The translations under genes and the position numbers were made by a program. The notes beneath the pieces were generated by a model. It saw only the letters and a program-made list of their open reading frames with translations. It did not search any database and was not told the DNA's origin. A stretch of DNA of 64,000 nucleotides from Pseudomonadota bacterium (lineage in GTDB: Bacteria; Myxococcota; JACRCW01; JAFGSX01), in assembly GCA_043821645.1 (NCBI GenBank), contig JBDRCO010000118.1, forward strand, positions 64,001 to 128,000, given 5' to 3'. This document shows, piece after piece, positions 1 to 64,000 of this stretch (position 1 is the first letter of the stretch; each line of letters begins with the position of its first letter).

Positions 1-226
1 CGCTCACGCACTGCAGCGCAACGCCCGCCGCGTCGTCGAGACAGGTGCCGTCGGTCAGGCAATCGCAGCCGAGGGTGCCCAGGGTACAGGCGGCATCGGC
101 ATGGGTGCCGGCGTCGGGCTTCGGCTCCTCGGGCCCGCAGGCCAGCGCCAGGACGGGCAACAGCAGCGCGAGCCCCCGCGTCCACAAGTGTCGACTGCGA
201 CCGAGACGACGTGCGTTCTGGGACAT
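1..226 (-). CDS. Cys-rich lipoprotein, partial (runs off the window start)
   Basis: Not in the ORF track; translated by hand. ATG at 226, GGAG RBS upstream. Reads MSQNARRLGRSRHLWTRGLALLLPVLALA-C (lipobox), then ACTLGTLGCDCLTDGTC. Confidence 0.75.
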   Translation of the reverse strand, partial: MSQNARRLGRSRHLWTRGLALLLPVLALACGPEEPKPDAGTHADAACTLGTLGCDCLTDGTCLDDAAGVALQCVS

Positions 227-253
227 GTCACGCTCCTGCAGGTTGCCCTGCGT

Positions 254-793
254 TCAGTTCCCGAGATTGAGCGACACGCTGGCACCGGCCAGGGCCGCAC
301 CGTCGTGGCCAAAGCAAGACGAGGTGACAACCTGCAGGGCGGCCAGCGAGCCTGCGCCACCGGGCTTGAGGGTCAGTTCCACGTCGCTCGCAGCAATGGC
401 CGTGTCGGCGGCTGCGGTAAAGGCCAGGGCCAGGCGATCACCCTCGTGGATGGCCTTGCCCTGCAGCGCGCTGCCGTAGACCACCTGCACGTCGGTGGCG
501 TGCTCGAGCAGAACCTCGCAGGCGCGCGCGTCGGGACTGCTGACCACCAAGCCCACCTGGGCCACCACGGGCTGGCACAGCTCGGCGCGGCATTCGAGTC
601 CGGCGTTGCACTGCCCCGCATGGCAGGCGCAACCCTGCGTGCCAGGCGTGCAAGCCACCGTGGCGTCCTTGGTCTCGGGAGGTGGGTTGCAGCCATCGCA
701 GGCCGCGCCGAGCACCAACGCCAGGACACACAGCCCCGAAACACCTGCGCGCGCGAAGCCACGAACCCGGCTCAGGGTGTTCTTGTGTCGCAT
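254..793 (-). CDS. Lipoprotein with a short Cys module and a C-terminal beta-sandwich domain
   Basis: ATG at 793 with GGAGGT RBS. Lipobox LVLGAA-C; motif CTPGTQGCACHAGQCNAGLEC. Directly downstream of the Rhs gene. Confidence 0.75.
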   Translation of the reverse strand: MRHKNTLSRVRGFARAGVSGLCVLALVLGAACDGCNPPPETKDATVACTPGTQGCACHAGQCNAGLECRAELCQPVVAQVGLVVSSPDARACEVLLEHATDVQVVYGSALQGKAIHEGDRLALAFTAAADTAIAASDVELTLKPGGAGSLAALQVVTSSCFGHDGAALAGASVSLNLGN

Positions 794-842
794 TCGAACC
801 TCCAGCGTCGCGACCAGGCGACGCGTGCCTGGCCGGTCACCA

Positions 843-3800
843 TCACCACGTGTGACTGACGTCTGCACTCATGGCTGCGTGGTTGATCAATCCTGCCGTC
901 GAGACGATGGTCTTGACGCCCTGCACGCCCAGAGAAATGCCGATGAGAGCCTTGGTCACCTGCGCGCCCGCCAGGGCGGTCCTGGTGACGCTCGCCGTCG
1001 ACGCAATGATGCCGACAACATCGAGCAGGAAGCCGCCTCCGATGTGATCGATCGAATGGTCGTAGAGCTTCTGCTGACCCTTGGACATGCTGCCCCCACC
1101 CGCAAGGATCTTGTTGCCCTTGACGATGGTCTTGGCGCTCTGGACGGTCCGGAATACATCGAACAGGGTTCCAGCCGCACTGCCAGCGACGAGGATGCTC
1201 GCCACCACAGGGGCCGCAGCACCGAAGGTCATGACTGTTGCGGCGATGCCGAGTCCGAGCGCGATCACGGCAGTGGCGATTCGAAGCGCCGCGAAGATCT
1301 TGGGGTGCTTGACGATGAAGGGCTTGAGCTTGTTGGTCAGGGCGTTGCGCGTCGCCTTGTACAGCGTGTAGGGCGACTTGATGACCTTCCAGGCGCCCTT
1401 GCCAAAAGCCTTGAGACCGCGGCCAACGGCATTGAGCCTCTCACCTGTGCCGTCGGGGTCAAAACCCGAGACCGGATTGTCCGAGACGTAGGCGTAGCCG
1501 GTGGTCGACTCGCTGAGGACCTCGGCGTCGACGCCATCCTTGGTGAAGGTCAAGAAGGCGGGGTCGACGCTGTTCCAGCGCCCCAGATCCGGGTCGAGCA
1601 GGCGGTTCGCGAAGTGCAGCAGACCGCTGCCCTGGTCGATCTCCTGGCCGCTGAAGCCGAACTCGCCGAGCTCGCCGCTCTGGTAGCGCACTCCTCCATA
1701 GGGGAAGTAGCGACGGAGCCCGGTGATCTCGCCCTGGCTATCCGTCGCCAGGGTCACGCTGCCGGTGTGGTCGTAGTGCAGGTAGCGGTCGGTGTCCCGG
1801 TTGTCGACGAGGAGCCGGCGCGCTGCGCCCAGCAACAGGCGATCGACGGGCGAGGCCGGTTCGCTGCTCTGCACGATGCCCGCCTGCGCGGCCTGGGCGA
1901 TCCAGGCGTCACCAGCGGTGATCGCGTCGTCGGGGTTGTCGAGGGGAGCGGGACCCTGGAGCACCTGGGCCTGGATGGCGGTCGAGTCGAGCAGCGCCAG
2001 GCGCAGGTCATCGACGCGCGGGCTCAGGGTGGCCACGCCATCCTTCACCTGGTACTCCGGCGTGATGTAGTGCACCACACCTTCGGCCTCGACCTTGCTC
2101 ACGCGTTCGCGGGTGGCTCCGTAGGCCAGGGCCGTGCGCACGCCGGTGCCGTCGTCGACCTGAACCAGGCGACCCATGAAATCCCAGGCCAGGACCTTGT
2201 CACCGCGAGCGACCATGTTGCCGGCGGTGTCGTAGCTCATGTCCAGCGAACCCGCGGTGGTCACCGCGTTGGGCTGCGTGGCACCGTAGGTGTAGCTGCC
2301 GACGTGACCTTTGCTGGTCGCGCCCAGGCTCGAGGTGGCGCTCAGCAGGTTGTCGATGGCGTCGTAGCCGTAGCTCAGGGTCTCCTCGCCGCTGCGGCCG
2401 GGGTCGAGCACCGCCTGCGTCAGGCGACGGCGTGCATCGTAGCTGTACTGCGCGGCCAGGCCCGGGGTGTCGTCGGCAGGCGCCTCGAGGTCCTGGCTTT
2501 CGAGCAGCAGGTTGCCGCGGCTGTAGCGGTAGCGGGCGCCTTGCAGCAGGGTGCTGCCACGACGCAGGGACATCTCGCTGGGGCGCATGCGGCTGTCGTA
2601 GCTGCGCGCGTAGGTGAGCCCGTTGCCGTAGCTAAGCTGGCTGAGCTTGCCCTGCGCGTCGTAGGCGATCGCGGGGACCGCTTCACCCAGCGACGTGGGT
2701 CGTGACGCCGCGTCGTAGCCATAGTTCAGCACCCGGCCATCGGGATAGCGCGTGCTCAGCATCCGTCCGGCGTTGTCGAAGGCCGTGCTGACCTCGAACC
2801 AGAAACCTTCGAGCTGGCGGGCGGTGTAGATCTGGGCGTTGCGGACGTTGTAGCCAAAACGATCCTCGCCGGCGGGGTACTGCAGCGCGGCCAGGCGGCC
2901 GGCCAGGTTGGTGCACTTGGCCGCATCGCAGGCAGGCAGCGCGTCGTAGACGGCGCGGGCCAGGGTGGCGTCGCGGTTGCCGTCCTCGAAGCGTTCGAAC
3001 AGGCGGTTGTTGCCGTCGTATGCCGCGCGGGTCACCTTGCCGCGGCCATCGGTCAGGCGAACCACGTTCCCGGCGTCATCGTACGCGTAGCGCAGGGTGC
3101 CGGCGTTGGGGTCGTCGATCTGAACGACGCGACCCGCCAGGTCGTAGCGCTGCAACTTCTCGTGACCGAGGGCGTCGATGTAGCCCTGCACGTTGCCCAG
3201 CTCGTCGTAGGTGACCTGCAGGATCTCCGGTGTACCGCTGGCCTCGCTCAGGCGCTCGACGGTGAGGACACGCCCCAGCCCATCCATGTGCTGAACCGCG
3301 GGTGTGTCGGAGAAGGGGCTGCTGGCATCGCTGTCGTCCTCGTCAAAGATCAGGGTCTTGAGCGGCAGGTACTCGAACTTCTGCTGCGAGTTCGAGGTGT
3401 ACAGATCGGCGTCCTGGTGCGTGGCGATCAGCGGCCTGTCCAGCGCGTCGTAGCGCTGTGCATCGTAAGGCGTCCCGGCCGGGGGCGTGAGGTCACAGCT
3501 GGCCGATGTGGAGCCGTAGGGCTGGTAGGCCCTCTGCACCTGGCCGCGCAGGTTGAAGGTGGCGAAGCCTGCCACCTGGTACTGCCCGCTCTCGACGAGC
3601 ATGCGCTCCTGCACGGTGCGGCCTCGGCCATCCAGGCACTTGATGTGCTCGAGGTCGAGAGCACCGCCGACCTGCGTGCGGCTGCGCGTGATCACCCGGC
3701 TCACCGGGGACGCCAGCTCGTAGCTGTAGGTCTCGGTCGGGGCCGCGGCGCTGTCACCACCCGGGAGCACGCGCCAGGTCAGGCGCCCCATGTCGTCGTA

Positions 3801-6800
3801 GCCGTAGTAGGTGCTGTTGCGCGGCGTCTGCACCGCGCCGCCCACGACCCGCATCCACATGGTCGACTCGACGGGCTTGTCCCAGGTCGGGTCGTACACC
3901 ACCTCGCGGCGGAGCTGGTAGGGCGCGCCGGCGGCGTCCTGCAGGCGGATCTCGACCCGCACCGGATGCAGCCCGAGCGCATCGTACTCGTAGGTCCGGC
4001 GATGGCCGTCCTGCTGCCCCAGATCGCCGTTGGGATCGATGGTCTCGACCACGTTGCCGTCGTCGTCAAAGCGCTGACGAATGGTGGTGCGCAGCGTGCC
4101 GTCGGTGGCGAGGCGCTCGGTGCTGCGGCTGACCAGACCCTTGCTGGCGTTTCCCTCACCCAGGCCCACGAAATCGGCTCCGTCGTAGTAGGTGAGGTCC
4201 TCGCTGTAGACCTGGCTCGCCGGGTCGCCGTACTCGCGCGTCTTGTACGGCAGGTGCGGCATCCAGCGGCCGCCGGTGTTCGCGGTCGGGACGAACCAGC
4301 TCTGGCGGTAGTGCTCGTCGCCCAGACACTGCGCCCCGCAGGGGTGGCCCGCCAATCCCTCGCAGGTGCCGCAACCGCCCGCGCCCACCGCGGTGATGCC
4401 GAGGTCCGCCTCGAGGGTCTGGTTGCCATAGCCGTCGTACTCGTAGCGCGAGGTCACGTGCACCCACTGGTCCTGGGTCTGGCCTTCCTTGTAGTAGGTG
4501 AGCTCCTCGATCAGGCACACGGTGCGCACCGGCTTGCGGCCCACAGCCTCGAGTTGCTCCGGGCTGGGCACCTCGGCCACCGGGCAGGTGGTGTCGTCGC
4601 CATAGCTGTCGATCTGCTCGCGCAGGGCGCGGCCGTCCCCCTCGGTGGTCTGGCGGATCTTGAGGCCCGAGCGATAGGGATCGGTGACGCCCACGTCGTA
4701 GCTGGACACGATCAGACCCTGCTCGGAGCCCTCGTCGCCCTCCTCGCCCGGGAGCAGGATCTCGACCTCGGCGTAGCCGCGATACTGCTTCTCCTCTCCG
4801 TCATAGAAGCCATCGCGGTACTTGTAGACCGTGACGTCGTGCAGGTTGCTGAACAGGTCGTACTCGTCGACGCTGTGCACCACGTTCATGGGGAAGGGCA
4901 ACTTGTACTGCCAGGGATCGCCCGCCTCGCGCGACAGCGCCATCTCGAGGACCGAGGTCGTGTAGGAGACGTCGGTGACCCGGCCGATGCCGTTCTCGAT
5001 GCGCGTCATCAGGTGCGGCCGGATCGGGAACAGCTCGAGGTAGGTCACGACGCCGTTGCCGTCAATCCACACGATGTCCTGCGAGCCATTGCCGTTCATG
5101 TCCGCGCACAGCACGGTGTGCTGCGGCGTGCGCTCGGGGATGGAGCCCCCGCTGACCGTGGTCAGGGTCTGGGCGGTCAGGAACCCCGTGCCGTTTCGGT
5201 TGAGGGCGTAGCGGACCTGGTTGCCGACGACCACCAGCAGGTCCGCCAGGGCGTCGCCGTTGAGATCCTCGAGCATGGCGAGGTCGATCTCGGGGTCCGA
5301 GATGGGCAGGCCTGTGATGGTGGTCCAGGTGCTGGCGTTGCCGCTCCAGCGGCCCCAGCCCAGGTTGAGGCGGTAGCTGACCTCGCCCTGGCGCACGCGC
5401 ACCGCATCCAGCAGCCCGTCGCCGTTCATGTCCGCGAACTGCACGTTGTCCGAGGCAAAGCCCGCGCCCAGGTTCTGCGCTGCAGCGTCCGGGGCAAAGC
5501 CCGCGCTGTCCAGGTTGCGCCACACCAGGGTGTTGGCCGCGTCCGAGTGCACCACGTCGATGCGCCGGTCGTTGTCATAGTCCAAGAAGCGCAGCTCGGC
5601 GTCCTCGCCCAGGTTGGGGTAGCCGTTGCTGGCGCCCAGCAGCTCCTTGCTCACCCAGTCGCCGGTTCCCTTGTTGAGCAGCACCTCGCCCGACAGCGCG
5701 TTGAGCATGTCGGTGAAGCCGTCGCCGTTGGCGTCGAGCACCTGCATGTAAGCCGAGCCCAGGGTGTGGCCGGAGCCCGTGCCCAGGGAGCTGGAGTAGG
5801 GCGCGGCAAAGCTCTGCGTGCCGTCGCTGGCGAGCTGGTTGAGGTAGATCTGGTGTGCACCGGCGGCTGTGGTGTCGACCACGTCGGGCAGGGCGTCACC
5901 GTTGAGGTCGACCAGGGTGGCCTTGCCCGAGCCCAGCAGCACGGGCTCACCGCCGACGCTGACCAGGTAGGGCTCGCCGCAGTCGGCGCCGGAACAGCTG
6001 GCGCCCAGGGCCTGGGAGTAGCTGAAGCGATGGATCACCGGAAAGGCGGCATTGTTCTGACCAAAGCTCTGCGCCTGGCGCAAACGGCTCAGGCCACCGG
6101 ACTCGGTCTCGTCGTCATAGGTCAGCTCCAAGCGCTGCCGCAGCTCGCTGTCGGCCTTGACCTCGAGCCGGATGACGCGCTTGGTCAGCCTCAGCTCCAG
6201 GCCCGCCTTGCCGTCGGAAAGGACGTCTGGCCTGTTGTCCTCGTAGCTCAGCGAGACCGAGTAGCGCGCGCTGCCATCGCTGCGAAACACCCAGCGCACC
6301 TGGTCCAGCAGCGAGCGCCCGCCGGGATCCCTCAGGTAGTCGTAGCGCAGCACGTGACCGTGTACGTCGACCTTCTCGACCAGGTAGTAGCGAAAGGTCC
6401 CGCTGACGCCTGCCTCGCGCGCCGCGGCCACGCTCTGGCCCAGGTGGTCCGCTCCGAAGTAGCCCACCGAACCGTCGGGGTACTGCGCCTGCCAGTGGCC
6501 CGCCGTACCGCTGGAGCCGTCGTCGAGCCACAGGTAGCGGACAAAGCCCCGCTCGAAGCGCGAGCGATAGATGGTGCCGCCAGCCACCGGCGCGGTCCCC
6601 GTCGACACCCGCACCAGCTCCTCGCCGCCGTTGGCCACGAACAGGTCGTCGGTGTCGTATTCTGGCAGGCCGCGCGAGGTCATGCGCTCGATGGACTCGA
6701 CGTCCAGGGACCAGCCTATGCCGGCCACACCGTTGCCCGAGCCAGAGCTGTAGGACAGCTTGAGCCCCGGCGTCACCGCCGCGAAGCCAGCGGGGAGCTG

Positions 6801-7043
6801 CAGCGGGATGCTCCAGCGCATCAGCGCCATGTTGGGGTCGACATCGACGTTGTCGCCCACGCCCTCCATGGAGCCAGGCCCCTCGGGCAAGCTCAGTCTG
6901 TCATCCGACACTCCCGACGAGAAATCAGACCCCGCCAGCGCCATGCATGGCAGCACAAGCGCCATGGCGACCGTGAGACTGTAGTGGAGCGCTGACGATG
7001 GTCTTGGGCGAGGTTGATAGCCGAGCAAGGGCAAACGGTTCAT
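843..7043 (-). CDS. SpvB/TcB-like + FG-GAP + Rhs/YD-repeat toxin with a variable C-terminal domain
   Basis: N-terminal LSYSSGSGNGVAGIGWSL (SpvB-like); repeated DLNGDALPD/DMNGDG motifs; RIENGIG and YRDGFYDGEEKQYRGY (TcdB middle region); YD repeats; Rhs core end GRWNSVDP...YAYVSDNPVSGFDPDG. Start placed at 7043 (GGAG RBS, signal-peptide-like N-terminus); the ORF extends to 7163. Confidence 0.9.
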   Translation of the reverse strand: MNRLPLLGYQPRPRPSSALHYSLTVAMALVLPCMALAGSDFSSGVSDDRLSLPEGPGSMEGVGDNVDVDPNMALMRWSIPLQLPAGFAAVTPGLKLSYSSGSGNGVAGIGWSLDVESIERMTSRGLPEYDTDDLFVANGGEELVRVSTGTAPVAGGTIYRSRFERGFVRYLWLDDGSSGTAGHWQAQYPDGSVGYFGADHLGQSVAAAREAGVSGTFRYYLVEKVDVHGHVLRYDYLRDPGGRSLLDQVRWVFRSDGSARYSVSLSYEDNRPDVLSDGKAGLELRLTKRVIRLEVKADSELRQRLELTYDDETESGGLSRLRQAQSFGQNNAAFPVIHRFSYSQALGASCSGADCGEPYLVSVGGEPVLLGSGKATLVDLNGDALPDVVDTTAAGAHQIYLNQLASDGTQSFAAPYSSSLGTGSGHTLGSAYMQVLDANGDGFTDMLNALSGEVLLNKGTGDWVSKELLGASNGYPNLGEDAELRFLDYDNDRRIDVVHSDAANTLVWRNLDSAGFAPDAAAQNLGAGFASDNVQFADMNGDGLLDAVRVRQGEVSYRLNLGWGRWSGNASTWTTITGLPISDPEIDLAMLEDLNGDALADLLVVVGNQVRYALNRNGTGFLTAQTLTTVSGGSIPERTPQHTVLCADMNGNGSQDIVWIDGNGVVTYLELFPIRPHLMTRIENGIGRVTDVSYTTSVLEMALSREAGDPWQYKLPFPMNVVHSVDEYDLFSNLHDVTVYKYRDGFYDGEEKQYRGYAEVEILLPGEEGDEGSEQGLIVSSYDVGVTDPYRSGLKIRQTTEGDGRALREQIDSYGDDTTCPVAEVPSPEQLEAVGRKPVRTVCLIEELTYYKEGQTQDQWVHVTSRYEYDGYGNQTLEADLGITAVGAGGCGTCEGLAGHPCGAQCLGDEHYRQSWFVPTANTGGRWMPHLPYKTREYGDPASQVYSEDLTYYDGADFVGLGEGNASKGLVSRSTERLATDGTLRTTIRQRFDDDGNVVETIDPNGDLGQQDGHRRTYEYDALGLHPVRVEIRLQDAAGAPYQLRREVVYDPTWDKPVESTMWMRVVGGAVQTPRNSTYYGYDDMGRLTWRVLPGGDSAAAPTETYSYELASPVSRVITRSRTQVGGALDLEHIKCLDGRGRTVQERMLVESGQYQVAGFATFNLRGQVQRAYQPYGSTSASCDLTPPAGTPYDAQRYDALDRPLIATHQDADLYTSNSQQKFEYLPLKTLIFDEDDSDASSPFSDTPAVQHMDGLGRVLTVERLSEASGTPEILQVTYDELGNVQGYIDALGHEKLQRYDLAGRVVQIDDPNAGTLRYAYDDAGNVVRLTDGRGKVTRAAYDGNNRLFERFEDGNRDATLARAVYDALPACDAAKCTNLAGRLAALQYPAGEDRFGYNVRNAQIYTARQLEGFWFEVSTAFDNAGRMLSTRYPDGRVLNYGYDAASRPTSLGEAVPAIAYDAQGKLSQLSYGNGLTYARSYDSRMRPSEMSLRRGSTLLQGARYRYSRGNLLLESQDLEAPADDTPGLAAQYSYDARRRLTQAVLDPGRSGEETLSYGYDAIDNLLSATSSLGATSKGHVGSYTYGATQPNAVTTAGSLDMSYDTAGNMVARGDKVLAWDFMGRLVQVDDGTGVRTALAYGATRERVSKVEAEGVVHYITPEYQVKDGVATLSPRVDDLRLALLDSTAIQAQVLQGPAPLDNPDDAITAGDAWIAQAAQAGIVQSSEPASPVDRLLLGAARRLLVDNRDTDRYLHYDHTGSVTLATDSQGEITGLRRYFPYGGVRYQSGELGEFGFSGQEIDQGSGLLHFANRLLDPDLGRWNSVDPAFLTFTKDGVDAEVLSESTTGYAYVSDNPVSGFDPDGTGERLNAVGRGLKAFGKGAWKVIKSPYTLYKATRNALTNKLKPFIVKHPKIFAALRIATAVIALGLGIAATVMTFGAAAPVVASILVAGSAAGTLFDVFRTVQSAKTIVKGNKILAGGGSMSKGQQKLYDHSIDHIGGGFLLDVVGIIASTASVTRTALAGAQVTKALIGISLGVQGVKTIVSTAGLINHAAMSADVSHTW

Positions 7044-7380
7044 CCGATTCCGCTCCTTGAAACCGAGAACCCCGCGTCGGTCTCGAGCGAGGTCCGCTGG
7101 ATGTCCCAGACGCTCCTGGAACACCCAAAGTACATGGCTCCTGGCCGAATTCGTTGGCGACATGTATATCCCATTGAAACTGATTCATGGCTCATTTTCG
7201 CGATCGTACATGATCGGTCTAGCTGCTGAAGCTGCATACGGAAGGCACAGATATCGCATAAATATTCCATGCCAAGTGGAGTTCTTGGTCCTGTCGAACC
7301 GCTGTCTCGTCGACAAACTCAGGAAGTTTGCTCAGTTCGCTCTGAGTGTCTGTACCCAGTGAGCAGGCCAGGGCCAAACA

Positions 7381-8187
7381 TCACCCACGGTGTCTCCCGG
7401 ACTTGAGATCCCCGGCAAACGCGCACGCTCCTCCGGGCTGCAGACAGCGATCGCTGCAGCCCTCGAGCGCGGGCACGCTCTTTGCGTCGACTCCGAGAAA
7501 GCGCGCCACGAAGAGGCAGCGAGGTCGCTCCCACACGTCGTCGACGGGACCGCTCTGGATCAGACGCCCGGCGTGCATCACCGCGACATGGCTGGCCAGG
7601 GCGCGCGCCTCGTCGCGGCTGTGGGTGACGTGCACGGTGGTGAGCTGCAGCGCGTCGTGAACCCGGCGCAGCTCGGCCTGCAGCTCCAGCCGCGCGTTGT
7701 GGTCGATGGGCGCCAGGGGCTCGTCGAGGAGCAGCACGCGCGGCCTCGTCACCAGGGCCCGGGCCAGGGCCACGCGCTGAGCCTCGCCGCCGCTGAGGGT
7801 GGCCACGGGTCGCTGCCGCAGGGGCCCCAGATGCAGGAGCGCGACGATGTCGTCGATGCGGCGCTGGCGCTCGCCGGCCCCGACGCCGCGGGCGCGCAGG
7901 CCAAAGGCCAGGTTGCCCAACACGCTGTGGTGCGGGAACAGCGCCGGTTGCTGTTGCACCAGGCCGATCTGCCGGCGCTCAGGCGGCAGCGCCGTGAAGT
8001 CGGTGCCGTCGACGAGGATGCGCCCGCTGTCCAGCGCCTCGAAGCCAGCCAGCAGGTGCAGCAGCACGCTCTTGCCCGCGCCGCTGGGCCCCAGTAGCAC
8101 CAGGTAGGCGCGGTCCTCGACGACAAGGTCGATGCTGTCGACGACAAAATCGCCAAGGCGGCGGCTCACTGCGTCGAGGTGGATCAC
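7381..8187 (-). CDS. wtpC: Tungstate/molybdate ABC transporter ATP-binding subunit
   Basis: Walker A GPSGAGKS, signature LSGGE, Walker B LLLDEP. GTG start overlaps the permease stop (GTGA). Confidence 0.85.
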   Translation of the reverse strand: MIHLDAVSRRLGDFVVDSIDLVVEDRAYLVLLGPSGAGKSVLLHLLAGFEALDSGRILVDGTDFTALPPERRQIGLVQQQPALFPHHSVLGNLAFGLRARGVGAGERQRRIDDIVALLHLGPLRQRPVATLSGGEAQRVALARALVTRPRVLLLDEPLAPIDHNARLELQAELRRVHDALQLTTVHVTHSRDEARALASHVAVMHAGRLIQSGPVDDVWERPRCLFVARFLGVDAKSVPALEGCSDRCLQPGGACAFAGDLKSGRHRG

Positions 8188-9398
8188 GGCGCGCGCTCCC
8201 CCCGGCGCTGCCAGGCAAAGGGCAACAGACCCTGGCCAAACTGCAGCGCGATGAAGATCCACAAGCAGGTGAGTAGCAGCAGGCTGGCGACGGGCCGGCT
8301 CTCGCTGATCCCTGCGCGCAGGAACTCGGTGTGCACCAGCACCGGAGCGCTCAGGGGCGACGAAGCGAACAGCACCACCGCGCCGAACTCGCTGATGGCG
8401 CGGGCAAAGGCCAGGGCCAGGCCGAGCCAGAGCCCGCGCGAAGCCAGGGGCAGGCTGATCAGCAAAAAGGTCCTGAGCGGCGAGGCTCCCAGGCTGCGCG
8501 CGGCCAGCTCAAGACGCGGCGGCACGCCTTCGAAGGCGGTGAGCGCCGTTTTTATCAAAAAGGGGGCGGCCACAAAGCACTGCGCCAGCACGATACCGGC
8601 AAAGCTACCGGTCACACCCAGGCCTCGCTCGTCGAGAACGCGCCCCAGGGGCGCGCCTGGCCCGAGCAGTACCAGCAGGGCGATGCCCACCACGGACTGC
8701 GGCACCAGGATGGGCAGGTCGATGAGCAGCTCGATCGCGCGCTTGCCCTGAAACTCGAGCCGGGCCAGGGCGTAGGCCAGGGGGATGCCCCACAGCGCCA
8801 GCAACAGCGCGGACAGACCGGCACTGAGCACACTGGTCCACAGCGCGGCCTGCACATCGTCACGCGCCAGGGACCGCCATAAAGTCTGCGGCGAGTCCTG
8901 CATGACGAGGTGAATCAGGGGAAACAGCAGCAGCAGCAATGCCAGCAGACCGGCTGCGAGAAAACCCCAGGCCAGGCCCTGGCCCCGACGACGGGCGCGC
9001 CAAAGCAGTACGTAGGCCAGAGCCAGCGGAATGAAGGTCTCGAAGGCGTAGGGCTGCAACAGCACGAAGCTGAGCACGAACAGGCCAAACACGCCGAGCA
9101 CCGCGGTGGAGCCGAACACGCTGGCGTAGACCACCAGCAACAGGATGAACAGCGAGGTGCGCTCGAGCAGCACCAGCACCAGCACGAAGAGGATGGCGTA
9201 GCCTGCTGCGAACAGGGCCAGACTCCGGCCCGAACGCCGGGCCAGGGTCTGCAGCGCGGCGTGGCTGGCGTAGACGTGGGCCGCGTACAGGGCGAGCAAG
9301 GTCCAGGGATCGAAGCCCGGACCGGGCAGCAAGAGCAATCCCAGGTGCGCCAGGGCCAGCACCGCAGCCACCACCAGCAGCGAGCGCCAGTCGCTCAT
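8184..9398 (-). CDS. wtpB: Tungstate/molybdate ABC transporter permease with an extra N-terminal transmembrane region
   Basis: ModB/WtpB-like GIPLAYALAR...IDLPILVP...ELAARSLGAS...FARAISEFGAV. ATGA overlap with wtpA. Confidence 0.85.
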   Translation of the reverse strand: MSDWRSLLVVAAVLALAHLGLLLLPGPGFDPWTLLALYAAHVYASHAALQTLARRSGRSLALFAAGYAILFVLVLVLLERTSLFILLLVVYASVFGSTAVLGVFGLFVLSFVLLQPYAFETFIPLALAYVLLWRARRRGQGLAWGFLAAGLLALLLLLFPLIHLVMQDSPQTLWRSLARDDVQAALWTSVLSAGLSALLLALWGIPLAYALARLEFQGKRAIELLIDLPILVPQSVVGIALLVLLGPGAPLGRVLDERGLGVTGSFAGIVLAQCFVAAPFLIKTALTAFEGVPPRLELAARSLGASPLRTFLLISLPLASRGLWLGLALAFARAISEFGAVVLFASSPLSAPVLVHTEFLRAGISESRPVASLLLLTCLWIFIALQFGQGLLPFAWQRRGERAP

Positions 9399-10378
9399 GG
9401 CGCGCCCTCCATCGTCGAAGGCTGCGTCATGGCGCCGCCCGTGTCCTCGACCACGGCGTGGCTGCGCAGCGACGCTGGAAGGCCCCGGCCACGCCACCGC
9501 GCAGGTCGCAGGGGGCTGAAGCCGAAGCGCTCGAACAGCTTCTGTCCCTCGTCGGAGAGCAGCTCGTCCAGCAGCAGCAACGCCGCCTCGGGGTGTGGAG
9601 CCTGCGTCGGCACGGTGAGGCCATAGCGCACGGCCGAGCCGCTCAGGGTGCGCCCCGCGCCGTCGAGCTGCACCTGGGCACGCGCGCGGCCATAGGCCGG
9701 ATCCCGTCCGGGGTTACCGAGGTTCACCTCGGGCGGCAGCCGCACGAACTTGAGATGGTGGGTCAGTGCCGTCGAGCGATACACGAAGGCGTAGTCGATG
9801 GCGCGCGCCCCGAGCAGGCTGACCAGCTCTCCTTCGTCGGGAACCAGGTTCTCCGGCGGCACCCGCGCGCGCAGACGCGCTTCGAGATCGGGAGCCGCCC
9901 CCTTTCCCAGCAGCGCTGTGAGCTGCCACACGAACAGGGTGTTGTAGCCCAGCGGCGCGGTATCCGGGTTGGCCCGCGCCAGGCGTACGTCGTCACCGAG
10001 CAGAATGGCGGGCCAGTTGTCCGCAGTGATCTCGGCGGTGTGGCGGCTGTGGTCGCGGTGTGCCAGCACGATCTCGTTGGTCGCGAAGGTGATCACCCAC
10101 GCCGCGTGCTCGGGCAACAACATGCTGTCCAGGACCTGATCATCGGCGGTCATCACCAGATCCGGGCGCCCGCCCAGCTCGCTCACCTTGCGCGCCGCCA
10201 CCAGCGAGCCCGAGGGCTCAAGCCGCAGGCGCCACCCCGGGTGACGACGGGAATATGCCTCGCCAAAACTGGACAGCACGGGTGACAGGCTGGCGGCGTG
10301 AAACACCACCACCTCGCCGGGGCGGGAGCAGGCACCGGCAACGAGCACCGCACACAGACTCAGCAGAAGAAGGCGCAC
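9395..10378 (-). CDS. wtpA: Tungstate/molybdate-binding lipoprotein (WtpA type)
   Basis: Lipobox LVAGA-C. VFHAASL, EPSGSLVAARKVSELG, ANPDTAPLGY, DYAFVYRS, LPPEVNLG and YGLTVP match the WtpA family. Confidence 0.85.
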   Translation of the reverse strand: MRLLLLSLCAVLVAGACSRPGEVVVFHAASLSPVLSSFGEAYSRRHPGWRLRLEPSGSLVAARKVSELGGRPDLVMTADDQVLDSMLLPEHAAWVITFATNEIVLAHRDHSRHTAEITADNWPAILLGDDVRLARANPDTAPLGYNTLFVWQLTALLGKGAAPDLEARLRARVPPENLVPDEGELVSLLGARAIDYAFVYRSTALTHHLKFVRLPPEVNLGNPGRDPAYGRARAQVQLDGAGRTLSGSAVRYGLTVPTQAPHPEAALLLLDELLSDEGQKLFERFGFSPLRPARWRGRGLPASLRSHAVVEDTGGAMTQPSTMEGAP

Positions 10379-10531
10379 GGACAGAGCCTAGCGCACTTTG
10401 CCAGCCGGGTCCCCGGCCTCGACGAGCGCCCTCGCGGGCAGGCGCGCGCTGCTGGCACTGGAACAACCCTCTATCGAATGCTACGAGCGACTCTTCCATG
10501 GGCTCACCAGCCCCTGACCTCGAGGATGCGC

Positions 10532-12181
10532 ATGACCGGTCACCGCTGTCTTCTGTTGCTGTGCCTGAACCTGCTGGCCTGCCCGGATCCAGGACAGGTG
10601 CCGGACGTGGGCGCTCCCGCCGACGTGTTCAACTTCGACGCCACCAGCGTGGATGGCGCCGTGGCCGACGCCCCGCGCGTGGACAGCGCGCTCGCGGATG
10701 CCACCGGCAGCCCTGACCTCGCCGTCACCGCGGATGCCGCGGGCGGGGACGCGCGGGTGCCCGATGCCGGACAGCTCGACGCGGTCACCGGCGACACGGG
10801 CCACACCGTCGTCGACAGCGGCCTGCCTCCCCAGGGTGACAACATCCTGGTCAACGGCTCCTTCGAGCAATGGAGCAACGCCCTGCCCGTGGGCTGGTAC
10901 GGCGCCGAGAGCAACCTGGACAGCGCCGCGGTGGTCGAGGATCTGAGCGCCGCTCACGACGGGATCCGCGCCTGCCAGCTGATCAACACCGGCAGCACGC
11001 ACCGCCGCTTCACCACCGCCGCCACGACCTGGCCCGCCGGCGACTACCACTGCTCGTACTGGGTACGCGGCACAGGCGAGATCCGCAACGCCCGCTACAC
11101 CGGCAGCTACTCGAGCTACAGCAGCTACACCAGCATCGACGCCGACACCTGGACCGAACTCAGCTACAGCTTCCGCGTGCTGCAGGAGGTGGTCGACGTG
11201 TTCGAACTCGTGTTCTCGGTGCGCAACACCGACGCGGCGCGCGGGCACATCCACATCGACGACGTGCGCTGCACCCGCAGCATCGAGCCCTGCGACGGCA
11301 TCGTGTGCGAGAGCTGGCAGAGCTGCGACAACAGCGTGCCCGGCTGCGTCACCGCCAGTGGCTTCTGCGCTGACGAGACCGAGTGCCTGGACTGGCAGGA
11401 CTGCGGCGGTGATCACCTGTGCGCGACGGCGACGGATCGCTGCGCCGGCACGATCGACTGCAACGAGCCCACACCCGTGTGCGACCTGCCCAGCCACAGC
11501 TGCGTGGCCGGCGATCCCTGCGCCGGGGTCACCTGCGACGCCTGGAAGCAGTGCAACCCGGCCGACGCCCTGTGCGTGCTCAAGCCCGATCGCTGCATGA
11601 CCACCGCCGACTGCGTGCAGAGCCTGCCTGTGTGCGACGTCACCACCCACAGCTGTGTGGCCGTGGACAGCGCTGTCAACGTGGTGCCCAACGGCGGCTT
11701 CGAGGACTGGGAGGACGTGTGGCTGGGCGGCCCCAGCACCACCACCTTTCACCTGCCCGTGTCCTGGTACGGCGTGTGCAATAACTGCTCGCCCTACTAT
11801 CCGACGACACAGATCGCAGCCAGCGACGTGCGCGCCTACAGCGCCAGCGTGCACGGCGGCAGCCAGGCCTGCCAGCTGGTCAAGACCGGCATGCCCGGCG
11901 ATCGCTTCGACAGCGAGCCCTTCGCGGTGACACCCGGCGTGACCTACTCCTGCGCCTACTGGGTGCGCGGCCAGGGCTCGCACCGCCAGCGCGCCTACTG
12001 CGGCGCCACGGCACCGGACACGCAGTACCTCAGCGTGGATAGCGACACCTGGCAGCCGGTGACCTTCGAGATCAACAGCAACAGCGCCTGGTGCGTGCTC
12101 ATCTTCTACGCCAGCAGCACCGACGCCGCGCGGGACCACGTGCAGCTCGACGACGTGGTGTGCTCGCGCAAGTTTCCGTGA
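10532..12181 (+). CDS. Lipoprotein with two carbohydrate-binding-module-like (CBM4/9-like) domains and a Cys-rich spacer
   Basis: Lipobox LLA-C. Two homologous domains begin NILVNGSFEQW and NVVPNGGFEDW; both contain ACQL, YWVRG and TDAAR.H...DDV.C. Confidence 0.75.
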   Translation: MTGHRCLLLLCLNLLACPDPGQVPDVGAPADVFNFDATSVDGAVADAPRVDSALADATGSPDLAVTADAAGGDARVPDAGQLDAVTGDTGHTVVDSGLPPQGDNILVNGSFEQWSNALPVGWYGAESNLDSAAVVEDLSAAHDGIRACQLINTGSTHRRFTTAATTWPAGDYHCSYWVRGTGEIRNARYTGSYSSYSSYTSIDADTWTELSYSFRVLQEVVDVFELVFSVRNTDAARGHIHIDDVRCTRSIEPCDGIVCESWQSCDNSVPGCVTASGFCADETECLDWQDCGGDHLCATATDRCAGTIDCNEPTPVCDLPSHSCVAGDPCAGVTCDAWKQCNPADALCVLKPDRCMTTADCVQSLPVCDVTTHSCVAVDSAVNVVPNGGFEDWEDVWLGGPSTTTFHLPVSWYGVCNNCSPYYPTTQIAASDVRAYSASVHGGSQACQLVKTGMPGDRFDSEPFAVTPGVTYSCAYWVRGQGSHRQRAYCGATAPDTQYLSVDSDTWQPVTFEINSNSAWCVLIFYASSTDAARDHVQLDDVVCSRKFP

Positions 12182-12214
12182 ACGCACCTCACTCGCTCGC
12201 CCGGGAACCCCCGC

Positions 12215-15200
12215 CTACAGCTTGGCGCTGAGCAGCAACCGCGGCCGGATCTCGCGCACCGGCGTGCAGGGCTCGGCCAGGCACTCGGCGTGGCGGTAGG
12301 CCACGTCGCCGTCGAGGTAGAGGTTGTCACCGAGCTTCCAGATCGCCCCCAGCGAGACCTCGAAGCCCACGGACTGCACGGCGCCCTCGCCCTGGCCAAA
12401 CATGTAGAAAACGCGATCGCGCTGCAGCAAGAACAACGAGCTGTCGGCGCCCTGCCACAGCAGCCTGAGTTCGAGCTCGGGGGTGAGCTGGTGCTGACGG
12501 AAGTCGAGTTCGAGGGCGCGCAGGCTCACCGGATCGAGCTGGACCAGGTCGCGGGTCTCCGCCACCGCGTAGGTGGTCTTGAGCTTGGTCGCGAACATCG
12601 TGCTCCAGCGCATGAGCCACTCGAGTCCGGCCTCGACCCCGAGCAGCTCGCCAAAGTCGCGTGCCGTGGGCGCCAGATCGAGGTCGTTGCGGGTGCGCTC
12701 GAGCACCAGGTCCCAGCGCACAGTCACGGGCGAGGTGTACACGGGCCGGTACACGGCGCGGTTGCGCAGCTCGAGCCGGTGCCGCTGGTCGAGCTGATCC
12801 GCCTGCTGCAACGCCACCTCGTACAGCTGGTACAGCTCCAGCTCGAAGCGGCCCAGGCCGTTGTAGGCCATGCGGTTGTCGACCCGATGCAGGTTGTTGA
12901 GGCTGCTGCGCAGGCCGCTGGTTGCGCGCTCGTCGTGGCCCAGGGCGTAACGCGTATCGAGGACGACGGGCGTCAACGGCGAGAACCACTCGCCCGGAAA
13001 AACGCCCAGGCGCGCCGACACGCTGCCCTGGGAACTGCGCTCGCTGTCTTCCGTGTCGAGGTCGCGCAGGTCGTCGTACAGCACCGCGTAGTTGAGCTGC
13101 GGGATGAGCCCGGGCACGAAGGCCGAGCGCGCTCCGGCATTGAGCTCCCAGTGGTAGGCAGCCAGCTCGAAGGGCTGGCGGACCTCCCGCTGTGAGCGCG
13201 CGGCCCGCGAGCGGAACAGGGCGTAGCCGCTCTCGGTACCCGTGGGCGCCAGCTTGGCCTCGAGGCGACTTGTTTCCACGCGATCGTCCGCGGGTGTCTG
13301 GCAGTTCCCATCGGCGCCCGCAAGCGCCTCGGTGCTGGAGAGAGCGCGGCGGCAATCGAGCTCGCGATCCGCCTCGCTGTAGCCGTACAGACCGCGCAGC
13401 AAGAAGCGCTTCATGTTGAGGAAAGACAGCAGCCCGGTGGCCAGGTCGTACTCGGTCTGGGCCACCGCGCGCAGACGGCGCGTGTTCGCACCCTGGCCGT
13501 CGTCGAGGCGGCTGTGGCCAAGCTGCAAGGTGGTGGCAGGCAAGGCCTCGTGGGCGAGCTGCACGCGGCCGATCAGATGCTCCACCGCGGCGGTCTGGGC
13601 CCCGTCGTCAAGGCGCGAGATCTGGCGGCTGTAAAACAGCGAGGTGGGTAGCCAGCGCGCCGGATAGGCGGTGGCGTTCAGGCGCTCCTCGTCGTGCAGG
13701 CGGCCGTACAGGGTGCGGTCGCTCATCACCGGCGCGAAGTCCTCGCTCTGGTAGCGTCCCTGGGCGCTGCCCTCGACATAGGGGTGGCTCAGGCGCACCC
13801 GGCCCAGCGCCGCCCAGCCCGGATTCCGCGTTCGTGTCAGGTCCTGGCTGGCCGCAGCCTCGCCGGAGGCCACCACCTGGCCGCGCTGGCCCAGGCTGCG
13901 CTCCAGGCGCCCATCCACGGCGCTCTGCCACAGCCGCCGCGGTGTGGCGTCGAGCGTGGGGTCCTCGAGTCCCTGCAGCGTCAGGGCGCGGGCGCCGAGC
14001 TCGACCCCGTCGACAGGACGCAGGGCCAACCGACTCTGCACGATGAGCTCGCGCAGGGCATCGACCTCGTGGGCTCCCGCCTTTTCACCGCGCTCCACCA
14101 CCTGCAGGGCGAACAGCTTGATGGATTGCTTGGCGGCGTCGGTCTTGTCGTCGATGGACAGCTCGACGTAGTAGCTCTGGCTCAGCGCCTTGACCGCGTA
14201 GCTGGAGGCCAGCCCCACGTCGAGCACCATGTCCGGACGCTCGGCCACGGGTTCGCGTGCCGGCGGCAGGTCGTAGTCGTACAGCTCGCGCGCGTTGTCG
14301 GCATCGCCCATGTCATGAATGGCCAGCGCCAGGGTGCGCGAGGCCTGCCGATATTCGGCGTAGACGCTGCGCACCCAGCCGCGGTCGATGTACTTGGGCG
14401 CCGCGCCGTCGATCTGGGCGTACAGCCCGGTCTCCTCGTTGACCAGGGTCGGCTGGCCCGAGCGCACCCAGCCGCCGACCTCGCGATCCGCGGGCACCAG
14501 ATCCAGGATGGACACCACCCCCAGTCCCTTCTTGGGCACCAGGTCCACCTCGTACTCGACCTCGATCACGCTCAGGTCGTCGACCCGTTCCGGATCCAGG
14601 AAGGCGAGCTGCCCCGCGGGATAGATCAGGGTGTAGTCGGTGCCGGCGATGAGCAGCTCACCGTCGACGTAGACGCGCTCGCTCAGAGGGATGACGTAGG
14701 TGTTGCTGAGGCTGTAGATCTCCTGCCTCACACCCGTCAGCACCTCGCGCACGCTGAGGCCGCGGCTCAGGCCACCGTCCACCTCGACCTGCAGTGCCTT
14801 GGAGCGAGCCTCCAGCCGCGCGCCACCGCCCTCGACGGTGAAGGGCCGCTCCAGGCCCTCCTCGATGCCCTGCACCCTGTGCATGTCATCGATCTGCACC
14901 TCGCGCAGCAGCTCGCCCGGCGCCGCCAGATACTCGCCGTGAAAGCTGCGATCGCGAATGCCGGGTAGCTCCAGCTCGCCGTAGTCCAGGTTGGCGGAGA
15001 GGTCGAGAGCCCGACCTTGCGGGCCCTGGTAGCCAAGCCCCGCTCCCGCCGTCAGGGTGGCAAAGCGCTCGTCGCCCAGCTCGGGCACGGTCAGGTCCGC
15101 GGGCATCTCAGCGTCGAAGCTGCTCTGCAGCTGCCAGGTGACGCGGTGCGCATCCTCCTCGGCCTGGCCCTCGGTGACCTCGAGAGAACGCGACAGCCAC

Positions 15201-16231
15201 AGGTCACGCTGGATGTCGTAGACCTCGGCCCCATCCTCGAACAGCAGCAGCAGGCGACCGCCATTGAGCACCGTTCCAAGGGCACCTGCCTCGCGCGCCA
15301 GGCCATCGGCGGCAGTGAAGCGACGGATGGTGCGCTTGTCCTTGTGCACCTGCACCAGCTCGCGGTCGGTGGCGATGAACAGGTAGTCGGTAAAAGTCTC
15401 GACGCCGACGATGCGGCGACCTTCGAGGGCGCTTTGCTGTACGAAGGGCACCAGGGTGTCGCTGGCCGTCTCGAAGGATACCAGGCCGTTCTCGTGACCT
15501 ATCCAGATGCGCTCGCCATCAGGGACAAACACGCCCAGCTCGAGGCCCCCGAGCTCGTCGTGGCTCAGGTTGGTGAACTGCCGCGTGGCCACGCGATAAC
15601 GGCTGAGGCCCTGATCCGTGACCGCCCACAGATCATCCCCGAAGCGGAACAGCTCGAGCACCTCGTCGCCACCCAGCCCCTGTTCTGCACCGTAGGGCCG
15701 CAGTCCGTCGACGTCGGGATCGTACACGGCGAGACCGGCGCGGGTGGCCACCCACACCTGGCGACCCACCAGCAGCAGATCGTTAACCGCCCGGTGCGGC
15801 AGTCCCTCGGCCTCGCCGTAAACGCGCAGGCTGCGGTCCACCTTGCGGTAGCGCACCAGGCCCTTGTTGGTGCCGAACCACACGTACGCGTCGTCGACCA
15901 CCACGCTGGACACCGCCTGGCTGGGCAGCCCCTCGTCCATGCTCAGGGTGCCGGCACGACGGCTCTCGCTCTCGAAGCGCACCACGCCGTCATCGGTGGC
16001 GATCCAGATGGTGCGACCATCGGCAGCCAGAGCATTGACCTGATCTGGCGCCGCGAACACGCTGAAGCGATCCCGGGCCTGGTGCACGAAACGATCGCCG
16101 GCGCCCAGCCACACACCCTCGCGGGCATCGAGGGCGAACTCGGGCATGCGCGCTGCGACCGCCGGCGCAAGCAGCAGCGCGGCGCACAGCGAGCTCAGGG
16201 ACGACGCACGGGTCAGGTATCGGTATGGCAC
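12215..16231 (-). CDS. Large secreted/outer-membrane protein: N-terminal beta-propeller, SprA-like Ig segment, probable C-terminal beta-barrel
   Basis: Signal peptide; GLP...V....VW.GT..GL propeller repeats; SERVYVDGELLIAGTDYTLIYPAGQL; alternating beta-strand pattern through to the C-terminus. Confidence 0.7.
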   Translation of the reverse strand: MPYRYLTRASSLSSLCAALLLAPAVAARMPEFALDAREGVWLGAGDRFVHQARDRFSVFAAPDQVNALAADGRTIWIATDDGVVRFESESRRAGTLSMDEGLPSQAVSSVVVDDAYVWFGTNKGLVRYRKVDRSLRVYGEAEGLPHRAVNDLLLVGRQVWVATRAGLAVYDPDVDGLRPYGAEQGLGGDEVLELFRFGDDLWAVTDQGLSRYRVATRQFTNLSHDELGGLELGVFVPDGERIWIGHENGLVSFETASDTLVPFVQQSALEGRRIVGVETFTDYLFIATDRELVQVHKDKRTIRRFTAADGLAREAGALGTVLNGGRLLLLFEDGAEVYDIQRDLWLSRSLEVTEGQAEEDAHRVTWQLQSSFDAEMPADLTVPELGDERFATLTAGAGLGYQGPQGRALDLSANLDYGELELPGIRDRSFHGEYLAAPGELLREVQIDDMHRVQGIEEGLERPFTVEGGGARLEARSKALQVEVDGGLSRGLSVREVLTGVRQEIYSLSNTYVIPLSERVYVDGELLIAGTDYTLIYPAGQLAFLDPERVDDLSVIEVEYEVDLVPKKGLGVVSILDLVPADREVGGWVRSGQPTLVNEETGLYAQIDGAAPKYIDRGWVRSVYAEYRQASRTLALAIHDMGDADNARELYDYDLPPAREPVAERPDMVLDVGLASSYAVKALSQSYYVELSIDDKTDAAKQSIKLFALQVVERGEKAGAHEVDALRELIVQSRLALRPVDGVELGARALTLQGLEDPTLDATPRRLWQSAVDGRLERSLGQRGQVVASGEAAASQDLTRTRNPGWAALGRVRLSHPYVEGSAQGRYQSEDFAPVMSDRTLYGRLHDEERLNATAYPARWLPTSLFYSRQISRLDDGAQTAAVEHLIGRVQLAHEALPATTLQLGHSRLDDGQGANTRRLRAVAQTEYDLATGLLSFLNMKRFLLRGLYGYSEADRELDCRRALSSTEALAGADGNCQTPADDRVETSRLEAKLAPTGTESGYALFRSRAARSQREVRQPFELAAYHWELNAGARSAFVPGLIPQLNYAVLYDDLRDLDTEDSERSSQGSVSARLGVFPGEWFSPLTPVVLDTRYALGHDERATSGLRSSLNNLHRVDNRMAYNGLGRFELELYQLYEVALQQADQLDQRHRLELRNRAVYRPVYTSPVTVRWDLVLERTRNDLDLAPTARDFGELLGVEAGLEWLMRWSTMFATKLKTTYAVAETRDLVQLDPVSLRALELDFRQHQLTPELELRLLWQGADSSLFLLQRDRVFYMFGQGEGAVQSVGFEVSLGAIWKLGDNLYLDGDVAYRHAECLAEPCTPVREIRPRLLLSAKL

Positions 16232-16250
16232 GTCGCCATTCTACGTGCGG

Positions 16251-17927
16251 CTAGGGGCGGGTTCCAGATCCTCTCGGTGCCGATGTTCCCTCGACAGCGG
16301 CCCGCACCACCTCGCGCAGCGTGGCGAGCTGGAAGGGTTTCTGCAAGAAGCCCGCGAGCCCCTTGCCGGTGAAGTGCCGCGTGGCGTCCTGCTCGTTGTA
16401 ACCGCTGACCAGGATCACCGGAGCCGGGCAGCTCCGGGCGCGCAGCTCCCGAAAGGTCTCCTCGCCATTGAGCCTGGGCATGGTCATGTCGAGGACGATC
16501 AGGGTGATGCGATCGCGAAGCGCGTCGAAGAGCTGCAAGGCGCGCTCGCCGTCCTCGGCCTGCTGCACCTCGTAGCCCAAGCGTCTGAGCATGCGCTCAC
16601 CCACCTCGCGCACCATGGGCTCGTCGTCCACCAGCAAGCACAGACCTGTGCCGCGCCAGACCTCGTCGTGGACCTGCGCGATCTGGTGGCGCACCTGCTG
16701 GTCGCTCGCCGGCAACAGGATCTTGAAGCTGCTGCCCTGGCCGGGCTCGGAGTAAACCTTGATGGTGCCGCGGTGTCCGCGCACGATGCCGAGCACCGCA
16801 GCCAGGCCGAGGCCTCGACCCGTGAACTTGGTGGTGAAGAAGGGGTCAAAGAGCCGCTGTCGCGTCGCGGCGTCCATGCCGACCCCACTGTCGGACACCT
16901 CGAGGAACACGTAGCGGCCCGCCGGTAGAGCTTCATTGAGCGCGATGCTGCGCAGGTAGCTCTCGTCGCAGTCCATGACGCCGGTGGCCAGGGTGATGGC
17001 ACCGTTGCGATCGCCAACCGCCTCGGAGGCATTGATGATGAGGTTGAGCACCACCTGCCGCAGCTGGGTTGCATCGGCCTCGACCGCGGGGAGCTCCTCT
17101 TTGAGCTCGTAGCGCAGCGCTACCTTGCGCGCGATGCTGACGCGCAGGATCTGCCCCATGCGCTGCACCAGGTCACTCAGGTCCACGGGTTCGACGACGA
17201 AGCGCCCCTTGCCGGCGTAGGCCAGCAGCTGGCGACACAGCTCGGTGGCGCGCTGGGCGCTCTCACGCAGGGGCTCCAGGGCCTCGCGCGCGGGGTGGCG
17301 ATCGGGAATGTCCAGCAAGGCCAGATCCGCGCCTCCCAGGATCCCGCACAGCAGATTGTTGAAGTCGTGGGCGATGCCACCCGCGAGCATGCCCAGGCTC
17401 TCGAGCTTCTGCGCCTGCTGCAGCTTGGCCTCGAGGACCCGATGCTCGGCCTCGGCGCGCTTGCGCTCGGTGATGTCCAGAAACTGCGTGGCCATGCGCC
17501 CGGGTACAATCTGAAAGGCGTAGACCTCGTAGGCACCCGTGATGTGTTGATCTTCGTACACGATGTTCTCGGTGGACCAGCGTGTGCCATCCCGCGCTGC
17601 AGCGCGGTAACGCTCGGGCACTTCGGTGCCGCGCAGCGACGGAAAGGCCTCCTCGATGTCGAGACCGACGAACTGGGCGTGATCCACCCCGAGGATGCGA
17701 TCCGCCGCGGCGTTGGCGCCACTGAAGATCAGCCGGTTGTCGTCGTGCAGGGCGTACAGGTGCAGCCCCATGGGCGAGGCCTCGAGCACGCTGCGCAGGT
17801 GCGCCTCGCTGACACTCCCGGGCAGGCCCGAGTCCTCCCCAAGGACGGCGTGGAGCTGGTCGAGCTCGTCTTGCAGCCGGGCGACGCGCGACACCAGGTC
17901 CGGGTGTTGGTCTTTCGGGACAGTCAC
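16251..17927 (-). CDS. Cytoplasmic hybrid sensor histidine kinase (PAS-HisKA-HATPase-REC)
   Basis: LAGGIAHDFNNLL H-box; QVVLNLIINA; DSGVGMD; FFTTKFTGRGLGL; receiver LVDDE...LDMTMP...KPF. Confidence 0.95.
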   Translation of the reverse strand: MTVPKDQHPDLVSRVARLQDELDQLHAVLGEDSGLPGSVSEAHLRSVLEASPMGLHLYALHDDNRLIFSGANAAADRILGVDHAQFVGLDIEEAFPSLRGTEVPERYRAAARDGTRWSTENIVYEDQHITGAYEVYAFQIVPGRMATQFLDITERKRAEAEHRVLEAKLQQAQKLESLGMLAGGIAHDFNNLLCGILGGADLALLDIPDRHPAREALEPLRESAQRATELCRQLLAYAGKGRFVVEPVDLSDLVQRMGQILRVSIARKVALRYELKEELPAVEADATQLRQVVLNLIINASEAVGDRNGAITLATGVMDCDESYLRSIALNEALPAGRYVFLEVSDSGVGMDAATRQRLFDPFFTTKFTGRGLGLAAVLGIVRGHRGTIKVYSEPGQGSSFKILLPASDQQVRHQIAQVHDEVWRGTGLCLLVDDEPMVREVGERMLRRLGYEVQQAEDGERALQLFDALRDRITLIVLDMTMPRLNGEETFRELRARSCPAPVILVSGYNEQDATRHFTGKGLAGFLQKPFQLATLREVVRAAVEGTSAPRGSGTRP

Positions 17928-18072
17928 GAGCCCCCCAAGGCATCGTAGAACTCGACAGACCGGGGCAGCCTAGCGCGGCGCCCTGACACCATGCAAGGCC
18001 ACCTGGCGAGGGCGGAACGCGTCCAGCAGCTGTTGCCTCGACGCGGTCCTTTTGCGTCGCTACAATGCCGCC

Positions 18073-20259
18073 GTGGCACAGGACAGCGAGCAGTACAACG
18101 CCCCCATCCGCCCTGGCAGCCAGCTCGGACGCTTCGAGATCCTGCGCGCTTTGGGCAAGGGTGGCATGGGCGCCGTGTTCCTGGCCCGGGACACCCTGCT
18201 CGACGTGCCCGTGGCGCTCAAGGTGCTCAATCCCTCTCTCGCCGAGGGTGAAGGTCTGGAGCGCTTCCGGCGCGAGGTGCTGCTGGCGCGGCGGGTGACC
18301 CATCCCGGGGTCTGCCGCCTGTTCGACATGCACAGCGACAGCGGTGTGTTCTACCTGTCCATGGAATACATCGAGGGCCCGACCTTGCAGCAGGTCCTGC
18401 GCGAGGTGGGTCTGCTGCCCCCGGCCCTGGCCGTGTCCATGCTGCGCGCAGCCTGCCTGGCCATGGCCGCGGCCCACGGTCACGACGTGGTGCACCGGGA
18501 TCTCAAGCCCGGCAACATGATCGTTCGCGGTGCCGCGCGCGTCGCCATCCTGGACTTCGGCCTGTCCAAGGCCCGCGACACGCGCAACATCACCGCCGCG
18601 GGCTACCAGGTCGGTACCGTCCATTACATGTCGCCAGAAGTGGTGCGTGGCGAAGAGGCGGACAAGCGCAGCGACATCTACTCGCTGGGGGTGATGCTGT
18701 ACGAGTGCTTGACCGGACGCTTGCCCTTCGAGGGCAACAACATCCTCGATTTGCAGCTCAACATCGTCGACGGACGGGCCGTGCCGCCGCGGCAGTTCGT
18801 GCCCGGGCTCCCCGCAAACCTGGAGCAGATCATCCAGCAGGCCATGCAGCGCGATCCCGCGCAGCGCTTCACCACCTGCGACGCTTTGGAGCGCGCCCTG
18901 TCATCGCAGGATCTGGGCTCGCCCGAGCAGGCCTGGGCCTCGCTTGGCCACAGCACTATCCTGGCCAAGCTTCCTGGCGAGGAAACTTCGGTGGTGAGCT
19001 CCAGCCCGGACCTGGGCGCGGATCCCGAGGAGGCGCGCGCCACCGAGGCGCCTTCGGCCCCGCCACCCAGTGTCGCCGCGGCCGTGGCGTCGACACGCAG
19101 CTCGACCGCGGTGGACCCCGAAGAGAAGCGCTCCACCCTCGCCTCCTCGGAGCTGGCCATCCCGGTGCAGCGCAGCGGGTCATCCACGCTGCGCAGCCGG
19201 GCCGAGACCCTGCCGAGCGTGGATGAGGACGAGGATCCCGAGGCCACACGGCCGACCCTGATCGAGTCAGGGGTGTTCGCGGACCCGGCCGGCACGCTCA
19301 CACAGCCAGATCGCACCCGGCCACAGCTGCCCGGTTTCGCCCCACCCGCGTCCGCCTCACCGCAACCGGTGCTGCCTGCTGCCGCAGGTCCGCCATCACA
19401 GACCACAGAGCGCGTGCTGCGCCCCGGGGTACGTCTGCCGGAGGCCGCGTCGAACCGAAAATGGTTTGTGGCCAGTGCCGCGCTCATCGTCAGCGTGGGC
19501 GTGACGCTCGGCCTGGTGCTGGGGGACGGGGGCGGAACGCCCGCCCCGGTCGAAGCACCCACCGTCGTGGCCGAGGATCCTGCGATGATTGCCGAGCGAC
19601 CGCTGCCTGGACCGACGCCGTCGACCAACCAGCCCTCCCTGCCTCAGCGCCCCGAGATCACACCCGAGCCGAACCCTGATTCACCCCCCCGGGACAGCAC
19701 AGCGCCCACCAAACACGGCCAGACTCCTGCACCGCCGCGCCCTCTTCGAGGATCGCCGGACCCCGGTCACCAGCGACCACCAAAGCCCGAGCCCACGACG
19801 CCTCCGGTCTCGGACCTCGCGCCGCCGCTGGTGCCCGTGTCCGACGCTCCACCCCTCGCCATCGACGACGTGCAGAGCAAGGCTGCATCCCGACGAGATC
19901 GCATCCAGGACGTGCAGCGCACGGTGCGTGAGGCCCTGCACAGTCGCAGCATCCGGCGCGGCGACGACATTGCGCTGGACGGCGCGCTGCGCGAGCTGGA
20001 TGCCGCCATCGGTGCGGACAACCTCGACGCTGTCGCGCAAGCCGGCGATCGTGCGCTCAGGGCGCTGAAGGCGGTGGCGATCAACAAGAGATTCGTCGAC
20101 GCCAAGCTGGATCGCTACAACACGCGCATCGGGAACAGGTTAGAGGGCTGGCCAAACGCCTTGTCCGGGGCAATCATGGAGGCCATGGACGCACAGAACT
20201 ACGAGAAGGCGAACCGTCTCCTCAGCAAGGGCATGCAGAACCTGGACGAGGGACGATGA
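18073..20259 (+). CDS. Membrane Ser/Thr protein kinase (Hanks type)
   Basis: LGKGGMGAV, VALK, HRDLKPGN, DFG, YMSPE; Pro-rich linker; one TM helix. Start codon uncertain (18052-18073). Confidence 0.95.
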   Translation: MAQDSEQYNAPIRPGSQLGRFEILRALGKGGMGAVFLARDTLLDVPVALKVLNPSLAEGEGLERFRREVLLARRVTHPGVCRLFDMHSDSGVFYLSMEYIEGPTLQQVLREVGLLPPALAVSMLRAACLAMAAAHGHDVVHRDLKPGNMIVRGAARVAILDFGLSKARDTRNITAAGYQVGTVHYMSPEVVRGEEADKRSDIYSLGVMLYECLTGRLPFEGNNILDLQLNIVDGRAVPPRQFVPGLPANLEQIIQQAMQRDPAQRFTTCDALERALSSQDLGSPEQAWASLGHSTILAKLPGEETSVVSSSPDLGADPEEARATEAPSAPPPSVAAAVASTRSSTAVDPEEKRSTLASSELAIPVQRSGSSTLRSRAETLPSVDEDEDPEATRPTLIESGVFADPAGTLTQPDRTRPQLPGFAPPASASPQPVLPAAAGPPSQTTERVLRPGVRLPEAASNRKWFVASAALIVSVGVTLGLVLGDGGGTPAPVEAPTVVAEDPAMIAERPLPGPTPSTNQPSLPQRPEITPEPNPDSPPRDSTAPTKHGQTPAPPRPLRGSPDPGHQRPPKPEPTTPPVSDLAPPLVPVSDAPPLAIDDVQSKAASRRDRIQDVQRTVREALHSRSIRRGDDIALDGALRELDAAIGADNLDAVAQAGDRALRALKAVAINKRFVDAKLDRYNTRIGNRLEGWPNALSGAIMEAMDAQNYEKANRLLSKGMQNLDEGR

Positions 20260-21089
20260 CGATGCTGGTCCTGGCCGCACTGCTCGCAGGTCTGACCCTG
20301 GCACCGTCCGCCACCGCCGCCTCGCCGCGCATGGCCCTGGTGCTGACCCGCGCCCAGGGTCTGAACCACGTCGAACAGCAGAGCCTGCGCAACTCTCTGG
20401 CCGAATCGCTGGTGATGTACGGAGCCAAGGTCAGGCCATCGAGCCTGACCAGTGCTCTGGCGGCCTCGTGCATCGAAGAGGCAGCCTGCGCCAGGGATGC
20501 GGCCAGGGGGCTCGAGGTCGATGCCATCCTCGACGTGCGCGCCCTGCGTGTCGGCCCGACCCTGCGCCTGACCTACCGCGTCGTGGCCGGACCCAGTGGC
20601 GACCTGGTCGAGGAATTGCGATCCACCGGCCAGGCCAGCGATCCGACGAGCGAACTGGCCGTGCACGAGGCCCTGCAGCGCGCGGTGGCCATCGCCCGGG
20701 ACTACACGCCGCCGGATCTCGTCGACACGCCGCCACCCGCTGCCGTCGCCCCCCCAACGGATCCGGTGGCACCGGACGCCCCCGTGCCACGAGCTCCCGA
20801 GGTCAGCACGGGACCGGGCCTGACCCTGACCAGCTTGTGGCGTTCGCTGGCCTGGTCCAGCGCTGGCCTCGGCGCCGGCCTGGTGCTGGGCGGCGTGGGC
20901 AGCGGCTTGCTCAGCGCCCTGGCGCTCTCCGAGCAGGACCTGTGTCAGGCCAGCGCGTGCGCCGATCAGGCCATGCTCGACGTGCGTACGCGCCGCCTGG
21001 CCCTCAGCGCCAGCTTGCTGATCGCGGGGGGAGCAGTGTTCGGCGCCACGGGAGCTGGGCTCCTGCTGTTCGTCCTCGATGGTGAGTAA
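20256..21089 (+). CDS. Exported membrane-anchored protein translationally coupled to the kinase
   Basis: ATGA overlap with the kinase stop; signal peptide, Pro-rich linker, two Gly-rich C-terminal hydrophobic helices. Confidence 0.7.
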   Translation: MTMLVLAALLAGLTLAPSATAASPRMALVLTRAQGLNHVEQQSLRNSLAESLVMYGAKVRPSSLTSALAASCIEEAACARDAARGLEVDAILDVRALRVGPTLRLTYRVVAGPSGDLVEELRSTGQASDPTSELAVHEALQRAVAIARDYTPPDLVDTPPPAAVAPPTDPVAPDAPVPRAPEVSTGPGLTLTSLWRSLAWSSAGLGAGLVLGGVGSGLLSALALSEQDLCQASACADQAMLDVRTRRLALSASLLIAGGAVFGATGAGLLLFVLDGE

Positions 21090-21130
21090 GCGCGTCTGGG
21101 TCGACCCTCAGCAGCGCGGAGCGAGGGTGT

Positions 21131-22051
21131 TCAGACCTTGACGGTGTGGACCTTGAGCGCGTCCACATCGGTTCGCCCCACCCCGTCCTGGCCTGCGAGC
21201 TGTATGTGCCGGGCATCCGCCAGGGTCATCTGCCTGTTGTTGAAACGCGCCACGCGCAAGGCATAAGCGTCCACCGCCACCACGTCGGTACCAGCGACCA
21301 TGCGCCCGGGGGTGGCGGTCTCGCCAGGTCCGGCCGGTCCATTGGTCAGCAGCGCCCGCGTGGCGTCGACGATGGTGAGCTGCGGCACGATGGCCTTGCC
21401 CAGGTCGGCCACGCCCTGGTGCAGGTCGAACATGGTGTGAAAGACCTTGCGATCGTAGATCAGGCCCATCGCGTTCTTGAGCCCCAGCGACACGCCGGTC
21501 TCGTTGTGCGCCTTGGCCGCGGGCAGGTTGATGAGCACGTCAGCGCTGAGCACGGCCTTGGCGACCTCGACCTCCTTGAGCACCTTGCCGCCCTTGACCT
21601 GTCGCTTCTTGAAGTCGGCCTTGCCGGCCAGCAGCTTGATCTTGACCTCGGGAAGGGCTGCCAGGGCCGCGGTGAGACCGCAGCGGTCCAGGCACTTGTC
21701 GGCCTTGGCCTGGGGATACTCAACCACGGTGACGCTCTTGGCTCCGGCCTCCAGACACAGCTTCGCCACGGCAGCGACGGTGGCAGGGTGGGTGGTACAG
21801 GCCCAGTCCGGCGGGTTGGCAAAGGCCGCGTTGGGCTTGAGCACGACATGATCGCCCTTGCGCACGAAGCGCCCCATGCCGCCAAGAGCCTTCACCGCGG
21901 CCTGCACCATGGTCGCGGGATCGCTGCCGCTGACGTCGACCAGATCGGGATGTGCCGGAGCTGCCCACAGCTTGCGCCAGGGGGTGAGCACCGCCACAGC
22001 CAGAGAACCCACGGAGATACCCAGAAACTGTCGTCGATGCCACCTGCTCAT
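21131..22051 (-). CDS. DUF362-domain protein with Tat signal
   Basis: HRRQFL followed by an h-region; VVLKPN...TTHP; INLPAAKAH...LGLKNAMG; D.VAVDA. Confidence 0.85.
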   Translation of the reverse strand: MSRWHRRQFLGISVGSLAVAVLTPWRKLWAAPAHPDLVDVSGSDPATMVQAAVKALGGMGRFVRKGDHVVLKPNAAFANPPDWACTTHPATVAAVAKLCLEAGAKSVTVVEYPQAKADKCLDRCGLTAALAALPEVKIKLLAGKADFKKRQVKGGKVLKEVEVAKAVLSADVLINLPAAKAHNETGVSLGLKNAMGLIYDRKVFHTMFDLHQGVADLGKAIVPQLTIVDATRALLTNGPAGPGETATPGRMVAGTDVVAVDAYALRVARFNNRQMTLADARHIQLAGQDGVGRTDVDALKVHTVKV

Positions 22052-22144
22052 GCGCTGTCCTCGCCCCCACGAGATGAACCTATTGAGGATAGCGCACGCT
22101 GGCGCGAGCTGCACGCAGCCCGGCACAGGCCTGGTCGCGGATAC

Positions 22145-23965
22145 TCAGCCCGCGTCCTCGACGCTGGCGTCCTGTCCCGCTCCCGCATCCGGGGCCTGAT
22201 CTGGAACGCAGGCCGTGCCCGCCCCCCCGGCTGCGCCCAGGCCGACCTCGACGGTGAAGTCTCCCTCGAGTCCGGGGCCGCGACTGTCCACCGCGAAGTA
22301 CACGGTCTGGGTCGAGCCCGTGCTGTTGGTCCAGGTGGTGGTCTCGACCTTGTCGTTCAGGGGATCCGCGCCCTCGGCGTCGGCGCCACCAAAGCAGCAC
22401 CGCGCTGCGCAGTCGTCGACCAGGTACACCAGCAGGTCGTCGCGCATGGTGGCCTTGGCGGTGACCATCTGTCCGTCGGGAACCTGCACCCGGTAGAACA
22501 CGTCGGGCCCGTCGCTGTCGGAGCTGGAGCAGGAGGCCGAACCCGCGGCAAAGCGCACGTCGTCGTAGGCGTTGCGGTTGGTGCCGGCCAGGGGCTCGGC
22601 GCCGGGGCTCAGGTCCACCGCCGTGGCGCAGCTGTCGTTGGCCGGGGGCGTGCCCTTGAGTGCCGCGATGTTGTAGCTCGCGGCCACCGCCTGTTCCCCG
22701 ACGTTCTTGGCCAGGCGCAGGATGTAGCGCGTGGCCACCGCGCTGGTGAAGGTGATGGTGGTGGTGCCGCCATCGACCACGCGACTGCCCACAGCGCCGC
22801 CGCCCTGCAGGCTCAGGTTGACGTCGAGATCAAAACCAGGATGGGCCACCACGACGCGGCTGCTCGGCCCGGGTGTGGCCACAGAGAAGCTGTAATAGTC
22901 CTCGTCGTCGCGACACAGCACGCCGGCCACCAGGCCACTGTCCAGGTCGTGGGCGCTGGCCGCGTCGTTGTTGGGTTCGTGGCCATCGTCGACACAGTAG
23001 CCGCCGGGGTGCAATTCCACGCCCAGCCTGTAGTCGCCGCGCGGACCCGGGTAGCTGAGGTTGCGCACCCGCAGCAGCACCTCGGTGGGCTGGCGGAAGA
23101 TCTCGTGGGTCACTTCCTTGTGCGGCGCGTACTCGCTGCGCTCGCTCAGGGGCGTCGTGGTGTCGGCGTCGGTGAACAGGCCCAGAGCCAGCAGCACCGC
23201 TGCAGGGTCGTGGTCCAGGCTGGCGCGCACCCCGGTGTCGGCGACCACGCTGAAGCCGTACCAGTCATCCTGATCGCAGGCGTGCAGGGCCAGATCGGTC
23301 ACCGGCGGGATGAGGGTGGCGGCGCTCGTCGGCGTGTCGTTGGGCTCCTGGGCGGTGTCGCTGGCGCAGGTGCCGTCGAGGTAAAAGGTGATGACCAGGC
23401 GGTAGGGTCCGCTGTCCGGGGTGTCGTTGTTCACGACGCGCAACACCACGTCCGTGGCCTGTTCCGCACGCTCGATGAACACGGTCTCCAGGGCCGCATC
23501 GCGGGTCGAGCTGTCGACGGGATTGGCGGTGTCGCTGGCCAGGTACAGGTACAGGTCGAGGTCGAGTGCGCCGAACTGCTCGAGACGCACACCCAGCCCG
23601 AAGCCCGCCGGCACGGTGATGGCGTACCAGTCCTCGGCGTCGCAGCTGATGGTGTCGCGCAGGGGACCGGGCGCGGCCAGGGCAAAGGCCTCGCTTGCCT
23701 GCTCGTTGGGCTCGTACACGTCGTCGTCGGGACAGCGCAGCACGTAGGTGTCGGGCTGGGCCTGGTCCCGGGCCCCGGCATCCTGTGCCATGGCATCGGC
23801 TCCGCCGCGATCCAGGCCGCTGTTACCATCGACGCCGGCGCTATCCAGAGGGGCGCCCCCGTCGAGATGATCGGTCCGGGCATCCACGGTGCTGCTCTCG
23901 GGGCAGGCGGCCAGGCTCAGCAACAGCGCCACGGCACATCTCACGTCTCGACGCTGCGTTACCAT
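22145..23965 (-). CDS. Lipoprotein with repeated PPC (pre-peptidase C-terminal)-like domains
   Basis: GGAGG RBS; lipobox LSLAA-C; three C.DD..EPN...A...C..D.D(W/Y)Y units plus a PANDSC...GPDVFY unit. Confidence 0.75.
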   Translation of the reverse strand: MVTQRRDVRCAVALLLSLAACPESSTVDARTDHLDGGAPLDSAGVDGNSGLDRGGADAMAQDAGARDQAQPDTYVLRCPDDDVYEPNEQASEAFALAAPGPLRDTISCDAEDWYAITVPAGFGLGVRLEQFGALDLDLYLYLASDTANPVDSSTRDAALETVFIERAEQATDVVLRVVNNDTPDSGPYRLVITFYLDGTCASDTAQEPNDTPTSAATLIPPVTDLALHACDQDDWYGFSVVADTGVRASLDHDPAAVLLALGLFTDADTTTPLSERSEYAPHKEVTHEIFRQPTEVLLRVRNLSYPGPRGDYRLGVELHPGGYCVDDGHEPNNDAASAHDLDSGLVAGVLCRDDEDYYSFSVATPGPSSRVVVAHPGFDLDVNLSLQGGGAVGSRVVDGGTTTITFTSAVATRYILRLAKNVGEQAVAASYNIAALKGTPPANDSCATAVDLSPGAEPLAGTNRNAYDDVRFAAGSASCSSSDSDGPDVFYRVQVPDGQMVTAKATMRDDLLVYLVDDCAARCCFGGADAEGADPLNDKVETTTWTNSTGSTQTVYFAVDSRGPGLEGDFTVEVGLGAAGGAGTACVPDQAPDAGAGQDASVEDAG

Positions 23966-24032
23966 GCTACCTCCCTTGCCGAGGCCACCATCGCACGCCA
24001 GCGACGAGGAGCTGCTGGCCGCGCGGTGCCAC

Positions 24033-27000
24033 TCAGGGCAGATGATACAGAAGGCGCGCCTCGACGTAATCCACCGAGAGGGTCGCGCCATCCACCCCGT
24101 TCTGTGCCTCGGGCACGAAGCCAAAACGCAGGGTTCCCGGTCGGGCGGCATACGAGGTCATGGCCTCGTCGGCCAGGAAGTCGATGTCCTGCCCCGGCGC
24201 CACCTGCTGCAAGGAGTACCAGTCGCTGTCTATCCAGGAATAGGCGGTGACCGAGGCGGCCGAGCCATCGGGGTGAGCGCCCCGGACGACGGCGCGCAGC
24301 CGGAGCCCATCGAAGATCACATTGGCCGGCAGCTGGCTCGCGGGCAGCGCGATGTCAAAGGTCGCAGCGGGTCGGCCGTGATCTGTCCACACCCATTCCC
24401 ACTGGCTGCCGTCGCTGGTGTGGTCGGTGCCAAGAAACACGACGAGCCTGTCTCGCTCGACGTCATAGCTCGCCAGGATGCGACCGCTCTTCTTCGCGGT
24501 GTGCGGGACACCGTCGCCGAAGAGATCGATGGTTCGCTCGTCGAGCAAGCGCCACGTGCTGCCGTCCCAGGCCCAGAGCACCTCACCGTTGGCTGCATTG
24601 GCGACGAGCATCAGGCGATGGTGCGCCTCATCCCATGCCAGGGCGTGCCCTGACATGGGTGGCGGCCAGGGATCTCCTTTATCGACCATCTCCCATTTCG
24701 ATCCTTCCCAGGTCCACATGTCGCTCAGGCTCGTGGCCTGGATTTCGAAGCTGTCCAGCCCACCGAACACGACCACCCGTCTGCCGTCCCAGCCCAGGGC
24801 GTGATCCCGCCGCGGCGTCAGGCCCTCGCCGGCCTCGAAGGTATCCCAGCCTCCGGCGCCCCGGGTCCAGGTGGTGGCGCTGACCGTGATGGAGCCCGGG
24901 ACCGGTTCCTCGATGCCCCCGAAGGCCAGCAACGTGTCGTGACCGGGATCGAAGGCCAGGGCCTGGCCGCCGCGCGCTGTGGCCGGCATCTGATCGTCAT
25001 TCCACGTGGTGCCGTCAAAGGCGTACAGCTTGGGTCCCTGGTTCAGGATCATCTGGCTGCGTTCGGCGTCGTAGGCCATCTGCATGGAGCCGCTGGAGTC
25101 AGGTCCTTGCAGCAGCTTGCGCCAGCTCAGGCCATCGAACTCCCAGGTCACCGCCTCCAGACCCGCCGTTGAATCCTTGCCCTGGCTCAGCACCGTGCGC
25201 TGCGTCGTGCTGTTGTAGGCCATGACCGCAGGAGTTTGGTGAAAATCGGGCTGGCCATCGCCCTCCGGGTCATCGGGAATCGGAGGGCGTCGTTCCCAGC
25301 CATTGCTCCCCAGGCTCCACAGCTCGTGGTCGGCATAGGCCAGGCCTTGCTGGGCCATGGTGTGGTAGACCACGCCGACCGGTGCAGTGGGCAAGATGGG
25401 CGCGGGACCGGGAAAGGGTCCGAGCCAGTCCACTCCGTCGTAGGCCCAGAAGTCGCTGAGCGGACCCGAGGCATCCCGACCACCGTGCAGGATCACGGAC
25501 GACGGCGGCAAGAAGGACATGCGATGCCCCTGCCGCGGTGCGGGCGCATGAACCGTGGTGCGAGTGACCCATGCACCGCCCGTGAAGACCCAGGTGTCGC
25601 CGAGGAGCTGTGGCGTTGCCTGGGTACAGGCCGACCGGCAGCCACCGAAGAGCACCACCTCGAAGCGCTCGGGGATGTAGGCCATGGCTGACCCCGCGCG
25701 CGGAGACGGCGACACGGTGACGTTCACCCTCTCCCAGCCAGCGTTACGAAGACGCCACAGGTCGCCCAGGGTGCCCGAGGTCTGGCCCCCGAACAGCAAC
25801 ACGCCACCGCTCGCGCCGTCGTAGCTGGTGGCAAAGTCGCGGCGCGCCGGTGTGACTTGCGCGTCGGGGCTCTCGTTGGACCAGCTGTTGCCGTTCCAAG
25901 CCCAGGTCCGCATGGGCGTGCTGGCCTGGATCAGTAACACGCGGCTCGAGCGCCCATCGTAGACCAGACTGTCGTCAGGCCCCACCAGGGGCGAGCCGTC
26001 GTATTCGGGATCGTCGACGACGGCCGGGGTCCAGTGGAAGCCGTTCCAGTTCCAGAACACCGAGATCCCACCGGACTTGACCCCGGCCAGAAACACCGGA
26101 CCGCGCCCCGGGTCGTCGACCAGGTGGTAGCCCACGAGCGCGTTGAGCCGGTAGGTCGAATCGACCTTGAGCCAGGCACCGGCGGCGCCCTGGGCCTCTG
26201 CCATCACGCCGTCGGGCAGTGCCAGGGGCGCGCCGCTGATCTCCATGACGCCACTATAGGGCCCGGTGTTGGCCTGCAGCGGCGTCGAGAAGTGACGTCG
26301 CGTGCGAAAGACATGCGGGTTCAACTGCACGCTTCCTGCCACCTTGCGTCCCATGGTCGCGACCCACTCGCCGGCATCGACCCGATGCGACGCCGACAGG
26401 TTGCCGGCGCTGTCGGTGACGGCCACGTACACCTCCACGCGGTCCGCCGGGTTGAGGTTGAAGCGCGCGATGCTGCCGTCGGGCATGACGAACTGGCGGC
26501 CCAGCTCCAGCCGCGGTGGCGCAGGCGCATCGAAGACGATCACCGCCCCGCCGTCGGTGTTCGCATCCAGGGTGACGTGCCCACCCAGGCGTAGCGCCGG
26601 GTCGCCCACGCTCTCCTCGGCTCCCCAGGGCATGCGCGACAGCACCAGCCCGTCGACACTGACCACCGGGGGAGTCTTGTCAACCACCAGGGCATAGGGC
26701 AGGTCGAGGAGCACCGTGTTTCGGTTGTCGACCTCGTCGACCAGCTCGGCCTCGACCGCATAGCTGCCGTCTGGCGCAGTCGTGATGGTCGCGCCATACA
26801 GGTAGAACACGCTGCTGCCGCCAAGCTGGGTAAACTCACCGTCGGCCACCCCGACCAATGCGACCCGGGGGGCCTGGGCCAGGGGCTCGCTCACTGCAAA
26901 GCTCACATGCACGTCGGTACCCGAGGTCGCGCGTGCCACCGTGCGCAGCACATTGCTGGTCGCGGGCAGCAGCTGCAGGTTCACGGTTCCGGCGACCACC

Positions 27001-28421
27001 ACCGGCGGCGAGAAGTCGAGCTCGACGCTGCGCGAGGCAAAAGCCTGGTTGCCCGCGGCATCTTCCACCGCCACGGTCACGGTGGCAGCACCCTCGAGGT
27101 CGCTGCTGTCGACCAGGTAGTCGCAGTGAAAGGTGATCAGCGAGGCGTCCAGAGCCTGGCAGCTGGCCACCCGGGTCCCCAGCTCCGCACTCAGGCTGGC
27201 CGCTGGCTCCGACACCTCGATGTCGATCTGGATCTGATCGAAACCTGGCTGCATGCTGACCCGGGACGGGCTCACCGCCAGGGACACGAAGGCCGGGGCG
27301 GACCTATCGATGATCACCGAGGCGGTCGCGGGACGAACGGTGGTGTTCCCTGCCAGATCGGTGAGCCTCACCGCCGCGAGTTCGAAGCGTCCCTCGGGCG
27401 AGGAGGCATCCACGGTGAGGGAGAACACGCTGCTCGCCCCCGAGCTGGAGAGCAGAGTCAGCCCGGGATCGCCACCCTGTCCCCAGGTCAGCTCTGGCGC
27501 CCGCTGCAGACCCTCGTCGGCCTCGACGTGCAACGTGACGCTGCCGCCGCGACGCACCACCGCGATCTCGAACTCGGCGCGCACCAGGCCGGGGCCAGTA
27601 AAGTCGAGCACCACCCCCTGCTCGCTGGGTGTGTCGAGGGAATTGCCAGCCACGTCCAGGGCGTGCACCCGAACCCGATACAGACCCTCGGGCTCGCTGC
27701 CGTCGACGGTGTAGTCGAAGCCGTAGGTGTTGAGATCGGGCTGATCCCCCTCGACCAGGGGCCGTTCCACGCTCGGGTTGTCGTCGAGAACCAGCATCAG
27801 AGCGGGGGACTGCCGCAGCGCTTCGCTGAAGCCCAGCTGTACGTGCACGGCGGTACCGGTCGAGGCTCGCGCCGGGTTCACCAGTACCGGCCCGGACAGG
27901 CGTGGCGAGGTGAAATCGAAGACCAGGGTGCCGGCAGCGATGCCCTGCACGGCGTTGCCCGAGGTGTCGACCAGGTCCACGCTCAGGGCGCACGGGCCGT
28001 CGCCCTCGCTGCCCAGGGCGAGGTGGGCAAAGCGGTAATGGCGCCCGGCGCGGTCCGTCGCGCTCTCGTCGACGAGCAGCGGGATCTCGTGGTTGTCGGT
28101 CGTGGTGCAGCGTACTGCGGGATCCGCACCCAAGTGCTCGCTCACCACGATGTCCACCCTGAACACCGTGCCGGCCCTGCCCACGTTCGGTTCCACCACG
28201 GGCACCCCTGCGAGGGTGGGGGGGGTGCTGTCCAAACCCTCCCGCGGCAAACAGCGCGAGAGCGCAGTCCTGCACGTGTGTGTGGGCGGGCAATCCGCCT
28301 CGGTCTGGCACACGATGTCCGCCTCGGCCGGCGCCGACGTGTCCATGGTGCAGGCGCCACTGAGCCCCCAGACCACCGCGGCAGGTCCGGCGAGGATTCG
28401 TGCACAGCGGGTAAAAATCAT
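24033..28421 (-). CDS. Large lipoprotein with Ig-like repeats and a Kelch-type beta-propeller
   Basis: Lipobox LSGA-C; repeated D.AGN...D.T.P Ig units; repeated LLFGG...D.W.W.G..W Kelch blades. Confidence 0.8.
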   Translation of the reverse strand: MIFTRCARILAGPAAVVWGLSGACTMDTSAPAEADIVCQTEADCPPTHTCRTALSRCLPREGLDSTPPTLAGVPVVEPNVGRAGTVFRVDIVVSEHLGADPAVRCTTTDNHEIPLLVDESATDRAGRHYRFAHLALGSEGDGPCALSVDLVDTSGNAVQGIAAGTLVFDFTSPRLSGPVLVNPARASTGTAVHVQLGFSEALRQSPALMLVLDDNPSVERPLVEGDQPDLNTYGFDYTVDGSEPEGLYRVRVHALDVAGNSLDTPSEQGVVLDFTGPGLVRAEFEIAVVRRGGSVTLHVEADEGLQRAPELTWGQGGDPGLTLLSSSGASSVFSLTVDASSPEGRFELAAVRLTDLAGNTTVRPATASVIIDRSAPAFVSLAVSPSRVSMQPGFDQIQIDIEVSEPAASLSAELGTRVASCQALDASLITFHCDYLVDSSDLEGAATVTVAVEDAAGNQAFASRSVELDFSPPVVVAGTVNLQLLPATSNVLRTVARATSGTDVHVSFAVSEPLAQAPRVALVGVADGEFTQLGGSSVFYLYGATITTAPDGSYAVEAELVDEVDNRNTVLLDLPYALVVDKTPPVVSVDGLVLSRMPWGAEESVGDPALRLGGHVTLDANTDGGAVIVFDAPAPPRLELGRQFVMPDGSIARFNLNPADRVEVYVAVTDSAGNLSASHRVDAGEWVATMGRKVAGSVQLNPHVFRTRRHFSTPLQANTGPYSGVMEISGAPLALPDGVMAEAQGAAGAWLKVDSTYRLNALVGYHLVDDPGRGPVFLAGVKSGGISVFWNWNGFHWTPAVVDDPEYDGSPLVGPDDSLVYDGRSSRVLLIQASTPMRTWAWNGNSWSNESPDAQVTPARRDFATSYDGASGGVLLFGGQTSGTLGDLWRLRNAGWERVNVTVSPSPRAGSAMAYIPERFEVVLFGGCRSACTQATPQLLGDTWVFTGGAWVTRTTVHAPAPRQGHRMSFLPPSSVILHGGRDASGPLSDFWAYDGVDWLGPFPGPAPILPTAPVGVVYHTMAQQGLAYADHELWSLGSNGWERRPPIPDDPEGDGQPDFHQTPAVMAYNSTTQRTVLSQGKDSTAGLEAVTWEFDGLSWRKLLQGPDSSGSMQMAYDAERSQMILNQGPKLYAFDGTTWNDDQMPATARGGQALAFDPGHDTLLAFGGIEEPVPGSITVSATTWTRGAGGWDTFEAGEGLTPRRDHALGWDGRRVVVFGGLDSFEIQATSLSDMWTWEGSKWEMVDKGDPWPPPMSGHALAWDEAHHRLMLVANAANGEVLWAWDGSTWRLLDERTIDLFGDGVPHTAKKSGRILASYDVERDRLVVFLGTDHTSDGSQWEWVWTDHGRPAATFDIALPASQLPANVIFDGLRLRAVVRGAHPDGSAASVTAYSWIDSDWYSLQQVAPGQDIDFLADEAMTSYAARPGTLRFGFVPEAQNGVDGATLSVDYVEARLLYHLP

Positions 28422-28478
28422 GCCTGCAGAATATCAGAACAAGGTGGTCGACGCAGCCTCGCAGCAGACCCGCGGGTG

Positions 28479-29216
28479 CTAGTTCCACACCAGCTTGACC
28501 GCCATGGCCACCACCGCCACCGCGAACACCGCGCGCACGATCTTCTCGCCCCGCGCGATCTGCAACCTCGTCGCCAGCACCGCGCCCAGAGCCGTCCCCA
28601 CGGCGAGCATGGCTCCCGCCAGCCACTGCACCTGTCCTTGCCAGGCAAACACGGCCAGCGACGGGATCATGTACACGCCGACGACGAAGACCTTGTGCAT
28701 GTTGACGCGAACCAGGTCGAGGCGCAGCAGACCGCGCAGGATGGGCATGAGGATGAAGCCCACGCCAGCCTGCACGAAGCCGCCATAGAAACCAACGCCT
28801 ACCATTGCCAGATGGGCCAGGCCGGGTCGCGTGCCGCCCTCCCCCGTCGCCACGGCACTCCGCGGTCGCATCATGTCGATGAGCACCGCGATCATGATCC
28901 CGGCCAGCAGGCGCTTGAACCACAGCGGGTCGAAGCGCACCGCCGCGTACGCGCCCAGGGCCGCGCCCGGGATGGTGCACGCCGCCAGACCCAGGCTCAG
29001 CTTGAAGTCAGCGAAGCCATGGCGACGGAATTCGGTGATGGCGGTGGCGTTCTGCACCAGCAACGCGATGCGGTTGGTGCCATTGGCCAGGGCCGGATCC
29101 ATGCCCAGGAAGATCAGCGCCGGCATGCTCAAGAGCGAGCCGCCACCTGCCATGACATTGAGAAAGCCGACGACCACACCCAGGACGACGAGCAGGGGAT
29201 AGTGCCAGGTTTCCAC
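28479..29216 (-). CDS. Sulfite exporter TauE/SafE family membrane protein
   Basis: GFLNVMAGGGSLL...ANGTN; GFYGGFVQAGVG; highly hydrophobic. Confidence 0.9.
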   Translation of the reverse strand: METWHYPLLVVLGVVVGFLNVMAGGGSLLSMPALIFLGMDPALANGTNRIALLVQNATAITEFRRHGFADFKLSLGLAACTIPGAALGAYAAVRFDPLWFKRLLAGIMIAVLIDMMRPRSAVATGEGGTRPGLAHLAMVGVGFYGGFVQAGVGFILMPILRGLLRLDLVRVNMHKVFVVGVYMIPSLAVFAWQGQVQWLAGAMLAVGTALGAVLATRLQIARGEKIVRAVFAVAVVAMAVKLVWN

Positions 29217-29315
29217 GCGCGGCTCCGTGCCCCCGCCGGTTGGCCCGGTCTGTTCGCGCTCCAGCTCCGTCGACGGACAGCCTGTACTCTGACGCCCGCC
29301 CAGCCCCCGATGCGC

Positions 29316-31196
29316 TCACTGGCAGGGGATCAAGCACCCTTTGAACTTGCCCGTGGGCGCGCCGCAGATGTCCCCGGCCTGGCAGTCGCCGTCAACGCTG
29401 CAATCGTCCTGCTGCGGCTCCAGCAGCGACATCGGCCAGCAGCCCTCGCGACCACCGACCAGCGGCGTGCACGTGTACCCAAAGAAGCCGCCCGGACAGG
29501 CAGCGCAGGTATTGTTGTAGTGGCAGTAGGGCTCGAGCGCGGTGCAATCTTGCTCGTTACGACACTCGACGCAGAGGCCATTGACGCACCAGTCCGCCGT
29601 CGGGCTGGTGCAGTGGGCGTCGTCGGTGCAGGCCACACAGCGCTGGCTGCTCGAGCAGTGCGGCGTGCTGCCACCGCAGAAGCTGGAGTCCGTGCACTGC
29701 ACGCAGGTGTGGGAAGTCAGGTCGCAAGCCGGCGTGGCGCCGCCGCAATGGGTGTTGCTCGTGCACTGCACGCAGGTGCCGGTGGCGGTGTCGCAGCCCG
29801 CCGTCGGCGACGAGCAATGGCTGTTGAGCAGGCACTCGACGCAATGGGGCGGATCGAGCTGGGTGGCGCAGTGCGGGATGCCCCAGTCCGCAGGGCAGTC
29901 GCTGGCCGTGCCGCAACCTATCTGAGCCCCGGCGTCGGCGCAGGTGAGGGCGCCGAACAGACCATTGCCCAGCACCTCGCCGGGCACGCAGCAGAAGGTC
30001 GAGGGCAGCAAGCTGATGCCACTGCTGGTGCCGCAGAACTCGCCCGTGCCGCAGCAGCGCGCGGCGGGCGTGGCGTCGCAGGGGCGGGTGTCCAGGCAGG
30101 CCTTGCTCTGAAAGTCCACGGTGACGCAGCTGAAGGGCGCGCCGCAGCTCGCCTCGCAGGCGCCCAGGCGGCCTGTGCTCGAGTAGCCGTCGCACAGACG
30201 GTTCTGCTGACAGCTGCCGTCGACACAGATGCCACTGGAGCAGGTGCCACAGCTCTCGCCACACAGTGGGTCGGGTCCGCACACGCGGTTGCCGCACTCC
30301 TTCACGCACACGCACTGCCCGGTGCCGTCGCAGGTCCCGTTGTCGCAGCTGCCGCAGCTCTGACCGCACACGGGATCCGGACCGCAGGCGCGACCTCCGC
30401 AGTCAGGCGAGCAGGGCACGCACTCGCCGTCGACGGTACAGCGGTCTGTCCCTGTGCAGTCACCGCAGCTGATGTTGCACACGGGGTCGGCGCCGCACTG
30501 GCGACCGCTGCAGTCTGGCGTGCAGTTGGTGACACACTGGCCTGTCAGATCGCAGCTGCCGGTCGAGCAGGTGCCACAGCTCTCTCCACACGCGGGGTCC
30601 GGACCGCATACGCGGTTGCCGCAGACCGGCGAGCAGCCCGTACCGCAGCCGCTGGTGTCGATGGACAGGCAGTCGCTAGCGCAGCTCAGGGTCCCGCTCT
30701 CCAGACCCAGCGTGCTGCAGCGCAGGCCGCCGAAGTCCTGACCGTCGCACACCTCGACGCCCGCGCGGTCGTTGTCGCCACAGCCCGGAGGTGGGCCGCA
30801 GGCGCGGGTATCGAAACCCGCGCAGTTGGCCAGGCAGCTCAGGCTGCCGGCGCCATAGCCCAGAGCCTCGCAGCTCGCGGTGCCCAGGTCCCCACCGTCG
30901 CACAGCTCGACGCCATCGCGGGTGCCGTCGCCACAACCCGCCGGCGCGCCGCAGCCCGAGCGGTCGAAGTCTCCACAGTTGCTCTGGCAGCGCAGCAGAC
31001 CGGCGCCAAAGCCCAGCCCCAGGCAGCTCTGCGCATCGAGGTCGCTGCCATCGCAGACCTCGCGTTTCTGCTTGTTGTTGTCGCCGCACACAGCCTTGGT
31101 GGGTGTGGTCGGCGTGGGTCCGGCAGGCACGGGAGGGCAGCCAAGGCTGCCGACGATGACGACGGAAAAAAAGAGCCCCATCCAGCGAAATTGCAT
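29316..31196 (-). CDS. Cys-rich repeat lipoprotein
   Basis: Lipobox SLG-C; GGAAGG RBS; three families of Cys repeats. Confidence 0.8.
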   Translation of the reverse strand: MQFRWMGLFFSVVIVGSLGCPPVPAGPTPTTPTKAVCGDNNKQKREVCDGSDLDAQSCLGLGFGAGLLRCQSNCGDFDRSGCGAPAGCGDGTRDGVELCDGGDLGTASCEALGYGAGSLSCLANCAGFDTRACGPPPGCGDNDRAGVEVCDGQDFGGLRCSTLGLESGTLSCASDCLSIDTSGCGTGCSPVCGNRVCGPDPACGESCGTCSTGSCDLTGQCVTNCTPDCSGRQCGADPVCNISCGDCTGTDRCTVDGECVPCSPDCGGRACGPDPVCGQSCGSCDNGTCDGTGQCVCVKECGNRVCGPDPLCGESCGTCSSGICVDGSCQQNRLCDGYSSTGRLGACEASCGAPFSCVTVDFQSKACLDTRPCDATPAARCCGTGEFCGTSSGISLLPSTFCCVPGEVLGNGLFGALTCADAGAQIGCGTASDCPADWGIPHCATQLDPPHCVECLLNSHCSSPTAGCDTATGTCVQCTSNTHCGGATPACDLTSHTCVQCTDSSFCGGSTPHCSSSQRCVACTDDAHCTSPTADWCVNGLCVECRNEQDCTALEPYCHYNNTCAACPGGFFGYTCTPLVGGREGCWPMSLLEPQQDDCSVDGDCQAGDICGAPTGKFKGCLIPCQ

Positions 31197-31317
31197 GATG
31201 ACCTTCCCACGGAGTGCCGCGCCCGGACATTCTAGCGCCTGGGAACGGCCTGTCCCAGCGCCCCCTTTTACATCAGGACGCCGCCCGCTATCTTGAGTCG
31301 CAGCCACAGGAGGATGC

Positions 31318-32523
31318 ATGCATGGGCTTGATGAGGCTCGGCGGCTCGTGGGCGCGCAGGCAGAACCCCTGCCGGCGACGACGTGCGAGCTCGGCCTGGC
31401 GCTGGGGTTGAGGCTCGCCCAGGCGGTCACCAGCGATCTGGACCTGCCGCCCTTCGACGCCTCGGCCATGGATGGCTACGCCGCGCGCAGCCTCGAGCTG
31501 GTGGCGGGCAAAGCACTGCCGGTGGCCTTCGAAGTGGCAGCCGGCCAAACCCCCGATGCTCTTCCTGCGGGTGCCGTGGCGCGAATCTTCACCGGAGCCG
31601 TGCTGCCTGCGGGCGCCGACCTGGTGGTGGTGCAGGAGCAGGCACAGCTGCGTGACGACGGACGGGTTCTGTTGCCTCCGGCGTCCGCCGGGGAGAACCT
31701 GCGGCGGGCTGGCGAACTGTGCCGGCAAGGGGATGCCGTGGCCGAGAACGGCGCCCTGCTGACCCCCGCGCGGCTGGCCACCCTGGCCGCGGTGGGCGCA
31801 TCCAGGCTCGCCGTGATCCCGCGCCCGCGGGTGGCGATCGTGGTCACCGGTGACGAGCTGGTCGACGTCGCCACGCGACCTGGACCAGGCCAGATCCGGG
31901 ACAGCAATCGCGTGCTCCTCGAAGCCCTGGTGCGCGAGGCCGGCTGCGCGCTGGTGTCGAGCGGCCGCGTCGGCGATCAGCTCGAGGAACATCGCCGCGC
32001 CCTCGACGAGGCCATGGCCAGGTCCGACCTGGTGCTGAGCTCGGGCGGTGTCAGCGTCGGTGATCGCGACCTGGTACCCCGGGTCCTGGCCGAGCTCGGC
32101 GCGCGCACCGTGCTGCACAAGGTGCGCATGAAACCTGGCAAACCGGTGCTGGTGGCGAGGCGAGGCAACACCTGGGTGCTGGGCCTGCCGGGCAATCCGG
32201 TGTCCGTTGCCACAGCGTTTCGTATGTTCGCGCGGCCCCTGATCGAGACCCTGGCCGGCGATGGCAGCGCGTTTCAGGAGCACGCCCTGCTGCTCCCTGT
32301 TGGCGCAGGAACTGGCAACCGCGGTGAGCGCACGCTGCTGCTGCCTGCGCGGCTGACTGTCGTCGAAGGCCGGCTGCAGGTCCTTCCCCTGGCCTGGAAA
32401 GGCTCGCACGATCTGGTGACGGCGGCAGCAGGCGACGCACTGCTGCGCCTCGAGCCGGGTCAGGAGTGTCGAGCGGGTGAGCTCGCGGCGGTGTATGCCC
32501 TGCCCTGGCGCGTCTGCCTGTGA
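31318..32523 (+). CDS. moeA: Molybdopterin molybdotransferase
   Basis: PPFDASAMDGYA, IFTGA, TGDEL, IRDSN, SSGGVSVGDRD, MKPGKP, GLPGNPVS. Confidence 0.95.
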   Translation: MHGLDEARRLVGAQAEPLPATTCELGLALGLRLAQAVTSDLDLPPFDASAMDGYAARSLELVAGKALPVAFEVAAGQTPDALPAGAVARIFTGAVLPAGADLVVVQEQAQLRDDGRVLLPPASAGENLRRAGELCRQGDAVAENGALLTPARLATLAAVGASRLAVIPRPRVAIVVTGDELVDVATRPGPGQIRDSNRVLLEALVREAGCALVSSGRVGDQLEEHRRALDEAMARSDLVLSSGGVSVGDRDLVPRVLAELGARTVLHKVRMKPGKPVLVARRGNTWVLGLPGNPVSVATAFRMFARPLIETLAGDGSAFQEHALLLPVGAGTGNRGERTLLLPARLTVVEGRLQVLPLAWKGSHDLVTAAAGDALLRLEPGQECRAGELAAVYALPWRVCL

Positions 32524-32592
32524 TGCACCGCCGGTGTGGACTCGACACGACACAGCTGCGCGTTACATCCTGATTGTGGTAGACCGATAACT

Positions 32593-32709
32593 GTCTCCGA
32601 CCCGGATTCTCTAAGGCCACGCGGCTACGAGGACCCGGGCGGTGGATCGCCCACGCGATCCCGAGGGCCGTTCCGGAAACGGAGCGACCTCCCGACCTGG
32701 AAAGGAGAC
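32593..32709 (+). promoter_or_regulatory. Moco (molybdenum cofactor) riboswitch
   Basis: P1 GTCTCC(32593-98)/GGAGAC(32704-09) covers the moaA RBS. Also CTAAGG, the GGATCGC/GCGATCC hairpin, AGGG...GAAA tetraloop...CCTCCC and TGGAAAGGAG, directly 5' of moaA. Confidence 0.85.
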
Positions 32710-32713
32710 CCGC

Positions 32714-33685
32714 ATGAACTGGCCCGTCCTGGGCGCTGGCCATGATCGATCACTGCGTCTGTCGGTGACAGACCGCTGCAACCTGCGCTGTCGCTACTGC
32801 ATGCCCGAGCATCGCGAGGCACTGGCGCGCGACCACGGCCTGCCCTCCCTCGAGCGCCTCACCGTCGTGGCGCGCTGGCTGGTGGAGCACGCCGGCGTCC
32901 ATCGCATCCGGCTCACCGGCGGGGAGCCACTGGTGCGCAGCGATCTGCCAGCGATGGTGGCCGCGCTGAACAGGATGCCCGGCGTCGAGGAGATCTCCCT
33001 GACCAGCAACGGCGCCTTGCTGGAGCACCTGGCACTGCCGCTGCGCGACGCCGGACTGGCCCGGGTCAATGTGTCCCTGGACACCCTGGACCCACATCGC
33101 TTCGCCGTGCTCACCCGCGGTGGACGCCTCGCCGACACCGTGCGCGGCATTCACGCGGCGCTGGCGGCCGGGTTGCGGCCCCTCAAGCTCAATACCGTGC
33201 TCCGCCGCTCGTCGTGGATCGAAGATCTGCCGACCCTGATCGACTTCGCCGCGCGCGAGGGGTTGGAGCTGCGCCTGATCGAGCTGATGGAGACCGCGGC
33301 GGACCCCACCTGGACCCGCTCCGAGCAGATCCCGATGCAGGAGGTGCGCACCTGGCTCGAGCAAGGGGCAACCCTGATGCCGCTGCCCACGCGCCACACC
33401 GCGCCTGCCCGTCGTCACGTGCTGCGCTGGGACGACCGCGAGCTTGCCATCGGTTTCATCAGCCCGCGCAGCGCTCCCTTCTGCGGACACTGCAATCGCC
33501 TGCGCGTGGACATGCACGGCCGCCTGCACCGCTGCCTCATGGATACAGCAGCCCTGCCCCTGCTCGATCTCATCGAGGCCGGGGACGACGCCACCACCAC
33601 GCGATCTGTCGAAGCCTACCTGGCAGGCAAGAGCGCGCCTGTGGCCATGGCCTCGTCGCGCGCCATGCATGCCATCGGCGGCTGA
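32714..33685 (+). CDS. moaA: GTP 3',8-cyclase (radical SAM)
   Basis: LRLSVTDRCNLRCRYCMP, RLTGGEP, NVSLDTL, FCGHCNRLR, C-terminal IGG. Confidence 0.95.
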   Translation: MNWPVLGAGHDRSLRLSVTDRCNLRCRYCMPEHREALARDHGLPSLERLTVVARWLVEHAGVHRIRLTGGEPLVRSDLPAMVAALNRMPGVEEISLTSNGALLEHLALPLRDAGLARVNVSLDTLDPHRFAVLTRGGRLADTVRGIHAALAAGLRPLKLNTVLRRSSWIEDLPTLIDFAAREGLELRLIELMETAADPTWTRSEQIPMQEVRTWLEQGATLMPLPTRHTAPARRHVLRWDDRELAIGFISPRSAPFCGHCNRLRVDMHGRLHRCLMDTAALPLLDLIEAGDDATTTRSVEAYLAGKSAPVAMASSRAMHAIGG

Positions 33686-33726
33686 GCCCGCAGGCGACCG
33701 CCCCAGGAGCACTCGAGGACTCCGCC

Positions 33727-34221
33727 ATGAACCCGCTCAGCCATCTCGATGCCCAGGGCCGCACCCACATGGTCGACGTCGGCGACAAGACCTTGAGCGA
33801 GCGCCGCGCCCTCGCCGAGGCTTGGCTACAGGTGGGCCCGCAGGTGATGACCGCCCTGCGCGACGGCAGCGTGCCCAAGGGCAACGCTCTGGAGTGCGCG
33901 CGCCTGGCGGGAATACAGGCGGCCAAGCGCACCAGCGAGCTGATCCCGCTATGTCACCAGATCGCGCTGGATCACGTGGACGTGCAGCTCGAGCTGGTCG
34001 ACGGTGACGCCGCGGCCGGGGCGCGGGTGCACATCCTGGCCAGCGCCCGCTGCCGCGCGGCCACAGGCGTCGAGATGGAGGCCCTGACCGCGACCGCCGT
34101 TGCCGGCCTGACCCTGATCGACATGCTCAAGGCCCTGCAAAAGGACCTGCGCCTCGACGGCCTGCGCCTGCTGCGGAAGTCCGGTGGACGGTCTGGGGAG
34201 TACCGGGCGGACGGGGCCTGA
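33727..34221 (+). CDS. moaC: Cyclic pyranopterin monophosphate synthase
   Basis: LSHLD...MVDVGDK, AAKRTSELIPLCH, TGVEMEALT, KSGGRSG. Confidence 0.95.
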   Translation: MNPLSHLDAQGRTHMVDVGDKTLSERRALAEAWLQVGPQVMTALRDGSVPKGNALECARLAGIQAAKRTSELIPLCHQIALDHVDVQLELVDGDAAAGARVHILASARCRAATGVEMEALTATAVAGLTLIDMLKALQKDLRLDGLRLLRKSGGRSGEYRADGA

Positions 34222-34238
34222 GGTACGACCTTTTCTCG

Positions 34239-37200
34239 TCACCGACGCCGGCGCCGCCAGGCGAGCACCAGCCAGCTGCCCAGGGCCAGGGCTGTTCCCG
34301 CCGGGCCACTCGACGCACAGCCGCAGCCTGCGGGCAACGGTCTGTAACCCACATCGGTCACGATGCCGTCGCCACTGTCGCCGCCGGTGAGGGCGCCGCT
34401 GTCGACCACCACGCCCGTGACGTCGAGCACACCGCCCTCCGCCTGGGCGGCGTCGACCAGGGTCCCGGCGTCGGGCTGAACCGGGGCATCGCGCCCGGCG
34501 GCGTCGACGATGACGCTGCTGTCGCTGCCGGCCCCCCGCGTCGTCACCGGACACGCGGATCTCGAAGCTGGCGCTCGCCCAGGGCCCGGCGCCCACGGCA
34601 TCGCTGCCCCGGGCGCGCCAGGTGTAGGTGCCCGCAGCTAGATCGCTGCCCGGCGTGAAGGTCACCTCGCCCGCCACCGCCGCCAGCGCACTCGCCTGCG
34701 CCACCACGGCGCTGCTGGCGTCCTGAATCTCGACCTCGTGCCACACCGCGTCGCCCTCCGCATCGACCGCGGCTTGCCAGCGGAAGGTGGGCCGCTGCTG
34801 TGCCAGCACGGCGCCGACGGGAGCGATCAGGACGGGTGCCGCCGGCCTCTGGTTGCTGCTCGCGACGCGGAAGGTCCAGCGCGCGCTGAAGGCGCCCGCA
34901 CTGCCGTCGGGTGTGACCGCCTGCACGCGCCAGCTGTAGCGCGAGCCCTCGGTGAGGCTGGCCAGTGTCGCCTGGACCTCCCCGTCCACCGCTCCATCGT
35001 CGGCGTCGGCCACGTTGTCGATCTGATCCAGCACGGTACTGCCGTCCGCCGTGGACAGCTCAAAGCGATACAGCAGGTCCTCGCCGTCCGGGTCCTGCAC
35101 CGTGGACGCGCGCAGCAGTACGGGAGGGCTGACCTCGCTGCTGTCGGCCGGCGCGATCAATGTCGGGGCCGGGGGAGGCTGCTCCACCAGATCGAGCACG
35201 AAGCTGGCGGCCAGGGCCTCGCTCTCCATCACGCCGTCGGAGGCCCAGGCCCGGAGCCACCAGGTGCCGTCGGGGGCGAGGGCGTTTAGATCCACATGCA
35301 CCACGTCGTCGGTGCCGGCGCGCAGGTCCTCGACCAGCACCGTGCTGGCCACGTCGAAGGAGCCGTCTGGCGACAGTGCAAGCCGGTACAGGACCTCGCG
35401 ACCCTCGGGATCCTGCACCGCGCCCAGGCGCAGCTCAGCGTCCGAGGCCCGCACCCGCCCTCCGTCGACCGGCGACAGCAGCAGCGGCGGTGGCGGCGCC
35501 AGGTTGATCAGGTTCACGGTGAACTGGAAGCTCACCGACACCGGACCCTCGAGGCCCCGAGCGTCGATGGCCTGCACATCCCAGAACCAGGTCGAACCGT
35601 CCGTGAGCAGCTGGGTCACGGTGAAGCCCACCGGACCCAGGGCCGGCGGGGCGATCGGGTCGCTGGTGATCACCGCTGGCCCGTCGAACTCGCTGCGCAG
35701 GCTGAAGCGGTAGCTCACCCGGTCCCCATCCGGGTCCACGACCTGGCCCGCCTCGAGCCGGGGCGCGGCCACACCCACGCTACCCTGATCCGGGGGACTC
35801 AGGGGTTGCGGCGCCGGCGGCGGCTCGTTGATGGTGTCGACGACAAAGCTTCGCACCACCGAGACCGCCGAGCCTGTGCCATCACTGGCCCACACGTTCC
35901 AGCTGTAATGCACGCCCTCTTCCAGGTCCAGGTCAACGACGACGCTGGCCTGCAGGCCGGTATCCGCGAGGCCGAGGGCGCTGAAGATCAGGGTGCCAGA
36001 GTTGTCCTCGCGCCACAGCTCGACGTCGTAGTGCACGGGGTCCCCGTCGGGATCTGTCGAGGGGTTCCACACCAGGGTCGGCGTCAGCGTGCTGACCCGC
36101 GCCAGGTCGGCGGGGGCCACCAGCTGAGGCGCGCCCGGTGCGTTGGACACGAAGGGATCACTGCCACACAGGTACTCGTCGAGGTTGCTCAGCCCGTCGC
36201 TGTCCGGGTCCTCGGCTGCGTCGTCGCGGCTCGGGTCCGTGCCCACCAGCGTCTCCCAGGTGTCGGGAAGGGCATCGTTGTCGACGTCGATGAAGTCCAC
36301 CACCACGGTGTAAGGAACCTCGACCAGGCCGCCGTGGCCGTCGTCGACCCGCACCCGCAGCGTGCGCACACCGATGCTGGCAAAGTCCGGCAACCAGGAC
36401 AGCACGCCACTGCTGCTGCCCAGGGTCATGCCCGGCGGCGCGCTCAGCAACGAGAAGGTCAAGCTGTCGGTGTCGGGATCGCTGGCCGCGATGGTCACGC
36501 TGTAGGCCTCGTTTTCGTGGGCCCCGGGCAGCGTGACCGTGGTGATCTGGGGCGGCCGGTTGACGTTGCGTACCGTCACCTGCCAGGTGCGCCGGGTGAG
36601 ACCCGCACCGTTCTGCGCCTGCACCTCGATGGCGTGCAGACCCGCGGCGTCGAAGTCCGGCGTCCAGGAGAAGGCGCCGGTCACCTCGTCGAAGCTGGCC
36701 CCATTCGGCAGATTGACCACGGTCACGGCCACCGTTAGCGAGGTCTGGGGATCCACCGCGGTGATACTGGCGCTCAGAGTGGTGCCCTCGTTGACCGTGG
36801 CATCCGCGGGCAGGTTGATGTTGGGAGGCAGCCCGCCATCGCCCACGACGATGGTGATGGTCTCGCTATCCACCAGGCTGCCATCGCTCACCGTGAAGGT
36901 CACGGTGTGGGCTCCGGCGTCCGCAGCCCCCGGGGACCAGCTGAAGAGTGCTCCGACGAGACTGGCGCCCACAGGCAAGCCCGTGGCGGTGATGGTCTGG
37001 GACGGGCCGTCAGGATCGGTCACCGCGATGGTGAAGCTGAGCGTGCCGTCGATGGGCACTTGCTGGTTGCCGATGGGCACGATCGCCGGGGCATCGTTGA
37101 CCGCGCTGACCACGATGTGCGCGGCCTGCTCGGCAGAGGCTCCCGCCAGATCCTGAACCCGCACCGTGAAGTCGTGAACACCGACCTCGGGATCGTCGGG

Positions 37201-40200
37201 GCTGAACAGGATCAGACCCGTCACCGGATCGACCTGCATGCCGGCGGGCGCTCCCACCAGCAGGTAGGTGAGCGTGTCACCCTGGTCGATATCCTGGGCC
37301 TCGAGGGTGAAGGCGAAGGCGCCCTCCTCGACCACTGTGGCGTTGATGGCACTCGAGGTGAAGAAGGGCGGATCGTTGATGTTGACCACGGTCAGGCTGT
37401 GTACGAAAACCGTGCTACCACCGTTCGTGTCACTCGCCCGCAGGCGGATGGTATGCACGCCCACGTCCGCGTTGCCCGGCGTCCACTGCAGGACGCCGCC
37501 CACCAGGGTCAGACCCGCCGGGGCCGCCACCAGACTCAGGGTCACGCTGTCGCCAACGTCAGGGTCGCTGACCGACGGCGTCCAGCTCCAGGTGCTGCCC
37601 TCGGCCACGCTGGCGCCCGGCGCCGGACTGGCCCCGAACACGGGCGCGTCATTGACGTTGCTCACCGTCACGGTGAAGGACTGGGTGGCGCTCAGCCCCC
37701 CGGAGTCCGTCGCGGTGAGGGTCACGCCGTGGCTGCCCACGGCGGCGTTGTCGGGGAGCCAGCTCACGGCGCCGCTCTGGGCGTCGACGATCATGCCCGC
37801 CGGATGCACGGTCAGGGCGTAGCTCAGGCTGGCATCTTCCTCGTCCTGGGCGCTGGCCGCGTAGCTGTAGGCCTGGTCCTCGGTCGCTGCGGTCACCGGC
37901 ACGCTGCTGAACACCGGTGGGTCGTTGACCGCGATCACGGTGACCGAGAAGCTGTGGTGCAGCTCGCCGCCCTGGTCGTCGGTGATCAGGATGTCGAAGC
38001 CACGCAGACCGGTCTGGGCGCCGGTCGGGGTCCAGCTCACCTGGCCGCTGAACTCGCCCACGCTCGCCCCCACCGGCATGCTCACGGGCACGAAGCGGAT
38101 GGTCTGGCCGTCGGGATCGCTGGCCACGATGGCATAGCTGTAGAGCTGGTCCTCGGTGGCGGTGGTCACCGGCGTACTGGTCACCACCGGGGGCCGGTTG
38201 ACGTTGCCGATCGCAATGCTGGTGCTGCCGCTGGCCGTGCGGCCGTTGGCGGTCGCCAAGAAATTGGCCTGGTAGGTGCCGGACTGATCGTAGCCCGGGG
38301 TCCAGCTGAAGCGCCCCTGGGCCGGGTCAAAGCTCGCGCCCGCGGGACCGCTGGTCATGCTCAGCACCACGGTGTCGCCATCCGGATCGCTGCCGCTGAC
38401 GACGAAGGTCAGCAGCTGGCCCTCGGATCCACTGGCGCTGGCCGGCGCCGTCAGGCTGGGATCGCGATCGGTGTTGGCGATGTCCAGGGTGAGCACGCGG
38501 TTGTCGCGCGCGATGCTGTCATCGGCAAACACGGTGATGGAACGCGAGCCCGCCGCGTCGTAGGGCGGCGTCCAGGTGAACACGCCCGTGCTCGGGTGGA
38601 TGCTGGCCCCGGCGGGGAGGCCGGTGCCACCATAGCTGAGGCTGGGGCCGTCGACGTCGGTGGCTGCCAGGGTGAAGGTGAGCAGGCTGCCCTCGGCACC
38701 GCTGACGGTGCCACTCGGCGTCGGCGCTCCCAGCACCGGAGGATCGTTGACGTTGGCCACCGTGATGCTGAAGCTCTGCACCGCGAACAGCCCGCCGGCG
38801 TCGGTGACGCGCAGCACCACCGCATGGCTACCGACTTCGGCGTTGCCCGGCGTGCCGCTGAGTACCCCGGTCGCCGGTACGAAGCTGAGCCAGGCTGGCT
38901 TGGTCGTGGCCGACAGGGTGAGAACGTCGCCCAGATCCTGATCCACCGCCACCAGGGTGTAGCTGTACAGCAGGTCCTCGGTCGCCGCAGTGATGGCCAC
39001 CGACGAGATGGTCGGCGCGTCGTTGACGTTGGTGACCTGCAGCGTGAAGGCCTGGGTCGCCACACCGCCGCTCTTGCCGTCGCTGACGCGCACCGTCACC
39101 GGGTGGCTGCCGACCTGGGCGTTGGTGGGTGTCCAGGTGACCAGGCCCGTGGCCGCAACGATGCTCATGCCCGAGGGATTCTGGGTCAGGCTCCAGGTCA
39201 GGGTGTCCAGGTCGGGGTCGCTGGCCGCCGCGGTGTAGCTCAGCAGCTGGTCCTCGGCGGTTGTGGTCGGGGGGCTGGCCGTGAAGGCGGGCGCGCGGTT
39301 GGTGTCGTCAACCACGATGCTGATGGTTTCGCTGTCGCTCAGCGCCGTGGAATCGGTGACCGTGAAGGTGACGCTGTAGGTCCCGGCGTCCGCGTAGCCC
39401 GGAGTCCAGCTGAACTGCCCCGTCGCGGCGGTGAAGGTGGCGCCCCGGGTAAACGGGTTGTTTCCACCGCCTACGGCACTCAGGGTCAACACCTCTCCAA
39501 CGTCGGGGTCCGACGCCGTGACCACAAAGCTCAGCAGCGAGGCCTCGGCCACGTTGCGATCGCCTACCGGGTCCAGCACCGGCGGCCTGGGCACGTTGCC
39601 CACCGAAATGGTCACCAGCTCGCTGTCGGTGAGCAGGCCGTCGGTGGCAACAAACTCCACCTGGTACGAGCCCTCGTCGCCAAAGCCGGTGGACCAGGTG
39701 AAGGTGCTGCCGTCGAAGCTTGCGCCGCTGGGCAAGGTGCCTGGCGTCACCAGCACGGTGGGCGTGGTGCCATCGGGGTCGCTTGCCGACACCGCGAAGA
39801 TCAAAACGGCACCTTCGGCCACGCTCTGAGGACCGATGGGAGCCAGCACGGGCGGATCGTTGACGTTGGCCACGTTGATGCTGAAGCTCTGCTCGACCCA
39901 GGCACCGAGGTCGTCGGTGACGCGCAGGGTCACCGGGTGGTTGCCGACCTGGGCATTTCCCGGCACGCCCGAGAGCAGACCGCTCACGGGGTTGAAGGCG
40001 AGCCAGGCCGGGCGCAGCGGTGCGCTGAGGGTCAGGTGATCGCCGTGGAGCAGGTCGTCGTCGTCCGCGGTCAGGGTGTAGCTGTAGGGCAGATCCTGGG
40101 TGGCCCCGGTGACGGCCGTCGACGTGACCACGGGCGCGTCGTTGGTGTTGTGCACGGTGATGACGAAGTTCTGGAAGTCGGACTCCAGCAGGTCGTGCAC

Positions 40201-43200
40201 CTCGAGCTCGACCGCATGCGCCCCCACGTCGGCGTTGTTGGGCCGGCCCGGCAGGTTGGTCAGCGCACCGGTCGAGGTGTTGAACTGCAACCATGACGGC
40301 AACACGTTGGCCACCCGCGTGAGGCTGTCACCGACATCGGGGTCCACGACAACCAGGGTGTAGCTGTAGGGCGCGTCCTCGTCGACGTCGGTGACCTCGA
40401 CCGAGGTGATCTGCGGCGGGTCGTTGACGTTGCTGACGGTCAGGGTGAAGGTCGCCTCGACCTGCGCCGGAGTGGGGAGCTGGTCGTCGCGAACGCGCAC
40501 CGTGACACTCCACACGCCAACCTGGGCATCGTCGGCCAGCCCGCCGGGCGTGCTGAAGCTGAGCGCTCCCGTCGTCGGATTCACCACCAGGTTTGGCGGC
40601 GCTCCCGAGACCACGCTGAAGGTCAGCACCTCGCTCAGGCCCACGTCCGCGTCGGGATCGCCGGCGTGGAGCACCGCGCTCAGGGCCTGGTTCTCGGCCA
40701 AGCTGAGGTCGGCAGGCGCCGGGCTCCAGTACGGAGGGTCGTTGATGTTGGTGATGGTGCCGAACGAGAAGCTCACGGTGTCGATCGCACTTCGTCGGTC
40801 CTGCACCTGTATCGTCACCGAGGGCGTCGAGTTGGCGTCCGAGGGGCCCGGCGTCCAGGTCAGGGTCACCGACTTCTGATCTCCTGCGGGGGTCAGGGTG
40901 ATCGCAGGACCGGCCAGCGTGCTGTAACTCAGCGTCTCGGCGGCCCCGGGCGAATTCATGTCCGGGTCGTCCACGGCCAGGATCAGGGTCCACAGCGAGC
41001 CCTGGGTCGCGCTCTGAGCCCCCGGGCTGCTGGTGAACACCGGATCCTGGTTGATGTCGGTGATGGTCACCGTGTAGGCGCGCACCCCGGAGCCACCGAC
41101 GCCGTCACTGACCAGCAGGGTCACGGTCTGCGGCCCGGTCGCGGGATTGCCCGGGGTGCCGCTGAGCTGGCAGTAGCGCAGGCCGACATTGGTCACCGCG
41201 GTGGCGCTGAGCCACGACGGCACACCACCGGACAAGCTGCAGCTCAGGGTCTGGGACAGGTGGGCCACGTCCACGTCGTCGTCGTACAGCCGCGCCAGGG
41301 CCAGATAGGCCACTCCTTCGGTGCCGGTGAGCGGGCTGAGGGTACCCAGGCTCGGACTGTCGTTGACGTTGGCGACGGTGATGGTCCAGCCGAGGTCCGT
41401 CGTGCGCACGCCTGTGGCGCCGGCGGGCACCTGGTCGGTGACGCGCACCAGCACCGTGTTGGCGCCGATGTGGGCATCGCCCGGCGTCCAGCTGATCAGG
41501 CCACTGGCGCTGTTGATGGTCATGCCGGTGGGCTTCTGCACCAGGCTGTAGGTCAGCGTGGTGCCCTCCTCGTCGATCGCGTTGACGTCGAAGCTGTAGG
41601 CCGCGTCCTCGGTGGCCGTGGTCGGTGGCGCGCCCGAAGTGATCACGGGGGCGTCGTTGACCCGGGTCACGTTGAGGGTGAAGGCGCGGCTGGTGCAGGC
41701 TCCCGCTCCTCCCGCCACCGGGTCGCCGTCGCACACCCGCACCGTGGCGGCATGGCTACCCACCACCGCCTGGGCGTCGGTGGGAGTCCAGCGCACGTTC
41801 TGGCAGCGGTACTGGCCGCCGCAGCTGTACACCGCACCCGACGTGGCCAGGCCCGAGGGGCCGCTGACCACGCTGAAGCTCAGGCGCGACAGGTCCACGT
41901 CGTCGTTGTCGGTGAACTGGAAGTTGTAGGACCACAGCGTGTCCTCGGTGAGGGCGACGGTGGTCGGCGGTGCGTTGTAGGTCGGCGCGCTGTTGACGAT
42001 CGCCAGGTTGTACGGGGAGGCCACGCTGGGCAGCTGGTTGTTGGCCTCGCCACCCGGCCCCTCGTCGCGGGTGTTGCTGGCGTCGAGCAAGGCGCGCAGG
42101 TGCACAACGTTGTCAGGCTGGTTGGGCTTGAGCGCGGTGAAGGTGAAGGTGTGGGCGTAGGGCGCCTCGGCCACCGGTGACGAGGTCAGAGCCTGCTGCG
42201 CGGTGTAGGTGGTACCGCTGTCCGGTGGCGCATCCTGGTCCTTGTAGAAGCGCAGGTAGGACGTGGTCGAGCCCGTCCAGGAGGAGTTGAACTTGGTGAT
42301 CACCTGCACCGTCACCAGGTCGCCCTCGACGGGCTGCGCCGGGGTGACGCTGGCCACGTAGCCGGTGACGTCGGGCTTGGGTGTGATCTGGCAGGTGGGG
42401 CAGAAGCCTGGCGGCACATAGGGCGGCGGCTTGATGATGTAGGGGCCGGCCAGGGCATTCTGTGCGCCCGAGCGCAGGCGCAGGAACAGCGCGCTGGGGA
42501 AACCCTCCCACGGGTAGGCGCCGGCGTGGGGCATGACCTTGACGAAGGGCAGGGACACGACCTCGGTGGAGACGCCACCTGCGCCCAGAGCGCTCACCGT
42601 GTGACTCGAGTAGGGTGTGTCGCCGGCACCTGGTGGGTTGGCCGTGAGCTCTCCGCCGACACCGACGGTCACCGGCACCACGAAGGCGTCCAGGGTGGTC
42701 ACCGCCGACGAGGCACCGCCGCGGTTGAGCACGTGCGCGTAGACCGTGGCCGGCCCCGTGGGGTCGCCCAGATCGCCCAGCTCGAACAGCGGGTGCACGT
42801 AGATGGCGTCGCCCTGGGCCAGGCTGCGGCCGTAGGACTCGTTGTGAGCGTAGATCCAGGGATAGAAGATGCGCGGCTCGAGAAAGGTGTTCAGGAAGAA
42901 GGGCAGGCCAATGCTGTACACCCGGCTGTCGACGGCGCGGTAGCCGATGGGGCGGTAGGCCCGCACCTGGTAGATGAGCAGGTCCGCACTGCTCGGTGGC
43001 GCGCCGCGCGCCGTGACGTCGAATTCCAGCTCGAAGTCGCTGTCGGGCTCGCCGCGTCCGACGTTCCCCGTCGTCGTGATCTTGAAGTAGAAACGAGTCG
43101 TCCCCGACGACACCGCGGTGTAGGGAATGTCCCACAGGAAGTAGTCCGAGGCCGTGCTGTAGCTCGCGCCCAGCAGGCTGAGCCCGCAGCTGGAGAAGGT

Positions 43201-45927
43201 GTCGTTGGTGCACCGGCTCAGGCTGGCACTGTTCAGGCGGTTGGGCCGCTTGAGGTAGAGCTGGACACGGTCACCTTCGTAGTAGGACTTGGCCAGGTCG
43301 CAGACGGAGGTCTTGCCACCGGAGCACTGGCCGGGCACATCGGAGTACAGATCGTTGTCGCCGTAGGCCGCCAGAGCCTCGGTCACGCTGGGCTCGGTGG
43401 TGCCGGCGAGGACGACGGTGCCCTTGGCATGGCTCGAATACGCGCGGTTGGTGTCCGCGGCCACGAAGTGCGTGCGCGCCACAGTGCCCACGTCCGAGGT
43501 GCCGGGGATGAAGGCGAACAACGAGCCGTTGAAGGTGGAGACCCGGGTCCAGCCACTGCTGGCGTTGGCCGGGATGGGCGCGCCGGTGAAGGTGCGGCAG
43601 GCGCCGTCGCCGTCCCAGGCGCGCGCGGTCGAGAACAGGTAGATGTTGACCGGGTCGCACATCGAGGTGGTGGCAATGCCGCTCTGATAGGCCGGAAACA
43701 CATCCGCCACGTCGGAGGCAAAGGTCGGGTAAAAGCCCAGCACCCCGCGCATGCCACCGTAGGTCACGCCGGCCGGATCCGCGGTGGCGCCCTTGTCAAA
43801 CTGAAAGGGTCCGTAGTAGGCCGCCTGGTCTCGCCACTTGGGCGTGGTCGACGGGGCCACGTAGCCTGTACCCAGGTCGGCAAAGGTCAGCACCAGGGGG
43901 TCCACCGCCGCCGAGCCCACCCGGGTGAGCACGAGGATGTAGTAGGTGTCCGCAGCGGGCGTGGTGTAGACGATGCGCGAGCAACTGCCCACGCCGCTAT
44001 TGTCGTTGCTGGCCACCAGGGTGGCCCAGCTCCAGCTGAAGTTGCCCGGCTCGGGTCTGTCATAGGTCGGGCTGTCGTAGCGGTAGAGCTGCAGGTAGGT
44101 GTCGCCGGGGCAACCGCCCAGTCCATCGCCGGTCTCGAACTCCACCCGTCGCCCGTCGCCGATGCCGAAGATGTAGTAGTCGGTGGGGTCGCTCGCCGAC
44201 ACACCGGTGCGTATGCCCCCGGCGCGCGAGCTGACCGAGTACACGCCCGTGTTGTGCACCGAGCCGCCGTAGTGCATGAGCTCGGGCGCGGTGGTCGGGT
44301 CGTTGTTGGCCGGCTCGAGATCGTCCATGAAGCTGCGGTGGCGCAGGGCGTAGGCGTAGACCGCGGCATCGCCGCCGTTCTCCTCGACCTTGAGGATGTA
44401 GTGGTGCCCGGGCTCGACCAGCACGTCGTCGATGCGTGGGCAGGTGCTGGCGCCCCAGTCGTTGTTCTGGGCGATCTGCACCAGGCTCCCCGAGGCCAGC
44501 TTGTCGTACAGGGTGAGCACGGTGTCCTGGGTGCAGGCACCGTCCAGGTCCACCACGTCGAAGCTGTCGTAGGTCGCGGTGTAGCTGTAGAAGCCGTAGT
44601 AGTCGACCTCGCCCGCCGGGTACAGGCTGCCCGAAAGCACGCCATTGCCGACGATGGAGGGGGCCGTGGTGGTGCTGTTGTTGGCGGGTTCTGCTTCGAG
44701 GAAGCGCTTGTCGCCGTCCAGGTACAGCCCGCGCCCCGGGTCCACGATGGCCGGGTCGACCAGGTTCAAGGTCAGGCTCTCGCTGCTGCGCCCGTCGGGG
44801 GACAGCAGGTGCAGGTAGTAGTTGCTGAGCGTGGCGTTGTTGCCGTTCTCGATCACGCGCAGGTAGTACGGGCCGGTCGCGGTGGCCGTGTACAGGATGC
44901 GCGAGCACTGGTTGGTGCCACTGTCGTTGTTGTTGAGCACCACGGTGTTGCCGGAGTCGTACAGCGTCAGGTAGGTGTCGAATCCCGCCGTGCACGTGGA
45001 GTAGGACGACGACGAGGTGGCGGTCCACACCTCGATGCTGTCCCCGGCCTCGGCGTAGATCTGAAAGAAGTCAGCGTCCGCCACCGGCGAGATGCTGCCG
45101 CGTGTCGCGGTGCCCACCCGCAGGTAGTTGGGGTGCAGGTAGTCGTCGTTGAACTCGTACTCGGTGCTCAGCGGCGGCAACATGGGGCGAAACACCCAGT
45201 TGCCGGGCGGCCCCGCGGGCACCTGGAACGAAAAGGCCGGCCCCGCGCTGGCGTCCCAGTCCAGGTCGACCCAGTTGGGCAAGGTCGGCGGCGAGCAGGT
45301 CCAGCCAGCCGGGCAGCTCACCAGCTCGAGCATGCTGTCGATGCTGGTGGTCGGCAGCACGCGGGTCGCCCACATGTTCACCGGAACAGGCATGGCCGCG
45401 GCGTCCCCGGCCAGGTACTGCCGATTGTCGTGGAAGTACATGGCCGGCCAGTGCAGCAGGGAACCCGAGTTGGTGGTCACCGATGCCGCGAAGGCCTCGT
45501 CGTCACAGGCGCCGTAGTGCGGGGTGGGTGTAAAAAAGAACTCGCACGCGGTGATGAGCAGGCAGTTGGTCCCGAGCAACTGCGTGGTGATGCGTCCCGG
45601 CAGCGTCAGGGTCGAGTTCGCAGTGCTGTTCGAGGCACTCCAGGTGGGCATGTCGGTGCGATTCAGGGTGTTGGCTTCGCTGCACACGCCGCGCTCGTAG
45701 GAGACCCAGTCGACGCTCCAGAAGATGATCGAGGAGGCCTGGCCGGTGACGCCCACCGCCAGCGAGAAGTCGGCGCCAGCGTCGACATACTTGGTGCCCA
45801 CCGCGGTGATGGTGATGGCGCGCGCCAGTCCCGGCGCCAGCAGGGTCCCCAGCAGCGCGAGCCAGAGCAGCTCACCTCGCCACCGTCGTCCGCCCGGGAA
45901 ATGCCGCCTGCCGTTGCGCTCCACCAT
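34239..45927 (-). CDS. Giant surface adhesin (~3,900 aa) with PPC-like, cadherin/He_PIG-like and Fn3-like repeats; MYXO-CTERM anchor frameshifted at 34532-34537
   Basis: Signal peptide ending PGLARA; many VNDAP/VNDPP...ED..YSY...D.D...WTP repeats; acidic DVDNDALPD...DPDSDGLSN loop. The GCGC-TM-RRRRR tail lies in a different frame ending at 34239. Confidence 0.85.
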
Positions 45928-45955
45928 CGCCCACCTCACCTGCGGCCGACGCCGC

Positions 45956-48900
45956 CTACTGCACCACCACCCAGGCCGCACCGTACAGACCGTCGGGCAC
46001 CAGCAGCCCGCGACTCGTCGTCACCACGCGAGAAGGCCGCCGCAGCTCGGGCAAGGCCATGCGCGGATAGCTTGGCACGGCAGCACTCGCGTCGGTCGGC
46101 ATGTCGAGCACGTAGGCGCCATCGCTCTGCGTCGACACGAACAGCCGCGGCCCCAGATCGGCCAGGGCCTCAGGCGCCGAGGGAAGCTGCAGATCGACGC
46201 GCTGCGGCGCGCCACTGCTCCAACGGTAGACACCCGTCTCGTCGACACTCCCCAGGGAGCGACGTCCCGACAGCAGCAGGGCGTCGGGCGAACGCTGGGG
46301 TCGAAGCAGGTCGTACACGTAGCTGCCCTCGCTGCGGCGCTGCGCGCAGTCGAGGGCCAGACCCTGCCCCGCGGGCGCTTGCAGGGTCGTACCGAGTTCG
46401 ACCAGATACAGGCCAAAGGGCTGGGCGCCAAGCCAGGCCCTCGCGCCGTCGACAACGGGGGCGTAGATCTCGACGCTGTCCTCGAGGGTCACGGCCTCGA
46501 CGGCCCGCACCTCGAGCACACCGCTGTCCAGGTCCTCGGCGAGAGCGATGCGCGCCAGCGCCGTGGGGTGACAGGCAAAGCTGTCGTCGGCGCCGTTCTG
46601 CAGAGTCAGCAGCAGGTCGAGACCCACCGCCTGCAATGATCCCGCGGTGAGGTAGGTGAAGCTCTGACTGCCTGTGGACCGGGCCAGCGCCGGCAGCAGG
46701 CTGCGCAGGCGCTCGGGCAGGTCGGTGTCGACCCGCTGCAGCTCGCCGCTGCCCGTCGCGGAACTGTGCGCGCTGAACCACAGCCGCCCGTAGACGTCGA
46801 TGGCCAGCACGCCGAGTCCGGGCATCGTCGCGGCCGAGGTCAGCCACGGGGCGCCAAAGGGAAAGCGCGCGTGCTGCGTGCTGCCGCTGGGATCGATGGC
46901 CAGGGATTGCGGCACGCTGCGCACCCGTTGAGCCGCGGTCTGGCCCAGCGCAACCTGGCGCAGCGCGGGAGCAAAGGACAGCACGTCGGCGCCTCCTCCC
47001 TCCACCAGCCAGGCGTTTGCGCCGTCGACCAGAGCCTGGGTCACGGGCAGGCCCCAGAACAGGCGCTGCGTTTCACCGATCAGATCTTGCCCCAGGTCCA
47101 CGGCGCAGCGGCGCTGTACCTCCGCTCCCTGCTCGGTGGTGACGCACAGACCAGGCGCCACCGCCTCGAGCGCGCGGATCGAGGCTCCCGCTTCCAGTCC
47201 GAGTCGGCCCACGAAGGAAGGCGCCGCCCAGGCCGGAGCGCGCAGGAAGTACAAGCCGGCGGACGCTTGCATGGCGTCGACGCTCTCGGCGGCAATGGCC
47301 ACCAGATCATCGAAGGCCGCCAGCCTGACAGCGCGGGCTGCGATCGGAAGCGGAACCGGCAGCCGCGGTGCCAGGCAGCCCAGCTCGCCCGGCGCCACAC
47401 CGCCGCCCGGGGCAGCGGCCAGGGCTGCGGCGCAGGCGTCGAGATCGATGGCCTGCACGCCACTCTCCTCGAGCGCGATCCACAGCGTGTCGCCGATCAG
47501 CTCGAGGTCCGGCGGTGCCGTCGCAAAACCACCGAAGGAGCCGAGCAGATCGTCGGGGGCGTCGCGGCGCACCACCTGCAGGGTGTAGGGCTGGGCCGCG
47601 CGCAGCAGGATCAGAGCCTGGCCCCAGCTCAGTACGCGCTCGGTGGGAGCCGTGATGCCGCCGGGCAGGTGGTGGCGGGGGGCGCTCGCGAAGTCGTCGC
47701 GCACCAGGGTGATCCCGCTGGCCGTGCCCAGCACCAGCACGCCCGGTCGCGCTGCCAGACTGCGCACCACCGCGCCGACGTCCACCGAGCGCGAGCTGCT
47801 CTCGGCGCCATCGACGTCGACCATCACCTCATGCACGCCCAGGGCGTCGCCGGCAGCAAAGAAGCGGTTGCGGCCTGCCACGACGTCGTGCGAGGGCAGG
47901 GTGAGGGTCTGCGCCGCTCCGTGATCGGGCACCACGGCGAGGCCGCCACTTCCCAGGGCGTAGGCCCGCGCCGCACCGCTGCGCGCCACGGCCACACCGC
48001 GCGGCACGTTCTCGACCTCACTGCCCAGGATGGGCGTCACCTCGTCGGGCCGCACCGCCAGCGCCTGGGACCAGCACGACGTGTTGCCGACGGCGTCGAC
48101 CGCGGCCACCTGCAGGTAGACATCGGTTCCGGGACGCAGACCGTTGAGCACCAGCGCAGGCAGCACGGTCTCGACGGGGCTCGGCCCCTCGAGGGCAAAG
48201 CGCGCGCTCTCGAAGGGGTCGTCCTCGACCCGTTCTCCGTGCGGGCAGCGCGCGGTGGCCAGGCTCGCTGGCCTCGGCACCAGACTGTAGGATACGAACC
48301 ACGCGGCCGCGTCGTCGTCGTCAGGCAGCGGGGCGGGCTGCTGCCAGCGCAGCTCGACGCGCTCGCGACCGACCCGGGCCTGCAAGCCCTCGGGCTCGGC
48401 CGGCGCCAGGGTGTCGCGCACGATCTCCAGCTGCAGGGCCTCGCTGCGGTTGTCGAGAGCGTCGCGCGCGACCACCTCGAGGCGCCACAGCACGCGGGCG
48501 GCGTCCACTTGCGCCGGCAACAGAGACAGGGTCGCGTGACAGGCCCCACTGGCGTCGGGAAGCTCGAGGCCCAGGACGTCGCTGCCGTCGGGGCGCCGAC
48601 GCGTGATCTCGAAGATCTCGCCGGGGCGCTGCAGCGGGTCACAGCTGAGGATCTCGATCTCGATGCTGTCGTCCTGGGTCTGCGCCGGCACCGCCGCGAT
48701 CTGCGGACGCGGCGGGGGCGTGCGGTTCACCGCGCAGCGGGTGGGGAGCTGCAGGTGCTGGCCCGCGACGAGGGTCATGCTGAGAGGTGGTGGGAGATCA
48801 AAGCCCGGGCGCAGGAACTCGATGCTGTAGTCGCCAGGCTGGATGTTGATGAAGCCGAAGCGGCCATTGCTGTCGGTCTGCTGACTCTGCACGCGCAGAT

Positions 48901-49198
48901 CGCCGTTGTCCGACGCTGTACCGAGGCCGCGCAGCACCACCTCGAAGCCCGCGTGGTCGCCGACGAGCTGAGCGCAGCTCGCCGCCTCGGGCCACTTGAG
49001 CTGGCCCTGGGCGTCCTCCTCGTAGGGGGCGTACACCGCCTGTATCGCCCCATCGACCCGTGCCGCGGCCTGGTAGATCAAGGGCGTCCGCTCATCGTAG
49101 GGATTGCGCGGAGAAAAGCAGGCCCCCGCGGTGAGCAGCGCCGTCAGCAGGACAGCCCGGCGCAGGTGCGGGGCGACAGGCAAGGGCGAAAGCAACAT
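45956..49198 (-). CDS. Lipoprotein with carboxypeptidase-regulatory-like/Fn3 domains and beta-propeller repeats
   Basis: Lipobox LTAGA-C; TDSNGRFGFINIQPGDYSIEF; LNGLRPGTDVYLQVAAVDAVGN. Ends 28 bp before the adhesin start. Confidence 0.7.
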   Translation of the reverse strand: MLLSPLPVAPHLRRAVLLTALLTAGACFSPRNPYDERTPLIYQAAARVDGAIQAVYAPYEEDAQGQLKWPEAASCAQLVGDHAGFEVVLRGLGTASDNGDLRVQSQQTDSNGRFGFINIQPGDYSIEFLRPGFDLPPPLSMTLVAGQHLQLPTRCAVNRTPPPRPQIAAVPAQTQDDSIEIEILSCDPLQRPGEIFEITRRRPDGSDVLGLELPDASGACHATLSLLPAQVDAARVLWRLEVVARDALDNRSEALQLEIVRDTLAPAEPEGLQARVGRERVELRWQQPAPLPDDDDAAAWFVSYSLVPRPASLATARCPHGERVEDDPFESARFALEGPSPVETVLPALVLNGLRPGTDVYLQVAAVDAVGNTSCWSQALAVRPDEVTPILGSEVENVPRGVAVARSGAARAYALGSGGLAVVPDHGAAQTLTLPSHDVVAGRNRFFAAGDALGVHEVMVDVDGAESSSRSVDVGAVVRSLAARPGVLVLGTASGITLVRDDFASAPRHHLPGGITAPTERVLSWGQALILLRAAQPYTLQVVRRDAPDDLLGSFGGFATAPPDLELIGDTLWIALEESGVQAIDLDACAAALAAAPGGGVAPGELGCLAPRLPVPLPIAARAVRLAAFDDLVAIAAESVDAMQASAGLYFLRAPAWAAPSFVGRLGLEAGASIRALEAVAPGLCVTTEQGAEVQRRCAVDLGQDLIGETQRLFWGLPVTQALVDGANAWLVEGGGADVLSFAPALRQVALGQTAAQRVRSVPQSLAIDPSGSTQHARFPFGAPWLTSAATMPGLGVLAIDVYGRLWFSAHSSATGSGELQRVDTDLPERLRSLLPALARSTGSQSFTYLTAGSLQAVGLDLLLTLQNGADDSFACHPTALARIALAEDLDSGVLEVRAVEAVTLEDSVEIYAPVVDGARAWLGAQPFGLYLVELGTTLQAPAGQGLALDCAQRRSEGSYVYDLLRPQRSPDALLLSGRRSLGSVDETGVYRWSSGAPQRVDLQLPSAPEALADLGPRLFVSTQSDGAYVLDMPTDASAAVPSYPRMALPELRRPSRVVTTSRGLLVPDGLYGAAWVVVQ

Positions 49199-49439
49199 CG
49201 TGTCACTCCAGCATGAGAGATGTGTCTACCTGCGCATCCGCCACACCGCGGGATACGCAGGTTCAGACCGATAGAGCTGTGGCCATTAAATATACACGAA
49301 CTGCGCAGTGACGCTCGCTGTGCGGCGGCGGCGAAAAAGATCATCTCTTCATGACGTCAAAATTGCCCCCATCTTGATATGGATGGGCAGTCGATCATCT
49401 TTTTGTCCGGAACCTGGCGCGACGCAAGGGAGCCCTTCG

Positions 49440-50957
49440 ATGACCAAGATCCAGCGCAACACCTTCGTGCAGCAGCACCAGAACCAGAGCGTCGACCTCA
49501 ACAAGCTCGAGCGCAAGGTGGGCGGCGACCCCGCTGCCAAGGCCGACCTCGACGACGCCGGCGTGAGCATGGACAAGCTTCGCCAGGCCGACCGCAACCG
49601 CGACGGCAAGCTCGACAGCAGCGAGGCCTTTCGCCTGGCCGACAACTACGACCGCGATGGCTCGTCGCAGAGCTTGATCGCCGTGGACAGAGCCGGCCAG
49701 CAGACCCAGGCCGGCAAGGCCGCGGGAGCCCTCGGCGCCTTGCTGGCCAGCCGGGACCTGCAGCCCGACAAGCCTGCCAACGACGACATCCTGTTCGTGG
49801 GCATGAACCCCGATGCCAAGCACGAGGCGCGCAACCTGGCGCAAAATACCAGCGGACGCATGACCACCATCCTCGACGGCAGCGCCGGCAACGACCAGAT
49901 CAAGGTGGGCAGCACCACCTATGACCTGAACACCCCCGAGGGCCGCGGCGGCTTCGTCGGCACCCTGGGTCTGCCTGCGGATCAGTCCCAAAAGGTCGCC
50001 GACGCCATTGCCTCGGGTGGCGACGACGCCAAGGACGAGCTGGCGCAGATCGCGCAGGTCTGGGCCAAGGCCGAGAAGGGGGACAGCATCCCATCGCGGC
50101 TGGTGCTGTCGGGTCATCACGTCGGCTCGGCCATCTGGGGCGACGACAACGGCCGCCTGACCTGGGATTCGATGAAGAAACTCAGCGACGCCATGCCCGA
50201 GGCCGCCAAGCAAGTGCAGGATCTCAACATCTCCGCCTGCTACTCGGGCGGCGCCGATAAGGCCCAGAAATACCAAGGTATTTTCCCAAACGTCAAAACC
50301 ATCTGGGCCTATTCAGGTTCGGCGCCTGGCTCCTGGTCCGGCGCCATGGCGCACCAGAAATACTGGGAGCGCGCCACGCGCGGCAACCAGACGGATCTGC
50401 AGCCCACCGTGGATCAACTCAAGGGCTGGAGCACCCGCAAGGCCGAGAATATCGACGTCCGCGCCGTGGATCAGGCGGCGGCCTACAATGGCCCGCCGCT
50501 GGCGGATCTGCGCCAGGGCATCAACCAGGGCGAGGCGGTGTACCAGCAGTACTTCAGCGGCGAGCGTCCGGTCGAGGACCGCCAGAACGGACCCCTGCGC
50601 GGCTACTACAACCAGATCCAGGCCGCCTTGCAGCACCCGGATCTGCCGCAGAGCGAGCGCCAGAACCTCGAGGGTCTGCGCGATCAGTGCATTCGCCGGC
50701 TGTTTTACGAAAGCCACATCGGGCACCGCTTTCAGGAGACCCACCAGGCGCAGATCCAGCAGGGGTATCAAGCACTTGGCATGACACCCCCGGACTTTGG
50801 CAGCCTCTCCAGGGCCGATGCCCAGCAGGTCATACAGCAGTTCCGCGACAAGCTCGACAGCTCGCCTGGCGCCGCGCCGGCGGCGCAGAACCTGCTGCCC
50901 TTGCTCAACGGTTTGTGGAACCTGGACGCGCAGGTCATCCCGGAGACCTGGATCTGA
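49440..50957 (+). CDS. EF-hand-like N-terminal domain + putative caspase/CHAT-like (clan CD) cysteine peptidase
   Basis: GGGAG RBS; DRNRDGKLDSSE loop; LVLSGHH and LNISACYS dyad-like motifs; no signal peptide. Confidence 0.7.
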   Translation: MTKIQRNTFVQQHQNQSVDLNKLERKVGGDPAAKADLDDAGVSMDKLRQADRNRDGKLDSSEAFRLADNYDRDGSSQSLIAVDRAGQQTQAGKAAGALGALLASRDLQPDKPANDDILFVGMNPDAKHEARNLAQNTSGRMTTILDGSAGNDQIKVGSTTYDLNTPEGRGGFVGTLGLPADQSQKVADAIASGGDDAKDELAQIAQVWAKAEKGDSIPSRLVLSGHHVGSAIWGDDNGRLTWDSMKKLSDAMPEAAKQVQDLNISACYSGGADKAQKYQGIFPNVKTIWAYSGSAPGSWSGAMAHQKYWERATRGNQTDLQPTVDQLKGWSTRKAENIDVRAVDQAAAYNGPPLADLRQGINQGEAVYQQYFSGERPVEDRQNGPLRGYYNQIQAALQHPDLPQSERQNLEGLRDQCIRRLFYESHIGHRFQETHQAQIQQGYQALGMTPPDFGSLSRADAQQVIQQFRDKLDSSPGAAPAAQNLLPLLNGLWNLDAQVIPETWI

Positions 50958-50965
50958 GCCCCCGC

Positions 50966-51532
50966 ATGACACAGGCCTCGCGCATCGCATGCGGGCTCGT
51001 CGCACTGGCTGCCCTGGCCGCCTGCGCCACTGCCCCGCGCACCGAATCCGTGGCGGATCCGGCACCTGTCTGCAACTTCGAATCCGGCCTGCGCGCGGTC
51101 GAAGCCGCCCCGGTCGAGCTGCGGGTCACCCCTGCCCTTGCAGCCCTCGCCCAGGCCTGCCCCGGGGTCCTGGGCAACCTGGCCCAGGCCGCGGACCAGG
51201 CGCGCCAGCTGCCGCGAGCCGAACGCGCGCGCATCCTGGGTGAAGCCGCCAGCCAGGCCCTGCCCCCGGCCTGCGCCACCACCTCGCCAGGCGCTCCAGC
51301 CAGCAGCGTGAGCTGGGGCTGCCCACCGCCCGAACCCATGCGGCTCGAAGCGCAGCTGCTCGCCGATCTCGACGCGGGCACCTACCTGTTCGCCATCGCC
51401 GTGCGCAGTCGCCTGGCTGGCGCGCAGCAGCTGAGTACCTACTCGGTCAAGCTGATCGACAACCTCATCCTGGCTGCTGCCCTGGAGGGCGAGGCAGCCC
51501 GAACCGGCGTCCGCACGACGCCGCCCCTGTGA
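50966..51532 (+). CDS. Small helical lipoprotein (candidate immunity/partner protein)
   Basis: Lipobox LAALAA-C; starts 8 bp after the upstream stop. Confidence 0.7.
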   Translation: MTQASRIACGLVALAALAACATAPRTESVADPAPVCNFESGLRAVEAAPVELRVTPALAALAQACPGVLGNLAQAADQARQLPRAERARILGEAASQALPPACATTSPGAPASSVSWGCPPPEPMRLEAQLLADLDAGTYLFAIAVRSRLAGAQQLSTYSVKLIDNLILAAALEGEAARTGVRTTPPL

Positions 51533-51537
51533 GTGCC

Positions 51538-53037
51538 ATGTCTGACAAGCGGATGTTTCTGGCCCTGTTGACCACCTGCAGCCTGCTGAGCTTTGCCTGC
51601 CTGCCAGGCACCTCCGTGGAGCCCGACGACGCAGGCCTGGACGCCGGCGCCAGCGATCTCGCCAGCGCGGATCTCACCGGCCCTGACCTCAGCGGCCGTG
51701 ACCTCACCGCGATGGACACCAGCACGGGCAGCGATCGCGCCGTGGCTGCCGACAGCGCTGGCCACGACGCCAGCTCGGGCGTGGATGCCGGCGGCGGCTT
51801 CGACGCTACCCTGCCCACCGGCACCGAGCTCAACGACGGCTGGATTGGCGGCGCCTGCGCCACCCCGGCGGACTGCGACCTGAGCGACTTCAACGGTACT
51901 GCCGAGTGTGAAACGACGGGCTTCGACAATGGCTTCTGCACCCAGGCCTGCTTTGAGAGCACCGTCATCACGGGTCGCTGGGTGTGCCCGGATTCCACCA
52001 GCACGGGCTACGGCGCGGGCACGGGCTACACCGTGACCCGCTGCATCACCACCACCGACGGCAGCCCCACCTGCGTCGCCCAGTGCGACTACGAGCAGTC
52101 GGCCAGCGGTTGCCGGCCGGGCTACGTGTGCGTGCTCAAGCAGCGTCACAACGAGCCGGATTCGATCTTCCCGGTGTGCCTGCCCGAGGCCACCCAGACC
52201 TGGCCCGGCGCCACGCCACCCGCCAACGACATCGGCGCCGCCTGCACCGCGGACACAGGCTGCGCCAACCTGTCGTGCATGGACAGCCTGCCCGGGGGCT
52301 ACTGCACCAAGACCATGTGCAACGTGGCCGGCTGCCCGAGCGGATCGGCCTGCTATCGCGTGTCCAGCGCTGGCGACACCGCCTGCATCAAGACCTGCAC
52401 CCAGACCAGCCAGTGCCGGCAGGGCGAGGGTTACATCTGCGACAGCGACCACACCTGCTGGCCCGATACCACCCAGCCACCGCCGGTGCAGTGGGACCAG
52501 ACCGTGGGCGCGCCGGGTTGCGCCGCGGCCTGGCCCAACAATCTGTCGCCCTGCGACCTCGTCCCGGACGACTACCTCGTCATCGACAAGTCGGCGCGCA
52601 ACCTGGCGCTGTGCAACGCCGGCAATCTGGTGCAGAACTTCAACATCGGCATCACCCCTGCGCCTTACGACGTGGGCGACAAGGTCAGGGAGGGCGACGG
52701 CCGCACCCCCGAGGGCGTGTTCTACGTTGCCTCGCTGATCCCCAACTCGAGCTACTACAAGGCCTTCTTGATCAGCTACCCGGACAGCGCCGACGCCGAT
52801 CGTGGCCTGGCCGCCAATCCGGCCCTGATCAATCAGGGCGAACACGACGCCATCGATACCGCGCAGCAGGCCTGCGACGTGCCACCGCAGACCACCAGCC
52901 TGGGCAGCTACATCGAGGTGCACGGCAACTACCCGGGCTACGACTGGACCGTGGGCTGCGTATCGGTGAGCGACGCCAACATGGACCTGCTATGGGCCGT
53001 CATCGGTGAAGACGACAGCATCGTGATCAACCCGTGA
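51538..53037 (+). CDS. Cys-rich lipoprotein with a C-terminal L,D-transpeptidase (YkuD, YafK/DpaA-like) domain
   Basis: Lipobox SFA-C; IDKSAR.L, DKVREGDGRTPEG, ISYP, IEVHG...DWTVGCVSV. Confidence 0.85.
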   Translation: MSDKRMFLALLTTCSLLSFACLPGTSVEPDDAGLDAGASDLASADLTGPDLSGRDLTAMDTSTGSDRAVAADSAGHDASSGVDAGGGFDATLPTGTELNDGWIGGACATPADCDLSDFNGTAECETTGFDNGFCTQACFESTVITGRWVCPDSTSTGYGAGTGYTVTRCITTTDGSPTCVAQCDYEQSASGCRPGYVCVLKQRHNEPDSIFPVCLPEATQTWPGATPPANDIGAACTADTGCANLSCMDSLPGGYCTKTMCNVAGCPSGSACYRVSSAGDTACIKTCTQTSQCRQGEGYICDSDHTCWPDTTQPPPVQWDQTVGAPGCAAAWPNNLSPCDLVPDDYLVIDKSARNLALCNAGNLVQNFNIGITPAPYDVGDKVREGDGRTPEGVFYVASLIPNSSYYKAFLISYPDSADADRGLAANPALINQGEHDAIDTAQQACDVPPQTTSLGSYIEVHGNYPGYDWTVGCVSVSDANMDLLWAVIGEDDSIVINP

Positions 53038-53088
53038 GCGCGCCAGCGCGAGACGCTGTCCCGCAGTGACCGATAAAAGGAGCTTCCG

Positions 53089-54156
53089 ATGACCTCCATC
53101 AACCGCCGCGACTTCATCCGCCAGCATTCAAACCAGGACCTGGATCTGCAGAAACTGCGTGACAACCCGGCGGCGCGCCGCGCCCTCGAAGAGGCGGGCT
53201 CCTCGGTCGACGACATCGCCCGCGCCGACTTCAACCGCGACGGCAAGATCAGCGGCGACAACGAGCTGGACGTGCTGTTCGACCGGGTCGACCGCCTGGA
53301 CACCGACGGCAACGCCAACACCGCGATCTCGGTCGATCGCGCGGGCCAGGCCACGCCGGCAGGCAAGGTGGTCAACACCCTCGGCCTGCTGTTCGAGAAC
53401 AGGCCGCAGCGGTCCATCAAGGACCTCCAGGGCAGTGTGGGCGTCGACGGCCGCAACAACGCAGACGACGTGCGGGCCGTGCAGCAGCGGCTCAAGGACC
53501 TGGGCTTTGACGTCAGCGTCGACGGCCAGTGGGGCCGTGGCACGCAGACCGCCGTGCGTGTCTTCGACAGCATGATCAACGGCCACGACGCTGTGAGCAG
53601 CGCCCAGGACACGGTGCGCCCGGGCTCGGCCCTGCACAAGGCGCTGAGCTCGGACAAGGCACCCCGGTGGGAGCGCATGCCGGCCAGTGGCACCGGTTTC
53701 ACCAACATCGACCGCGACGGCTACAGCTACGGTAGCAACCGCATGGCCGACGTCATCCGCGACGCCGGGCAGCGCTACCAAACCAGCTACGGCGCCAACC
53801 ACAGCAGCGCCGCGAACATCGGTACCAACGACGTGTCACGCAAGGAAGGCGGCGCCAACCGCGACCACGACTCGCACCAGGCCGGGCTGGACCTCGACGT
53901 CAGCCTGCCCAACACCTCCGGTGAGCACGGCAGCAAGGTGGGCTGGCGCAACTATGACCGCGAGGCCTCCTACCACATGGTCAAGGCCTTTGCCGAGGAT
54001 CCCCGGGTCGATCGCGTGATCCTCACCGACACCCGCCTGATCCAGTGGGCCAAGGACACCAACCAGGCCTGGGCCGACAAGATTGTCACCGGCGGCAGCG
54101 TCCACAACAACCACATGCACATCGACGTGTCGGGCACGGGCTATCCGGCGGACTGA
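53089..54156 (+). CDS. EF-hand-like N-terminal domain + peptidoglycan-binding domain + MepA-like murein endopeptidase
   Basis: AAGGAG RBS; DFNRDGKISG; DVRAVQQRLKDLGF...VDGQWGRGTQTAV; HDSHQAGLDLD and HNNHMH zinc-ligand motifs. Confidence 0.85.
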   Translation: MTSINRRDFIRQHSNQDLDLQKLRDNPAARRALEEAGSSVDDIARADFNRDGKISGDNELDVLFDRVDRLDTDGNANTAISVDRAGQATPAGKVVNTLGLLFENRPQRSIKDLQGSVGVDGRNNADDVRAVQQRLKDLGFDVSVDGQWGRGTQTAVRVFDSMINGHDAVSSAQDTVRPGSALHKALSSDKAPRWERMPASGTGFTNIDRDGYSYGSNRMADVIRDAGQRYQTSYGANHSSAANIGTNDVSRKEGGANRDHDSHQAGLDLDVSLPNTSGEHGSKVGWRNYDREASYHMVKAFAEDPRVDRVILTDTRLIQWAKDTNQAWADKIVTGGSVHNNHMHIDVSGTGYPAD

Positions 54157-54159
54157 GCC

Positions 54160-56226
54160 TCAACGCCTGGCGATCTCCTCCAGCAAGGCCGCGGCGCGTG
54201 CTGCCGTCGTCGGCACCTTGTGCGCGATGCCGGCCAGGGCCCGTGCCCCCTCGGTCATCTGCGTGCTGAGCGCCGAGGGCGTGCGACCCCGCTGTTCCAG
54301 GATGGTCGCGAGTTCGATGGCCACGCTGCCCACGGCGTCGGGATCTGCAGGCAGGGCCAGCTCGAGCAGCTCGAGCGCGGGTTCGATGTGTCCACGCCCC
54401 AGCAGCCAGCGCACGGCCGCGTCGAGCTCGCCGGGGCGGGTGGGATCCCGGGCCACCGCGTCCCGGGCCACGCGCTGCACGGCGTCGACGTCCTCGGCGC
54501 GCTTCTCGATGGCCAGCAGGATCCACAGGCCCAGCGGTGCGCGAGAGATGTCCAGGGCCGCCTGTATGGACTGCCGGGCCTGATTCACCTCGTCCGCGGA
54601 GCGTGCCGTGCGCAGACGCAGCTGGGCCTGGGCCTCCAGGTAGCGGCGCTCTCCCGGACGCAGGACCACTGCCTGATCCACCTCGTCACGGGCCCGCAAT
54701 AGCTGGTTGCGCAGACTCGCCACGTAGGAGTTCTTGAGGTGGTGCTCGGCCCGTATCCACTGCACGCCATCGCGCGCCAGCAGGACCGAGGCGAGCACGG
54801 CCCCGGCCACCCCGATCCGCTGCACCATCGCGCCAACGCGCCAGTCCGCGGGCTCGGCATGGCGAAGCCTGTCCAGGGCCAGCAGCGCACCGACCACCGC
54901 GTACTGCCACGGCCCCTGGCCAATGGTGATGAAGTGCAGCAGGTTGAAGCCGACGCCAGCACTCAGACAGGCCACCAGGGCCATGGCCAGCTCGCGCCGT
55001 TCGTCGTCGTCGTCGCGGCGCACCAGCTGCACCCCGCGCCCGACGCTGCCCCAGATCAGCCACAGCCAGGCCACGAAACCCAGCCCGCCCATGCAAGCCA
55101 GCACGTTGATGGCCTCGTTGTGCGCGCGGCGCGCCGACACATTGCCACCGAGGCGGCGATACACCGAGGGCGCGTAGTGCTGTGGCGCTTCGACCGCGTA
55201 GCTGTCCGGACCCGCGCCGAGCAGCGGGTGCTGGGCTGCCAGGGCCAGGCCGGCCTGCCACAGATCCAGCCTGTCCTTTGCGATGGACCGCAGTGGGCGC
55301 GTGAGCGAGCGGCCCACGCGCTGCAGTTGTGGGCCCGCCAGCACCGCTCCGGTCAGCAGGATCAGGACCGCAGCAGCGGTGGCAATCCAGATGCCACGCC
55401 GCAGGCTCGGCGACAGCGGCGCGGCGGTCGTGGTCGCGTCGGTCGGCGCGCGGACGATCAGCCACACGTGCAGGACGAGCCAGACCAGGACCAGGAACAG
55501 GAACAGGATGCCCGTGCGCGAGCCTGACATCACCACGGCGACGCCCGATGCCAGCCCGGCGATGGCAGCGGCGATCTGTACCCAGCGTCGACGGTCGCGC
55601 ATGAAATACACGCACAAGGGCAGCAGCGACACGGTGTAGCCGGCGAAGTAGTTGGGGTTGCCGAAGAATCCGCTGGTCTGATGCGCCGGGATCTCGGCGG
55701 TCATGCCGAACAGGGTGCCGATCTCGTGCCCACCGGCCTCGAGCAGGGCCATTCCCGTCGACGGCAGCGCGCCCAGCACCACGAACAGCAACGCGCGCCG
55801 CAGATCGCCCAGAGTTGGCAAGGCGTAGGCAGCCAGGGCCACCAGCAGGTAGAAAAACTGCGTCTGCAGTCCAGCGTACGAGCCGTACTCGCCCAGCAGG
55901 CTGGTGCTTGGCGCGGCCGCGGTGAGGGTCGACAGGGCCGCCACCCCGAGAAAGGCCGCCACCGGCAGCAGGCGCCAGGCCCAGGGCTTTGCCACACCCT
56001 GGCGTCGGGCATCCCACAGCCAGGCCGCCACCAGGAGCGCGCCGGCGCAGCGCAGGAAGATCAGCTTGGGCGTCTCGTACTCATCGGTGCTGTGGAGGTC
56101 GAGGAGCAGTGGCTGGATGAACAGAGTCAGGCCGAGCAGCGCGGGCAGAAGGCGCCACGGTGTGGGTGTCGCGGCTGCACGCACCGCTGCTTGTTCCGTG
56201 CTGCCTCGTCGCCGCGCCCTGGCCAT
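54160..56226 (-). CDS. O-antigen ligase (Wzy_C/WaaL-like) family membrane protein with a TPR-like C-terminus
   Basis: GFFGNPNYFAG, SGSRTG, HPLLGAG, AHN; many TM helices; GGAGG RBS before 56226. Confidence 0.85.
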   Translation of the reverse strand: MARARRRGSTEQAAVRAAATPTPWRLLPALLGLTLFIQPLLLDLHSTDEYETPKLIFLRCAGALLVAAWLWDARRQGVAKPWAWRLLPVAAFLGVAALSTLTAAAPSTSLLGEYGSYAGLQTQFFYLLVALAAYALPTLGDLRRALLFVVLGALPSTGMALLEAGGHEIGTLFGMTAEIPAHQTSGFFGNPNYFAGYTVSLLPLCVYFMRDRRRWVQIAAAIAGLASGVAVVMSGSRTGILFLFLVLVWLVLHVWLIVRAPTDATTTAAPLSPSLRRGIWIATAAAVLILLTGAVLAGPQLQRVGRSLTRPLRSIAKDRLDLWQAGLALAAQHPLLGAGPDSYAVEAPQHYAPSVYRRLGGNVSARRAHNEAINVLACMGGLGFVAWLWLIWGSVGRGVQLVRRDDDDERRELAMALVACLSAGVGFNLLHFITIGQGPWQYAVVGALLALDRLRHAEPADWRVGAMVQRIGVAGAVLASVLLARDGVQWIRAEHHLKNSYVASLRNQLLRARDEVDQAVVLRPGERRYLEAQAQLRLRTARSADEVNQARQSIQAALDISRAPLGLWILLAIEKRAEDVDAVQRVARDAVARDPTRPGELDAAVRWLLGRGHIEPALELLELALPADPDAVGSVAIELATILEQRGRTPSALSTQMTEGARALAGIAHKVPTTAARAAALLEEIARR

Positions 56227-56444
56227 GTTCACGCCCTCCGCTGCGGATCTGCGACGCGCATGCTGACCTCCGCTGCTTCGCGACGCAAGACCGTGCTGCA
56301 TTTTTGACGCGCGTCCACCGCGGCGTGGCGACCCGATCAGAATCACGCCTTGACCCGGCGACGGGCTCGGACTAAACGAAGCGGTCTCAAGAGGGGCCTG
56401 TACCCTGGCCCCGACTGCGCCATCTGCACAGGAGGAGTATCGCG

Positions 56445-57611
56445 ATGCATCGCATTGCCATTGCCATCGTGGTGGTGAGCGCCCTGTTCGTGCTGGGCTG
56501 CCCGCCGGCCAAGGACCAGAAGCCTGCTGACGACGGAAAGGCCCCGCCGACCGAGCCTGTGGCCGGTGCCGCCAAGTCCGTGGCCGAGGTCAACGGGATC
56601 GCCATCTCGGCCGAAGAATTCGAGCAGCAGTTCTCGCGTACCCGAGATCGCTTCAAGCAGAACAACCGCGACATCCCCCCGGCACTCGAGGTCAGGCTCA
56701 AGGAGAACATCCTGCGCCGGCTGGTCGAGGACGAGCTGATCGCGCAGAAGGCCAAGGCCGAGGGCGTGGCCCTCACCGACGAGGAATTCGAGGCGCGTTT
56801 TGCCGAGCACCGCAAGCGCTTCGGCACCCAGCAGGCCTACGATGACTTCCTCAAGCGCACCAACCAGACCGAGGATCAGCTGCGCGGCGAGCTCAAGAAG
56901 AGCCTGCTGCGCGAGCGCCTGTACTCCAAGCTGGTGCCGGATGCCGAGCCCGCCGAGGCTGACATCAAGGCCTACTACGACCAGAACCTCAAGCGCTTCA
57001 TGGAGCCCGAGCAGGTGCAGGCCTCGCACGTCCTGCTCAGCTACAAGGACAGCGATCCCGACCCGGTCAAGAAGGAGAAGCTGGCCACCTGCAAGAAGGT
57101 GCTCGCCGACGCCAAGAAAAAGGGCGCCGACTTCGCCGAGCTGGCGCGCAAGTTCAGCGAGGGCCCCACGGCTCCGCGCGGTGGCGACCTGGGTCTGTTC
57201 CCGCGTGGCCGCATGGTGCCGCCCTTCGAGGAAGCCGTGTTCAAGGCCAAGCCAGGCCAGATCGTGGGCCCGGTCGAGACCCAGTTCGGCTGCCACGTGA
57301 TCAAGGTCGTCGACAAGAAGCCCGAGCGCCAGCGGCCCTTCGACGAGGTCAAGGCCTCCGTCGTGGCGACCCTCAAGGCCATCAAGAAGAGCGAGCAGAC
57401 CCGCACCCTGCTCAACGAGCTGCGCCGCACGGCCCAGGTCAAGGTGCTGGATCCCGCACTCAGCTACCAGCCCCCGGTCGAGCCCGTGATGCCGCCCCCT
57501 GCGACGCCCGGCAGCCAGCCCGCGACGGGAATCGCCCCTTCGATGCCCATGCCCATGCCGACCCCTGCGCCTGCACCTGCCCCCGCTCCGGCTCCGACGC
57601 CCGCACCCTAA
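56445..57611 (+). CDS. Parvulin-type peptidyl-prolyl isomerase lipoprotein (PrsA/SurA-like)
   Basis: Lipobox VLG-C; ASHVLL, FAELARKFSE, GGDLG.F..GRMVPPFEEAVF, PVETQFGCHVI. Confidence 0.95.
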   Translation: MHRIAIAIVVVSALFVLGCPPAKDQKPADDGKAPPTEPVAGAAKSVAEVNGIAISAEEFEQQFSRTRDRFKQNNRDIPPALEVRLKENILRRLVEDELIAQKAKAEGVALTDEEFEARFAEHRKRFGTQQAYDDFLKRTNQTEDQLRGELKKSLLRERLYSKLVPDAEPAEADIKAYYDQNLKRFMEPEQVQASHVLLSYKDSDPDPVKKEKLATCKKVLADAKKKGADFAELARKFSEGPTAPRGGDLGLFPRGRMVPPFEEAVFKAKPGQIVGPVETQFGCHVIKVVDKKPERQRPFDEVKASVVATLKAIKKSEQTRTLLNELRRTAQVKVLDPALSYQPPVEPVMPPPATPGSQPATGIAPSMPMPMPTPAPAPAPAPAPTPAP

Positions 57612-57741
57612 GCAGGTCGTACGTCCACAATCGGGACCTTCGTTCCACGTTCCACATCGATGCGCTGCGCCTGTGGCAGCCCAGATGAACTCCGTCTTTT
57701 TGTAGCCCGAGCAGGCCAGGTCGTTGCATCCCCTCGCCACG

Positions 57742-57800
57742 ACTTGGAACTTGGAACTTGGAACTTGGAACTGGGAACTGGGAACGGGGAACGGGGAACG
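57742..57800. repeat. Heptanucleotide tandem repeat (ACTTGGA)4(ACTGGGA)2(ACGGGGA)2
   Basis: Read directly from the sequence; lies between convergent genes. Confidence 0.95.
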
Positions 57801-57819
57801 CTGACCGCCGTGGCCTGCC

Positions 57820-58602
57820 CTACCAGTCCGTGCGCTTGAGCTCAGCCAGGAATTCTTCCTTGGTCACGTAGCCCTTGCGCGCGAGGGTGCGCATGAGCGC
57901 CCAGAACTTGCGTTCGAGGGCGTCGATGCGCTCGATGTCGACCTGGGAGATCACCGAGTTGTTGCGCCCCAGGCGCCGTGCGGCCTCGAGCTCGGCCAGG
58001 GCTGTGCGATCGGTGACCTCGTCGCTGAGCTCGACGACAGGCGGGATCGCGCCATCGGGCCCCATCTCCACCACTTCCTCGACGCCCCCCCTGCGGAACA
58101 GGGTCATGTTGTCCTGGCCAGGTCTTTCGATCTGGAAACGCAGGGGCGCGATCTGCACCCGGTCGCCGCGGTAGTAGCGCTGCACGGCCTGGTTGATGCT
58201 GGAGATCTGCGCCAGCACCGGATGCACGGTGGCGCCGGTGGTGAACTCGAGTTCCTCGAGGGCGGCGAGGTTGAGGGGATCGCTCATGGCCACGGTCAGA
58301 TGCTTGCGCCCCTTCTCGATCTTGAGATCGATGGGGATCAGGTCGTGGCTTTCACACAGACCCACGGGAACCAGGCGCAGCGAGTCCTTGCTGATGCTGA
58401 CCCGGGACAGATCCACCATGGGGATGCCCAGGCTCTCGCTCAGCACCTTGGTCAGCAAGCCCTCGGAGATGAAGCCCTTGGCCACCATGGCGACGCCGAG
58501 GCGGTGGCCCCACTGGCGCTGGTAGGCCAGGGCCGAGTTCAGCTGCTCCTCGTCGATGACGCCGCCCTCGATCAGGATCTCGCCGAGTTTTTTCTTGGCC
58601 AT
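57820..58602 (-). CDS. Stand-alone MshEN/GspE-N (T2SSE_N) domain protein without ATPase
   Basis: KLGEILIEGGVIDEEQLNSALAYQ-RQWGH-RLG...; LTVAMSDPLN; no Walker motifs. Confidence 0.9.
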   Translation of the reverse strand: MAKKKLGEILIEGGVIDEEQLNSALAYQRQWGHRLGVAMVAKGFISEGLLTKVLSESLGIPMVDLSRVSISKDSLRLVPVGLCESHDLIPIDLKIEKGRKHLTVAMSDPLNLAALEELEFTTGATVHPVLAQISSINQAVQRYYRGDRVQIAPLRFQIERPGQDNMTLFRRGGVEEVVEMGPDGAIPPVVELSDEVTDRTALAELEAARRLGRNNSVISQVDIERIDALERKFWALMRTLARKGYVTKEEFLAELKRTDW

Positions 58603-58899
58603 GCGCTGTCCGCCGTCTCTGTTCCAGGCCGCTAGATCGGCCTCGATGCCGTCGACAAGCCGTCTCGAAAGACAGATCTTGACGCGAAGGAACCCGATGT
58701 TTCCACTGTCTTGCACGCAGTGTCCTCGCGCCCGCGCTGTCCGTCAAGAAGTCCAGCACCGGGGGGCTTGTACACGGGCAGTGAGCGCGGCTTGTGGGGC
58801 CCCATTCTTTTTGCTAGTAGTGCGCATCCTAAATGGGCGCTCAGGCTGCAGGGCAGGCTCGGTCCTGCAACGGCGCGTCCGAAGCGATGGAGCACGGTC

Positions 58900-60846
58900 A
58901 TGAAATCGGTTGTCTCTGGCAAGGTCTCGCTCGCCCTCGCCCTGTCCTCGCTGGTGCTGTGGGGCTGCAACTGCAATCCACCTCCGGAGACCTTCGACGC
59001 CACGCCCCCCCGGCGCGACACCGGCTTCATCCCTTTTGACGCGGGCAACCCGGACACCAGCGTCAACCGCGACTCTGCCACGGCTACCGACACCGCCACC
59101 GGCACCGACACCGCCGTGGCGCACGACGCCGCCACCGGCACCGACACCACCGTGGCGCACGACGCCGCCACCGGCACCGACAGCGCGACCACCAGCGACT
59201 CCGGCAGCACCGGCAACGACGCCACCACCACCGGCGACGCCGCCGTGGCGCCGGGGCGCGGTGAGGTCTGCACCCAGGGCTCCTGCAACGCGCCCTACAC
59301 CTGTGTGATCCCGCAGGGCCAGACCGAGGGCTACTGCCTGCAGGCGTGCAGCGGTGTGGGGACCTGCAGCGGCCGCACCCAGGCCTGCCTGGAGCTGGAT
59401 CCCTCGATCCCGGGCACCTACTGCCTGGATCGCGTGCCCCGCGGTTCCTCCTGCTTCGATGTGTACACCGTGTGCGCCGTCGGCACCGACTGCTACGTCA
59501 CCGCCGAGGACGACCAGGGCTATCCCACCGAGGCCCTGTGCAAGCAGACCTGTGACGTCGGCGGCAGCACCTGCAGCAGCGGCAATGCCGACGCTGGTGT
59601 GGCGGCCGAGAGCTGCCTGGCCTCGGGCTACGTCGACCTCGAGTACGACAGCTCGGACAATCCCATCATCTGTGATCAGAACCCCACGGCGTGCACCACG
59701 GCCAGCGGCTACGAGTGCATGGACCTGCGCACCAGCGACGGCCGCACGGTCAAGGCCTGCGCCAAGTCACTCGGATGGTGTGGCGCTGCGGGCGGTCCCG
59801 GCGACACCTGCGACGAGGCCCAGGATCTGTACTGCGGCGACATCACCGATCCGCTGCCCAGCAACAACCAGGACCCGGCCTTCGGCATCTGCGACAGCGT
59901 GTGCTGGTACATCTGCTTCATCCCGGCCCAGTACTCGTCGAGCGGTGCCGACGTTAACCTGGACTGCCCGACCAGCATGGCTTGTGTCGCGGGCGGGCCA
60001 TACTCCGACATCGGCGTCAAGGTTTGCGACCACGGCTTCGACGCTGGCACGCCGATCGACGCCGGGACCACCCCCGATTCGGCCACCGGCGCCGACGCGG
60101 CAATGCCTGATGCCGCGGGCACCGACACCGCCATGCCGGACGCCACGGGCACCGACGCCAGCACCTGCGCGCCCTGTGGCAACATCACCTTCGTCGGGGA
60201 ATGCAACACGGACGTGTTGACCTGGTGCAACCCGGACGGCTGCCTGCAAAGCTATGACTGCAGCACCGACAGCGCGGGCGGATCGCCCCTGCACTGCGCC
60301 CAGTTCAACCCGACCTGGGGCTTTGACTGCCTGGCCGGCGCCGGCCAGCCCTGCAACCCTGACTACCCGAACCGCCCCACCAGCCCCAACGCGCCGGTGT
60401 CACCTGGTTGCGATCCCACGGCCGGCACCTGCAGCCCCACCAGCTTTGTGTGCGGCCCCGCGGCGGACGGCGGCGTGGTCACGGTCGACGCCGGGACCGG
60501 CACCGACGCGGGCCAGACCTGCCTGCCCTGCACGGTCAATGCTCAGCCGGTCGACGACATGGGCACCTGCGACAACGACATCCTTTACTGGTGCAATCCC
60601 GAAAACTGCCTGGCGGACTACGACTGCGCGGACGACAGCCGCCACTGCGCCAGCGGCGCCTACTCGGGCCCTCCGGGCAGCTTCACCTGGTACGACTGCA
60701 TGAGCGCGGTGGGCCAGAGCTGCATGACCATCAACGACTACTTCACGCGTCTGACCTCGGGTCAGTCTGTGGATTTCCTGTGCGATCCGGACACCACCTC
60801 CGGCTGCAACGCCCAAGCAGGCAGCCTGGGTGTCTGCACGCAGTGA
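58900..60846 (+). CDS. Cys-rich lipoprotein with Asp/Thr/Ala-rich linkers
   Basis: Lipobox LWG-C; DAATGTD repeats; duplicated C-terminal Cys domain. Confidence 0.8.
   Translation: MKSVVSGKVSLALALSSLVLWGCNCNPPPETFDATPPRRDTGFIPFDAGNPDTSVNRDSATATDTATGTDTAVAHDAATGTDTTVAHDAATGTDSATTSDSGSTGNDATTTGDAAVAPGRGEVCTQGSCNAPYTCVIPQGQTEGYCLQACSGVGTCSGRTQACLELDPSIPGTYCLDRVPRGSSCFDVYTVCAVGTDCYVTAEDDQGYPTEALCKQTCDVGGSTCSSGNADAGVAAESCLASGYVDLEYDSSDNPIICDQNPTACTTASGYECMDLRTSDGRTVKACAKSLGWCGAAGGPGDTCDEAQDLYCGDITDPLPSNNQDPAFGICDSVCWYICFIPAQYSSSGADVNLDCPTSMACVAGGPYSDIGVKVCDHGFDAGTPIDAGTTPDSATGADAAMPDAAGTDTAMPDATGTDASTCAPCGNITFVGECNTDVLTWCNPDGCLQSYDCSTDSAGGSPLHCAQFNPTWGFDCLAGAGQPCNPDYPNRPTSPNAPVSPGCDPTAGTCSPTSFVCGPAADGGVVTVDAGTGTDAGQTCLPCTVNAQPVDDMGTCDNDILYWCNPENCLADYDCADDSRHCASGAYSGPPGSFTWYDCMSAVGQSCMTINDYFTRLTSGQSVDFLCDPDTTSGCNAQAGSLGVCTQ
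59095..59182 (+). repeat. 36-bp in-frame tandem repeat (about 2.4 copies) encoding ATGTDT(A/T)VAHDA
   Basis: Units at 59095-59130 and 59131-59166 differ by one base; partial unit at 59167-59182. Confidence 0.9.
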
Positions 60847-60897
60847 CCGCAAGAACCCTGGCCCGCTCGACGGAGCCCGCCACACGCGAGGGAGTGC

Positions 60898-61614
60898 ATG
60901 GGATCGGATGAACGCCGCGGTGGACCTCGCCTGGACCTGCGCCTGCGCGCGCGCATCGTCGACGACGAGGCGTTCCCGGAGGCCGAGGCCACCGACATCT
61001 CGCCAGGTGGCGCACGCCTCGAAAGCCGGGTGCCGCTGGATCCAGACTCCGTGATCCACCTGTCCATGGACGCCGGCGACGGCGAGCCAGTGGAGGCCGT
61101 GGCCACGGTGGCCTGGTGCCGACCGCGCAAGGGGGTCTCGCTGCGCAAGCTCTACGACATCGGCGTCAGCTTCGACACCGAGTGGTTGAGCCAGAAGCGT
61201 GGCAAGCTCGGGCGTGCCCTGGGACGTATCTTCTCGTTCAGCGAGTTCGAGCCTGCGCGCGCCTACGAGCGCGTGCTGGTGACCCTGCGTGCCGACAGTG
61301 TCGACGGGGCAGACCAGGCCCTCACCGTGGTCGACCTGTCCGAGGGCGGCATGCAACTGCGCTGCGAGGACGCCCTGGGCGCGCAGGTGCACACCGGCGC
61401 CACGGTGGTGGTCGAGATCCCGGCCGGCGATACCACCTACAGCATCGATGGCGTCATCATGTGGGTGGCCCAGCCCGAGGGCGCGGATCGCACGCTCTTC
61501 GCCTCCTTTGGCGTGCGCTTCAACGATCTCGGTGATGATGAGCAGCGCGTGTTGCGCGAGATCATGAACGGCGAGATGACCCCCAACGGGATCTCGATCT
61601 TCCTGGCTGGCTGA
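60898..61614 (+). CDS. Tandem PilZ-domain protein
   Basis: RGGPR...DISPGG and RAYER...DLSEGG (RxxxR / DxSxxG twice). Confidence 0.9.
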   Translation: MGSDERRGGPRLDLRLRARIVDDEAFPEAEATDISPGGARLESRVPLDPDSVIHLSMDAGDGEPVEAVATVAWCRPRKGVSLRKLYDIGVSFDTEWLSQKRGKLGRALGRIFSFSEFEPARAYERVLVTLRADSVDGADQALTVVDLSEGGMQLRCEDALGAQVHTGATVVVEIPAGDTTYSIDGVIMWVAQPEGADRTLFASFGVRFNDLGDDEQRVLREIMNGEMTPNGISIFLAG

Positions 61615-61683
61615 TGTTCGAAGCGGCGGTCGGCCGCATCTTTCCTCTCGTTTCCAGCTTTCGACGAGATCCGCGAGCAACGA

Positions 61684-61812
61684 GCCCGGGGGCGATGGGA
61701 TCCCGCGTCGCGAGAACAGGCTGTTCGGGACCCGTCCGAGCTTGCCTCAAGCAAGTTCGTCGACGGGTGAATCCTCTGGCTCGAGTGGCGCGGGATCCCA
61801 TCGTCACCGGGC
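61684..61812 (+). ncRNA. Candidate structured RNA or palindromic element (long nested hairpin)
   Basis: 15-bp perfect inverted repeat 61693-61707/61789-61803, extended by G-U pairs, around an inner stem 61730-61745/61751-61768. Confidence 0.45.
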
Positions 61813-61867
61813 GGCACCAACACCGTGACAGGCGATCGGTGCACAATCCGAGGAAACGGGATGGATA

Positions 61868-62683
61868 TCAGCCGCGGCTGTCGGGTGGCGGAGCCTGTTG
61901 CATCTCTCGCTGCCGCGCCAGCTCGTACAGCAGCACGCAGGCCGCATCCGCAGCGTTGAGCATGATCCCCTGCGCATGCATCGGGATGGCCACCAGGTGA
62001 TCGCAGGCGCGCCGCACCAGCTGCCGCACTCCTCGATCCTCCCCTCCCACCACGATGGCGACGGGCCCGCACAGATCGACCTCCCAGGGACGCAGGCTGG
62101 CATCGGCCTCGGCACCCACGATCCACAGCCCCAGCTTCTTGAGCTCCTCGAGCGCGCGCACGATGTTGGTGACCTGGGCCACCGGGAGCTGCACCAGCGC
62201 ACCGGCCGCCACGTGCTCCGCGGCCGGGGTGACCTGGGCTGCGCGGTCGCGCGGGATCACCAGGCCCGTGGCTCCCAGGGTCAGGGCGGCACGCGCCGAA
62301 GCCCCCAGGTTGCGGGGATCCTCGACACCATCGAGCACCAGCACCGCTGACGGAGGATCTTCGACCACCAGCTCGTCGAGATGGCAGTAGGAAAATGCCC
62401 GCACCCGGGCCACCACGCCCTGGTGACGACCGCCCTGGGCCAGTCTATCCAGCACCTCGCGAGAGCTCAGGTGGTAGCGGAAGCCCTGCCGGCCGAGCTC
62501 CAGGATCCACTGTGCCAGGTTGCCGGCAGCGCGCCTGTCGTCGATCAGCAGCTCGCGGATACGCAGTGGCTGATGTGTGATCAGAGCCTGCACCGCATGC
62601 AGGCCATACACCACGTTCTCGTCCGAGCGGGTCCGCGCATCCAGATCCGCGCGTTCCTCGGCGCGAGGCAGAGTTGTCCCCAC
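61868..62683 (-). CDS. rlmB: 23S rRNA (guanosine-2251-2'-O)-methyltransferase, TrmH/SPOUT family
   Basis: VYGLHAV, HQGVVA, LDGVEDPRNLGA, GGEDRG, IPM...LN. Start codon uncertain. Confidence 0.85.
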   Translation of the reverse strand: MGTTLPRAEERADLDARTRSDENVVYGLHAVQALITHQPLRIRELLIDDRRAAGNLAQWILELGRQGFRYHLSSREVLDRLAQGGRHQGVVARVRAFSYCHLDELVVEDPPSAVLVLDGVEDPRNLGASARAALTLGATGLVIPRDRAAQVTPAAEHVAAGALVQLPVAQVTNIVRALEELKKLGLWIVGAEADASLRPWEVDLCGPVAIVVGGEDRGVRQLVRRACDHLVAIPMHAQGIMLNAADAACVLLYELARQREMQQAPPPDSRG

Positions 62684-62735
62684 GCCGCCGGCAGCGGAGA
62701 AGGTGCGCTCTGCGCCGCCACGATGGCGCGGTGGT

Positions 62736-63452
62736 CTACGCGGCGACGTGGGCGATCTCCTCGACGATGCTGCGGGCCAGGGCCTGCGGATCGGAGGCCC
62801 GACGCAGGGGCGCGCCAACGATGACATGGCTGGCGCCCGCCCGGATCGCCTCGGCCGCCTCGATGCCGTGAGCGTCGTGGGTGTCGCCAGGCGCGCGAAT
62901 GCCTGGACACAGGATCAGCGCGTCGGGACCTGCCAGCTCCCGCACCTCCGCGGCCCAACGAGGCGACACCATGACGCCATCGACTCCGGCATCGAGCGCC
63001 AGCCTCGCCAGGCGCAGGCTCAGGGCCCGCGGGTCCTCGCCAAAGCCGACCTGTTCGAGGGCCTCTCGGGCGACGTGGCTGAACACCGTGGTGGCGATGA
63101 TGCGCGGCGGAGGTACCCCGGGAATGATGGTCATCTCGGACAGCGAGCGCATCGAGGCCTTGAGCATGTCGCTGCCGCCCAGGGCCTGCACCGTCACCAT
63201 GGCCGTGCCCTTGCGCGCCGCCGCGCGCACCGCGGACTCCACGCGGTCCGGCAGGTCGTGGTACTTGAGGTCTAGCACCACCGCGTGTCCCTCGCGGCGC
63301 AGCCTGTCGACGATGGAAAAGCCCGAGCCCACGATGAGCGGCAGTCCCACCTTGAACAGACCGACCCACTCGCGCAGGCGTCCGGCGAGCTCGAGTGCCA
63401 GGTCCCCGTCGGTGAAGTCGAGCGCCGCGATCACGCGGTCCTTGGCCTGCAT
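62736..63452 (-). CDS. pyrF: Orotidine-5'-phosphate decarboxylase family protein (divergent)
   Basis: IAALD, FKVG, LDLKYHDLP, PGIR; some substrate-binding residues differ from consensus (see findings). Confidence 0.8.
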   Translation of the reverse strand: MQAKDRVIAALDFTDGDLALELAGRLREWVGLFKVGLPLIVGSGFSIVDRLRREGHAVVLDLKYHDLPDRVESAVRAAARKGTAMVTVQALGGSDMLKASMRSLSEMTIIPGVPPPRIIATTVFSHVAREALEQVGFGEDPRALSLRLARLALDAGVDGVMVSPRWAAEVRELAGPDALILCPGIRAPGDTHDAHGIEAAEAIRAGASHVIVGAPLRRASDPQALARSIVEEIAHVAA

Positions 63453-63545
63453 CCCACACCTCGTCCTTGGCTCCGTCGTGGCGAGAGCCTAGCGTCAATC
63501 GATCACGAGGTCACGCGCCGCTGGTCGGGCCGACAGCGCTCGAGA

Positions 63546-64000
63546 TCAGGTCGTGAACATGCTGGCCCGTTCCGTGGGCGCCACCGCCGCGGCATCGACG
63601 GTCTCGACGATGGAGTACCGAAACTGTCCACCCTGTTGCTCGGTGAGATCGCGGATCAGGGTGCGCTCCATGGGTGCGCCATCGGCCGCGCGCAGGATGC
63701 GCACGAAGGGCCGGTCAAAGCGCGCTGGATCGTCCGTGGTGTGGTAGACGATGCCCACCTCGCCACTGCTCAGGCGCACCACGGTGCCAATGGGGTAGAG
63801 CCCCAGGATGTTGATGAAGACTCGCACCAGCACCGGATCAAACTTGGAGCCCGCGCCCTCGTTGAGGATCTTCAGTGCCTCGTCGGGGCTGTAGGCCTCG
63901 CGCCAGGGGCGGTTGGTGGTCAGAGCATCGTACACGTCGCAGATGGCGACGATGCGCGAGAACAGGTGCAGCGGCCGCTTGACCGGAAGCTTGGGGTAGC
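63546..64000 (-). CDS. HD-GYP domain phosphodiesterase, C-terminal part (runs off the window end)
   Basis: Translated by hand from the window edge: YPKLP...SRIVAICDVYDALTTNRPWR...KFDP...GLYPIGTVV.LSSGE. Confidence 0.9.
   Translation of the reverse strand, partial: YPKLPVKRPLHLFSRIVAICDVYDALTTNRPWREAYSPDEALKILNEGAGSKFDPVLVRVFINILGLYPIGTVVRLSSGEVGIVYHTTDDPARFDRPFVRILRAADGAPMERTLIRDLTEQQGGQFRYSIVETVDAAAVAPTERASMFTT

Follow-up and report, generated by a model that had tools for sequence, protein, structure and literature searches.

A probable calcium-binding, EF-hand-pair-like domain at the N-terminus of leaderless, mostly wall-lytic enzymes in Myxococcota-like bacteria

Introduction

Polymorphic-toxin trafficking domains, which include MIX, FIX and PAAR for the T6SS and LXG for the T7SS, are constant N-termini followed by variable toxic C-termini; several occur per genome and there is no Sec signal. 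Periplasm-acting antibacterial effectors with lipoprotein immunity, of which the T6SS Tae/Tge-type and the Xanthomonas T4SS X-Tfe proteins are examples, comprise murein endopeptidases, amidase-like Cys/His enzymes, lytic transglycosylases and deacetylases. X-Tfe effectors carry a C-terminal signal domain.

Several small modules are also relevant here. RTX proteins, which use type I secretion, undergo Ca2+-triggered folding outside the cell by means of nonapeptide repeats located at the C-terminus. Type I dockerins of the cellulosome are small, duplicated Ca2+-loop modules found on many different hydrolases and usually placed at the C-terminus. EF-hand pair domains (Pfam EF-hand_1/5/6/7 and the small bacterial EF-hand Ca-binding proteins) contain a canonical 12-residue D-x-N-x-D-G-x-[ILV]-...-E loop between two helices. 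LysM and PG_binding_1 are wall-binding modules that are often repeated and joined to wall hydrolases.

The locus described here lies in a 64,000-nucleotide window (the whole stretch of DNA that was analysed) and encodes two enzymes, protA and protB, that share an N-terminal domain (ND). The original prediction was that ND is a secretion tag for effectors. In the reading preferred here, which is held tentatively (probability roughly 0.45), ND is instead a Ca2+-dependent folding, activation or targeting module that acts outside the cytoplasm on leaderless, mostly wall-lytic enzymes, whose export would not involve a T6SS, a contractile injection system or a VirB4-type T4SS. ND would mark a family of probable antibacterial weapons in Myxococcota-like bacteria.

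The shared domain and its predicted fold

The gene for protA (49440..50957, forward strand; 505 aa) encodes ND, a linker and a 394-aa domain in which a His/Cys pair is conserved, and that for protB (53089..54156, forward strand; 355 aa) encodes ND, PG_binding_1 and a MepA-like Peptidase_M74 murein endopeptidase. The likeness of the two N-termini, first noticed by eye, is borne out by BLASTP of the 505- and 355-aa proteins, which aligns the first ~105 residues with 48/109 identical (44%) and an E-value of 9e-22. Nothing significant aligns beyond residues 1-105 and only protB has Pfam domains, in agreement with C-termini that are unrelated. ND copy A thus spans 49440..49754 (BLASTP, alignments, AlphaFold2 model) and copy B spans 53089..53403 (BLASTP, and an Atlas model of residues 1-101), both on the forward strand. 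Each ATG coincides with residue 1 of the ND family alignment and is preceded, as read from the forward-strand sequence, by a Shine-Dalgarno-like element: AAGGGAG at 49426..49432, ~7 (7-8) bases ahead of protA, and AAAGGAG at 53076..53082, ~6-8 bases ahead of protB.

In copy A, residues 51-62 form a canonical D-x-N-x-D-G-x-L-x-x-x-E loop, and the alignment places a second acidic loop of the D-x-x-D-x-D-G type, which is not a canonical EF-hand loop, at residues 68-74. The near-invariant positions among 41 aligned sequences (F9, D51, D55, G56, F64, D68, D71 and G74) are loop acids and core residues. An AlphaFold2 model built from 69 sequences is compact and EF-hand-pair-like (pLDDT 90.6, pTM 0.80), with additional short strands and a long C-terminal helix. 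EF-hand pairs were the only structural neighbours found, with weak scores overall (TM 0.3-0.5): VIA gave a best Z of 3.7 over residues 1-74, and residues 1-101 of the protB Atlas model aligned to bacterial EF-hand-pair clusters with TM 0.44-0.51.

No Pfam or NCBIfam family scores above threshold in ND, so the domain does not fall into a characterised family. The EF-hand_5 match in copy A, for example, reaches 16.2 bits, below the cut-off of 25.9. ND resembles EF-hand pair domains in its canonical loop and differs from them in scoring below every Pfam gathering cut-off, in its second loop, extra strands and long helix, and in always being joined at residue 1 to hydrolases. Taken together, its loops and model suggest that ND is an undescribed, self-folding, EF-hand-pair-like domain that probably binds Ca2+. 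The 2012 survey of polymorphic toxins has no occurrence of 'dockerin' or 'Myxococcus' within 300,000 characters of its text, and none of 'EF-hand' in the portion covered here (PMC3482391).

The loops also invite comparison with dockerins, where ND would be a Ca2+-dependent plug onto a scaffold or carrier, such as a surface protein or pilus tip, to form a multi-enzyme lytic complex. A small Ca2+ module on many hydrolases follows the logic of cellulosomal dockerins, ND copies can occur in tandem, and pilus tips are proposed as effector-loaded in the part of the source consulted (PMC12075869). Dockerin_1 matches in ND are weak (E 0.04-0.09) and somewhat stronger in some relatives, the best being 25.5 bits in P0022 against a cut-off of 22.9. 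However, the dockerin scores of the window proteins are below the Pfam cut-off, fold searches rank EF-hand proteins on top, the source genome has no cohesin (PF00963) match at E<=0.01, and no scaffold-like gene recurs beside ND genes. ND also differs from dockerins in being N-terminal and in the absence of signal peptides. A dockerin-like role is considered very improbable.

Distribution and enzyme repertoire

ND is not confined to the two window proteins: the source genome has 5 ND genes with at least 4 unrelated C-termini, and 38/401 genomes of the phylum carry the domain. When 1.84 billion cluster representatives were searched with the ND profile, 469 matched at E<=1e-3; among the best 150, which were inspected, 64 contain a near-full ND, corresponding to at least 64 protein clusters. 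The domain begins within 10 residues of the protein start in 60 of these 64 and is in tandem in 14.

The C-termini were surveyed by a Pfam scan of 65 ND representatives chosen by eye. A recognisable family was present in 28, giving ~14 Pfam enzyme families, which are mostly peptidoglycan or envelope hydrolases and not housekeeping enzymes. These are Peptidase_C93/transglutaminase-like (7), Peptidase_M74 (5), CHAP (2, below cut-off) and one each of TGL, GH3, PGA_cap, Polysacc_deac_1, SLT, SLT_2 (below cut-off), M23, GH75, ATLF, calpain C2 and Ldh_2. The repertoire is the same as that of the Tae/Tge-type and X-Tfe effectors. In addition, PG_binding_1 was found in 9/65 representatives. In protB, this module (residues 125-159; 53461..53565, forward strand) scores 32.2 bits against a cut-off of 23, and the Peptidase_M74 catalytic region (residues 196-345; 53674..54123, forward strand) scores 35.9 against 25, consistent with the PG-binding and MepA-like assignments made earlier; the NCBIfam MepA equivalog gives 32.6 bits, far under its cut-off of 272.

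Leader sequences were evaluated by hydropathy, using a mean Kyte-Doolittle value of 1.8 over 11 residues within the first 45. One of the 64 ND representatives reaches this value, in a stretch that is inside ND, versus 54/57 members of a control lipoprotein family, so the reported absence of a hydrophobic signal peptide extends to these ND representatives. Since ND nearly always stands at the start of the protein, without a signal peptide, on ~14 enzyme families, the architecture of a polymorphic effector, with a constant N-terminus and variable, mostly lytic C-termini, is confirmed.

Sister enzymes and the function of ND

The C-terminal domain of protA has no Pfam or NCBIfam match. Its His226 and Cys267 are kept in 116/116 true homologues of the 394-residue domain, and the Atlas model bears a weak structural resemblance to clostripain (TM 0.41) and to CHAT proteins (TM 0.30-0.35). 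The caspase-like (clan-CD) identity originally assigned to protA is therefore plausible, not proven.

ND is present in 36/121 homologues of this domain and absent from 85/121. Among the 116 that were long enough for the tree, 50 have LysM, 2 have PG_binding_1 and 28 have nothing recognisable. Thus, wall-binding modules without sequence or fold similarity to ND take its N-terminal slot. ND and PG_binding_1 are found together in protB, so ND is not simply a substitute for the latter. The ND-less homologues are as leaderless as those with ND (hydrophobic N-terminal segment in 1/82), and whatever exports them consequently needs no ND. Further, in one lineage (P0025/P0220) a hydrophobic, signal-like segment lies directly ahead of ND, which fits a domain working after export.

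These properties bear on the reading in which ND is a trafficking adaptor, as are MIX, FIX and LXG, that is read in the cytoplasm by a dedicated machine (flagellar-type, a type-III-type gate or other). In its favour are the position of ND, the conservation of the extreme N-terminus (M1, T2, I4 and F9 are invariant across the 5 copies of the source genome), the absence of a Sec-type segment, and the several ND proteins per genome with varied lytic C-termini. A plain binding module would not need the conserved residue-1 position, and this fits a recognition tag and counts against the preferred reading. However, the first 10 residues are predicted to be compact (pLDDT 93), whereas type-III signals are disordered, and the tandem copies, the leaderless ND-less homologues and the signal-bearing lineage all argue against a tag. 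As LysM-type homologues of protA also conserve a short N-terminal motif, the true export signal may be the extreme N-terminus, including the first strand of ND. Overall, a secretion adaptor is considered unlikely, and the original proposal of a secretion tag is not supported as stated.

The preferred reading, a Ca2+-dependent module acting outside the cytoplasm, can be outlined as follows. In the cytoplasm, where Ca2+ is low, ND would carry no calcium and stay loosely structured; Ca2+ encountered in the periplasm, in the medium or in a target cell would make it fold. The folded domain may then activate, stabilise or anchor the enzyme joined to it. In sister enzymes, its place in the architecture is taken by LysM or PG_binding_1. 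Export would be by a route other than the T6SS, a contractile injection system or a VirB4-type T4SS, and that route need not read ND. By analogy, ND may work like RTX repeats, unfolded at cytoplasmic Ca2+ and folding outside, but it is N-terminal and the Pfam scan found no nonapeptide repeats in ND proteins.

Export machinery

The source genome (94.7% complete) has no TssC, Hcp, Phage_sheath_1 or VirB4, so that the delivery systems of Tae/Tge-type and X-Tfe effectors are absent from it. Co-occurrence across genomes was obtained by reading and intersecting tables and was evaluated by the Fisher test. TssC is found in 2/38 ND-bearing genomes versus 124/363 others, and flagellin in 25/38 versus 108/363; the Fisher values for both overstate the association because related genomes are not independent. 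The suggested parallel to MIX and FIX consequently breaks down here: ND is rare in T6SS-bearing genomes, is not linked to secretion genes, occurs in tandem and can be replaced by wall-binding modules.

A flagellar- or type-III-type gate was a further route considered, and the flagellin counts speak in its favour. Lysis by the needle-less T3SS of Myxococcus occurs with local peptidoglycan degradation, and its lysis effectors are stated as unknown in the parts of the two sources used here (PMC12428579; PMC12075869). FHIPEP is present in 37/38 ND-bearing genomes; it is also in 349/401 overall and does not discriminate. Of the two FlhA-type (FHIPEP) matches of the source genome, one belongs to a flagellar cluster and the other is an orphan FlhA paralogue; the 20 kb examined around each contains no injectisome-type genes, which weakens the earlier suggestion of a T3SS-like route. 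Moreover, G243, G244 and G265, which are near-complete genomes with ND, lack flagellin, and no secretion, chaperone, ABC transporter or membrane-fusion gene recurs beside 23 ND genes in 22 loci.

Alternatively, ND proteins could stay in the cytoplasm until damage or programmed death, with ND sensing Ca2+ influx and freeing or activating the enzyme. Such a device, serving endolysin-like autolysis, abortive infection or developmental lysis, would not be a weapon. The lack of an export signal, the missing T6SS, contractile-sheath and VirB4 genes, the EF-hand-type loop, and C-termini of caspase-like, calpain and transglutaminase-like types (protease types also in cell-death systems) are compatible with such a device. 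It is nevertheless decidedly improbable: the target of PG_binding_1, LysM and murein hydrolase domains is the wall, which lies outside the membrane, one ND lineage bears a signal-like segment, and 4 loci show linkage between ND genes and exported lipoproteins. In addition, none of the 6 proteins tested matches a PADLOC defence model, no holin-like or phage-like gene recurs beside ND genes, and a BFVD fold search gave no match at E<=0.001.

The four-gene unit and its lipoproteins

In the window, the two ND enzymes, a clan-CD-like peptidase candidate and an M74 murein endopeptidase, flank two predicted lipoprotein genes in a tight unit of four genes, with spacings of 8, -4 and 51 bases. The first (50966..51532, forward strand), identified from its stop-free translation and lipobox pattern, encodes 188 aa with the lipobox Cys at residue 20 and is a candidate immunity or accessory protein. 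It has no Pfam, NCBIfam or PADLOC match, and it does not resemble the lipoprotein that follows the protA paralogue on contig C46. The second (51529..53037, forward strand) overlaps it by 4 bases and encodes 502 aa, with a Cys-rich region of ~230 aa and a C-terminal YkuD L,D-transpeptidase domain (Pfam, 46.6 bits; cut-off 23.4). Both may serve to protect the producer or to remodel its own wall.

Lipoprotein genes adjoin ND genes in some loci, as for the Tae/Tge-type and X-Tfe effectors, although immunity is here only a candidate function. Lipobox genes make up 11/42 ND-gene neighbours versus 26/195 other genes of the same loci (p 0.058), and with a stricter pattern 3/42 versus 9/195 (p 0.45). 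Within 1.5 kb, ND is absent from 26 of 30 Cys-rich lipoprotein loci (27 genomes), and the 2 loci that have ND both belong to the source genome. There, the Cys-rich lipoprotein domain has two full-length copies, each adjoining an ND gene; the paralogue, on contig C94, is 47% identical over 325 aa (E 3e-81). Genomes G029 and G039 show this arrangement too. The 502-aa lipoprotein has 77 homologues, nearly all Cys-rich with YkuD, and the whole-protein family alignment contains 24 invariant Cys.

The two effector candidates and their common N-terminal domain

The region 49440-54156 holds four tightly packed genes, all running in one direction. The first (49440-50957, +) encodes protA, a protein of 505 aa, and the last (53089-54156, +) encodes protB, which has 355 aa; both start with ATG, behind AAGGGAG and AAAGGAG, respectively. 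Between them lie the genes of two predicted lipoproteins. One (50966-51532, +) starts 8 bases past protA and specifies 188 aa, with the lipobox cysteine at residue 20. The other (51529-53037, +) overlaps it by 4 bases and specifies 502 aa, in which a region rich in cysteine is accompanied, at the C-terminus, by a YkuD L,D-transpeptidase domain (Pfam, 46.6 bits); protB begins 51 bases further on. Downstream of protB is a convergent Wzy_C gene, with the two stop codons 3 bases apart. Upstream, and diverging from protA, is the gene of a predicted 1080-aa lipoprotein (45956-49198, -). This gene precedes, with a 26-base overlap, that of a 4010-aa protein (33949-45981, -) with 16 He_PIG, Big_9 and cadherin-like repeats; together they look like a giant surface adhesin operon adjoining the effector genes.

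The original prediction held that protA and protB share an N-terminus and have unrelated C-termini, and direct alignment confirms both points: residues 1-105 are 44% identical (E 9e-22) and the proteins align nowhere else. This N-terminal domain (ND) is not confined to the two paralogues. The genome of origin (GCA_043821645.1; 7.07 Mb, 94.7% complete) contains five copies, two in the window and one on each of contigs C46, C35 and C94, and among these five proteins there are four types of C-terminus. The one on C46 is paralogous to protA, that on C35 continues into a long region to which no family is assigned, and that on C94 ends in a domain which three other clusters also possess and in which Cys and His motifs are conserved.

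When a profile of the five copies was run against 1.84 billion cluster representatives, 469 reached E≤1e-3, of which 56 also reached E≤1e-10; ordinary proteins with several EF-hands or with dockerin repeats account for many of the weaker matches. A stricter model, made from 41 NDs, found a near-full ND in 64 of the best 150 of the 469 representatives. The relatives are Myxococcota, as judged by source names and Atlas taxa, and include metagenome-assembled genomes (MAGs) labelled Archangium; in a sample of the phylum, the ND occurs in 38 of 401 genomes and 21 of 154 genera. Five further loci from a profile search of genome contigs (Verrucomicrobiae and Syntrophaceae MAGs) match over the EF-hand loop only, for 23-39 residues, and were rejected as relatives.

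The enzymes joined to the ND were surveyed by Pfam in 65 representatives chosen by eye for a long N-terminal match. A recognizable C-terminal family is present in 28, covering about 14 Pfam enzyme families. Transglutaminase-like Peptidase_C93 occurs in seven, Peptidase_M74 with PG_binding_1 in five and CHAP in two, below the cut-off. Found once each are TGL, GH3, PGA_cap, polysaccharide deacetylase, SLT, SLT_2 (below the cut-off), M23 with two PG_binding_1 repeats, GH75, an ATLF-type metalloprotease, calpain and an Ldh_2 fragment. The remaining 37 have no match, or solely EF-hand- or dockerin-type matches. With a conserved N-terminus, and at least four C-termini on the five copies of one genome, the architecture is that of polymorphic effectors directed at the cell envelope. 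The ND itself has no Pfam or NCBIfam match at threshold; the kind of architecture that it heads is already known. A published description of the ND was not found in the literature searched, which includes few subscription journals.

A predicted divergent EF-hand-like fold with a calcium-type loop

Residues 51-62 of protA (D-R-N-R-D-G-K-L-D-S-S-E) have the form of a canonical 12-residue EF-hand calcium loop, defined by acidic or polar residues at positions 1, 3, 5 and 12, glycine at 6 and a hydrophobic residue at 8. In protB and many relatives, the acidic residue of position 12 stands one place later, at position 13. Across 41 ND sequences, F9, D51, D55, G56, F64, D68, D71 and G74 are near-invariant, and this set comprises the acids and glycine of the canonical loop and of a second acidic loop, together with two core phenylalanines. 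The EF-hand models of Pfam remain below threshold: EF-hand_5 scores 16.2 bits against a required 25.9 in protA, and protB has no EF-hand match at E≤0.1.

Structure prediction with AlphaFold2 from a 69-sequence alignment gave a compact ND (pLDDT 90.6, pTM 0.80) with short strands at 2-5, 17-19, 57-59 and 78-82 and six helices. A single-sequence model of protB was unusable (pLDDT 38.9). Foldseek against the PDB returned nothing at E≤0.001 (TM ~0.3), the PDB searched by sequence and BFVD returned nothing, and an exhaustive VIA search gave a best Z of 3.7. The Atlas model of protB residues 1-101 aligned to bacterial EF-hand-pair clusters at TM 0.44-0.51. EF-hand proteins head every structure search, with weak scores. 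As these weak top matches are EF-hand pairs, the ND is predicted to be a divergent EF-hand-pair-like domain that has no solved close relative.

Dockerins offer another calcium-binding model, in which the ND would dock its enzyme to a scaffold. This is very improbable, as Dockerin_1 stays under its cut-off of 22.9 (14.5 bits in protB, 13.4-13.6 in two other copies of the same genome) and a search of this 94.7% complete genome for cohesin (PF00963) gave no match at E≤0.01.

The enzymatic domains

In protB, the ND is followed by PG_binding_1 and then by Peptidase_M74, which scores 35.9 bits against a cut-off of 25 over residues 196-345 (profile positions 15-181 of 240). The NCBIfam MepA equivalog scores 32.6 where 272 is required, which rules out orthology between protB and MepA of E. 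coli.

The 394-aa C-terminal domain of protA has no match in Pfam (E≤0.1), NCBIfam or the PDB by sequence (E≤1). His226 (L-S-G-H) and Cys267 (A-C-Y-S-G-G) are kept in 116 of 116 true homologues, a count that leaves out 15 aligned sequences without these residues, which are unrelated ND plus PG_binding_1 proteins. Each of the two stands behind a hydrophobic strand, as the catalytic His and Cys of clan CD do. Structure alignments in the Atlas are weak (clostripain family, TM 0.41; a Peptidase_C11 cluster, 0.41; CHAT, 0.30-0.35). On these results, protA is a candidate clan CD peptidase, and the earlier description of it as caspase-like is plausible.

A search with the catalytic domain of protA gave 212 homologues at E≤1e-5. 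The N-terminus was examined in 121 true homologues, of which 36 have the ND and 85 do not. Among the 116 of tree length, LysM is the N-terminal module in 50 and PG_binding_1 in two, and no module is recognizable in 28. On a tree of these 116 domains, the module label changes 15 times by parsimony and the ND forms eight pure groups; this tree (FastTree, midpoint root) has several poorly supported nodes, and its tips without a module include probable fragments. The pattern indicates that the module was exchanged more than once, the order of events not being given by the tree. By domain order, the ND takes the slot that wall-binding modules occupy in this enzyme family.

One large clan-CD-like family among these relatives (P0194-P0286, homologues of the product of 49773-50954) is found in relatives of Myxococcus and Archangium. 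Its members are leaderless; at their start is a short conserved motif of the M-P-x-R-I-x-N-R-P type, behind which come a Pro/Thr linker and then LysM.

Is the ND an export signal?

The absence of a hydrophobic signal peptide, claimed originally for protA and protB, extends to the family. A simple measure of hydrophobic segments flags one of 64 ND representatives, and that segment is a helix inside the ND; it flags one of 82 ND-less protA homologues. In the control, the family of the neighbouring lipoprotein, 54 of 57 members are flagged. A Tat signal was also rejected: R-R-x-F-I is present in protB only, with no hydrophobic stretch after it, and just one basic residue stands in the consensus of the family. 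The clan-CD-like family is leaderless whatever its N-terminal module, which points to a non-classical export route in this group. A role within the cytoplasm, in calcium-sensing autolysis or defence, is decidedly unlikely.

The ND had been proposed to be the secretion tag itself. Its position agrees with this, as the domain starts within 10 residues of the annotated start in 60 of 64 proteins (of the four exceptions, two seem to be due to mis-called starts, another has its ND inside the protein and the last is the P0025/P0220 lineage), and its first residues are conserved. LysM-type sisters of protA likewise keep a short conserved N-terminal motif, and thus the extreme N-terminus may matter for export in both forms. 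Against a tag, the ND is predicted to be folded from residue 2. The disordered N-terminus of about 20 residues that is typical of type III substrates is absent from the model (residues 1-10 have a mean pLDDT of 93, with a strand at 2-5), although the calcium-free cytoplasmic state could differ. In addition, the ND is in tandem in 14 of 64 clusters. Binding modules are often repeated, whereas signals are not known to be. Furthermore, the ND-less homologues of protA, with LysM, PG_binding_1 or no module, are as leaderless as the ND forms, so that export of this enzyme family does not need the ND. Finally, the P0025/P0220 lineage, also present in genome G039, has about 110 residues ahead of the ND, including a hydrophobic, signal-peptide-like segment, and this suggests that the ND works after export. 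A true trafficking adaptor is on balance rather doubtful; the original prediction is supported in part, for the polymorphic architecture and not, as stated, for the ND as export signal.

The reading that we favour, with a probability of about 0.45, is that the ND is a calcium-dependent module acting outside the cytoplasm. Here, it would serve as a folding or activation switch, or in targeting, on leaderless polymorphic effectors that degrade the envelope and are exported by a route other than a type VI secretion system (T6SS). The family provides a testable idea, namely that calcium governs folding or activity outside the cell. The ND picks out dozens of enzymes that degrade the wall and have no leader; a genome has several of them, and the lineages are mostly without T6SS. 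These enzymes constitute a ready list of candidate effectors and, for their export route, the ND is a handle by which it could be found.

Export machinery in ND-bearing genomes

The 94.7% complete genome of origin has no TssC (PF05943), Hcp (PF05638), Phage_sheath_1 or VirB4. On this gene content, T6SS, contractile injection systems and VirB4-type type IV secretion are excluded as candidate routes in this organism. Of the 401 genomes sampled from the phylum, 126 have TssC: 2 of the 38 with the ND and 124 of the 363 others. The proposed likeness to the MIX and FIX domains is contradicted by both results. Flagellin is found in 133 of the 401 genomes and in 25 of the 38; G243, G244 and G265 are near-complete ND-bearing genomes without it. 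FHIPEP is carried by 37 of the 38, which is uninformative because 349 of the 401 carry it. These tables were intersected by reading and compared by Fisher test, the values of which overstate significance since related genomes are not independent. Across the sample, the ND and T6SS are nearly mutually exclusive and the ND is commoner in flagellin-bearing genomes, a pattern that may be purely phylogenetic.

The genome of origin has two FHIPEP genes, at separate loci (contig C86, 40000-59999, L072; contig C70, 52000-71999, L073). One belongs to a flagellar cluster with MotAB, FliM, FliO, FliP, FliQ, FlhB, FlhA, FlhF, FlhG and FliA, and flagellin is on the same contig. The second locus has an FlhA paralogue as an orphan, with nuo genes and the gene of a large LRR protein next to it. 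Within the 20 kb annotated around each, there are no injectisome genes.

Myxobacteria lyse other bacteria in predation and competition, and few of the enzymes delivered where the cells touch have been identified. For the Kil/T3SS* predation machinery of Myxococcus, the effectors are given as unknown in two 2025 papers (PMC12428579, PMC12075869). A bolder proposal, which we consider unlikely, is that the ND-tagged and LysM-tagged signal-less lytic enzymes are cargo of an unrecognized export or delivery pathway in T6SS-less lineages of Myxococcota. This pathway might use a flagellar- or type-III-type gate; on emergence of the N-terminus, the ND would serve as a ratchet and activation switch triggered by calcium. 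In that case, the ND family would provide the peptidoglycan-degrading effectors that are missing for contact-dependent predation, or would functionally replace T6SS weaponry.

Neighbouring genes

No one gene, whether for secretion, a chaperone or anything else, adjoins all of the 23 ND genes at the 22 loci examined, and no secretion gene recurs beside them. One family recurs beside the ND, that of the cysteine-rich 502-aa lipoprotein, at four loci: two in the genome of origin and one each in genomes G029 and G039. Both full-length copies of its domain in the genome of origin adjoin ND genes. The family has 77 homologues, nearly all with the cysteine-rich region and YkuD, and is present in 27 of 381 genomes, 10 of them ND-bearing. 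Of 30 loci, 26 have no ND within 1.5 kb and two, both in the genome of origin, have one; flanks this short would miss an ND gene directed away from the lipoprotein gene, the arrangement in G029 and G039. The link is thus real here and not general. In the whole-protein alignment of this family (51529-53037, +; L050, 4973-6673, -), 24 cysteines are invariant, and the C-terminus is either YkuD or a domain of ~230 aa without assignment.

Lipoproteins lie downstream of both protA, 8 bases behind it, and its paralogue, and the two are unrelated to each other. Lipobox genes next to ND genes have weak or no enrichment (p 0.058 or 0.45, depending on the pattern), as counted with a simple gene caller that mis-called the 188-aa gene of the window and skipped two low-GC loci (L062 and L063). 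On these results, the lipoproteins may be immunity proteins. PADLOC returned nothing.

Two other parts of the window may be mentioned. At 843-7163 (-), a 2106-aa protein matches SpvB, TcdB_toxin_midN, FG-GAP and RHS-repeat and is a polymorphic toxin shell of the Tc-toxin B/C-like or Rhs type. Downstream, within a few kb of the effector genes, are an MshEN-domain protein (57820-58716, -) and a PilZ-domain protein (60898-61614, +), both of them cyclic-di-GMP receptor types.
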